Of a stretch of DNA of 64,000 nucleotides, positions 1-64,000 are shown piece by piece. The notes beneath the pieces are model-generated. The model saw only the letters and a program-made list of their open reading frames with translations, was not told the DNA's origin and made no database searches. Location of the stretch: positions 83,266,001-83,330,000 of the forward strand of contig NC_086375.1 of assembly GCF_036588685.1 (NCBI RefSeq), in the 5' to 3' direction. The position numbers were made by a program, and so were the translations under genes. The stretch comes from Mytilus trossulus. Taxonomy: Eukaryota. The first letter of the stretch is position 1, and each line of letters starts with the position of its first letter.

Positions 1-152
1 TTTTTGTCTCAACAAAATTGACAAAATTCACTTTTGTCTCATCAAAATTAACAAAATTCAAAATGCATGGTTTGCTTGTTAATACAGGTAGTTTCTTTAA
101 TAATTTTTATATGACCGCAAAAATTGAAAAATTTTTGGTCGTATATTGGTAT

Positions 153-1521
153 TACGGGGCGCCGAATGGGACTCTTATGGTTTTGTACAAAATTCAATTT
201 TGTCATAACAAAATCATTTTTGTCTTACAAAACTATGTGCTACAAACTTGTTTTGTGAGAACTTCAATTTTGTGATGACAAAATTCATTTGTGTAGACAA
301 AATTCATTTTTGTCATTACAAAATTCATTTTTGTAGACAAAATTCATATTTGTCATGACAAAAGTCAATTTTGTCTAAAAGGTATGCAAATATAAACAAA
401 TTGACTTTTGTTACCTGATATGGAAATTAAATCACAAAAGTCAATTGTGTGAGGTAAGATTCAATTTTGTTAGACAAAATTAACTTTTGTGAGACAAAAT
501 TCAATTTTGTCAATTTTGTTGAGACAAAAGTGAATTTTGTTAATTTTGATGAGACAAAAGTGAATTTTGTCAATTTTGTTGAGACAAAAATCAATTTTGT
601 CAATTTTGTTGAGACAAAAGTCAATTTTGTTAATTTTGTTGAGACAAAAGTCAATTTTGTCAATTTTGTTGAGACAAAAATCAATTTTGTCAATTTTGTT
701 GAGACAAAAGTCAATTTTGTTAATTTTGTTGAGACAAAAGTCAATTTTGTCAATTTTGTTGAGACAAAAGTCAATTTTGTGACGACAAAATTCATTTTTG
801 TGACGACAAAATTCATTTTTGTGACGACAAAATTCAATTTTGTAACAACAAAATTGACTTTTATGAGACAAAATTGAGTTTCGTGAGACAAAATTGACTT
901 TCGTGAGACAAAAATCAATTTTGTTGAGACAAAATTCAATTTTGTCAATTTTTTTGAGTCAAAATTCAATTTTGTCAATTTTGTTGAGAAAAAAGTCAAT
1001 TTTGTCTCACATTGGTCAATTTTGTCTCACAAAAGTCAATTTTGTCAATTTTGTTGAGACAAAAGTCAATTTTGTCAATTTTGTTGAGACAAAAGTCAAT
1101 TTTGTGTCACAAAAGTCAATTTTGTGTCACAAAAGTCAATTTTGTGTAACAAAAGTCAATTTTGTGTCACAAAAGTCAATTTTGTGTCACAAAAGTCAAT
1201 TTTGTGTAACAAAAGTCGATTTTGTATGCAAATTAGTTCACAGAAACCAAACTTAACTAATTTGAATACAAAATTCACTTTTGTCGCCCAATTTTCAAAT
1301 TAGGTAACAAAATTCAATTCTGTGTAACAAAAATGAATTTTGTCATGACAAAAGTGACTTTTGTCCGTTGATAGATAATTTTGTATGACAAAATTTTAAA
1401 TTAGTAGTATGATACAAATTTTGTTAAACTGAACTCATTTTTGTTGAACAAAAGTCACTTTTGTCCGTACAAAATTGAATTTTGAGTACAAAACCACAAG
1501 AGTCCCATTCGGCGCCCCGTA
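153..1521. mobile_element. Non-autonomous TIR DNA transposon (TAC...GTA termini, IS3EU-like) filled with 10/20/30-bp tandem repeats
   Basis: TIR TACGGGGCGCCGAATGGGACTCTT from 153 matches AAGAGTCCCATTCGGCGCCCCGTA ending at 1521. 5-bp TSD GGTAT at 148-152 and 1522-1526. The empty site can be read from the 2251 copy (TTGCTATCACG). Bases 1-60 carry the same internal repeat in inverted orientation. Confidence 0.85.
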
Positions 1522-2250
1522 GGTATCACGTTGGCGTCATCGTCTGCGATGCGTCGTCGTCGTCCGAAGACTTTTAGTTTTCGCACTTAAACTTTAGTAT
1601 AAGTGAATAGAAATCTATAAAATTGAAACACAAGGTTTATGACTACAAAGGGAAGGTTGGGATTGATTTTGGCAGTTTGGTTCAAACAGTTTAGGAATTG
1701 GGAGCCAAAAAAGGGCCCAAATAAGCATAATTCTTGATTTTTGAACAATAACTTTAGAATAAATAAATTGAAATCAATTAAATTTAAACACAAGGTTTAT
1801 AAACACAAAAGAAAGGTTGGGATTGATTTTGGGAGTTGAGGTCCCAACAATAGTAATGAATTAGGGACCAAAAAGGGGCCCAAATAAGCAATTTTCTTGG
1901 TTTTCGCACCATATCTTTAGTATAAGTGAATAGAAATCTATGAAATTTAAACACAAGGTTTACGACCATAAAGGGAAGGTTGGGATTGATTTTGGGAGTT
2001 GTGGTCCCAACAGTTTAGGAATAAGGGGCCCAAAGAGTCCAAAAATGAACTTTTTGATTTCATCAAAAATTGAATAATTGGGGTTTTGATATGTCGAATC
2101 TCACTGTGTATGTAGATTCTTAATTTTTGGTCCCTTTTTCAAATTGGTCTACATTAAGGTCCAAAGGGTCCAAAATTAAACTTAGTTTGATTTTAACAAA
2201 AAATGAATTAATGGGGTTCTTTGATATGCTGAATCTGAACATGTACTTAG

Positions 2251-4176
2251 TTTTTATACGACCGCAAAAATTGAAAAAATTTTCGTCGTAGATTGCTATC
2301 ACGTTGGCGTCGTCGTTGGCGTCGTCGTCTGCGTCGTGGTTGTCTTCAAAATACCTTTAAGTTTTCGCACTCTTACTTTAGTAAAAACGAATAGAAATCT
2401 ATGAAATTTTAACACAAGGTTTATGACCACAGAAGGAAGGTTGGGATTGATTTTGGGAGTTTTGATCCCAACATTATAGGAATTAGGGGCCAAAACGGGC
2501 CCAAATAAGCATTTTCTTGGTTTTCGCACAATAACTTTAGTTTAAGTCAATAGAAATCTATGAAATGTTGACACATGGTTTATTACCACAAAAGGAAGGT
2601 TGTGATTGATTTTGGGAGTTTTGGTTCCAACTGTTTATGAATAAGGGGCCAAAAAGGGCCCAAATAAGCATTATTCTTGGTGTTTGCACAATAAATTTAG
2701 TTTAAGGTTATAGAAATCAATGAAATTTAAACACAAGGTTTATGACCACAAAAGGAAGGTTGATATAGATTTTGGGAGTTCAGGTCCCAACAGTTTAGGA
2801 ATTAGGGGCCAAAAAGGGGCCCTAATAAGCATTTTTCTTGGTTTTCGCACCATAACTTTAGTAAAAGTAAATAGAAATCTATGAAATTTGAACACAAGGT
2901 TTATGACCATTAAAGGAAGGTTGGTATTGATTTTGGTAGTTTTTGTCCCAACAGTTTAGGAAAAAGGGGCCCAAAGGGTCCAAAATTAAACTTTGTTTGA
3001 TTTTAACAAAAATTGAATCCATGAGGTTCTTTGATATGCTGAATCTAAAAATGTACTAAGATTTTTGATTATTAGCCCAGTTTTCAAGTTGGTCCAAATC
3101 GGGGTCCAAAATTAAACTTCATCAAAAATTGAATAAATGGGATTCTTTGATATACCAAATCTAACTGTGTATGTAGATTCTTAATTTTTGGTCCTGTTTT
3201 CAAATTGGTCTACATTAAAGTCCAAAGGGTAATATTAAACTTAGTTTGATTTTAACAAAAATTGAATTCTTGGGGTTCTTTGATATGCTGAAACCAACCA
3301 TGTACCTAGATTTTTGATTATGGGACCAGTTTCCAAGTTGGTCCAAATCAGGATTCAAAATTATTATATTAAGTATTTTGCAATAGCAAGAAATTTTCAA
3401 TTGCACAGTACTCAGCAATAACAAGAAATCTTCAATTGTACAGTATTGTGCAATAGCAAGAAATTTTAAATTGCACAATATCGCGCAATAGTAAGAAATA
3501 TTCAATTGCACAGTATTGTGCAATAGCAAGTATTTTCAATTGCACAGTATTGCGCAATAGCAAGAAATACCTAATTGCACAATATTGTGCAATAGCAAGA
3601 ATTTCAATTGGAGTTATCTTTCTTTGTCCAGAATAGTAGTTGAATCAACTTAAATCATTGTTTTATACAATATACAATGTATATTCACTTTAACTACCAA
3701 ATGATAAATTAAAACAATCTTTACCATTCAGTGATAACAAGCACTTTTTTTTACATTTTCATATTTTATGATGTATTTAAATGAGTAATTGTTGTTGCAA
3801 ACTCCATTATAAATTGGAATTGGGATCGGTTTTGGAATAAAGGAAATGGGGATGTAAAAAAAATGGGGTGGGGGGGTGGGGGGTTCTTCAATTTTTCTCA
3901 TTTGAAATTTTATAAATAAAAAGAAAAATTCTTCAACCATTTTTTTGAGAGGATTAATATTCAACCGCATAGTGAATTGCTCAAAGGCAAAACAAAAATT
4001 TGAAGTTCATTAGACCACATTTATTCTGTGTCAGAAACCTATGCTGTGTCAACTATTTAATCACAATCCAAATTTAGAGCTGAATCCAGCTTGAATGTTG
4101 TGTCCATACTTGCCCCAACCGTTCAGGGTTAAACATCTGCGGTCATATAAAGCTGCGCCCTGCGGAGCATCTGGTT
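2251..4176 (+). mobile_element. Complete HINE copy nested at a T-run inside a copy of its own family
   Basis: 5' subTIR TTTATACGACCGC and 3' subTIR GCGGTCATATAAA (4138-4150), followed by a short GC-rich hairpin. No TSD; T-runs on both flanks. Internal ~155-bp and ~35-bp (3375-3610) tandem repeats. Confidence 0.8.
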
Positions 4177-4423
4177 TTATTATGGGCTCAGTTTTCAAGT
4201 TGGTCTAAATCGGGGTCCAAAATTAAACTTTGTTTGATTTCAACAAAAATTCTTTAGATGGGGTTCTTCAATATGCTGAATCTAACCATGTATTTAGATT
4301 TTTAATATTTAGGACTGGTTATCAAATTGGTCCACATTGAGGTCTAAAGCGTCTAAAATTGAACTTTATTTGATTTCATCAAAAATTGAATTCTTGGGGT
4401 TCTTTGATATGATGAATCTAACC

Positions 4424-5096
4424 CACAGGCACTTGTCTCAATAAAAAATTTCCTATATACCTTAATATAACACAAGGTACTTAACTATTTTTTTTGAAAA
4501 ATGACACCCATTCCCGTTATTTTTTTTTATTTCTCGGTTGTCAAACCTACTTAATCTTAATATGCCGTAAATCTAAATTGATTTATCTACACAATGGTAT
4601 ATGACACGACTATCATTGTTGTCGGTATCATTGTAGCAGTCCTCAGAAGTCGGTCAACGGGATGTTTTTTTTGCATTCGTCTCAAACTTTGGCAACACTC
4701 AGCCCGCAGTGATTGATTTATTATAAAAAAAATATTAAAATAAATACTGTCAGCTTCCCTCTGACTATGAATCCGCGAAGCGGATTATATAAAATGTGAA
4801 GAGTCAAAAATTAGTTTTATGGTTCAATAAAATCAAAATAAATCATTGCCATTCATTATAAATAAATTTCTATCAAAAATAAGACTCAAAGAACTTTTTA
4901 TATTATTTATATTAACAATAACAAGCGTACACACATGTTGGCGTATGAATACTCAACGTCAGAGTGGGCGTGTCGCCATCAAAATTGACAACATTGAAAA
5001 TAAAACTAATAATTTTAACCAATCAGAAGACAGTAAAAACACCAAATTTATTTATTAAGGTATATAGGGAAAAAAAATTTGAGACAAGTGCCTGTG
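4424..5096. mobile_element. Non-autonomous DNA transposon with CACAGG... TIRs (CAC-terminal type)
   Basis: CACAGGCACTTGTCTCA...CCTATATACCTTAAT pairs with ATTAAGGTATATAGG...TGAGACAAGTGCCTGTG. No TSD seen. Related copies at 8557, 21096 and (inverted) ending at 24949. Confidence 0.75.
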
Positions 5097-7550
5097 ATTT
5101 CGGAGCACCTGAGATCACCCCTAGTTTATGATGGGGTTCGTATTGTTTATTCCGTAGTTTTCTATGTTGTGACATGTGTACTATTGTTTGTCTGTTTGTC
5201 TTTTTCATTTTAGTCAGTTTGTTTTCGATTTATGAGTTTGGTTATCCCTTTGGTATCTTTCGTCCCTCTTTCATGTCTCTACATGATATTGATACCTTGT
5301 CATTGCACAAGGTCATGTTTTTCTCTGACTGCCAATGGCGTCTTTACATTTTATTCATTGAATATATGAACTGATTGATATTCAAGTTGGAGATGCATGA
5401 TGTTTCTTTTACTAGTAGTTGCTATTTGATTTGAACCAGTTGCCATTTACTATGAGTTCTCTCTCAGATCTGTACTTAGTTTGAGAGGTTTTCGTTTTAT
5501 CATTTGTAATGATCTGATGAGTTGAGCCTTTTTCAACTGACGTTTATAGTTTGTTCTTATGTTTTACTGTTGTACACAACTGTTCCAGGTAAGGTGTAGG
5601 TTTGGCGCCATCAAACTAGTTGAACCTCTCTACAGTCATTTGTATGTGCCTGTACAAGTCGGGAGCCATATCATGTTTGTTTTTCGTTCATTATTTTTTA
5701 CATAAATCATGCCATTCGTTTTCTGCTATGAATTATTTTACATTTATCATTATATCTTATACACTATGCGAGATGAAAACATTCTCGGCCTGTAGTAATT
5801 GTGCTCTACAACTAATCTTTTCATGCTTTTTACTGGTTTCTTAACTACTGTTAAAGAACTTATTGTCATGTTTTGCAATAAAACATACGAAAAGGGTGGA
5901 TTTCATTATTTTGAAGTATTAAAAATTCTTCAGATTTTTTAGGAAAAAAAAAACGTTATTAGAAGACAGTTTTTGTTTTTCAACTCTTTACACTACGTTT
6001 ACACAAAAGCTTATCAAACAAAAGTTAAAACAATTAAATATTTTAAAACTCTGATTGCAGATTCATTTTGCTGCAAAAGCTAAAATTTAGTTAAACTTAC
6101 TGTGGGTAGGGTATGTGGTATGATGAAGGTTATACATTTTCTCCATGACAACACGGTTGTATATTTTGGCAAATACCAGTTTATCAGTAGGTTGTAGGAA
6201 TTTTATGGGGACTAGTTTCGCCTTTTTAGGATTGTATGGAACTATAAACGAAAAGGGTAGAATTTGTTCTTACTTTGCAAAAATGTAAAACAATTAGAAA
6301 ATGTTCAAAAATAAAAAAATTAAATGTGGTAAGATTGTCATTGAGATAACCTTTCACAAGAGACTAAATGACACAGAAATTAACATCTATAGGTGACCGT
6401 ACGGACTTCAAACTATGAATCGGTAAAACTAATATAATCTGCTATAAAAGGCCCCGAAATGACAAATTTATGTAAATCAATTCAAACTAGAAAACTAATG
6501 GTTACATAGGTTGTGAAAAAAGAATTAAAAGAGTGAAGACATATATGTACTTAGTTGTTTCTGTACTGTAAAGAATCACAGTTTATGGCAAGACTCGGAA
6601 CAGACCCGTCTAAATTCCATAAATTTAAACATTCCTCAAAATTAACCGATATCTTGGTAATAAGAATTCTCTAAATATACTACAAACATTTACCCGAGGG
6701 AACTTTGATACTTTATATAAATCGAATACATACAGTCCTGTTTTTAGGTTTATAATCAATTTAAGTTTTAAACGAAAATCAGGTGTACCATTTACGACAA
6801 AAAGAACGATTTTTCGCTCCCAATTGTTAATTTTCCCTTTCTCGGTTGGTGGTGTTCTTTTGGCACTGGCTCATGGTATAACAATGAAAGTATATCATAA
6901 ATACAAATATCTGGTTTGGAAGTTTGACAGTACCTGTAGAACACTAACTACGAATACTAGAATAGTCCATCCCAATTTTTAAGGTCATCATGTTGTTTTT
7001 TTGAGCCCATAAACTAACATGTACGATCAACGAAAGTATCTTTTAAATCTGGTGGGAACAGCCATTTTCAACCTATTCAATGAAAATTTGTTACAACACT
7101 GTCTCAGGTTAGGGGAGTGTTGGGCGGCCCGAAAACATTTTAAACCCCTTCACATGTGTGATGCTCCTAGCTGTTCCAAGTCAAAACCCTATAATTAAGC
7201 GACATGTGTTAATTGTTTTGTACATCAACCAGGCCGTTTTTATTGTTGAATTATTTTACATTTCCAATTTCGATGTCTCTTATATCTTAGTATGCGGTAC
7301 GGGTTTGCAGTACCGAGATCTCTATACAACTCAACAAAAACAGAAAAAAGTAGCTACACTTTATTTATTTCAAATGTATTTTCATTTAACTCTCGATCAT
7401 GAAAATTGAAAAAATGCAATGGTTTATGATTGTAGAATCTATCTGCATAAGAACTCATATAAATGTATTTTTTTCCAGCCTGGTAAAACGAGTTACTTTC
7501 ACCCTTGGAAATATTGTCCAAAGAAAACAGTTCAATCAATTGATTTCTAT

Positions 7551-8371
7551 TTAAAATGGTGGTGGTGGTGGTGGTGGCGGTGGCGGTGGTGGTGGAGGCG
7601 GCGGAGGATAAGTAGGAACTCCAAAAGAATCCATTGAACGTAAACCATAATTTGGTTGTGGTTCATACGGCTTTTGACCAGGTGGTGGTGGTGGTGGTGG
7701 TGGTGGCGGCGGCGGTGGCGGTGGAGGAGGAGCATGAGAAGGAACACCAATCGAATCCATTGAACGTAAACCATAATTTTGTTGTGGTTCATACGGCTTA
7801 TGACCAGGTGGTGGTGGTGGTGGCGGCGGTGGCGGTGGAGGAGGAGCATGAGGATGAACGCCAAACGAATTCATTGTACGTGAATCATAACCTGGTTGTG
7901 GTTCATACGGCTGCCTATTTAACATGCCATCTGCACTATCATATAGTGGCTCTTCATCTGCGTTAGGTACAGACTGTCTATTTAACATGCCGTCTGCACT
8001 ATCATATAGTGGCTCCTCGTTTGCGTTAGGTAAATGTATTGGTTGATATTCCTCGTATTCACCCTCGCCATGTGGCTGTGCTGGGTTATACTCCATTTCC
8101 TCACCCTCAGGTATCGGGAAAAATTCTATGTAGTCACCCTCAACAGGAGGCTGTGTAGGATGTAAATTCACGTATAAGTGCTCGGTTAGAGATCGTGTTG
8201 GGAGGAGGTATTTTTTGTCTTGATCCGCGATACGAGGCTGATCTGGGTTATCATCGTACTGATTGTCAAAAGAAGAATCGTCGAAGTATGAATCGCCATC
8301 AGGATCGTTTATATTAATTACTTCAGCCTTGAGTAATGGTTCTTTTTCTGCATCCTCCTGGGTCTTTACTC
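7551..8371 (-). CDS. Terminal coding exon of an acidic, Tyr-rich, polyproline-repeat protein
   Basis: The frame of ORF 7551..8171 stays open upstream to an acceptor (..TATTAAATAG| at 8373-8372, phase 1): VKTQEDAEKEPLLK...HLYVNLH... Contains 2x PNAxEEPLYDSADGMLNRQ, 3x YEPQxxY...polyP and ends in TAA. Composition is clearly coding-like against the AT-rich flanks. Confidence 0.75.
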
Positions 8372-8556
8372 CTATTTAATATATAAAATAGAGTTTTATG
8401 ATGGAAGACTATGTCAAAATATAAAAGTTCACGTCATGTTAAACATCAATTTAGGAGAAAAAAAAATACAAAATGTAATTATCAATATAACGATTGAATT
8501 TTTCTCAACAATAAAATATACTCTAACTACATATAGATGATAAACAACGTCAATAC

Positions 8557-8637
8557 CACAGGCACTTGTCTCAGAAAAAAATCCTATATATCTTATTATA
8601 ACACATAGCCAAAAAAAATCTGAGACAAGTACCTGTG
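8557..8637. mobile_element. 81-bp miniature derivative of the CACAGG-TIR family
   Basis: CACAGGCACTTGTCTCAGA...TCTGAGACAAGTACCTGTG. Confidence 0.7.
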
Positions 8638-8654
8638 GTTAGTACGCAGAATCT

Positions 8655-9155
8655 ATACTCCAACAGCTTCATGTATTACTTGTGAAGTTGATACGGAATG
8701 TTTATCAACAAGGTCTTTGTACTTTCCGATGAACCTTTTTAGAAAATGGACGAGACGTACTTTGACATATCCCTGGTTCATTAACACTGGTGACGTTTTA
8801 CAAAGTCTGCGTAGGAGCTGCAAGCTCTTGAATATCGAATAAATTGGGAAACGTCTGTCTATCCCATATGTAAGTGATGATGGTATATTGCTACTACTGT
8901 GGGGGGAATTGATAATTTGAAATTTCAGTACCAGAATCTATGACAAACGAGACGATTTTAGTTTGGAAGAATAATTTTAAAACTAAAATCGTCTCGTTTG
9001 TCATAGATTCTGGTACTAAAATTTCAAATTATCAATTTACCCCACATTTTAAAAAGTAATTCTTAATTTCCAAACTAAAATCGTTTCGTTTGTCGATATG
9101 GTACTGAAATGACTGTGTATGTCAAATTCGAGGCATAAGTCTTAAAATGAGGCGG
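8655..9155 (-). pseudogene. Degenerate C-terminal reverse transcriptase (RT) fragment, probably of a Penelope-like retroelement, with an internal fold-back
   Basis: Minus-strand translation gives ..IINSPHSSSNIPSSLTYG..SQFIRYSRACSSYADFVKR..; the YDKRDDF motif segment is present in both orientations at 8925-9110. Confidence 0.6.
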
Positions 9156-9337
9156 GCCACAAAATTACAAATGTAAACCAATTCAAACAGGAAAAATCAA
9201 CGTTCTAATCTATATACAAACAGAAAATTATTATTATTATTTACAGGCAGGTCGATCAGTAAGCCATCAACCAATCAATCAATCAATCATTTAAAAATGT
9301 TTTGGTGAACAGTTTGATTTCGCTATTGCATAAATAT

Positions 9338-9690
9338 TAAAATTGAGAAAGGAAATGGTGAATATGTCAAAGCGACAACAACCTGACCATAGGGCAGACA
9401 ACAGCCGAAGGGGTCTTCAATGTAGCGAGAATTCCCGCATCCGTAGGTGCCCTTCAGCTGGCCCCTAAAAAATATGTATACTTGTACAGTGATAATGGAC
9501 GTCATAGTAAACTCCGAATTATACACAAGAAAAAAAATTTAAAAATCATATAAGACTAACAAAGGCCAGAGGCTCCTGACATGGGACAGGCGGAAAATTG
9601 CGGCGGGGTTTATGAGATCTCAACCCTCCCCTACACATCTAGCCAATGTAGAAAATTAAACGCATAACAATACAAACATTAAAATTCAGT
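9338..9690 (+). repeat. Dispersed repeat family A (SINE-like)
   Basis: AAAATTGAGAA(T/A)GGAAATGG...TCTTCAATGTAGCGAGAA..TTCAGCTGGCCCCTAAA recurs at about 21835-22040 (-), 24005-24210 (+) and 60185-60335 (-). Confidence 0.7.
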
Positions 9691-10246
9691 TCATGACTGT
9701 ATCAAATCATTGGAAAATTATAAACAAAAGTTTTTACATTTATAACATAATGATTTAAGAGTAAGAACATATATATGTCAATCATATTGTAAGACACCAG
9801 CTGCAATTGAAATATACATCCTTTTTATGAATACTGGTATATAGCATCTGTTATGAATATTATTCATTAACATATGATACGCAATAGAAATAAAGGATAG
9901 CCAATGATAATAACAGTAAATTCCCTTGAATATGAGTATTTATATATATATATAAAGAGGAGTTACCTTTATTATGCTCAGAAGCAGATCATGGATGTGA
10001 AAAGGAGGGTTCCTATTTGACAACATTTGGACTGATGCTTGTAAAATATATATGCATTCATCATATAAATGTAGCTCCATAATTTTCACACAAAAGGCTA
10101 AGTTCACTGGCATTTCAAAAAATAATATTTGTTCTTATTCAATGGCAGTAATTTGGTCACTGGTGAAGAGTTGTCACATTGGCGATCAACCACATTTTCT
10201 TATTTTTTATATAAAGGCTAGACAATGTCAAACTCCTAACCCTTAC

Positions 10247-10382
10247 CCATAGACTCATCTCCTCTGTCCTTACCAAAGTCAAAAGGAAAGAGGTACCCAT
10301 TTGAAGTTCCTTCTATGTCATCAGCTTTTATCGCAGTTGCTATAGACGTCTGTAGAATTCGGGATATGAGCAAAATGAAAAG
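10247..10382 (-). CDS. Candidate coding exon: hydrophobic stretch followed by YLFPFDFGKDRGD (resembles the start of a NIDO domain)
   Basis: TTTCTTTCAG| acceptor and |GTAAGG donor, 136 nt, open frame LFILLISRILQTSIATAIKADDIEGTSNGYLFPFDFGKDRGDESM. Its phase-1 end is compatible with the exon starting at 8371. Confidence 0.4.
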
Positions 10383-10434
10383 CTGAAAGAAAATTACATT
10401 TATAATTTGAGGTTTTTTATAAATATAAAAAAAA

Positions 10435-10850
10435 AGATGTGGTTTTATTGCCAAAAAATGACACAAACTTTAACAACTATAGGTAACCGTACGGCCTTCA
10501 ACAATGAGCAAAGCCCATACTGCATAGTCAGCTATAAAAGGTCCCGATAAGACATTGTAAAACAATTCAAACGAGAAAACTAACGGCCTTATTTATGTAA
10601 AAAAAAAAATGAACGAAAAACGAATATGTAACACATAAACAAACGACAACCACTGAATTACAGGCTCCTGACTTGGGACAGGCACATACATAAATAATGT
10701 GGTGGGGTTAAACATGTTAGCGGGATCCCAACCCTCCCCTAACCTGGGACAGTGGTATAACAGTACAACATAAGAACGTACTATAAAAATCAGTTGAAAA
10801 AGGCTTAACTCATCAGATAGACAAAAAATACAAGTGGACGTGGCCGGGTA
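10435..10850 (+). repeat. Dispersed repeat family B (SINE-like)
   Basis: AAGATGTGGT..ATTGCC..AACAACTATAGGT.ACCGTACGGCCTTCAACAATGAGCAAAGCCCATAC recurs at about 6320-6500, 18625-19180, 48270-48360 and 59930-60185, and inverted at about 5440-5720 and 26870-27235. Confidence 0.75.
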
Positions 10851-12099
10851 AAACCCATTTTTCACAACTTTCAAACCTTGTTAAAATAGTTGTGCAATTG
10901 ACATCTGCACAGTGCAAGAAAAAAAAGTGATGAGAAAAGGGAAACAAACGTAGAAACTTTCCTAGTGTTCATCCTTTTGGGGGAAATTTTAAATGCACTA
11001 TAACTACAAGGGTCCTGGTCAAGGGATAGTCCGATATTACTCTAACGACCCCAGCTTGTCTAGCAAAACAGCCGTTGGACGTCAGAGTAATCTCGGACTA
11101 TGCAAGGGATTGTTTCACGACCTTGGCTACTGGCCATGCAGGTCTCGTAAGGTTGGTTTAATACACCAGATAATTTAGGTTGTACTTTGTAAGTACATCT
11201 GTTTCTCAAACCACGGCTCTCTTGGGGAAATATATAATATTCATAGATATGTTAATTTGTTAACTTACTGGTTCCAAGATATGATCTCTGTGTTTCGTCT
11301 CATTGAGACATCAGTTGGGAAAATAACCAGTATAGAAAAACATGGTAGTGCCTAAATTTTAATTCTCAGGAGGTCCAAAACTAGAGGTATTAAAAGGGTA
11401 CAGTTTTAGTATAAGTTTACTTACTCTTAGAAGTTCGTGGCATATAAATGTTGAAAATTAGCCGCACAGCCCTATATTTTGACCTTTGAAAAAAATAGTA
11501 TATAGTGCATATAAACTTTCCGTTCTATGATGTTCTTTTTCACGAAACTTCATAGTAAAAGTGTCACAGTTTTTGCCGCAAAGTGAGTTCCTATAACGAC
11601 TGTTTATGACAATGTTAAATAAAGAACAGAAAAACTAGATAACAATTTTGTGTAGCCTAATCAGGAATCCATAAAGGGCATCATTTTATAACAGTATTAT
11701 GCACAATATGATTGGAAAAAAGAAAAACAAGAATAAACAAACAGAAATGCACGGAATGGTTCCATTTTATTTTTGTTTTACGCTGTCTCTACTGTTTGAC
11801 AGGCCCAGCTTCATCCATGAGACCAGAAAGGCTGACTACTGTAGTCGCAATGTACAAAGATCGATTTCCTTTGAGCAGTAAGCAACGAAATAAATCAACT
11901 AGCCGGTTATTTTTTTTATTGTAGTCTCTTTTATACTATACAAGTCCTTGGAATAATTAAATGTGCATTTTTTAATTATTATTTTACATTCATTTGATCA
12001 ATAATGATATATAATGTACTTATGATTTTACCCTGAATATACTTAGATTAAAAGGGAATTTGTTGTTTGCATACCATTCAGTGGCAAACATTTCAGCTA

Positions 12100-12315
12100 C
12101 TGTGGATTCGTTATTATTCGTTGGATACCAATTTTCGTGGATTTCGTGATAATACGGGAAGCACGAATCTTAATGAACAACGGACAACGAATTACAAAAA
12201 AAGCAATAAGAATGTATGCAGACTTTGGCAGAACCAAGCAATCAAATATCCACGAAAATGCAAGATTACCACAATCTCCGAAAATTGGTACCCACGAAAA
12301 TAGATGAACCCACAG
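12100..12315. mobile_element. TA-TSD MITE (Tc1/mariner type), CTGTGGATTC family
   Basis: TA|CTGTGGATTC...GAACCCACAG|TA; homologous to the copies at 49003 and 63569. Confidence 0.8.
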
Positions 12316-15233
12316 TAACTTATCAAAAGCACTTTGGCCGTTGCGGATACTAACACAATTTTAATGATAAAACGCTGTATTAATAGAAACGTCGCACGAT
12401 GCTGGTGTCACCTAACGTTACACACTCGCAGACGTAAGACAAAAAAACGTTGGAATGCATGTTGTTCAGATGGCTGTAAAGGATGGATTTTTTATCCTAA
12501 GAAAGGATTTTTTCCCTTAGATAAAAGATGTAAAGCTTTAGTTTTATTAACAAATTAAAAATAAAAAAGTAACTTGAATTGAAATCATTTAATTATTATT
12601 CATTTTAATTATAAGGGCAATCGATTTTTTTATGGATAAACAATGCACTGCAAATGCATTCATTTTTGCACTCCAGAATGTTAAGGCAAAAGGACTACGG
12701 CATATCTAGCATGACAGTTCTGCACAAATATATGCAAGGGAATTAGCGGGAACAATTATTATAGCTGTTTTTTTCTATTAATTTGTATTATAGCGGATCC
12801 GACTATTATAGTCCGGAAAACACTTCAGTTCCGCGAGGAAATCTCTGCCCATCCCTTCTTTGTGAATCGGTAGAGCTTCAAAATAAAACACAAATTTTAA
12901 AGTTTTCTTTTAAAAGCAATAAAATAAAATAGCCCTGTTCCAAATCGTCTGTGAAAACCGCAATCATGACAATTAGACGGAACGTTAGAAGCATATTTTA
13001 TTAAATTACGTCAAAATCGTATGTGGGGACATTGTATCGGACATTTTAGTTTTATCTGATATCTTGTATATTAGATTTAATTTATGGGAATTTGATATCA
13101 AAATAGAGATAAATTTTTGTACTTTTATCCATTCTAAAAAAAAAATATGTAGCGAATGGCACTGTATTAAATAAACATCATGAAAACACAGAGAACGTAA
13201 CCCTACGTTTAATTTGGTTTGAAGGGGACAAAATGTCGGACATTGCTAATCAACTCGAATAAAAAGAATTTGTTTTAGAATTTCCTGATTATTGCATGAG
13301 GCGAAAGTGTGATCTTTGTACAAAATACTAGTATAAGAATTAAGGTCATAATGAATTCCTTCTGCCATGAGAGGACAATATTTTGTTTTCTTTAAATTGG
13401 AAATTTGTAAGGCTGTATTTTGTTGCAAATCTGCTATTCTCTATAACAATTTCATTTAAGATCATTGAAATTTGTTATTGCTTTAATTTTACATAAATAG
13501 CCCAGTATTTAGATTTGATTATAAACTCTACCCAGTAAACTTTGTACATTGATATGTTGTTCCCTTAATTTGAATGTAAATGATAACAAAAATATGATGT
13601 ACCAGTAATGACAATTGTAATAAAATCTGGTTTGTAAGCACTGTTTGTGAGAGATCTGATTTATAGGATGTAAATGTTAAAATAATGTTTAGATCAAGGT
13701 AAGTTGCCTCTGTCTGCAAGATGAATGGACAAATAATTACTAGTGTCCTTGTGTCTGTCCATCCATCCCATCTTGTAAACATTTTTACATCTACAATTTA
13801 TTTTCTGTTTATTTCAAAGGTTATGTCAACAGTATCTCAGATGAGTTTGAAAATCAGTGCCAATCAATTTGTGTAAAAAGAGTTTTGTCCATGGAAATAC
13901 TGTACACATGTCTGTATGGCATTCTAAGCTCTCTCACTGGGACACTGATTCCTGGATTTTTTTTTATGAAATTCAATGTCTCAATGAGTTCAGTGTTGAT
14001 CACTTATATTTGAAAGAATTATGATCCTTAAAATATTTGTGCATCTGTCTGTCCCATCTTGTTAGCGTTATAACAGTACAATTCTTGCCAAATTGTATGA
14101 AATTATATCAGAGGTTTATATTTGCAATGTCTTGGATGAGTTTGGAAATTAGTGCTGTTTAACTGTTTTTTAAGGAGTTTTGCTGCTTAAAAACAAAATT
14201 TCATTGTAAGTGCTCTCAAGCCAACCTTGTCAGATTGTAATGAAATTTATGAGATTTATATCAGCAATTATTAAGATAGAATTAAAAATCAGAACTGATC
14301 AGTTATTATGAAAGAAGTTATGCATCTTAGATTTAGAAATTATATTAAAAATTGTATGTAAAAGTAGAACTCCCTCAGAAATAATATTAGAGTTATTGCC
14401 AATGTCCATCAGTAGGGGACATTGGATCACTGTTCTTTCATTTGTACAATTGTTACTGTGATCAAATATTAAGTAAATAAAATATAAAATATTCATTCTT
14501 TTTTTTATCATTCAATGTAATAGTATTGTACATAATACAGCTCCTTTGAGCCCACTAGTATTTAAGAGCTGCCAGAGTACTCTGATTGAGACAAATAATG
14601 GATGGAAAGTGATTTTTAGTTGAAAAATAAAATCATTGGTTGGAACATAGTGGTTAATTGCCAGTCCATTAGAAATAAAAAAGCTGACATTGATAATCTC
14701 ATTGAAACAACTAAACCAGACATTATGATTGGTAATGAATCGTGGTTGCAAAAAGATATAAGTTCTACTGAGGTTTTCCCACAAGGGTACATTGCATACA
14801 GAAAAGACAGCAAAACAGACGCACATGGCGGGGTATTCATACTCATATCTGATAAATATCTCAGCTCAGAGCCACCAGATCTAAAATCTGATGACATTAG
14901 TGAACAATTGTGGGTTAAGGTTCAGATTACAGGGTCACCGGATTTATACATAGGTAGTTTTTACAAACCTCCAAATAAAACTGAGGAGGAATATTTATCA
15001 CACTTAGGAAAATCTATCTCCAGAATAAAGCGTAGTGAAAATTGTCATCTTTGGCTAGGTGGTGATTTTAACCTTGGCGGAATTGATTGGAACAACTACT
15101 CTATAAAACAGAAGGCATACAATTCAAAACAATGTCAACAACTTATAGACATATGCCAAGACAACTATTTGGAACAAGTCGTAACAAAACCAACACATTA
15201 CACAGAAACATCACAGTCCACACTTGATCTCTT

Positions 15234-16285
15234 TTTGTCGAGCCTTCGACTTTTGTCGAAAAAGCGAGACTAAGCGATCCTACATTCCGTTGTCGTCGGC
15301 GGCGGCGTCCACAAATATTCACTATGTGGTTAAAGTTTTTGAAATTTTAATAACTTTCTTAAACTATACTGGATTACTTCCAAACGTGGACAGAAGCTTG
15401 TTTAAGATCATAAGATAGTATCCAGAAGTAAATTTTGTAAAAATAAAATTCCATTTTTTCCGTATTTTACTTATAGATGGACTTAGTTTTTCTGCAGGGA
15501 AACATTATATTCACTCTGTGGTTAAAGTTTTTGAAATTTTAATAACTTTCTTAAACTATACTGGATTACTTCCAAACGTGGACAGAAGCTTGTTCATGAT
15601 CATAAGATAGTATCCAAATGTTAATTTTGTAAAAATAAAATTCCATTTTTTCTGTATTTTACTTATAAATGGACTTAGTTTTTCTGCGGGGAAACATTAC
15701 ATTCACTCTGTGGTTCAAGTTTTTAAAATTTTAATAACTTTCTTAAACTATCCTGGGTTTGTACCAAACTTAGACAGAAGCTAGTTTATGATCAAAATTA
15801 TATGCATAAGGAAATTTTGTAAAAAAATAAATCCATTTTTTCAGTACTTTACTTTTAAATGGACTCAGATTTTCTGCCAGGAGATGACATGTTCACTCTG
15901 TGGTTAAATTTAAAAAAAAAAAAAATACTTTCTTTTGCTACTTTTAATTTGTACCAAACTTAGACAGAAGCTTGTTTAAGATCATAAGCTAGTATTTAGA
16001 AGGAAATTTTGATAATATTTTGTACCTGTGTATCTGTATTTTACTTATAAATGGACTAAGTTTTCTTCCAGTTAACATTACATACAGTCTGCAGTTAAAG
16101 TTTTTAAACATTTATTAGATTCATAAACTATTCTGGATTTTTACAGAACTTGGACAGAAGCTACTTAAAATCAAAAGATAGTATCAAGAGGAATATTTTT
16201 ATTGATTTTTTTCCTCATTTTGTTGAGCCTGTGAATTTCAGCAAAAGTAGGCGAGACACTGGGTTCCGCGGAACCCTTACAAATT
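15234..16285 (+). mobile_element. HINE (second family) inserted in a T-run of the LINE endonuclease region
   Basis: 5' hairpin and GC microsatellite, about 5 tandem ~192-bp units (15318, 15510, 15702, 15892, ~16085) and a 3' palindrome GGGTTCCGCGGAACCC (16261-16276). No TSD. Removing it restores DLFFTNN. Confidence 0.85.
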
Positions 16286-18183
16286 TTTTACTAATAACAG
16301 CTCTCTAGTTAATAAAACAAGTCATTCCCGGAATTTCCGATCATGAAATTGTTTATATTGAATCCAACTTAAAACCTAGAAGAGCAAAAAAAAACACCTA
16401 GAAAAGTTTTCCTATACAAAAAAGCAAATACTGAACAAATTAAAGAAAAGCTAAATGACATACATCTGAACAATATTACAAACCTAGAAAATCTCACAAT
16501 GGACGAACTTTGGGATAATTTCAAAACAAAGGTATTTTAAAAAAACCATGGAAGAGTCAATCCCTACTAAAATGATTAATAGCACCAAACAAAAACTACC
16601 ATGGATTAATAAAGAAATTAGGTAACTGATTAGAAAAAGGAACAAATTGTTCAAAAAAATGAAAACAGACTCGCATAGTAAAATAAATAAACAGTACAGG
16701 GAAACAAAAAAACTGCTTCAGAAAGAGACAAGAAAAGCTTACTGGACATATCTTGAAAACATCATTTGTTACGACGAGAGCTTACAAACCTCGCAAAAAC
16801 AGAAAAAATTTTGGAATTATATCAGGTCCACCAAAAAAGACAATTCAGGAGTTGCACCATTAAGATCTGAAGGTATGCTGATAGACGACACAAAACAAAA
16901 AGCTGAAATACTCAATAAACAATACCACTCTGTTTTTTACACCTGAAAATGATAAAGAACAAATACCAACTCTATCCGACAACTATCCATATGTGGCAGA
17001 AATACATGTAACACCAAATGGCATAGAAAAACTTTTGAAAAATCTTGATCCATCTAAAGCTACAGGTATAGACAAAATACCAGCACGAATTCTTAAACAA
17101 TTTGCACTAGAATTTGCACCACATCTCGCTTTCATTTTTAACACATCTTTCTTGAAAGGAGATGTACCAACAGACTGGAGACAGACAAATGTGATCCCTA
17201 TTTTTAAAAAAGGCGAAAAATACCTAGCCAGTAATTACAGACCTGTCTCCCTAACCTGCATTTGCTGCAAACTGCTCGAACACATTGTTGTAAGTAACAT
17301 ACTAAAACATCTGGACACACATAACATCCTTGTGGATAATCAGCATGGCTTCAGATCAAAACGCAGCTGTGAAACACAGCTACTTACTTCAAGTCATGAA
17401 CTACTTAGTAACCTCCATAATGGTGTACAAATTGATCTTATTATTTTAGACTTTTCCAATGCATTTGACCAGGTACCTCACAAAAAGTTATTAAGGAAGA
17501 TGGATAATTATGGCATAAGGGGAAATACCTGGAATTGGGTATCAGCCTTCCTTAATAACAGAACGCAACAGGTTGCCCTTGACGGAGAGGTATCTAGTCA
17601 AATGCCTGTGGTAAGTGGGGTAAGTTTTGGGTCCACTACTTTTTCTCATCTTCATTAATGACCTACCTGCAGCAGTAACATCAAAAACACGCTTGTTTGC
17701 AGATGATTGTATCTTATACAGAAACATAACAAATCAATAAGATTGTACCATACTACAAAATGATCTAAACTGCCTAGCCAATTGGGAACAAACTTGGGGT
17801 ATGCAATTCCAACCAGAAAAATGCAACTCCCTCACTGCGACAAGATCACAGTCACCATTCAAACATGACTATGTATTAAAAGGCCACATCTTAGAATCCG
17901 TCAGCACTGCAAAATATCTCGGTATCACCCTTTCTCACAACATGTCTTGGGATACACATATAAATAATATTACTGCAAAAGCAAATAAGATCTTAGGCTT
18001 TCTAAAAAAAAGTTTGGCATACAAATCCATGGAACGTTCAAATTTAGAATACTGCTCTTAAGTTTGGTCACCTCACACCCCAAAACAAAAAAACAACATT
18101 GAAAAAGTACAAAGAAGGGCAGCACGCTATGTCACCAACAGATACCACGACACCAATAGTGTCACTTCCATGATTGACCATCT

Positions 18184-20847
18184 GGTGACATCTCATTAGT
18201 CCGACAACCATTATTCCAACAGCCCATTACTCCGACAGCCCACTATTCCGACAGCCCATTACTCCGACAGCCCATTATTCCGACAACCCATTACTCCGAC
18301 AGCCCATTATTCCGACAATGCATTTTTCTTATGTGTATTGGTACATTTTCTTTAAAAAGACCAACTCCGTTCTTTATGATATGTGTGTTTGTCCGTCTTG
18401 ATTACAATTACTTTTTCCATGCGGGATATTTGTCTCAGTATATTGGAGTTTATACACATGCTAATGGCAACTGCTCAGTCTTTACCAACGTCCCATATTC
18501 GTTTTAAGTGTAAAGGTACTTTATCTACCTTAATATTGTTGTTTGTGTGTCCACTATCAGTCTGTGCTGTTCTAGTTCGCTATTTTTTCGCATGTGTGTC
18601 TCGATCTACCTTCTTTATAAAAAAGAAGATGAGGTATGATTGCAAATAACACAACCATCCACAAGAGACCAACATGACACAGACATTAACAACTATAGGT
18701 CACCGTACGCCTTCAACAATGAGCAAAGCCCATACCGCATAGTCCACTAAAAAAGGCCCCGATATGACGATGTAAAAAAATTCAAACGAGAAAACTAAAG
18801 GCCTTATTTGTATAAAAAAATGAACGAAACACAAATATGTAACACATAAACAAACGACAACCACTGAATAACAGGCTCCTGACTTGGGACAGGCAGATAC
18901 ATAAATAATGTGGCGGTATCAAACATGATAGCGGGATCCCAACCCTCCCCTAACCTGGGACAGTGGTATAACAGTTCAACAAAAGAACAGACTATAAAAA
19001 TCAGTTGAAAAAGGCTTAACTCATCAGATGGACAATAAAACAAGTGAATGTGGCTGGGAACATGTACATCCCGACAACAAAAAGACACTAGGAACATATC
19101 TGAGAGTATTCGGAGTTATCTGAAAGCACTGTAGTTCATAGCCACTAACAACTAATAAAAAAATCATGCATCTAAGACTTTTAAACTAGATCTTCGGCTC
19201 CCCCTTTTCGCGTATCAGGGGAGTGATGTTTTCCCCACTATTAACTACATATAAAATAAATATATCGGAGTTTGATGACACTACCCGCCGTTTTTTTTCG
19301 CAGCACTTTCTCTCCTTGTATCACTCATCTGAGTTTTATTTAAATTAATTTTGTTGCAGAAATATACAGTCAACGCATTTTAATGCTCAAATAGAATGAT
19401 TGCAGTATGAAAGTCAATAACAAACTAGTAAAAAATCTAAGACAATGTGTGACATTCTTGTCCTGCTTGTGTCTTTGTCATATTGTCTAAGTTTAAAAAC
19501 TTAGTACATTATGTGATTTGTAAGAAACTTGACATTTGTTTTTCGTTTAAAGCATTTTTCAAGAAGAAGAAAAATATTTAGATATTATTGATTTTAAGAA
19601 AGGTAGGTTAAATGTTAATTCACAATCGGTGCTCTTCCATTACATTAAGAATTGGAAATGCTCGATACTAAAAAAAATCGTTTTGTACAGCTGATAAAGT
19701 TGAGGATGGGAGTTATTTTTCAATCGAATGCTCACTTCATAATAATTTGAGGGTGGAACTCTTTCACCATATTTCTAGCACATGTAAGAACTTTAAAAAG
19801 TAAGATAAATAAGACAAATTTTGTTAACACAAGAAAACATTACTATTATGGGGGAAAATGATGATTACATTCAATTTGTTAGTTCTTTTGAATTATGGAT
19901 TACATGTCTTGATACTGACTGTTATTTGATATCCATGTGTTAGTTGGGTTTTTTTTCTATTTTGTCTTGGCTCCGATTGTGACCGAGGCTTATAGGGTTA
20001 TAAAGATAATTATATCATATTAGTATTGTAATGTTTTAATGTCATGAATGTTGACCCAATCATTAGACTGCCGCTTCGAAAAAGTGGGGGTAGACTGTTT
20101 TACCTCTGTCTGTCGTATCGTCTAACCGTCCATCCGTCAGTTTGTCCGTCCGTCCCATAAATATTTTCGTTCTATCTTTTTTCATGAACTACATTACAAG
20201 GATTTCTGAAAGGTTAATTGAAGTCGGCTGTGGCGTGTGATACTTTTTCAAATTCATTACGCATAACATGTGACAGCCAAGTTGAAAACTGTCGTCACAT
20301 TTTACTCAGGAACTACAAGAAATTATTTCTGAAATTTGATTTCAATATTTATATAAGTCAGTTATACTGTGTGATGCTTTTTCAGATTCACAACTCAAAC
20401 ACTTCCTGCATGTCGACCGAAATGTTTGGGCGGGGTTGTCATCCTCGGGTTGTCATCAGTAGCTCGTATCACCAATGGTTGTTTTTGATTTATAAATGTA
20501 TGCTCTTTAAGATCCTTTAATTTGGAAAATGACATATTCTTTTCTGTTTTATTCTATATATATACAGATTTCGAATTGAATATATATAGAAAGTATTCGA
20601 ACTACCTTAGCCTCATGTTATATATACGGGATTATGTCTTAAAATATGTTATTACATATCTAAACGTAATAATACAGACAGACACATTTTATTTTCCCCT
20701 GATACCATCAGTGTCGGACTTATGGGTTGTCGGAGTTTTGGGCTGTCGGAGCAATGGGTTGTCGGACTTTTGGGTTGTCGGACTAATGGGTTGTCGGACC
20801 ATTTGGGCTGTCGGACTAATGGGCTGTCGGAATAATGGCGTGTAACC
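18184..20847. mobile_element. Non-autonomous DNA transposon with GG..CC termini and 8-bp TSD (Merlin/MULE-like), 17-bp subterminal repeats
   Basis: TSD GACCATCT at 18176-18183 and 20848-20855. Imperfect TIR GGTGACATCTCATTAGTCCGAC / GTCGGAATAATGGCGTGTAACC. CCGACAGCCCATTATT arrays are inverted at the two ends. Confidence 0.85.
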
Positions 20848-21095
20848 GACCATCTTCAATGGAAGTTACTTGAAAATCGCAGAAACATCAATCGAGTCTC
20901 TATGCTTTACAAAATCTCACACCATCTCATTGCAGTAGACCCAAACCTTTACCTTTTACCACAGCCAGTCAAAAACACCAGATTCACTAATTCATTACAA
21001 TACCAGTCAGAAGTCTACTTCGTCAATATTATCTCCCCATTACGCCAGTTCATTTTCACAATCGTAGAAATGGAAGCCATTGTTGGAATGACGCG

Positions 21096-21830
21096 CACAG
21101 GCACTTGTCTCAAAAAAAATTTCCTATATACCTTAATATAACACAAGTTACTTAACTATTTTTTTTGAAAAATGATACTCAGTCCCGAATTCCCGTTATT
21201 TTTTTATTTCTCGGTTGTCAAACCTACTTAATCTTAATATGCCGCAGGGGCGGATGCAGGAATTTTCCAAAGGGGGGGGGGGGGGTGCTATCCCAGGGCA
21301 AAGGGGGGGTGCAAAACATATGTCCCGATACAAATGCATTGATCGGCCAAAATAAAGGGGGGGTGCGAACCCCCGGAACCCCCCCTCTGGATCCGCCACT
21401 GTGCCGTAAATCTAAATTGATTTATCTACACAATGGTATATGAAACGACTATCATTGTTGTCGGGATCATTAGTAGCAGGCCTCAGAAGTCGGTCAACGG
21501 GATGTTTTTTTGCATTCGTCTCAAACTTTGGCAACACCCAGTCCGCATGAAATTTTATACTGGTTTTTCATTGGTCAATCGTCTGGCTAAAAATAAATGT
21601 GGGAAATTTTGGTCAATTTATAACTCTACATTAGTGTCGTTGTGTACACGTGGGTTTCATAACAAACTTATTTGGGTTTGTTTCACATAATCTGTAAAGA
21701 ATTTACAATAAAGATAATAATTCATAGTCAGAGGGAAGCTGACAGTATTTATTTTAATATTTTTTTTATAATAAATCAATCACTGCGGGCTGGGTGTTGC
21801 CAAAGTTTGAGACGAATGCAAAAAAAAAAC
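21096..21830 (+). mobile_element. Truncated, internally inverted copy of the CACAGG-TIR family
   Basis: Matches 4424-4710. Segment 21720-21830 is the reverse complement of 4665-4772. Confidence 0.7.
21245..21401. mobile_element. GC-rich CAGGGGCGGAT MITE
   Basis: TIR CAGGGGCGGAT / ATCCGCCACTG with duplicated TGCCG. The empty site TATGCCGTAAATC is at 4561. A related copy lies at about 37625-37770. Confidence 0.8.
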
Positions 21831-22915
21831 ATCAGTTTCTTGTGTACAATTTGGAAATTAGTATGGCGTTCATTATCACTGAACTAGTATATATTTGTTT
21901 AGGGGCAAGCTGAAGGACGCCTCCGGGTGCGGGAATTTCTCGCTACATTGAAGACCTGTTGGTGACCTTCTGTTGTTGTTTTTTTATTTGGTCGGGTTGT
22001 TGTCTCTTTGACACATTCCCCATTTCCATTCTCAATTTTATACAGTAGTCTTTTTTCGCCTTCTCTGATAGCTTATAGAGAGTTCGATTCTTTTGTTCTA
22101 TTTCAACCTGGTTTCCGACTGATACCAAACATTTAGCACAAGAACAGACTACTTCAAGTACAGCTTTTTTCTATTCACAGTTCTGTACTGTGGAACACAC
22201 TCCCACAAAACATCATCAGTGTTAACTCTATGGCAAGCCAAAGTGGACAAAAAGAGCTATTTTCTAATATTAAAAAATCATTTTCTAATATTAGAAAATC
22301 ATTTTCTAATATTAGAAAATCATTTTTTAATATTAGAAAATCATTTTCTAATATTAGAAATTCATTTTTTAATATTAGAAAATCATTTTCTAATATTAAA
22401 AAATAAGGTACTTTTTAATATTAGAAAATGATTTTTTATGGGGGGGGGGGGGGGGGGGGGCTATCGTTTTTTTTTTGGAAAAAAAGTTAGTTTCCAGTTT
22501 TTGGAGAAAAAAATAATTTGTTTTCCATTCTGAGAAAAAAAAATGTTTGTTTCACCCTCAGCTGCCACTACATGTTATACTAAAATTGAAAGAAAAAAAA
22601 TGTTTTCTGGGAGGCGAAAAAAGACTACTGTATAGTTTACTATAGTGACATATTTTTTAAAAGTTAATAGAAACAAACAAAATTGCAATTTTCTTCTCAA
22701 TTACGAGGTGTTATATTTTAAAAGCATAAGTTTTCAATTTATCTAGTACATACTTGTCGTGAAAAAAAATTAGATTGTTTTTCACCGCAGGCGAAAAAAA
22801 AAATTGTCCAGAAAAAAAACCACATAGCCCCCTCCCAGAAAATCAAATGGTTGCTGCCTTAGATATCTAAATATACTGACTCTGGATCAGTATTTCAAAC
22901 TAATCCGGGGAGTTA

Positions 22916-23814
22916 TATGGCAAGCCAAAGTGGACAAAAAGAGCTATTTTCTAATATTAGAAAATCATTTTCTAATATTAAAAAAGAAAAGTCTAGTTAT
23001 TAATATTAGAAAATGATTTTCTAATATTAGAAAATGATTTCTTAATATTAGAAAATGCTTTTTTAATATTAAAAAATCATTTCTTAATATTAGAAAATCC
23101 TTTTTTAATATTAGAAAATCCTTTTCTAATATTAGAAAATCCTTTTCTAATATTTGAAAATCCTTTTCTAATATTAGAAAATCCTTTTCTTATATTAGAA
23201 AATCCTTTTCTAATATTAGAAAATCATTTTCTTATATTAGAAAATACTTTTTTAATATTAGAAATTCATTTTCTAATATTAGAAAATCAAAAGTAATTTC
23301 TTATATTAGAAATTCATTTTCTAATATTAATAAATCATTTTCTAATACTAAAAAATCATTTTCTAATATTAGAAAATCATTTTCTAATATAAGAAAATCA
23401 TTTTCTAATATTAGAAAATCATTTTATAATATTAGAAAATCATTTTTTAATATTAGAAAATCATTTTCTAATATTAAAAAATAAGGTACTTTTTAATATT
23501 AGAAAAGGATTTTCTAATATTAAAAAATGGTTTTCTAATATTAAAAAAGGATTTTCTAATATTAAAAAAGGATTTTCTAATATTAAGAAATGATTTTTTA
23601 ATATTAAAAAATCATTTTCTAATATTAAAAAGTACCTTATTTTTTAATATTAGAAAATGATTTTCTAATATTAAAAAATGAATTTCTAATATTAGAAAAT
23701 GATTTTCTAATATTAAAAAATGATTTTCTAATATTAGAAAATGATTTTCTAATATTAGAAAATGATTTTTTAATATTAGAAAATAGCTCTTTTTGTCCAC
23801 TTTGGCTTGCCATA
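22916..23814. mobile_element. Intact non-autonomous TIR element (TAT...ATA termini, 6-bp TSD; IS3EU-like) made of 21-bp quasi-palindromic repeats
   Basis: TIR TATGGCAAGCCAAAGTGGACAAAAAGAGCTATTTT. TSD GAGTTA at 22910-22915 and 23815-23820. Internal unit (TTTTCTAATATTAGAAAATCA)n. Confidence 0.9.
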
Positions 23815-26800
23815 GAGTTAACACTGATGATGTTTTGTGGGAGTGTGTTCCACAGTACAGAACTGTGAATAGAAAAAAGCTGTACTTGAAGTAGTCTGTT
23901 CTTGTGCTAAATGTTTGGTATCAGTCGGAAACCAGGTTGAAATAGAACAAAAGAATCGAACTCTCTATAAGCTATCAGAGAAGGCGAAAAAAGACTACTG
24001 TATAAAATTGAGAATGGAAATGGGGAATGTGTCAAAGAGACAACAACCCGACCAAATAAAAAAACAACAACAGAAGGTCACCAACAGGTCTTCAATGTAG
24101 CGAGAAATTCCCGCACCCGGAGGCGTCCTTCAGCTTGCCCCTAAACAAATATATACTAGTTCAGTGATAATGAACGCCATACTAATTTCCAAATTGTACA
24201 CAAGAAACTGATGTTTTTTTTTTTGCATTCGTCTCAAACTTTGGCAACACCCAGCCCGCAGTGATTGATTTATTATAAAAAAAATATTAAAATAAATACT
24301 GTCAGCTTCCCTCTGACTATGAATTATTATCTTTATTGTAAATTCTTTACAGATTATGTGAAACAAACCCAAATAAGTTTGTTATGAAACCCACGTGTAC
24401 ACAACGACACTAATGTAGAGTTATAAATTGACCAAAATTTCCCACATTTATTTTTAGCCAGACGATTGACCAATGAAAAACCAGTATAAAATTTCATGCG
24501 GACTGGGTGTTGCCAAAGTTTGAGACGAATGCAAAAAAACATCCCGTTGACCGACTTCTGAGGCCTGCTACTAATGATCCCGACAACAATGATAGTCGTT
24601 TCATATACCATTGTGTAGATAAATCAATTTAGATTTACGGCACAGTGGCGGATCCAGAGGGGGGGTTCCGGGGGTTCGCACCCCCCCTTTATTTTGGCCG
24701 ATCAATGCATTTGTATCGGGACATATGTTTTGCACCCCCCCTTTGCCCTGGGATAGCACCCCCCCCCCCCCCCTTTGGAAAATTCCTGCATCCGCCCCTG
24801 CGGCATATTAAGATTAAGTAGGTTTGACAACCGAGAAATAAAAAAATAACGGGAATTCGGGACTGAGTATCATTTTTCAAAAAAAATAGTTAAGTAACTT
24901 GTGTTATATTAAGGTATATAGGAAATTTTTTTTGAGACAAGTGCCTGTGCGCGTCATTCCAACAATGGCTTCCATTTCTACGATTGTGAAAATGAACTGG
25001 CGTAATGGGGAGATAATATTGACGAAGTAGACTTCTGACTGGTATTGTAATGAATTAGTGAATCTGGTGTTTTTGACTGGCTGTGGTAAAAGGTAAAGGT
25101 TTGGGTCTACTGCAATGAGATGGTGTGAGATTTTGTAAAGCATAGAGACTCGATTGATGTTTCTGCGATTTTCAAGTAACTTCCATTGAAGATGGTCGGT
25201 TACACGCCATTATTCCGACAGCCCATTAGTCCGACAGCCCAAATGGTCCGACAACCCATTAGTCCGACAACCCAAAAGTCCGACAACCCATTGCTCCGAC
25301 AGCCCAAAACTCCGACAACCCATAAGTCCGACACTGATGGTATCAGGGGAAAATAAAATGTGTCTGTCTGTATTATTACGTTTAGATATGTAATAACATA
25401 TTTTAAGACATAATCCCGTATATATAACATGAGGCTAAGGTAGTTCGAATACTTTCTATATATATTCAATTCGAAATCTGTATATATATAGAATAAAACA
25501 GAAAAGAATATGTCATTTTCCAAATTAAAGGATCTTAAAGAGCATACATTTATAAATCAAAAACAACCATTGGTGATACGAGCTACTGATGACAACCCGA
25601 GGATGACAACCCCGCCCAAACATTTCGGTCGACATGCAGGAAGTGTTTGAGTTGTGAATCTGAAAAAGCATCACACAGTATAACTGACTTATATAAATAT
25701 TGAAATCAAATTTCAGAAATAATTTCTTGTAGTTCCTGAGTAAAATGTGACGACAGTTTTCAACTTGGCTGTCACATGTTATGCGTAATGAATTTGAAAA
25801 AGTATCACACGCCACAGCCGACTTCAATTAACCTTTCAGAAATCCTTGTAATGTAGTTCATGAAAAAAGATAGAACGAAAATATTTATGGGACGGACGGA
25901 CAAACTGACGGATGGACGGTTAGACGATACGACAGACAGAGGTAAAACAGTCTACCCCCACTTTTTCGAAGCGGCAGTCTAATGATTGGGTCAACATTCA
26001 TGACATTAAAACATTACAATACTAATATGATATAATTATCTTTATAACCCTATAAGCCTCGGTCACAATCGGAGCCAAGACAAAATAGAAAAAAAACCCA
26101 ACTAACACATGGATATCAAATAACAGTCAGTATCAAGACATGTAATCCATAATTCAAAAGAACTAACAAATTGAATGTAATCATCATTTTCCCCCATAAT
26201 AGTAATGTTTTCTTGTGTTAACAAAATTTGTCTTATTTATCTTACTTTTTAAAGTTCTTATATGTGCTAGAAATATGGTGAAAGAGTTCCACCCTCAAAT
26301 TATTATGAAGTGAGCATTCGATTGAAAAATAACTCCCATCCTCAACTTTATCAGCTGTACAAAACGATTTTTTTTAGTATCGAGCATTTCCAATTCTTAA
26401 TGTAATGGAAGAGCACCGATTGTGAATTAACATTTAACCTACCTTTCTTAAAATCAATAATATCTAAATATTTTTCTTCTTCTTGAAAAATGCTTTAAAC
26501 GAAAAACAAATGTCAAGTTTCTTACAAATCACATAATGTACTAAGTTTTTAAACTTAGACAATATGACAAAGACACAAGCAGGACAAGAATGTCACACAT
26601 TGTCTTAGATTTTTTACTAGTTTGTTATTGACTTTCATACTGCAATCATTCTATTTGAGCATTAAAATGCGTTGACTGTATATTTCTGCAACAAAATTAA
26701 TTTAAATAAAACTCAGATGAGTGATACAAGGAGAGAAAGTGCTGCGAAAAAAAACGGCGGGTAGTGTCATCAAACTCCGATATATTTATTTTATATGTAG

Positions 26801-27235
26801 TTAATAGTGGGGAAAACATCACTCCCCTGATACGCGAAAAGGGGGAGCCGAAGATCTAGTTTAAAAGTCTTAGATGCATGATTTTTTTATTAGTTGTTAG
26901 TGGCTATGAACTACAGTGCTTTCAGATAACTCCGAATACTCTCAGATATGTTCCTAGTGTCTTTTTGTTGTCGGGATGTACATGTTCCCAGCCACATTCA
27001 CTTGTTTTATTGTCCATCTGATGAGTTAAGCCTTTTTCAACTGATTTTTATAGTCTGTTCTTTTGTTGAACTGTTATACCACTGTCCCAGGTTAGGGGAG
27101 GGTTGGGATCCCGCTATCATGTTTGATACCGCCACATTATTTATGTATCTGCCTGTCCCAAGTCAGGAGCCTGTTATTCAGTGGTTGTCGTTTGTTTATG
27201 TGTTACATATTTGTGTTTCGTTCATTTTTTTATAC

Positions 27236-27335
27236 NNNNNNNNNNNNNNNNNNNNNNNNNNNNNNNNNNNNNNNNNNNNNNNNNNNNNNNNNNNNNNNNN
27301 NNNNNNNNNNNNNNNNNNNNNNNNNNNNNNNNNNN
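27236..27335. other. Assembly gap (100 N)
   Basis: Run of N; true size and relative orientation of the flanks are unknown. Confidence 1.
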
Positions 27336-30300
27336 ATTAAACATAAGTCATGTGACTAACTAAACTATCACTATTATTATACCTATAGTGATTATCAACA
27401 CTACAGCTCCACCTGCAATATATTAAACATAAGTCATGTGACTAACTAAACTATCACTATTATTATACCTATAGTGATTATCAACACTACAGCTCCACCT
27501 GCAATGAATTAAACATAAGTCATGTGACTAACTAAACTATCACTATTATTATACCTATAATGATTATCAACACTACAGCTCCACCTGCAATGAATTAAAC
27601 ATGGGTCATGTGACTAACTAAACTATCACTATTATTATACCTATAATGATTATCAACACTACAGCTCCACCTGCAATGAATTAAACATAAGTCATGTGAC
27701 TAACTAAACTATCACTATTATTATACCTATAGTGATTATCAACACTACAGCTCCACCTGCAATGAATTAAACATTGGTCATGTGACTAACTAAACTATCA
27801 CTATTATTATACCTATAATGATTATCAACACTACAGCTCCACCTGCAATGAATTAAACATAAGTCATGTGACTAACTAAACTATCACTATTATTATACCT
27901 ATAGTGATTATCAACACTACAGCTCCACCTGCAATGAATTAAACATAAGTCATGTGACTAACTAAACTATCACTATTATTATACCTATAGTGATTATCAA
28001 CACTACAGCTCCACCTGCAATGAATTTAACATAAGTCATGTGACTAACTAAACTATCACTATTATTATACCTATAGTGATTATCAACACTACAGCTCCAC
28101 CTGCAATGAATTAAACATAAGTCATGTGACTAACTAAACTATCACTATTATTATACCTATAGTGATTATCAACACTACAGCTCCACCTGCAATGAATTAA
28201 ACATAAGTCATGTGACTAATAAACTATCACTATTATTATACCTATAGTGATTATCAACACTACAGCTCCACCTGCAATGAATTTAACATAAGTCATGTGA
28301 CTAACTAAACTATCACTATTATTATACCTATAGTGATTATCAACACTACAGCTCCACCTGCAATGAATTAAACATAAGTCATGTGACTAACTAAACTATC
28401 ACTATTATTATACCTATAGTGATTATCAACACTACAGCTCCACCTGCAATGAATTAAACATAAGTCATGTGACTAACTAAACTATCACTATTATTATACC
28501 TATAGTGATTATCAACACTACAGCTCCACCTGCAATGAATTAAACATGGGTCATGTGACTAACTAAACTATCACTATTATTATACCTATAGTGATTATCA
28601 ACACTACAGCTCCACCTGCAATGAATTAAACATAAGTCATGTGACTAACTAAACTATCACTATTATTATACCTATAGTGATTATCAACACTACAGCTCCA
28701 CCTGCAATGAATTAAACATAAGTCATGTGACTAACTAAACTATCACTATTATTATACCTATAATGATTATCAACACTACAGCTCCACCTGCAATGAATTA
28801 AACATAAGTCATGTGACTAACTAAACTATCACTATTATTATACCTATAATGATTATCAACACTACAGCTCCACCTGCAATAAATCAAACATAAGTCATGT
28901 GACTAACTAAACTATCACTATTATTATACCTATAGTGATTATCAACACTACAGCTCCACCTGCAATGAATTAAACATAAGTCATGTGACTAACTAAACTA
29001 TCACTATTATTATACCTATAGTGATTATCAACACTACAGCTCCACCTGCAATGAATTAAACATAAGTCATGTGACTAACTAAACTATCACTATTATTATA
29101 CCTATAATGATTATCAACACTACAGCTCCACCTGCAATGAATTAAACATTGGTCATGTGACTAACTAAACTATCACTATTATTATACCTATAGTGATTAT
29201 CAACACTACAGCTCCACCTGCAATGAATTAAACATAAGTCATGTGACTAACTAAACTATCACTATTATTATACCTATAGTGATTATCAACACTACAGCTC
29301 CACCTGCAATGAATTAAACATAAGTCATGTGACTAACTAAACTATCACTATTATTATACCTATAATGATTATCAACACTACAGCTCCACCTGCAATGAAT
29401 TAAACATAAGTCATGTGACTAACTAAACTATCACTATTATTATACCTATAGTGATTATCAACACTACAGCTCCACCTGCAATGAATTAAACATAAGTCAT
29501 GTGACTAACTAAACTATCACTATTATTATACCTATAGTGATTATCAACACTACAGCTCCACCTGCAATGAATTAAACATAAGTCATGTGACTAACTAAAC
29601 TATCACTATTATTATACCTATAATGATTATCAACACTACAGCTCCACCTGCAATGAATTAAACATAAGTCATGTGACTAACTAAACTATCACTATTATTA
29701 TACCTATAGTGATTATCAACACTACAGCTCCACCTGCAATGAATTAAACAAGTCATGTGACTAACTAAACTATCACTATTATTATACCTATAGTGATTAT
29801 CAACACTACAGCTCCACCTGCAATGAATTAAACATAAGTCATGTGACTAACTAAACTATCACTATTATTATACCTATAGTGATTATCAACACTACAGCTC
29901 CACCTGCAATGAATTAAACATAAGTCATGTGACTAACTAAACTATCACTATTATTATACCTATAATGATTATCAACACTACAGCTCCACCTGCAATGAAT
30001 TAAACATAAGTCATGTGACTAACTAAACTATCACTATTATTATACCTATAGTGATTATCAACACTACAGCTCCACCTGCAATAAATTAAACATAAGTCAT
30101 GTGACTAACTAAACTATCACTATTATTATACCTATAGTGATTATCAACACTACAGCTCCACCTGCAATGAATTAAACATAAGTCATGTGACTAACTAAAC
30201 TATCACTATTATTATACCTATAGTGATTATCAACACTACAGCTCCACCTGCAATGAATTAAACATAAGTCATGTGACTAACTAAACTATCACTATTATTA

Positions 30301-33300
30301 TACCTATAGTGATTATCAACACTACAGCTCCACCTGCAATGAATTAAACATAAGTCATGTGACTAACTAAACTATCACTATTATTATACCTATAATGATT
30401 ATCAACACTACAGCTCCACCTGCAATGAATTAAACATAAGTCATGTGACTAACTAAACTATCACTATTATTATACCTATAATGATTATCAACACTACAGC
30501 TCCACCTGCAATGAATTAAACATGGGTCATGTGACTAACTAAACTATCACTATTATTATACCTATAATGATTATCAACACTACAGCTCCACCTGCAATGA
30601 ATTAAACATAAGTCATGTGACTAACTAAACTATCACTATTATTATACCTATAGTGATTATCAACACTACAGCTCCACCTGCAATGAATTAAACATAAGTC
30701 ATGTGACTAACTAAACTATCACTATTATTATACCTATAGTGATTATCAACACTACAGCTCCACCTGCAATGAATTAAACATAAGTCATGTGACTAACTAA
30801 ACTATCACTATTATTATACCTATAATGATTATCAACACTACAGCTCCACCTGCAATGAATCAAACATAAGTCATGTGACTAACTAAACTATCACTATTAT
30901 TATACCTATAGTGATTATCAACACTACAGCTCCACCTGCAATGAATTAAACATAAGTCATGTGACTAACTAAACTATCACTATTATTATACCTATAGTGA
31001 TTATCAACACTACAGCTCCACCTGCAATGAATTAAACATAAGTCATGTGACTAACTAAACTATCACTATTATTATACCTATAATGATTATCAACACTACA
31101 GCTCCACCTGCAATGAATTAAACATAAGTCATGTGACTAACTAAACTATCACTATTATTATACCTATAGTGATTATCAACACTACAGCTCCACCTGCAAT
31201 GAATTAAACATAAGTCATGTGACTAACTAAACTATCACTATTATTATACCTATAATGATTATCAACACTACAGCTCCACCTGCAATGAATTAAACATTGG
31301 TCATGTGACTAACTAAACTATCACTATTATTATACCTATAATGATTATCAACACTACAGCTCCACCTGCAATGAATTAAACATAAGTCATGTGACTAACT
31401 AAACTATCACTATTATTATACCTATAGTGATTATCAACACTACAGCTCCACCTGCAATGAATTAAACATAAGTCATGTGACTAACTAAACTATCACTATT
31501 ATTATACCTATAGTGATTATCAACACTACAGCTCCACCTGCAATGAATTAAACATAAGTCATGTGACTAACTAAACTATCACTATTATTATACCTATAGT
31601 GATTATCAACACTACAGCTCCACCTGCAATGAATTAAACATAAGTCATGTGACTAACTAAACTATCACTATTATTATACCTATAATGATTATCAACACTA
31701 CAGCTCCACCTGCAATGAATTAAACATGGGTCATGTGACTAACTAAACTATCACTATTATTATACCTATAATGATTATCAACACTACAGCTCCACCTGCA
31801 ATGAATTAAACATAAGTCATGTGACTAACTAAACTATCACTATTATTATACCTATAGTGATTATCAACACTACAGCTCCACCTGCAATGAATTTAACATA
31901 AGTCATGTGACTAACTAAACTATCACTATTATTATACCTATAATGATTATCAACACTACAGCTCCACCTGCAATGAATTAAACATAAGTCATGTGACTAA
32001 CTAAACTATCACTATTATTATACCTATAATGATTATCAACACTACAGCTCCACCTGCAATAAATCAAACATAAGTCATGTGACTAACTAAACTATCACTA
32101 TTATTATACCTATAATGATTATCAACACTACAGCTCCACCTGCAATGAATTAAACATAAGTCATGTGACTAACTAAACTATCACTATTATTATACCTATA
32201 ATGATTATCAACACTACAGCTCCACCTGCAATGAATCAAACATTAGTCATGTGACTAACTAAACTATCACTATTATTATACCTATAGTGATTATCAACAC
32301 TACAGCTCCACCTGCAATGAATTAAACATAAGTCATGTGACTAACTAAACTATCACTATTATTATACCTATAGTGATTATCAACACTACAGCTCCACCTG
32401 CAATGAATTAAACATAAGTCATGTGACTAACTAAACTATAACTATTATTATACCTATAGTGATTATCAACACTACAGCTCCACCTGCAATGAATTAAACA
32501 TAAGTCATGTGACTAACTAAACTATCACTATTATTATACCTATAGTGATTATCAACACTACAGCTCCACCTGCAATGAATTAAACATGGGTCATGTGACT
32601 AACTAAACTATCACTATTATTATACCTATAATGATTATCAACACTACAGCTCCACCTGCAATAAATCAAACATAAGTCATGTGACTAACTAAACTATCAC
32701 TATTATTATACCTATAATGATTATCAACACTACAGCTCCACCTGCAATGAATTAAACATGGGTCATGTGACTAACTAAACTATCACTATTATTATACCTA
32801 TAATGATTATCAACACTACAGCTCCACCTGCAATGAATTAAACATAAGTCATGTGACTAACTAAACTATCACTATTATTATACCTATAATGATTATCAAC
32901 ACTACAGCTCCACCTGCAATGAATTAAACATAAGTCATGTGACTAACTAAACTATCACTATTATTATACCTATAGTGATTATCAACACTACAGCTCCACC
33001 TGCAATGAATTAAACATAAGTCATGTGACTAACTAAACTATCACTATTATTATACCTATAGTGATTATCAACACTACAGCTCCACCTGCAATGAATTAAA
33101 CATAAGTCATGTGACTAACTAAACTATCACTATTATTATACCTATAGTGATTATCAACACTACAGCTCCACCTGCAATGAATTAAACATAAGTCATGTGA
33201 CTAACTAAACTATCACTATTATTATACCTATAGTGATTATCAACACTACAGCTCCACCTGCAATGAATTAAACATAAGTCATGTGACTAACTAAACTATC

Positions 33301-36300
33301 ACTATTATTATACCTATAATGATTATCAACACTACAGCTCCACCTGCAATGAATTAAACATAAGTCATGTGACTAACTAAACTATCACTATTATTATACC
33401 TATAGTGATTATCAACACTACAGCTCCACCTGCAATGAATTAAACATAAGTCATGTGACTAACTAAACTATCACTATTATTATACCTATAGTGATTATCA
33501 ACACTACAGCTCCACCTGCAATGAATCAAACATAAGTCATGTGACTAACTAAACTATCACTATTATTATACCTATAATGATTATCAACACTACAGCTCCA
33601 CCTGCAATAAATCAAACATAAGTCATGTGACTAACTAAACTATCACTATTATTATACCTATAATGATTATCAACACTACAGCTCCACCTGCAATGAATTA
33701 AACATAAGTCATGTGACTAACTAAACTATCACTATTATTATACCTATAGTGATTATCAACACTACAGCTCCACCTGCAATGAATTAAACATAAGTCATGT
33801 GACTAACTAAACTATCACTATTATTATACCTATAGTGATTATCAACACTACAGCTCCACCTGCAATGAATTAAACATAAGTCATGTGACTAACTAAACTA
33901 TCACTATTATTATACCTATAATGATTATCAACACTACAGCTCCACCTGCAATGAATTAAACATGGGTCATGTGACTAACTAAACTATCACTATTATTATA
34001 CCTATAATGATTATCAACACTACAGCTCCACCTGCAATGAATTAAACATGGGTCATGTGACTAACTAAACTATCACTATTATTATACCTATAATGATTAT
34101 CAACACTACAGCTCCACCTGCAATAAATCAAACATAAGTCATGTGACTAACTAAACTATCACTATTATTATACCTATAGTGATTATCAACACTACAGCTC
34201 CACCTGCAATGAATTTAACATAAGTCATGTGACTAACTAAACTATCACTATTATTATACCTATAGTGATTATCAACACTACAGCTCCACCTGCAATGAAT
34301 TAAACATAAGTCATGTGACTAACTAAACTATCACTATTATTATACCTATAGTGATTATCAACACTACAGCTCCACCTGCAATGAATTAAACATAAGTCAT
34401 GTGACTAACTAAACTATCACTATTATTATACCTATAGTGATTATCAACACTACAGCTCCACCTGCAATGAATTAAACATAAGTCATGTGACTAACTAAAC
34501 TATCACTATTATTATACCTATAGTGATTATCAACACTACAGCTCCACCTGCAATGAATCAAACATAAGTCATGTGACTAACTAAACTATCACTATTATTA
34601 TACCTATAGTGATTATCAACACTACAGCTCCACCTGCAATGAATTAAACATAAGTCATGTGACTAACTAAACTATCACTATTATTATACCTATAGTGATT
34701 ATCAACACTACAGCTCCACCTGCAATGAATTAAACATGGGTCATGTGACTAACTAAACTATCACTATTATTATACCTATAGTGATTATCAACACTACAGC
34801 TCCACCTGCAATGAATTAAACATAAGTCATGTGACTAACTAAACTATCACTATTATTATACCTATAGTGATTATCAACACTACAGCTCCACCTGCAATGA
34901 ATTAAACATAAGTCATGTGACTAACTAAACTATCACTATTATTATACCTATAATGATTATCAACACTACAGCTCCACCTGCAATGAATTAAACATAAGTC
35001 ATGTGACTAACTAAACTATCACTATTATTATACCTATAGTGATTATCAACACTACAGCTCCACCTGCAATGAATTAAACATAAGTCATGTGACTAACTAA
35101 ACTATCACTATTATTATACCTATAATGATTATCAACACTACAGCTCCACCTGCAATGAATTAAACATAAGTCATGTGACTAACTAAACTATCACTATTAT
35201 TATACCTATAGTGATTATCAACACTACAGCTCCACCTGCAATGAATTAAACATGGGTCATGTGACTAACTAAACTATCACTATTATTATACCTATAGTGA
35301 TTATCAACACTACAGCTCCACCTGCAATGAATTAAACATGGGTCATGTGACTAACTAAACTATCACTATTATTATACCTATAGTGATTATCAACACTACA
35401 GCTCCACCTGCAATGAATCAAACATAAGTCATGTGACTAACTAAACTATCACTATTATTATACCTATAGTGATTATCAACACTACAGCTCCACCTGCAAT
35501 GAATTAAACATAAGTCATGTGACTAACTAAACTATCACTATTATTATACCTATAGTGATTATCAACACTACAGCTCCACCTGCAATGAATTAAACATGGG
35601 TCATGTGACTAACTAAACTATCACTATTATTATACCTATAATGATTATCAACACTACAGCTCCACCTGCAATGAATTAAACATAAGTCATGTGACTAACT
35701 AAACTATCACTATTATTATACCTATAGTGATTATCAACACTACAGCTCCACCTGCAATGAATCAAACATAAGTCATGTGACTAACTAAACTATCACTATT
35801 ATTATACCTATAGTGATTATCAACACTACAGCTCCACCTGCAATGAATTAAACATAAGTCATGTGACTAACTAAACTATCACTATTATTATACCTATAAT
35901 GATTATCAACACTACAGCTCCACCTGCAATGAATCAAACATAAGTCATGTGACTAACTAAACTATCACTATTATTATACCTATAATGATTATCAACACTA
36001 CAGCTCCACCTGCAATGAATTAAACATAAGTCATGTGACTAACTAAACTATCACTATTATTATACCTATAATGATTATCAACACTACAGCTCCACCTGCA
36101 ATGAATTAAACATAAGTCATGTGACTAACTAAACTATCACTATTATTATACCTATAGTGATTATCAACACTACAGCTCCACCTGCAATATATTAAACATA
36201 AGTCATGTGACTAACTAAACTATCACTATTATTATACCTATAATGATTATCAACACTACAGCTCCACCTGCAATGAATTAAACATGGGTCATGTGACTAA

Positions 36301-37050
36301 CTAAACTATCACTATTATTATACCTATAATGATTATCAACACTACAGCTCCACCTGCAATGAATTAAACATAAGTCATGTGACTAACTAAACTATCACTA
36401 TTATTATACCTATAGTGATTATCAACACTACAGCTCCACCTGCAATAAATCAAACATAAGTCATGTGACTAACTAAACTATCACTATTATTATACCTATA
36501 GTGATTATCAACACTACAGCTCCACCTGCAATAAATCAAACATAAGTCATGTGACTAACTAAACTATCACTATTATTATACCTATAGTGATTATCAACAC
36601 TACAGCTCCACCTGCAATGAATTAAACATAAGTCATGTGACTAACTAAACTATCACTATTATTATACCTATAATGATTATCAACACTACAGCTCCACCTG
36701 CAATGAATTAAACATAAGTCATGTGACTAACTAAACTATCACTATTATTATACCTATAGTGATTATCAACACTACAGCTCCACCTGCAATGAATTAAACA
36801 TAAGTCATGTGACTAACTAAACTATCACTATTATTATACCTATAATGATTATCAACACTACAGCTCCACCTGCAATGAATTAAACATGGGTCATGTGACT
36901 AACTAAACTATCACTATTATTATACCTATAGTGATTATCAACACTACAGCTCCACCTGCAATGAATTAAACATGGGTCATGTGACTAACTAAACTATCAC
37001 TATTATTATACCTATAATGATTATCAACACTACAGCTCCACCTGCAATAT
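27336..37050 (-). repeat. 86-bp tandem array, 113 copies; each unit is an intron 3' end, a splice acceptor and the TM-coding exon start of the cadherin gene
   Basis: Period 86 (27336 to 27422); 9715 bp plus 3 deleted bases equals 113 units. Minus strand: TTAGTCACATGACTTATGTTTAATTCATTGCAG|GT GGA GCT GTA GTG TTG ATA ATC ACT ATA GGT ATA ATA ATA GTG ATA GTT TAG. Diverged units continue to about 37465. Confidence 0.95.
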
Positions 37051-37225
37051 ATTAAACATGGGTCATGTGAAGAACGATATTATCACTATTATAATACCGA
37101 TAAAAATAATAATCCTTAAAACTGCACCTACAACAAATGAAACAGAGGTCATGTGACAAACTGAACTTTCACTATTATAATACCTATAAAGATTATCAAC
37201 ACTATAGCACAACCTACCACAAATT

Positions 37226-37413
37226 GGGTCTCATTGGGGTCTAAGTGTGACAGGGGATTGACGATTTTTTGTAAGCGTGACACGTGAAAGTCAAATTACA
37301 CTGGAAGTTGCAAAAGAAATGAGAATTGCTTTCTTACATAGTGTAAGCGGGATACTGGAATCTGACAAAACAGTAAGAGGGATCCGGGATCAGAACCCCC
37401 AAATGAGACCCCC
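37226..37413. mobile_element. Small MITE inserted in a diverged array unit
   Basis: GGGTCTCATTGGGG / CCCCAAATGAGACCC inverted ends, ATT on both flanks; array-like sequence resumes at 37414. Confidence 0.6.
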
Positions 37414-37933
37414 ATTAAACATAGGTCATGTGATGAACCTTATAACTATCTCTATTATTATAGTATTGTTTGTCAGAGTTGAATAAAAAATTGTTTTCTC
37501 TAATTTTCTTTCCTTGGCATGTGTAATACCATTAATGGTTATGAGGCTGTATAACTGTGATGATATCTATATCAGTGATTATTGCAAAGGCTTTAAATTA
37601 TTAAGCTGTGAAACTATCCATCACCAGGGGCAGATCTAGCCATTTTAAAAAGGTGGGGTTCGCAACCCAGGACAAATGAGGGGGGGGGGGGGGATTCCAA
37701 CTATATGTCCCTATTCAAATGCATTGATCAGCCAAAAAAAAGGGGGGGTCCAACCCCTGGATCTGTCAATAATGCACCACTGATGCAAGGCTCTATCAAA
37801 CCTCTAATCTATGTTACGTCATGTCACGTGAAAACTACTTAAGAAATGAAATATATAACACAATACACAAATATTAATAATTGGACTTTTTCAACATTTC
37901 TGGCAACCTATCTGACAAGTAAAACCCTTTTAC

Positions 37934-40368
37934 CAAGGGGTACAATCAAAATCACATGATGGATATACACACACCGGAAGGAACAGTCGAGCAGACCGCT
38001 TGAAAGGTAAGTAGTCGTATTTACTTGTTTATATCAATAAAATTTAATAAATAAGGTAGTGCACCGAATGTCGGATACTATCTAGTTTTGAAATACACAA
38101 TTATCCTTGCTGGAAAGCGTGCAGTTAATGCTAACACTTCGACACAGTTCCAAAATTTCGCCAGATAACACACACACCTCATATGTTTTTATAACAAAAT
38201 TTCTGAAAGTCAATGTTATGGGAGTTTTCAGTGGAAAAAGAATGCATTTTTTAATTCATCATATTTAATTTTGATTTAATCAATCAAATAATTACGATAA
38301 ATGGTCGTTTGACAGGAGAATAGCTGATTTTTCACAAATGATACCACACACACCCCATTAATTCAAATGATAACACACACACACACAAACCGAAACTGAA
38401 GGTATGTACAAAGTTTCAGGCAAAGTCAAATGATGTATTTTACTACATTATACTAAAAACATAAGAACAATTTAATATAAGCTTAACCTATATAACATTT
38501 TAATTGAAAAGCAATCTCTCATCGCTTTAATTTTCTTATATGTCGCGTGGTGTATCTTACAAAACCAGCTGGTTAGAGGTCTTAAAAATTTATACAAGTA
38601 TTCTCGGAATGGTGTTCTGTTCGACAAATCATTTTGCAGGTTTCACGACCTTGATTGTTTATCGAATGTTAATCGAAGGGACTTAACGCATTTGTATAAC
38701 GAAGGGCGAACAGGTTGATTAACATACAGAACCGAAATCATCTCATTTGCATATCAAGATAAATACATAAATTTCAGTTTTCCTACCGTAAAAGGGCTTT
38801 AAAGCCAGTTATAGTCGTTAACCTCTCCCGTAGTAGTAACTCACGCATGACACCAATAAAGGCAACAGTTGTATACCGCTGTTCAAAACTCATACATCCA
38901 TGGACAAAAAACAAAATCGGGGTAACAAACCAAAACCGAGCGAAACGCATTAAATATAAGAGAACAACGACACAACACCGAAACGCAAAACACACAGAAA
39001 TGGACCAAGCATCAGACAAAAGACCACGAGAATAACAAATATAACATGAAAACCAAATACATGAATTTGGGATAGACAAGTACCGTGCCACGTCTTATCT
39101 CAAAAATAAGAGGAAACACAACCGACTCAACGTTAAAATGCAACACACAGAGAAACGAACAATAATATAACAATGACCATATTCCTGACTTGGTACAGGA
39201 CACTTTTTTTTTTTAAAGGGGAATAAAAGTGGTGGGTTGAACCTGGTTTTATGGCATGCCAAACCTCGAACATATCTTAAAACAGAAGCGATGAGAAATA
39301 AATGTTTAAATAGATTATATCTAGTGTTAGATTATTTATATTTTTCTTATATTCATTTAAAAAAAATCAATTCTTTCTATTTATTTATAGAATATGTCAC
39401 ATTTGTGCAAGCACTGTGGAAAGAAATTTAAAGGTCGAAGTGGTTTACGACAACACGAGATGAGGCATGATGAACAGGGGCCATATTCCTGAATGCAAGC
39501 TTGTTTTTTCAACAAGTCAAACTTTACTTCCCATTTGGCAAACAAAAAACACCAAAACCATAAGCCATTCATATGTAAAACGTTTGGCAAGTCATTTGCA
39601 ACAGATGCCTATCTGAAGAACCACTGCCTGTATGAGGACAAGGGAGGCGATCACAAATGTACCCAATGTGAAGCTACATTAAGTCGTGCATCCCATCAGA
39701 AAGACCACATGGATATGCACACAGGGATAAAATCCAACATTTGCAAGATATGCGGCAAAGCATACCGCTTCAGAAGCAGTCTTTCGAGGCAAAGCAAAAC
39801 CCACGAAGTTGCTGAAGGTCTTAGTTATGAATGAGTGATATTTGTAACAAGACCTTCACACAAAAACGCTATCTCCAGGAGCATAATAATGTGTGTGTGT
39901 TATCCGTTGTTTTTTTCGGTGTGTGTGGTATCATTTTTGAAAATTGGAGTTTCGACAATAAACCAAGCGTTTATCGTAAAATAAATTATTGTATAAATCA
40001 ATAGTAGCGGTGTTGAATTGAGTCATGCATTTATTTTGCCGAACAAATCATAAAGAAAACAATTTTATGAAATTTTGAATAAAAATATTCAAAGTGTGTG
40101 CTTATCCGTTGAAAAAATATTGAGTGTGTGTGTGATCCGTCGAAAATTTTGAACTGTGTCGAAGTGTTTGCAATAACTGCACGCTTTCTAGCAAAAACAA
40201 TTGTGTATTTTAAAGCTACATACTATCCGACATTCGGTGTGCCAACTTATTAATCAAAATTTAATTGATATAAACAAGAAAATGCAACTACTAACCTTTC
40301 AAGCGGCGAGTTCTACTGTAACTTCCGGTGTGTGTATATCCATCACATGATTTTGATTGTACCCCTTG
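37934..40368. mobile_element. Long-TIR non-autonomous DNA transposon (CA..TG termini, 6-bp TSD) carrying a C2H2 zinc-finger gene
   Basis: CAAGGGGTACAATCAAAATCA.. / ..TGATTTTGATTGTACCCCTTG, with inverted similarity over at least 230 bp. TSD TTTTAC at 37928-37933 and 40369-40374. Confidence 0.9.
39394..39890 (+). pseudogene. Decayed tandem C2H2 zinc-finger gene (about 6 fingers)
   Basis: MSHLCKHCGKKFKGRSGLRQHEMRH..PYS*..HKPFICKTFGKSF..HKCTQCEATLSRASHQKDHMDMHTG..CKICGKAY..YE*VICNKTF. In-frame TGA codons sit at Cys positions. A TTATTTATAG acceptor precedes the ATG. Confidence 0.85.
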
Positions 40369-40416
40369 TTTTACCATGTTGATGTAAAACTTGACACAAA
40401 TATAACTATAACTTAC

Positions 40417-40542
40417 CTATACCCCCTCCTATAACTGCCCCTGATAAACCTCCCTCTTCCTTCTCTTCTGGAACAATTGTCTGTTGTTCATGTAGCCCTA
40501 TGACTGCAGGGCAAACCTCAGTCTCAAATAGATTTTCTCTTT
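40417..40542 (-). CDS. Juxtamembrane exon ending in the first half of the TM segment (not in the ORF track)
   Basis: CCCAATAG| acceptor and |GTAAGT donor, 126 nt, phase 1-1: (E)RENLFETEVCPAVIGLHEQQTIVPEEKEEGGLSGAVIGGGI(G). Confidence 0.88.
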
Positions 40543-43500
40543 CTATTGGGAAAAAAATCTAAAATTTGTTTAGGCAGATCAAACAATGTATCAAACATTA
40601 AATCAGAATTCAAAATTTCCAGAAAAAAATAAAACTAGAGGTCCCAAGACACAGTTTAGTAGTCACAAGACACATCTGTAGTTTCAGAGAAGATTTTTGT
40701 TAAACTATTTTCAGATTCAGTAACTCTCAGTATTCTCTTATACACTATATATAGAATAATATCTTTTTTGCTTTCGATCTATCTGCAATAAAATCAAGAT
40801 AGGTAGAGATCATGAAATCAATGCCATTATCCTTTGATCAGTCTTTACAACATAATCCTATGGGTATAATATGAAAGTTCATGAAATATCAAGAAAACTC
40901 TTTTCTCTCATTCAAAATGTTGTGATAGGTGTTTGTATATGTATAAATGACATGTGTATTTCATTAGTGGTTGCCACATCCTAATTTCTAGTAGAATGAG
41001 AATTTGGTGAAGGTCGTCAGTCTTTGTTAGCTTTTAATAACAAAATTCACCTCATTTTTTTTTTAACAATTTAGAGCTTGCATATTATATAGACACATGT
41101 CTAATGTTGATGACTGCATGCTGCCATCTAGAACTATAATGGTTGGGTTGCTGTTTTATTGAGGTATATACCCACACATCATCTTCAAATAATTTACAAT
41201 TTTGTTAGTTTACCTAAATCTGTACAACTTTTATACAGCATGTCATTGACTTCCTCCTCTGTGAAAGCCATGTCATTTGTATTTAATACAACAAAGCTGA
41301 CGGTCACTGTCCCGTCTCCATTATCAGTGATACTTTCAACATAAACTTGAACCTCTGCTGTGTCAGCACTTCTACGCTTACGTCTTCTGGATGTTGTGGA
41401 TATTCCTTTCCTGTCTAGTAATTCCAGGATGATGTCATTCATTCTAGCTTTATACTCGGGTTCATCAAGGTCAGCATTTTTGGGCACATCTATAGTGAGT
41501 TTTACAGATTTCCCACATGCATAATTGTCTTTGTCATACAGTGGAATACATATGTTAGTTTTATTGTTTTCACAAGCGTTAGCATTACATGAGCTAGTAA
41601 AATACTGACACCTAGGTCCTGTCCTGTCCTGAGGACAGTTACATATGTAGGTTCTATGTTTGTCTACACACTGTCCTCCTGATAAACAGGCTGAGTTTTG
41701 ACAATCGTCTATGCTATCTGAGCAAGTTCCTCCCGTCCACCCTGGAGCACAGTTACATACATAAGATTTACCATCCTCAGATAAACAGGCAGCATTATTC
41801 TTGCATGGATTTTTAGTGCATGGATTTTCAGGCTGTAATGATTTTTCACATATAAGTCCATTGAAATCTTTTGGACAGATGCATGAAAATGTGTCAATGC
41901 CATCCACACATGTAGCCCCATTCTGACAGGTGTCCTCTCCTGTACAATCATCAATGTTTAAACAGGAGTAGCCATCCCCTGTAAAACCATGTTCACAGTT
42001 ACACATATGGTAGGTGGCATTTAATTTTACACATCTAGCATTCTCATCACAGGTTTTACCATCGTTAAAACATCTATCAACCTGTTTGATTAGAATAGTG
42101 ACTTCCTGTGATGACTGCTCAAATGTTTCTACATTTCTTACTCTGATTACAACTGTAACTGAGGTACCAGTATAGTTGGCTAAGCTCTTTTCCAGAACCA
42201 AATGTTTATTTTCTTTTATAGAGAAGAAACCACCAGGATTTTTTTCAAATTCAAATATAATATTGTCTTCCACTGATTGGTTAACATTATATAATGTTCC
42301 TATAATTGTTCCTACATCTGAATCTTCTGCCACATCTAAGTTGTCTAGGGCAACAGACGGCAGTTCTGCAGCAAGTACTTGTATGTTTGTGACCAGCAGT
42401 GTGATGTTTTGTTGTAGATATTGAATAGGATCCCCATTGTCTGATACCCGTACTGTAATTGTAATCACTGGATTGGCACTTGTCAAAACAGCTGTAGGAA
42501 TGGCTGAATTCACTAGTAACTTACTCCCATCAATCTAAAAATATATAGTTTATTTGTATCATCACTGATTAGAAAGTTCTGTTTTAATATGAAAATAACC
42601 ATCCACGATTTCATGTGCCTCTTCCAAGTTAGAAACATTGTATGGTACATTGTACTTGTTTTGAGTCTCAAATGTTTTTTTTGTTTGGAGAATTTGGTGA
42701 TCATGGCAGATCTCTGGTAATATGTTTTTTTATTTACTTACAACATTTTATAACCTGCCATTATTTAGTTTCTGACGAACAGTGTGAACACCTGTCTATT
42801 GTTTAAGACTGTATAAAGATCTTTAGATGTCATTTGGATATTGAAGAGTATAGCTCAGATGTTTGTAAATTTATAAATCTTTTCAAAAGAAATGCTTAAA
42901 CACATTGCTAAGGCATAATTGAATACTTGAAAAACATAGTGCTATTATCAGTTTTATATTTTAATTCTCCACTTACCTGGAAAAGATCAGAATTGGGTCC
43001 CTTTAAAACAAAGCTGTGAACTTGATTCTGATCAGGATCTTTGGTTGAAAACTGTCCTATCAAGTCTCCAACTTTTGCGTCTGCCAGTATTGTTTGTGAC
43101 CCTGATAGAACAATGGAAGTTGGAGCTTCATTCTTATCATTAACTTCAATCTGTAAGTTCTGAAACATAGAAACACCTGTGTAATGATGGATTCAGTATC
43201 ATAGGTTTGGTGAGGACAAAGCAATAAAAAAAAAAGATGAAATATCCCATTGAATAAAAATTCCAATCTTATTATGAGGATAATAAACATCGAATGGTGA
43301 GCTAATGAGAAAGAACCAAATTGGAATAAATGCCAGTCTTTTGGATTCATAGACTTCCACCTTTATCAAGAGAAAATTTTCCCTTTGAAAGTACAGTGAA
43401 ACTTCTCTAAACCGGTCCCTCTTAATACCGGTTCTCCCTTCATATCGGCCAAATCAACAAGTCCCGGCCGGCGTGTATGTAAATAAGGTAATCAGGTAAC

Positions 43501-46500
43501 CTTATAAAACCGGCCACCCCTTTAAACCGGATACCGGCCGTTCTTTGTGTATTTGTGCAATCAAAATCAATAAAATATCACCTCATAAAACCGGCCTTCT
43601 CATTTGTAATCATTAGTCCATACACAATACTGTTATATAAACAAACAAGTTAATCCGGTCAATTAGACACCTGCATGGTCACTGAGTAGTGTTAACCTGT
43701 CAATGTCAAATCAATACCCGAATAAATTATCGGTTGAGAGATTATGATCTTCACCCACGCTAATCAAAGATGATAATTCATTTTCATCAAATGTTTTAGC
43801 TGGGCTCCAGCTTTATTTGATCATTTAAAAAAATATGTTTTAGGCATTTACAGAAATTAATATTGATGTTTTCTTTAAACTGATGACACGCTTTTATTAC
43901 AGTGCTTGCGTGTTTGTGTATTGCTTTTGCGGAAATGATTTTAATATCATTAATAACATCGTATGGTACCGATGACAATTTTTAGATGATTATATGGAAG
44001 TGTTTTTTATTTTATCTTTAATTATATGGAAGTGTGAATGGAAGTGTTTAAGATCTTCACTGGCCTACAAATCGTTGTTGCTTTTTTCAATAACATTATA
44101 TATAGATATTAAAACTGTTTTGTTATATAGTTGCATTTTATTTGTTATTCCTGCAAAATAAAAAATAATAAAGATACAAATGATGTTTTAATATTTATTT
44201 CATAATCAATATGGAATACAAAGCTAAATTTACACAACAAAACACACTTAAAGATTGAGGTACAATACATGGTAAAAAAATACAAATCCACACATATTGA
44301 AGGGAAGTAACTATTATATTGAAGGAAAGTAACTCTTGCTTATTTCAAATTCAATAAACCGGCCACCCCTGAAAACCGGCCGAATCCCGTGGTCCGACGG
44401 GCGGCCGGTTTTGAGAAGTTTCACTGTATGATTAGTTCACCTGCATCCAGCTACCTATATTGAAAACATTACCAATTGTGCCTATATAAATATTTATAAA
44501 ACATAATATTGATACAGTATTATACAACTTGTGTACCTTTGCAGAACAAGTTGTGACAAGGGAGATTACTCCACAAACTATAAATTAGATTTGATTTGCT
44601 TTTTGGTGTTTTAATGCCACTTTTAAGCACTGCATTTAGACTATTTGTGGCAGCCAGTTTTTATTGGTGGAGGAAGCTGCAGAGCCAGAAGAAAACTACC
44701 GACCTTCATTAGGAAAACTGACAATTCTAATCAAATAAGATTGGAGTTGAGTGCACCAGCAAGAGCGGAGTTCAAAAACACAACCTCAGTGTTAACTGGC
44801 TAGTGATTACAGTAGTAACTGTTTAGACCACTCAGCCATGAAGGCCCACTATGAATTAGAAGCCTAAACCAAAATGCATCCCATATAGAAAGTTATAAAA
44901 CATAGTATTGTTATAGTATTTTGCAGCTTGTGTAACTTCGTAAAACAAATTGTAACAAGGGAGATAACTCCAGTTTTACACAAACTATTAATGAAAAGCC
45001 AATACATTAATGCATCCTACATACATCAAAACTTTTCTTTCCATAAAATTTATTTTTCCTTATGATATTACCTTCTGTATAGAAAACTCTCCATCAGAGC
45101 ACTGCACCACTAAGTTATAAATCTTTGTTGTCTCAAAATCTAAAACATTGGTCAACACCAAGGACTTTTCTGTAATATCGTTGGTGAAAATGGCAAATGG
45201 TGTAGATTTAGTTTGAAGATTACATGAATGTGATTGGCCAGCATCAGGATCATCAACCTGTATGGCTGTGATGATAGTCTTTAGAGGTGTGTCTTCATCA
45301 AGAGGAGAAACATTGCCAAAAATAATAGACTCAGGAGGGTCATTCAAATCTCTGACAAATATAGTGATTTCTTTCTATAAATAAAAACACACATGTCATT
45401 ACTTTTGATTACTTGTGTTAAAGCTCTTTAATGCATTCAGCTTTTAACAAGACATATGTAGTACTTTTCCCATTGCATGTTAGATTTATTTGTGAAGCTG
45501 AATGTGTACATTTCTGGTTTACACAGAACATGAAATCTAAGTAAAGAGTAAAAGTTGAGTGTTTTAATAACATCTATTATTCCTGTGTTTGTATTATGAT
45601 CTATTAAATGCCTTGATGATCCTACTGATTTATTTGTTATGAACTTATGTCTGACATGTTTTTTTGTCAAATAACTTAATGTTTGTTTTCATTTCATTAT
45701 AATTATCTAAGCAACAATAGACAAATGATAATCAAAGTGTGTGTCAAATTTTAAGGTTGTGTTTCTGTTGTGTTGTAGTCTCTTATATTTGATGTGTTTC
45801 CCTCAGTTTTAGTTTGTAATGCAAATTTGTTTTTTTCTCAAGCAATTTATGAATTTCGAACAGCGGTATGCTACTGTTGCCTTTATTTATCCTGCCATCT
45901 CTTACATACCAAAACTGTAATTTGTGATTAACCTTTGGATTGTTATTTGTTTATATCCACTATGGCTATATATACCTGCACAGATTTCGAAGGTATTCTA
46001 TCATCCCTGCTCTCTACTAACATCTTATATTCATTATTTGTTTATATCCACGAAGCTATATATACCTGAACAGATTTAGAAGGTGTCCCATCATCCTTGC
46101 TCACTACTAACATCTTATATTCATTATTTGTTTCATAATCTAATGTTAACTGTCCAGCTACTAGCTTGTTTCCAAAAATGGCAAAATATCCTGGAAAAAA
46201 GTCAGAAGGAACTGAAAATCATTTTCATTCCTATCTGTATTGTTAAGCTAGTTTCATCTATCTAATTAATCAGATTCTATTCATTTGACTGATTTTTTTT
46301 AAAACTTGAGGAAATTAATAACACCTTTTACTGCATAACACTCATCTGTTTTATAAGGTTATAAAATGATTAACTGTGCACAAATTAGTATTAAATATAA
46401 ACTAACCTATAAAGTCTGATGTTCAGTAGTTGTCGTTTGTTGGTGGGGTTATATGTTTCTCCTTTCTCGTTTTTTTAAATAGGTTAGACAGTTGGTTTTC

Positions 46501-49500
46501 CTGTTTGAATGGTTTTTCACTAGTAATATTTTTGGGCCCTTTATAGCTTGCTGTTCTTTGTGAACAGAGGCTACCTGTTAATGATCATACCTTACTTTTA
46601 TAACTTGTGACTTGGATGGAGACTTGTCTCATTGGCACTCATACCACATCTTCCTATATCTATAAAAAGTCATTCAATTTCTTAGGGAAAATGACAAGTA
46701 TGATGTTAATATTTGTTAGTACCCTCACTATATCCAGGCAGCAGTGTATATGTAAATGTCTGTCCTCTGTCAGGGTCATCTGTACTAAATGTACCAATCA
46801 CTGTTCCACCTTCAATGTTCTCTTCTACTTGGTTGTTGTCTAACTTTATTCCTGTTGGAGCCTCGTTTTCATCTTTGACCTGTGATTGTTTTCAGAGGAT
46901 AACTTATGATAAATGACATGCACATAAAAATTTAAATGGTTGAACTTAAAATGTTCAGGTATTGAAAGAAAGAAAATTTAAATGTTATATGTTTTTCATC
47001 AAAAAATTACAGAAGCACCATGGGTGTATTACTGGCATGTAGCAATCTTGATGGATTTGTAGTAGAAGAAAAGAAATTTTTGTCAGTTTCTTTTCAGTTT
47101 GATGGAGATTTCCTCTTTTACAATTGATGTAAACACAATATTGGTTCTTATTTGTCTAATTTACAGGGCAGGTATAATTTAATGAAAATTTCAATAACAA
47201 GTTTTTGATGTTGGTATTAATTCAAAATTGTAATGTAATGAACATCCAAATTTCAAACCTTTAAAACAAATTCTTTCGATGAAAACAGTCCTTCCTCATC
47301 AGTGACTTTAATTGTGATGGTGTATTCAGATGTTTCCTCAAAATCTAACTGACCACTGGTCACTACTGTATTTTCTCCCTCAATTTTAAACACAGCTGAC
47401 CCTTCCACACTAAATGTTAGCTAAAAAATAAGTTTGGTTTTATTTCTATTTTATAAACAATGAAATATGAGGTCTACTTGACTGAGTAACAATGAGATAT
47501 AATTTACACATTTATTCAGAATCCTTCTTTTTACTTCCCTGTTTGTTTGGTGTTTTGTAAATAACAAAAAATTAAAAAAGGATTTCAATATTATTTTTGT
47601 ATAAAAGTGATGATTTTAAATGTATCATTTAAATAGGAAAACTTGCTAATGCTGTATATTTTTTGTCACACATGGATTTAGTTTAGACAAGACTGGATCA
47701 TGAAACTGAAAGGTTTCTTAAATTCGACTACCTGTTGTGATTCAGGGTCCATAGCACTGACTTTGGCCACTACTTCACCAGGCAGCTGTGATTCTGATAC
47801 ATCAACATTTGTTATTTTTATATCAGTTGGTGGCTCATTGATATCTGTTATGTTTACAATAAGTGCTTTCTGGTATGACAAGTGTGATCCGTCCAAACCA
47901 ACATCTCTGCAAATTAACTGAAACAAAGAAAATAAATAAATCAAACACTATTTAGTGCAGGGTGCTGGAACTGTTAAGCTGTAGACCTAGAAATACCTAC
48001 TGGAAATTCAAAATAAATTAGAATTAATCTGATATACTGAATATTTAACAATGTACAATCAAATTTCATTTTTCATCATGCAAAATTGACTCCTACTCAT
48101 TATATGTCTTTTTTTTTTAATATTTGAATAAGGCTTCTTGTTTAGAAATCAAGCTTAAAGTTTAATCCTGAATATGAAAGAAATATAAACCAATGGTTAT
48201 AAAACATGCCAAGCAATTTTATATAAGTGAAGTTAAAAATGAAACTTAATTGTTTTAACTTTTCATACTATAAGATGTGGTATGATTGCCAATGAGACTA
48301 CTCACTACAAGAGACCAAAATGACACAGAAATGAACAACTATAGGTCACTGTACTACCTTCAAGAATTAAGTAAAACCCAAACCAGGTTTCTTCATATCT
48401 TAGTTTACTTACATCTATAACATATGTGTTAGTTTACTTACATCTATAACATATGTGTTAGTTTACTTACATCTATAACATATGTGTTAGTTTACTTACA
48501 TCTATAACATATGTGTTAGTTTACTTACATCTATAACATAGGTGTTTGTTTCCTCATAATCCAACTTCTCTCTTTTAACAATTAGTTTGAGTTCCTCTGT
48601 TATCTATAAAACAAAAGTCAAAAAGCTTCAAAATGCTACTCTTACAATAACCATCTATTAATGACCTATTATAATTTAAAACACATTGTTATTGTAAACG
48701 ATTGAGCAATTGTAACAATGCTTCTTCATTTACAACTGTCAAAGGAGCACTATTGATGAATTAAATATCAAAGATAAGGAAGAAAAGCTACTACTCTACA
48801 GTAATGGGATGTCAATAATATTTGTTTATGACCATTGGAATTTAACTTCTGAAATAACTTATGTGTAGCTGCTTTATGTGAGTTAAATATACAAGGAATT
48901 ATTGTAATGCATCAATGTTAAGTTGAAAGTCTAATAACACTTTTTTAGATTTTCTGTTATGTTTACCATTATAATTACAAAATCTTTAAATTACATTACA
49001 TACTGTGGATTCATTTATTTTCGTGGGTAACAATTTTCGTGGATTGCAAAAAAATGGCATATTCGTGGATATTTGGTTTCTTGGTTTTGCCAATTCCTGT
49101 ATACAAAGCCTATTGAAAATGTTTTATTTCTTAAACATTTGAATATGTGATTCACCGTTACCCATGAAACCCACAAAAATTAGAATCCAACGAATAATGA
49201 TGAATCCACAGTATATACATTTTTGATAGAAATGAATAACTGATACAGATGCTGTACATAGATTACATCCTCTAAATTCATTATTGATACTATAAATAGA
49301 TTAAAGATACTATAAATAAGTCAAAGATACTATAAAAAGATTACAGATACTTTAAATAAATTACATCAAATGGTACAACAACAGAGTTCTGTACATCACA
49401 GTTGTGTTTCTGGTTCTTGTCTTCATCTTGTACAATAATATTACCAACTACTGTATCTATTGGACTGTTTTCAGCTATCTGTAAGAGTTTACATAGTCCA

Positions 49501-52500
49501 TCAGGACCTATACAATTGAACACTAACAGTAATAATCAATCAACGTCATCGATTATGAACATTTTGACCCCACACAGACTAGAAGAATGGGAAATCGAAT
49601 CCATAGGAACAGAAACAGACAGCGAAGTGAAAGCGAAAACAGACTTACAAGAAATGACCACTTACCAAGAGAATAACATTCATTTGAAAGACAATAGGTA
49701 CATCGCCAAGTTTCCATGGAAACCAGAACATCCGGAGTCGCCTAGCAACGAGATGATCGCCAGAAAGAGAGCATACAACGTAATAAACCGACTTACTAAA
49801 GAACCAGAGATGCTTAAGATATACGGTAACATAATCAAGGACCAAGAAAATCAAGGTTTTATAGAGAAGGTTGAGACCCTGGATGAGACTACTAATCGAG
49901 TGCATTATATTCCACACCACCCAGTGAAAAAAGATTCATCAACTACACCGATACGTATAGTTTATGATTGCAGTTGTCGTCAAGATTCAGAGTCACCCAG
50001 CTTAAATGATTGCCTTTCTTCTACACCGCCGCAGCTTAATAAGCTAACAGATATACTTACAAGATTCCACTACGGGAAATACGACTTAACAACTGATATT
50101 GAGAAATCATTCCTCCAGATTGGACTAGAAGAAGAAGACCGCGATTCCACCCTATTTTTCTGGCTTAATGATCCAAGCAACCCCAAGAGTGAACTTGAGA
50201 CTTACAGATTCAAGGTAATTTTATTCGGAGCGACATGTTTGCCATTTATTCTAAACGCTACATTATTGAAACATTTATCAACGGTTACAAGTGCTACAGC
50301 TGAGATACTCAAACGAGATTTGTATGTAGACAACTTACTTACAAGTGTTAATACGGAAGAAGCCGCCTTAAATTTCTTTGAAAAATCTAGAGAACTAATG
50401 ACAAATGCAGGATTTAATTTGAGAACATGGAAGTCAAATAGCAATCAACTTAGCAACGAAGCTACAAAGGCAAATGTACTTGATACGGATAGCGAGACAA
50501 AAATTCTTGGGATGCGTTGGGATGCGAAGTCAGACATATTGACATTTGCGAAATTAAATGAAGATCCTATAGATATTGATAATTCACAAGTGACAAAAAC
50601 AGAAGAATACGAAAGATGAGTACCGCGAAGATGAAGACCAGACGAGCTGGACATTAGGGAGTTCTTACAAAGTTACTGAAGAAAGTGGAACTGAGCTCCG
50701 AGGAACTTTTGCAGGAATATGACGTTAGTGAACTTTCAACCATTTGAGGACTTATTGTGAAGAAGCAGGAAACGATCAATCAACCGAACGAGAAGATTGT
50801 GGAGGAACTATTGGAAGAGGAAGTGAGCGAAGAAATAGAGGAAGCCGACAGATACACATATGACATAGAAATGAGTGTAACTAAACTTTCAAAAATCATG
50901 AAGGAATCGGAAATCACAGTCAAACAGTCTAGTAAGTTATTGCTTAACCCAAATGCACACGAGTTTATTGATTACACAAATCATCAAGAAAGTCAGCCAC
51001 CGCCTAGTTTCATGCACGCAAATACATCAGCTTCCGTTTTTTCAAACTCCAGCATGTACCACAAACTTCCCAAATTAAATTTACCAACGTTCAGTGGGAA
51101 TATGTTAGAATGGCTCCCAAATTAAATTTACCAACGTTCAGTGGGAATATGTTAGAATGGCAACCCTTTTGGGATTCGTTTAGTGCTGCCGTACACGATA
51201 ACCTGTCTTTAAACGATGTACAGACATTTAATTACTTGAAATCTCAACTGTTCGGAGAAGCCACCAAATGCATAGCAGGTCTACAAATAACTAACACAAA
51301 TTACAGACAAGCATTACATGTACTGAAACAAAGATTCGGTCAACCGCATAAGATAGTTCAAACATACATGCAGAGTTTAATCAGCCTTCCTAGTCCAACT
51401 TCAAATATTACACATTTGAAAAAATTCTACGACAGCATGGAAAACTACATCCTTGGCCTTGAAAGTATAGGGGAGTCTCACGAGTCGTTCGGAAGCCTTT
51501 TAGTTCCCATAATTTTAAATAAACTACCTGGGAATATACGGGAAAATATGGTACATGCCCACGGAGGCGTCCACTGGAAATTGCCGTCGTTACGGCAAGT
51601 TATAACGACGGCAAGTTATTCAACATGAGATAACGATTAAGGAAGCGGGTCAGTCGGTAAACGTAGATGATATAGAGCCAAATAACACACCCACATCAGC
51701 ATTCTTTATGGGTACAAATCGCAACTTTGTAAATCAGAAAGGGAAAAGAGACATAACCAAGAAGCTGTGCATCTATTGTCAAGGAGTTCACGCCCCATTA
51801 GCTTGTAAAACTGTTACAGAAATTGAAGCTCGAAAACGCATTGTTAAGGAGAAACAGGCATGTTTCAATTGCTTAGGAAATCACAGAGTTGCCGATTGCA
51901 AATCCGATAAAACGTGTAAAAACTGTAATAAACGACACCATACTAGGATTTGTTCAAAGAATGAATCACACCTGTATACCAAGTCTAAAGATAGCAGTAC
52001 ACCAAAACCAGATACTGATGCCGCAGTCGCAAGCATGCATTCATCCACATCATCAGTTAGATCGCAGGTATTGTTGAAAACAGCGATAGCACGTATGACA
52101 AGACACATTTTAACACTGCCAATATACTATTCGACGAAGGAGCCCAGCGAAGCTTTATCACTCAAGAAATGGCCGATTTATTGAACCTGAGACCACACTG
52201 GAAAGAAGGATACGATTGGGACCAGGTGTTGCCTAGCAACATAGTTAAATCATGGTTAGAAATTTTAGATGACATCCGAGATGTAACAGTTAATACGAAA
52301 ATCGCACGACATTATTTCAACGATCAAAATGAGAACGAAAGCAACGAGAAAATCCAGCCAACGCGCTTATGGAGCCAGTGCCTACTTGGAGTACTATGGA
52401 GTGACAGTCAGATCGTTCTGCACTGGATTTCTTCTTTAAAATCATTTGGAAGATTTGTTCAGAATCGTGTGATAGCAATTAAAGAATCGACACAAAATTA

Positions 52501-55500
52501 CGACTGGAAATACGTACCAACAGACTCAAATCCAGCCGAGCTTCAAACTAGAGGAATATTATCAAAGCAATTCAAAGAATCAACTTTGTGGATGCAAGGA
52601 CCATCGTGGATATCGGATGAGAACAGTTGGCCTACATGGACCCCACAAGTTAAACAAGAGACTCTTTTGTTAACGACAACAGATGACAGCGAAAAGACAA
52701 AACCGTGTAAATTAAGTGGAATTTCGAAAATAATTTATCTATCGAGATCCTCGTCATTAAAGAAGTTACTACAAGTTACATGCTACGTGTTTAAATTTGT
52801 GAATATATGTAAAAGTAAGCGACTGTATAACTTGAGGAAATATGCTAGACACGGAAAAGATATTACAAAAGATGAAATCGACCGCGCAACTCGTACATGG
52901 ATTACAGATATTCAAAATGAAAAATTCAGTAATGAAAAGCAGCAACTCACAAACCCGTCACATGACAAGAATCTACCGTTAGTAAGACAACTGCGCTTGT
53001 TCATAGATACAGAAGGTGTCATTCGATGCGCTGGGCGTATACACAATTCACAGTTAGACGACTCCGCGAAGTTTCCAGTGTTACTACCGAAAAAAAATCT
53101 ATTTACGGACTTAGTTATATTGAATGCGCACCTGCAGATGTTGCATTCTGGTGCTGGACAGACAATTACGCAAATCCGCCAATCATATTGGATACCTTCC
53201 ATTTGACAATGCGTTAACCACATCATCCAGAAATGTGTAAAGTGCCGAAAAGTGACCGGAATAGCATTTCCAGAGCAAATTTTGCCTCCACTACCAAAGG
53301 AGAGAGTCACCGATATGATACCGTTTACGACAACTGGTGTTGATTTCGCTGGACCACTATTTGTTAACGATAATGGACTTGTTACAAAATCGTATATTTG
53401 CCTATTCACATGTGCGTGTATTCATGCTGTACACCTAGAATTAGTTACGGATATGACAATCGAGTCATTCAAATTAGCGTTTAGATGATTCGTAAGTAGG
53501 AGAGGAATTCCAAGTACTGTGTATTCCGATAATGCACCAACCTTTTTTTCCGCCTCACATGACATTCCGAAGGAAATGAACATTCAAATTAATTGCAAAT
53601 TTATCCCGAAAGCAGCACCGTGGTATGGTGGATTGTGGGAGAGACTATTTGGAATTACGAGAACAACATTGAAAAAAGTGCACATGTGAAAATCGGTTCC
53701 GTCGTACAAATCATGGACAATTCACAGAGAATGATGTGGAAACTAGCAGTTATAGAAGATTTGATCACCGGGAAGGATGGAGTCGTAAGAGCAGTCAAAC
53801 TACGTACACCAAATGGACTGATTACCACGAGACCAATTGTGAAACTGGTGCCACTGGAAATATGAACTTTAATTGTTAAAAGTGTTTTTTCAATACCCTT
53901 TTTTATGAACAATACATGAACAGTAATTGCATTTTGCGGCCCCCAGAATGTTGTGAATTAGTTATAGTTACTTTATACTCTTTTATTTGTTTAATGTTTT
54001 ACCGCCATTTACGTAACAATAGGCCTGCAACGTCGTCACTTGCCGACGTCTCTCTTGTATATCATAGACTTGTAAAGCTTACGAACATTGAAGACGCTGT
54101 TGTGTTTACTAATATCGATACGTCCAAAACACATAGATCAAGGAGAGAACTTTAATTGTACCTGTTCTAGTATTGAAACACTGATACAGAGAATCATGTA
54201 TATCCTTCATTTCATTTGACAGATAGACAGACGGACTCTCAAGACCAGACTTTAAAATATCCTTCTGAATGTTAGTGAGAACAATTAACTTCATGCGATA
54301 ATCTATTTTACAAGTTAAGAGTTGATCATTGTAAAATAAATACTAGATATCAAGCAACTGTAAACTGTTGAATTTTAGAGTAAGAGATAATCTCAAACTT
54401 ACCACTGAACTGTCCAAATGTATATCAGTAGGTGGATCATTGACATCCTTTATAACAATATTAATGGTGTCTGTGATGGAGAGACTGGGTACACCAGAAT
54501 CTGTTGATTTCACTTGTATCGTAAACACACTGCTTTCTTCAAAGTTTATAAGTTCTGCTCTACTTCCTATCTTTAATGTTCTGCCATCTAATACAAAAGC
54601 ATCTTCTATATATGGGTCTGATTTGGAAATATCTAAACTACAAAATAGAAATAAAAACAATGCTGGTATGTCTGGCTGGTAATGTGTTTCCATTAGAAAT
54701 TATTATAGTTAATCTGCACATGTTATGAATATAACACTTTCCTTGTATCAGGATGATTAAGAGCTGAATATATCATAAAAAACATTTATCTATTGCTGAA
54801 GACTAAATGTTGACCCCTAGGTCCTTTGAATTTTCAGCATCATTTGATTTATGTTCATATTCTTTACATATCATATTCTCTTCATTTGATTTTTACTGTT
54901 ATCAACTTATGACTCACTGTCTCTAATTTAGTTTGTCAAATAAGGAATGAAATTATCATATAACTCTTTTTCTTAATATGATGATTTTTTTTTATTAATA
55001 ATTTAATATATTTTAGTATGAAAGTGTTTACTTTGATTAATTATTATCCTTTTCTATTTTTTTTTGTAAATTAAGGTCATTAATCAGTGCTTACCCTTTA
55101 GCTACTGCTAACAACGAGTAACTATAAGTTTGGTCCTTTTCATGGTCTTCAGTATTAAGGTCCCCTATCACAGTCCCAGTCTCACTGTTTTCCTGTAAGT
55201 ACCCTCCTCCATATACCCTGATTTTGATTGGTGCCTCATTTACATCAGAAACTTGGATCTATAAGCCAAATGTATGTTGGTATATAAAATACAACAAATA
55301 AGAAATGTCATATTAATTAAGGTATTTTCTTAATGTTTTGGGGCATTAATTGGGGGATGCAATAATTTCTCAACATTATCTTTCAGCACCCCTCTCTTTG
55401 TTATGATAAGTTTTCAAAATTAAAATTAAGAAGTTTCAACCTCAAAGTATTAGCAAATGGTATAAGCTGTCTGACAGATTCTAAAATTACTCACAAGTAA

Positions 55501-58500
55501 TACCTCATCACTGTACGCCTGCTGATAAGTCGATTGTGCTGTTTAGAAAATCTGACAGAAATATTTGTTACCCTCAAATGGACAAATATGTGAAAGGACA
55601 AACAGATAAATAAGGTGAATTAGAAGTTTGGGTAAAATAATCAATTTATATTACATATAATAAATTCTTTATACATATAACTTTTTCATGTCCTGAATTA
55701 AACTTTTCAATTGGGAAATAAATCTGAACTTTTCATACCTTGAATGATTCTGTAAGATTAAAAGGTTTGTCATTGTAAGTGCCAGATGCTGTTACAGTAA
55801 CCTCCCACTCTGATTGTTCCTCATAGTTTAAAGGTTCTTTTATCTTCAGTAAATCCCCATCAAGTTTGAATGGCATATCTTGGTCTGACAACTGATATGC
55901 AAATGGCTGGAAAAAGAAATACATAATTTATAACTTTAAACTGTCAATTAGGTTAAAATATAGCTACTAGAAATGAATTTATGGTGTTCTTGATGATCAC
56001 ACTTTTCTAGGAAGGAGTAACTGATGGCTATACCTTATCTTAACTTAAGGCAGAATATCAAAGCAAGAAATCAATGACAAGGCCATATAAAAGTAATGCT
56101 AAATGATAACACTGTTGCTGTCTAATTAGCAATACTTCTATCTGCATAATTCTGTTTCCTAGCAGGCAAGACAAGAAATGGAGTTAATTTGATGACTAGT
56201 TAAACTGCAACATCAGACCATAGCTTATATTTGTATTTTGTAAACCCCTTTAATTGTTAACAGTATCATTCATTAATTCAATGTTTATCTATGTTCACTA
56301 AGTCGACCAAAACAAATTACGTCAAAAAGAGAACCAATTCTCCTTTTAATTTACCAAAAAATTAAGCAGCCATCTATCTTCATCTACTATACCAAAATAT
56401 TTACCCCGGTTAAAGCGTCCATTGTCAGTTGATGGACAATTAGTACTTGGCCAATTGTAAAAGTCTCCTCATTTTCAGGAACAGTTTTCTGATCTTGTAG
56501 AACAATAATCTTTGGCACTTCAATGGTTTCTTTGATTTGAATGTTTACAGGAACAGTTTTTGATAATGGTGGCTTCCCAGAATCCTGACATGTTATACTG
56601 ATGTTCATCTGGTTCTTATCTAGTGGTATAGATCCATTGACCTGAAGGTATATAGTATACCATGCTTTGAATTGTGAAATCATTTATCATTATATATTTT
56701 TGTTCTTATCAAGTGGTATAGATCCATTGACCTGAAATTATTTTGTATTAACTGATTAATTAATAGTGTTTATAAAACTTTTCCTAGTCATACACAGATG
56801 GGTTGTAAATGAGTATATCTAATTCATTTTTTATAAAAATAAGAAGACGTGGTATGATTGCCAGTTCTCCACCAGATATGTCGATATAATTATCAAATTC
56901 AGACTGAAATATAAAATCAAATAAGTCAATTGTTACTTTGCATCACTCAAATTATAATTATTTTATCAAATATGTGTTCATATCACTTACTCCAAGATCT
57001 GTTTAATAAAAATAGAAAATTCACATCTCACATTCACTGTTAATATTGTTATGATTTATTCCTAAAATGAGTATAACATCCAATCATTAGTTGCATATCA
57101 ATTGTTTATTATATGTTTACAATCACACATTTTGGTTTAAACTTTTGAAAAATATTACTTTGAATGCATTTGCATATTTGAATAGTATTATAAAAAAAAA
57201 GATAAAATCCAAACTTCAATTGTACCTTCAGTAACAAGTTGTTGACAACAAATACTCCAACACCTTCCTCCCCTACAGTACAGTTATGGGTCTGTCCATG
57301 GGTCATTCCACTGTTGTCTGGGTCAGTGACTGTTACAATGCCAACAGCATCACTTATAGCTGCATCGTTGCTCACCTTTAAAAAATATAACATTACTTTT
57401 CATTATATGTCATTCAAAAAACAAAACTACTTCTGAAATATTTATTTGTGATCTGCAGAAAAATCAACACTTATTTAATGAACTGCCATTGCATGGACAA
57501 AAGCCTGGTTATAATTATTAATTGAGTTTTACTAAAGATTAACTAATCAGAAAACTTTAGAAGAAATGAACACTAAAAAAAATAAGTTGGCTGCATACTG
57601 TTGGTATCACTAAAACCCATCATCATTAATAGTCTGTACAAATGAGGTCAAGGTCATAGGACTCCTATCAGACAGTGAGTAATCTTTACAAAAAACAGAT
57701 ATAGGTGACCTAATCTCCAAAAACAAATCCATTGAACCATGGAAATGAGGTCAAACTCAGGCATATCATTCGAAAGAAGACATAGTTATAGCTAATCTAT
57801 CATTTAAGTATTGTTTCTAAGAAACTGAATCTTATCTGGAAACATAAGGTTGATTATTAATGATAAAGAATAACTTATATAGTAAGTAATTAATTACATA
57901 CATCATATGATGACAACTCAATAGCTGAAGGTGCCTCGTTCACATTTATCACATTAAAGTTGAAAGTTTTGATGAAATACTGAGATGGAACTCCATTGTC
58001 CTTAGATTTAATGGTGACATCATAACTTTGTTTCTTTTCATAGTCAACGGGAAACTGAGCAATCAACATTCCCTCCTTCACTGTGAAGATTTCCCAAAAT
58101 GTGATAACTTGGTAGATGTGTTGGTCATCCTCGTCATCATCAAGTGATTCAAGTTGACCAATCTCAAAGTATGGTGAATTTTCTGGTATGCTGGTGACCT
58201 CTCCATCAAGTTCAATGTCCTAAAGTAAATGATAATTTTGCAAGATCACTGCTCTTTTTTTATATATATTTTGAAAAGTCATTATTAATTCAGTTTTTGA
58301 TCAATTTTTGCAATCAAATGTATAAAGCAAATGATGCAGAGAAATCTTGATTAAACATACAATTTTTAAAGGCTTTCAATTTTTTATGAAGATAGCATTT
58401 TATAAACTACACTTAGATATTCTGTTTTGAACTTTGAAAAATTGGTTAGAATGCTGTATGTAAGTGTGTGACTTCTGGCGTAGCTTGATATTATTAAAAG

Positions 58501-61500
58501 GAATTTGACTTTGTAAAAAAGGTCAATAAATGTGCTAGAAAGATGATAGAACAATGACTGGTAGTTGCTTAGAAATTAATAGATGCGCATCCTCATCAAT
58601 TGGAATGCCTATATAACCACTTAGGATCATACCTTGTACATATTTCATAACTTGATCTTTGATGTTATTTCAACATGATTCATACCACCCAGCTAACAAG
58701 ATAATGGTCTGATCTGCCCATATTAAGGCCTCCCATCTATATATAAACTTACATATGGAGGCTCATTACAGTTGACTATATTAAACACAAATTCCTGCTG
58801 AATCTGCAGGCCAAGATGATCTTTCACCATGACAACAAGTCTATGAGCTCTAAGCTCTGGATCTTCATAATTGACAATCTTGTTCAATAAAACATCAGTA
58901 CTACACTGTGTGATATAAGGAGCTTCTGTTGACTGTAAACAAAACAACATACTATCTGTTATGTATAGTCCACATTATCTTTGCTTGTTGGACACATAAA
59001 TGGTTGTAGGATACCAATTGTTATCATTAATTATTTGCATACATTCAGACTTCAACAAGTGCTAATAATTAAATCATGTAAAAAAATATACCGGTATACA
59101 TATAAAAATCAACTAAAAAATTTCTTGAACAACATAAATGTTTGCAAATTCAAACTGTAAGAAGGCTTACCTAGTTCTTATTTCAATGGACAAAGTTCCT
59201 ATAAAATTTCTATTCCTGTTGGTTTCCAAAGAGGATTGTAATATTGTTCATTTATAGCTTCATTTAAATGTTATTAAATCTTAAGGAATGAAGGTATTAG
59301 AGGAGTTATAAAGCTTTTCAGAATGAATGTTTTTTCGAATTTGCCAATTCCCTCTAAATTTTGATGGAACTGCTTTATTTAAAAGTACACTAAAGGTAAC
59401 AAGTACAAAAATTGTAAAACTGAGACTAATATATAAAATTAGAACATACCAAACTAAATTTGAATATCAATCGAAGTGCAAAAGCGCTGGAAAAGGCATT
59501 TGCATTTGAAACACAAGCCCTGAAAACTTGTTGGATGGTATTCTCTGGGACTTTAATATAGTCCATGAGCATTGATACAGATCAAGTGGTGGTAATATCT
59601 TTATACATGGCACATAATTAATCTAAATGCTTAACCTGCTTGCAATCTGGTGATGCAGACGACAGTTTGAAAATGCCACTTCCTGTTTCTATTAAGGTGA
59701 AGGTCAGTTTATCTGACTGGTCAGGATCAGATGCCATTAAAGTGCCTACAACATCATTGATTAGTGTGCATTCTGGAATTTCCATATTTTTCACTTTTTC
59801 AGTTTCCAACATTTTAACTGTTTCTGGTTTCTCATTTCTGTTATTGACTGCTAAGGTGAAATTCTTTGCAATCTGAAAAAATATTTCAGAATTAGTTTTA
59901 ATGAATCACGATATGCTAACTAGATATAGGAAGATGTGGTGTGAGTGCCAATTAGACAACTCTCCATCCAAATAACAATTTAAAAAGTAAACCATTATAG
60001 GTTAAAGTACGGCCTTCAACACAGAGCCTTGGCTCACACCGAACAACAAGCAATAAAGGGCCCCAAAATTACTAGTGTAAAACCATTCAAACGGGAAAAA
60101 CAACGGTCTAATCTATATAAACAAAACGAGAAACGAGAAACACGTATATATTACATAAACAAACAACAACTACTGTACATCAGATAGTATATATTTGTTT
60201 AGGGGCCAGCTAAAGGACGCCTCCGGGTGCAGGAATTTCTCGCTACATTGAAGACCTGTTGGTGACCTTCTGCTGTTGTTTTTTTATTTGGTCGAGTTGT
60301 TGTCTCTTTGACACATTCCCCATTTCCATTTTCCATACTCTACATGAGCTACTGCTTAATACAGATTTTACTGTAGTTCAGACTGACCCTTTTTTAAATT
60401 AATGCTTAATCACTCAAGTGCACCTTTTAGCAAGTATATATAATAACTTTAATAACTTACTGACTTTACAGGAAACCCATCATCTGACACTTGGACTTGA
60501 AATGTTACGCTTGGTGTGGATTCATAATCAACTGCTCCACTAACAACTACTGTGTTACCAGTTACAGAGAAGAAGTCTCCCTTACACATCAAATAGGACA
60601 ATGTCTGACCATTATCTTCATCCTCTGCTGATAAGGTACCAACTACTGTACCTAAGGGGGAATTCTCTGCTAGGCTCTCAGCTAAAATAGATTATAATTT
60701 TCTAGATTTAGCTTATAACACCAAATGCAAATACGTTTATGGGATAAATTTTGAGAAAAATGCAAGCAAGATGAATGGCATTCAAATTATATAGAATTCT
60801 AAAATAAGAAACTTTATAATGTGGTTAATGAAAATAAAAATTTGGAACATCATAATTGATTTCCTATTATAGACCAAAAATATAACTATATCTCCCCTAC
60901 TTAAGGAAAAATTTTAAAAATTGAAATATACAAAAAATCTTCTATATTTGAAAAGAGTAATTATTAAAAGAACAATCCCATATTTTATTTCAATAAGATG
61001 ATAAGTCTTTCAAATGATATCTTTTTACATTTGTATCTCAAAATATTCATATTTCATTAAAGATATTATATTTTCTGCTATATTTCAATCCAAGATGGTG
61101 CAAGATCCTCCAATCTACCATAAAAGAGATCCATGTGTATACCTGACAATGTCAAACCAGTAGGAGAGTCGTTGTCATCAGTTATCTCTATAATGAAGGT
61201 GGCATCCTTTGTCAGTGGTGGTGTGCCACTGTCCTGTACTGTTATAGAGATAGAATATGTCCTCTCTTTCTCAAAGTTAAAATCAGCATTATCAACCTTA
61301 AATACATAAAAAATCTCATAAAATTTGTATCATCAACCTCATCAATTAAGAAATATCACTCATAAGTCTGCATTTTCAACTGAGCACAACAAAATCACTC
61401 AGTCTGCATCCATTTTTTCAATCATATTCACTTACAGAATACATCTTTTAAGTACAATAAAAAGAACAGCTTTCCAATGCCCCCCACATTACACATATTT

Positions 61501-63443
61501 TATCTGTACAAGGGCAATAACTCAACAATATAATTTTCTAAGTATCAATTTATACTTACAACAACATGTCCATCCTGTATTGTGAATCTTCCGTCAGCAT
61601 TGTCTGTCATAGAATATGTAAATGTTTGTTTCTCTCCCCCTTCATTATCAGGATCTATTGCTATCAAATGTCCAACTTCATCTCCAGATTTACTGCTCTC
61701 AGATATCTACATTAAGCCAAGAGCAATAAAAGAACAATATGTACTATCAAATAGATTTTTTATGACAACATGCATTTATAGAGAACAATCTAGAATTTAT
61801 GATAGCAGTTAAATCATTTGATGAAGAGAATCAAATTATAATTAACTGCATTTTAGAGTGTGTTATAACAAATCTCAACAATAGAATACACAATACATGC
61901 AATAATGAGACTCAAATGTTTTTGAAATAAAATTTGCAACAGGTATTAATTATAATTAATAAACATCCAAAATGATAGAAACTTGCTTAGAATTATTATG
62001 CTAAATGGAATTACAAGTTAAATTGTTTATGTTTTTTTCCAAACATGAAGAGTAGGTCCTTAGGACTGTATTTTCATATTATTTGGACAGTCTGAATGGT
62101 GGCTCTATATATACTTACTTTATTATTGGACAGTCTAACAGATGAAACTGGCTCGTTCACATCAGTTACAATCACGATGAAAACTTTGTCATAGTATAAT
62201 GGATTAGGTTCCCCACTATCTGTTACCCTGATGGTGATCTCATGTTTTATCTGTGTCTCATAGTCCAACTCGGCTGCTGATGTCACCTTCAAACAAACAA
62301 ACTCCATCACCAATTTTTCTTTTATTTCAGAATACAAAACCTGACAACTGGGAAAGTGCTTTTCTGATGTATAGTATATTTTTGGTTTTTTTTTCTCCAC
62401 AAAAAACGTCACAGAAATCATTTGCAAATGTTTAACTGTTTAGATTACCGGTACATTTAATCTGTTCATTTACCAATAGATTGACATATTTTTGAGAGGC
62501 TTGCATAAGGCCTTTACAAAATAAATATTATCTGGTTTATAAACATGTGAGTGATTAGCATATAATTGAAGAAATCACAAATCTCTATTATATTGCCAAT
62601 GTAAAATAAATATTTTGTTGAGACCTTTGAAAGTCATCATTGACCTTACTAATAGCCAATGGACATGTTTCAATTATCTAAGACAGTGTAAGATAGGCCA
62701 GGCAAATTTTGACATTCTTAGTAGCATTAATTACTATCACACTTCTTTTAATGTTATAATGGAATATCTGCTCCCGTCAGCAACTATTAACATATTATGG
62801 AGAATTATAAATACCAACCCGTCAGAATAAAGCAAAGTTATTTATAACTTACCTTCAGTTTATTATGTGCTATGTAGAAAAACTTGGATCCTGATTGAAT
62901 GGTAAAACTATGTGTTTGTGTTGTGTCTGGGTCAGTCGCTGATAAGGTTGCCATAACAACATCAACAGAGTTTTCTGGGATATCTAAGGTGCCATCCACT
63001 ATAATGTCCTGAAATTATCAGATTTTTTTTTTTTTCTTTCATCGAAAATCTTACTTAATGTTATTGGGTATATAAAATAACAAGCTGATTTATCAAATAT
63101 ACATTTCTTTAATCACTGTAATTTATGAAATATTAATATAAAAAGGCTTTTATAAGGGATGATATGTTTTTCTAAACCTAAAAACAAATTTTGACAAAGT
63201 CTAACAGCTGAAAATTATTTAGAAAATAATCTAACACAGATAAATTTGAAATAAAAGATTTATTTTCTTGTACAAAATAAAACTTACACTAGGTGCATCA
63301 TTAGCATCACTGATAGTTAGTGTACTTTGTTGACTGATCTTAGACCCCTCATTGTCAACTGCATAAAACAAGAGGCTCACTGATGTTTCAGTCTCAAAAT
63401 CAAATGTTTCAGAACTCCTCACATCTGCTGTACATCTTATACC
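40417..63443 (-). CDS. Fat/protocadherin-like cadherin-EGF membrane protein; 24 exons in window, 5' part outside the window
   Basis: AG/GT-bounded, phase-compatible exons: 63288-63443, 62853-63008, 62119-62286, 61560-61706, 61143-61296, 60461-60681, 59636-59872, 58753-58932, 57902-58219, 57226-57375, 56405-56641, 55739-55906, 55095-55258, 54403-54637, 49365-49478, 48529-48603, 47732-47917, 47259-47420, 46723-46879, 46066-46190, 45072-45374, 42977-43159, 41214-42534, 40417-40542. Recurrent cadherin motifs xPEN, DxD, LDYE/DFE, DxG and DxN(D/E)xP. Confidence 0.92.
41214..42534 (-). CDS. Large exon: last cadherin-like repeats, about 5 EGF repeats and a juxtamembrane region with RRRKRRS
   Basis: 1321 nt, TTTTAG|ATTGAT ... 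TTAG|GTAAAC. EGF patterns include [37 protein letters not shown]. Confidence 0.95.
43394..44426. mobile_element. Tc1/mariner-pogo-type non-autonomous element in an intron
   Basis: TA|CAGTGAAACTTCTCTAAACCGG ... CCGGTTTTGAGAAGTTTCACTG|TA, with repeated AAACCGGCC subterminal motifs. Confidence 0.9.
44588..44845 (-). mobile_element. tRNA-derived SINE, degenerate
   Basis: A-box TGGCTGAGTGG (reverse complement of 44828-44838), a degenerate B-box near 44770 and a short-repeat tail near 44590. Confidence 0.55.
48401..48540 (-). repeat. 29-bp x5 tandem repeat duplicating the donor of exon 48529-48603
   Basis: Unit TAGTTTACTTACATCTATAACATATGTGT starts at 48401, 48430, 48459, 48488 and 48517; its reverse complement contains GTTATAGAT|GTAAGT. 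Confidence 0.9.
49003..49211. mobile_element. TA-TSD MITE, CTGTGGATTC family
   Basis: TA|CTGTGGATTCAT...ATGAATCCACAG|TA. Confidence 0.85.
49501..54188 (+). mobile_element. Defective, rearranged BEL/Pao LTR retrotransposon in an intron, antisense to the host gene
   Basis: RT block at 49501-50600 (YIPHHPVKK, RIVYDCS, DIEKSFLQI, YVDNL). gag from 50617 (KLPKLNLPTFSG; CCHC knuckles at 51768-51957). Protease VLLKTA..ILFDEGAQRSFI, RNase H WSDSQIVLHWI..NPAE, integrase TGVDFAGP..AVHLELV, C-terminus RPIVKLVPLEI. A putative 3' LTR starts TGTTG at 53949; its end is approximate. Confidence 0.92.
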
Positions 63444-63568
63444 CTGTGTAAAATACATTTATATATTGATTTTGTTATCTTCATACATACATGAAAACAA
63501 GAGTAAAAGTATCTTATTGAGTGTCAGCAGAAATATCAGATCTTAAGGAATACAAACAATTCAATATA

Positions 63569-63776
63569 CTGTGGATTCATTTTTATTCGTTGGATACCAA
63601 TTTTCGTGGATTTCGTTGGAACAGTTGAACCACAAAATTAAATGTTCAACGAATGACAAATTTTCTCAGGGCTTGTATGCAGACTTCAGCAAAACCATGA
63701 AATCAAATATCCATGAATATGCAAGTTTTCCTTAATCCACGAAAATTGGTACCAACGAAAATAAATGAATCCACAG
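63569..63776. mobile_element. TA-TSD MITE, CTGTGGATTC family
   Basis: TA|CTGTGGATTCATTT...AAATGAATCCACAG|TA. Confidence 0.88.
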
Positions 63777-64000
63777 TAGCATGTTAACATAGGATTATTT
63801 TAATATCAATTTTGCTCCTTAAACATATTGCCAAAACTATTCTTACTGATTAACTTTTGACTATTATGTTTTTCATATTAATAGTCAAAAATGCAAACAA
63901 ATGGTAAATATCGTAATTCAAAGGCAATTATTCATGTAACAATCAATTGTCAATTTCAGCAATGTTGACTTATTTGTAGGTCTTGTCTGTTGATCATGTC

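What the first reader, a model, noticed from the sequence alone, without database searches (positions are those of the whole stretch)
27336..40542. The 86-bp satellite is a 113-fold amplified splice acceptor plus TM exon of the neighbouring cadherin-EGF gene
Seen: the last unique exon (40417-40542, minus) ends ...GLSGAVIGGGI G|gtaagt in phase 1. Every array unit on the same strand reads ...TTGCAG|GT GGA GCT GTA GTG TTG ATA ATC ACT ATA GGT ATA ATA ATA GTG ATA GTT TAG. Splicing to any unit gives GLSGAVIGGGIGGAVVLIITIGIIIVIV*, a typical single-pass TM helix followed at once by a stop. I found no other TM exon for this gene in the window. Inference: the pre-mRNA carries at least 113 near-identical competing acceptors. 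Using any of them would give a tail-less membrane-anchored cadherin or an NMD substrate. A full-length receptor would need the spliceosome to skip about 10 kb of decoys to reach a read-through copy, presumably in or past the gap. Array copy number could then tune the ratio of tail-less to signalling isoforms.
Basis: partly seen in the sequence, partly recalled or inferred. Interest (0 to 1): 0.92.

Follow-up and report, generated by a model that had tools for sequence, protein, structure and literature searches.

The report
Intronic satellite copied from transmembrane exon
A tandem array of at least 12 kb inside a mussel cadherin gene consists of about 144 copies of the front of the gene's own membrane-anchor exon plus its splice acceptor, and the transcripts seen appear to skip the copies and use only the last, intact one.

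Summary
An 86-bp array (27336-37215, 114.9 copies) lies downstream of exon 40417-40542. In it, 113 units carry TTGCAG|GT followed by a hydrophobic reading frame that ends in TAG.

The predicted read-through copy exists, outside the window. A second block of the same satellite (29.4 copies, C3:83259036-83261564) ends in a 72-nt exon, L013:3014-3085. That exon shares the acceptor and its first 50 nt with the units. It then continues with KRKKTDS and a CAG|GTAATG donor.

Spliced contigs from four public runs (two species labels) join 40417 to a unit-type acceptor. They stop matching the decoy exactly at the last shared base.

The array is therefore a "mirage"-type minisatellite: a tandem duplication of an intron-exon boundary. 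This kind is known from amphioxus. Another agent of this scan reported similar junction repeats in a dynein gene of this genome. What is new here is the scale.

The isoform-tuning idea is not supported. No decoy-spliced form was seen, and no signalling tail was found. The acidic, proline-rich ORF at 7554-8375 is a duplicated tetraspanin 3' fragment. It sits on a contig between two gaps that is probably misplaced. The cadherin most likely ends within 16 residues of the membrane helix.

The parts
41214..42536 (-). Large exon: end of the cadherin repeats, EGF repeats, and a juxtamembrane module with an RRRKRR site
   Evidence: Pfam EGF/hEGF/EGF_3 hits; translation; contig pieces end at 42536 and the joint 40542->41214 has CT..AC ends
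40417..40542 (-). Last ectodomain exon, including the first part of the TM helix (...CPAV...GLSGAVIGGGI G|), with a phase-1 GTAAGT donor
   Evidence: Sequence; spliced joints on both sides in X15, X6 and X2, and on the 3' side also in X1; collinear with the juxtamembrane region of homologue P0071
37216..40416 (-). Unique 5' part of the intron, carrying dispersed repeats
   Evidence: Skipped by the joint 37039->40415 in four runs; the part at 40300-40376 matches hundreds of loci in the genome
37042..37215 (-). Two degenerate edge copies of the unit (acceptors GTGGTAG and TTGTAG)
   Evidence: Sequence; the one of them scored differs from the consensus at 24 of 86 positions, and the first canonical-type unit beside them at 5 of 86
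27336..37041 (-). Block 1 of the 86-bp array: 113 canonical decoy units. Each has 36 nt of intron with a branch-point-like CTTAT and TTGCAG, then the first 50 nt of the TM exon, then TAG
27236..27335 (.). Scaffold gap (100 N) at the end of block 1; not filled
1..27235 (.). Contig between the two gaps (with L013:5665-10000). Both of its ends are fold-back copies of its own interior. It is probably misplaced inside the array
   Evidence: L013:5665-9730 is the reverse complement of window 60-4005; window 23605-27235 is the reverse complement of 18810-22438 at 99.9%. Both arms stop exactly at the contig ends
7554..8375 (-). Acidic, proline-rich ORF that looks like a cytoplasmic tail. It is the last exon of a duplicated tetraspanin 3' fragment, not part of the cadherin
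10247..10349 (-). Penultimate exon of the same tetraspanin fragment (...ADDIEGTSNGYLFPFDFGK...)
45943..46133 (-). Second junction duplication in the same gene: a 90-bp unit, 2.1 copies, covering the last 61 nt of a cadherin exon, its donor and 25 nt of intron

Best explanation
The array is a locus-specific intronic minisatellite of the 'mirage' type. An 86-bp segment was duplicated in tandem to at least 144 copies. The segment spans the last 36 nt of the intron (branch-point-like CTTAT, weak pyrimidine tract, TTGCAG) and the first 50 nt of the cadherin's TM exon. Only the 3'-most copy is continuous with the rest of the exon: a purine-rich 22 nt encoding KRKKTDS, then the donor CAG|GTAATG. That copy is the functional TM exon. 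Every other copy meets the next unit at a TAG and has no usable donor or poly(A) signal. Shown: the anatomy, the single read-through copy, and transcripts that join exon 40417 to a unit-type acceptor and then leave the decoy sequence at the exact base where the true exon differs. Inferred: the spliceosome ignores about 141 identical upstream 3' splice sites because only the last one can be paired across an exon with a 5' splice site and an enhancer-like run (exon definition). The two blocks are most likely one array broken by the assembler, with a poor 31.6-kb contig scaffolded into the break. The mature protein probably has a very short cytoplasmic tail.
For: Array anatomy. The terminal unit of block 2 reads through into KRKKTDS plus the GTAATG donor. 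The satellite occurs only at this locus. The read-through flank and exon 40417 are each single-copy. RNA: the joint 37039->40415 (CT..AC) appears in X1, X15, X6 and X2, with 47, 48, 24 and 48 letters on the unit side. The match ends at 36992, the last shared base. The contigs then carry 116 (X15) and 85 (X2) further letters that do not fit the decoy, although 42 more reference letters were available. In X1, X15 and X2 the depth over the unit (1.5-1.8) is about what the spliced contig alone gives. The TM exon is ancestral: homologue P0071 has CP..., AVIGG and a TM helix followed by RHK, collinear with exon 40417 and then the TM exon. Edge copies are degenerate and share an old variant at both ends of the two blocks, while block 2 carries the true exon's ATT variant. 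The same kind of repeat, with undisturbed splicing, is described in amphioxus (PMC3087553, PMC3902484).
Against: The letters of the contigs beyond the shared 50 nt were not shown, so their identity with L013:3014-3035 is inferred from the divergence point only. Logan contigs drop rare variants, and NMD would remove decoy-spliced mRNAs, so non-use of decoys is not proven. In X6 the junction contig reaches only 24 letters and unit sequence is present at depth 116. That is compatible with pre-mRNA (about 0.8 per copy), but also with some decoy use. As scaffolded, 31.6 kb lie between the two blocks, and the misplacement is argued, not shown. Exon definition is a mechanistic inference and was not tested. 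The gene's 3' end is unresolved.
Confidence: 0.72

Rival explanations
1. One reading: decoy acceptors are used at an appreciable rate. They give ...IVIV* proteins without a stop-transfer signal, or NMD substrates, so array length sets the yield of productive mRNA.
For: All 138 canonical units keep a complete 3' splice site identical to the real one. They are transcribed first. NMD would hide their products. The X6 junction contig breaks after 24 letters and unit sequence is present in that run.
Against: No contig in four runs continues from the junction into the decoy-specific sequence. In three runs there is little or no unit sequence apart from the spliced contig. Decoys lack a donor (best candidate TAG|GTATAA) and have no AATAAA or ATTAAA (unit consensus read by eye). 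Amphioxus mirages do not disturb splicing. There is no signalling tail to be tuned.
Confidence: 0.15
2. Recursive (ratchet) splicing. Each unit's CAG|GTGGAG acts as a zero-length recursive site, and the array is removed 86 nt at a time until the last copy. There the stronger GTAATG donor wins.
For: Every acceptor is directly followed by GT. The end product would be identical to what is observed.
Against: The regenerated donor TAG|GTGGAG is weak. 86-nt steps would have to succeed more than 140 times. No intermediates (exon 40417 joined to a full decoy) appear in the contigs.
Confidence: 0.06
3. Each unit is a 30-nt phase-1/phase-1 exon plus a 56-nt GT-AG intron, so variable numbers of GAVVLIITIG decapeptides are spliced in.
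For: The phases fit, and ATAG|GTATAA is a possible donor.
Against: Contigs of X1, X15 and X2 run collinearly 47-48 letters past the acceptor, straight through that donor. The donor is poor. The product would lengthen a TM helix in 10-residue steps.
Confidence: 0.02
4. The satellite came first and the gene captured its last unit as an exon; or the resemblance is chance in AT-rich DNA; or the array is an assembly artefact.
For: AT-rich repeats with T at the second codon position read as hydrophobic. The array borders gaps.
Against: The satellite is found only at this locus. The TM segment is collinear with that of homologues from other molluscs. The terminal copy is identical to the units over 50 nt plus the acceptor. 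Position-specific variants argue for a real array, as does unit sequence in an independent run.
Confidence: 0.04

Closest known systems
'Mirage' minisatellites of amphioxus (Adh3, globins BflGb6/BflGb9, troponin C, PGBD5)
   Same: These are tandem duplications spanning an intron-exon boundary. Copies keep AG/GT signals, the authentic junction is still used, edge copies escape homogenisation, and cluster length varies (PMC3087553, PMC3902484).
   Different: The amphioxus globin clusters have 3-6 units (repeat units of 10-160 bp across globins and Adh3). This one has about 144 units over at least 12.4 kb, is in a mollusc, copies the start of a TM exon so each copy encodes a near-complete helix with a stop, and broke the assembly.
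Splice-junction minisatellites in a dynein gene of this same genome (scan note s1-826633)
   Same: Exon-intron boundaries are copied in tandem into the neighbouring intron, with splicing at the original sites. This cadherin gene also has a 90-bp donor-junction duplicate and an 81-bp repeat related to a downstream acceptor.
   Different: Those are reported as many short duplications. Here a single junction is amplified to satellite scale. I did not check that note.
Repeat expansions that create splice acceptors (CAG repeats; bioRxiv 10.1101/2023.10.16.562581, abstract only)
   Same: A tandem repeat offers many acceptors to an upstream donor.
   Different: There the acceptors are used and give aberrant RNAs. 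Here the acceptors are true copies of a real site and appear to be ignored.
Tandem alternative-exon clusters (Dscam type; from general knowledge)
   Same: Arrays arise by tandem duplication of an exon with its acceptor, and one copy is chosen per transcript.
   Different: Dscam copies are complete exons with donors and a selector/docking RNA system. Here the copies are truncated and lack a donor, and no complementarity flanking the array was found above chance.

Membership tests
Mirage-type junction minisatellite | The repeat unit spans an intron-exon boundary of the host gene | tested here: met
   The unit is 36 nt of intron with TTGCAG plus the first 50 nt of the TM exon
Mirage-type junction minisatellite | The authentic junction is the outermost copy, continuous with the rest of the exon | tested here: met
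   The last unit of block 2 runs on into KRKKTDS and a GTAATG donor at L013:3014-3085. It is single-copy
Mirage-type junction minisatellite | Copies retain splice signals | tested here: met
   138 of 138 canonical units keep AG. 141 of the 144 units examined have TTGCAG and end in a stop, and one further TTGCAG unit is the true exon
Mirage-type junction minisatellite | Normal mRNA splicing is not disturbed | tested here: met
   Spliced contigs of four runs leave the decoy sequence at the last shared base, and none continues into a decoy. Caveat: contigs miss rare forms, and the letters beyond the shared part were not seen
Mirage-type junction minisatellite | Concerted evolution inside the array, divergent copies at its edge | tested here: met
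   Mean 1.5-2.1 differences per 86 nt among units. One degenerate edge copy differs from the consensus at 24 positions and the unit beside it at 5. The ISF variant is shared by both ends
Mirage-type junction minisatellite | Length polymorphism or instability between haplotypes and individuals | not tested
Dispersed satellite DNA family | Arrays at several loci in the genome | tested here: not met
   The own-genome search gave two candidates. The one scored is the neighbouring block, and the other is presumably the window's own array
Fat-like protocadherin (cadherin-EGF, single-pass) | Cadherin repeats, then EGF repeats, then one TM helix | tested here: met
   Pfam Cadherin and EGF hits; TM exon; homologues are auto-named 'Protocadherin Fat 4' by UniRef
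Fat-like protocadherin (cadherin-EGF, single-pass) | Long cytoplasmic signalling tail | tested here: not met
   No tail exon lies in the 3.9 kb before the convergent SAE1-like gene. The candidate endings are KRKKTDSEA* and KRKKTDSGNGYKGTVL*. The homologues' tails are also only about 40-50 residues
Recursive splice site | An acceptor juxtaposed to a functional regenerated donor, with stepwise intron removal | tested here: inconclusive
   AG|GT is present in every unit, but the donor GTGGAG is weak. No intermediates appear in the contigs. Lariats cannot be tested with these tools

The most novel reading that the evidence does not exclude
The array is not inert. Its more than 140 perfect 3' splice sites may bind U2AF/U2 and be used some of the time, with the products removed by NMD or by recursive re-splicing. 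Array length, which is likely hypervariable between individuals, would then set the speed or yield of productive splicing of this cadherin. That would make it a copy-number-encoded expression dial.
Probability: 0.12. Interest if true: 0.8.

Novelty: new member of a known kind. Interest (0 to 1): 0.5.

Why it matters
This is a natural experiment in splice-site choice. About 141 exact copies of a complete 3' splice site are transcribed before the real one, yet the observed mRNAs fit use of the last copy only. That makes the relative weight of exon definition and first-come-first-served pairing testable with simple minigenes. The case also extends 'mirage' junction minisatellites from amphioxus to a mollusc and to satellite scale, and it suggests a route by which gene-derived satellites arise. 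There is a practical side too. The array broke the assembly, attracted a misplaced contig, and would lead gene predictors to truncate the protein at the first decoy or to attach a foreign 'tail'.

Tried and rejected
1. The acidic, proline-rich ORF at 7554-8375 as the cadherin's cytoplasmic tail. Its phase-1 acceptor fits the TM exon's phase. It is rejected because this ORF and the exon at 10247-10349 are the last two exons of a tetraspanin gene. The complete copy of that gene is at C3:76.474-76.484 Mb. A Mytilus edulis model (P0151) joins the tetraspanin TM4 exon to these two exons. The window lacks the upstream tetraspanin exons.

2. RNA pairing that would loop out the array. Complementarity between the intron's 5' part and the sequence around the true exon is no better than in shuffles.

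3. Protein searches for a spliced product. The representative search was swamped by EGF proteins and gave only distant homologues. The word-index searches gave unspliced Logan fragments or the tetraspanin model.

5. A scan for a further tail exon downstream of the TM exon found nothing convincing.

7. The N gaps were not filled.
Full report
**Observation.** TRF reports an 86-bp array at 27336-37215 with 114.9 copies, 97% matches and score 18703. A 100-N gap at 27236-27335 bounds it on the left. On the minus strand, 113 of the 115 units read TTGCAG|GT followed by GGAVVLII[T/I]IGIIIVIV and a stop.

Exon 40417-40542 ends ...GLSGAVIGGGI G|gtaagt in phase 1. The two copies at the array's 5' edge (37042-37215) are degenerate. 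The one that was scored differs from the consensus at 24 of 86 positions, and the unit beside them at 5.

**The read-through copy.** A search of the window's own genome with two units found the satellite at only one other place, C3:83259036-83261564. That is 4.4-7 kb left of the window start, in the same orientation. In locus L013 (C3:83256001-83266000) this block spans 3036-5564 with 29.4 copies, and it too ends at a 100-N gap, at 5565-5664.

Its last unit on the minus strand does not meet a TAG. After the shared ...GTGATAGTT it continues with a purine-rich 22 nt encoding KRKKTDS and then CAG|gtaatg. This gives a 72-nt, phase-1/phase-1 exon at L013:3014-3085 (C3:83259014-83259085). It encodes GAVVLIIIIGIIIVIVKRKKTDS.

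Together with the end of exon 40417, this makes a normal TM helix followed by a basic stop-transfer signal. The flank of this exon and exon 40417 are each single-copy in the 1.3-Gb assembly.

**Structure of the unit.** Each unit is 36 nt of intron, then the first 50 nt of the exon, and the TAG arises at the unit-to-unit junction. The intron part holds a CTTAT branch-point-like motif, a weak pyrimidine tract and TTGCAG.

All 138 full-length canonical units keep the AG, and units differ by 1.5-2.1 positions on average. Block 1 is dominated by the ACT variant and block 2 by the ATT variant of the true exon. A rare 'ISF' variant occurs at the 5' edge of block 1 and twice in block 2. This pattern fits one array whose middle is homogenised and whose edges are older.

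**The exon is ancestral.** Distant homologues from other molluscs have a similar layout. UniRef auto-names two of them, P0078 and P0098, 'Protocadherin Fat 4'. The layout is EGF repeats, a module with a basic cleavage-like site, a CP[AS][IV] motif, a TM helix and a short tail.

Exon 40417-40542 aligns to P0071 residues 1267-1304, with score 53 against a shuffle mean of 30.7 (SD 4). The TM exon aligns directly after it, at residues 1308-1326. The satellite therefore derives from the exon, not the reverse.

**RNA evidence.** I laid Logan contigs of four public runs (X1, X15, X6, X2; two species labels, four studies) on window:36950-42600. The runs are not labelled RNA. Their contigs nevertheless skip 40543-41213 and 37042-40416 with GT..AG ends, and three of the four runs leave the unique intron stretch 40730-41107 uncovered. 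They are therefore cDNA-derived.

All four runs show the joint from 40417 to a unit-type acceptor, placed on the first canonical unit of the reference. The unit side is 47, 48, 24 and 48 letters long. In X15 and X2 the match ends at 36992, the last base shared by decoy and true exon. The contigs then carry 116 and 85 further letters that do not fit the decoy, although 42 more reference letters were available.

No contig runs from the junction into TAGTTAGTCAC. The contigs also pass straight through the ATAG|GTATAA site. This contradicts the micro-exon reading of note s1-827418 for the main transcripts.

In X1, X15 and X2 the depth over the unit (1.5-1.8) is about what the spliced contig alone gives, so they hold little or no other unit sequence. 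X6 has a unit contig at depth 116. Spread over at least 144 copies, that is about 0.8 per copy, similar to unique intron bins and far below the exon bins (about 50-96). The tool warns that contig depths are crude.

The limits of this evidence are as follows:
- I could not see the letters beyond the shared part.
- Contigs drop rare forms.
- NMD could hide decoy products.

**Where the gene ends.** An acidic, proline-rich 274-codon ORF at 7554-8375 has a phase-1 acceptor and looked like the missing tail. It is not. This ORF and the exon at 10247-10349 have a 93-98% identical copy at C3:76.48 Mb. There they follow exons with Pfam Tetraspanin hits. A Mytilus edulis protein model joins the tetraspanin TM4 exon to them. 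The window has no upstream tetraspanin exons.

The fragment sits on the 31.6-kb contig between the two gaps. Both ends of that contig are reverse-complement copies of its own interior, and both copies stop exactly at the contig ends. This looks like fold-back assembly error, so its placement inside the array has no sequence support.

Left of the TM exon the assembly is gap-free. A convergent SAE1-like (ThiF) gene ends at L014:9093, which leaves about 3.9 kb for the cadherin's 3' end. The best acceptor there gives ...KRKKTDSEA*; the exon would start at L013:2721, and 17 of the 20 bases upstream of the acceptor are pyrimidines. An unspliced read-through gives ...KRKKTDSGNGYKGTVL*, with ATTAAA at L013:2928 and 2860. 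Either way the tail is very short, so there is no 'signalling isoform' to be tuned.

**Mechanism.** The following are shown:
- the origin of the array from the exon;
- a single intact copy at the 3' end of the array;
- transcripts that fit use of that copy.

It is inferred that the decoys are ignored because only the last 3' splice site has, within 72 nt, a purine-rich enhancer-like run and a good donor (CAG|GTAATG). Decoys offer only TAG|GTATAA or worse, and no AATAAA or ATTAAA. This is exon definition. No RNA pairing that could loop out the array was found. Recursive splicing via CAG|GTGGAG remains possible but unlikely.

[quoted passage not shown] They occur in Adh3, globins, troponin C and PGBD5 (PMC3087553, PMC3902484). 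Those papers also report concerted evolution with divergent edge copies.

Another agent of this scan reported many junction minisatellites in a dynein gene of this genome (s1-826633; not checked by me). This cadherin gene has at least one more: a 90-bp donor-junction duplicate at 45943-46133. An 81-bp repeat at L013:2785-2983 is related to the candidate terminal acceptor. I found no paper describing the phenomenon in molluscs.

**Verdict.** Isoform tuning is not supported. This is a new and extreme member of a known kind, with interest 0.5.

**Tool notes.** The gaps were not filled.

Noticed in passing
L013:5665-9730 vs window 60-4005; window 18810-22438 vs 23605-27235: The contig between the two N gaps begins and ends with inverted copies of its own interior. 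One pair has 27 mismatches plus repeat-length indels over 4 kb; the other is 99.9% identical over 3.6 kb. Each copy stops exactly at a contig end, which looks like fold-back assembly artefacts.
   Followed up: partly
window 4770-12379 and C3:76478765-76486638 (L018/L022): A 7.6-kb segment holding the last two exons of a tetraspanin gene with a long acidic, proline-rich tail is present twice on the chromosome at 93-98% identity. Only the distant copy has the upstream tetraspanin exons.
   Followed up: yes
window 45943-46133: A 90-bp tandem duplicate (2.1 copies) of the last 61 nt of a cadherin exon, its GTATAT donor and 25 nt of intron. This is a donor-side junction duplication in the same gene.
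   Followed up: partly
L013:2700-2983: An 81-bp repeat (2.5 copies) lies just downstream of the TM exon's donor. It is homologous to the pyrimidine tract and first bases of the best candidate terminal exon, but the copies read CATGG where the candidate has CACAG.
   Followed up: partly
window 22259-23784: A 21-bp self-complementary tandem repeat (about 47 copies in two runs) forms the centre of the 3.6-kb palindrome.
   Followed up: no
window 49360-53900 (+) and 14620-18058 (+): Long plus-strand ORFs that look like retrotransposon gag-pol (zinc knuckles, integrase-like) lie inside a cadherin intron. A reverse-transcriptase-like LINE ORF lies in the inter-gap contig. Neither was run against Pfam.
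   Followed up: no
window 41214-41560 (minus strand): The juxtamembrane module after the EGF repeats carries RRRKRR, a furin-type basic site. Homologues have similar basic sites at the same place, which suggests ectodomain cleavage.
   Followed up: no
L014:3961-9093 (+): A convergent SAE1-like (ThiF family) gene ends about 3.9 kb from the cadherin's TM exon.
   Followed up: partly
window 40300-40376: A short dispersed repeat sits in the intron just after exon 40417. It has hundreds of near-identical copies on many chromosomes (635 first-look candidates).
   Followed up: no
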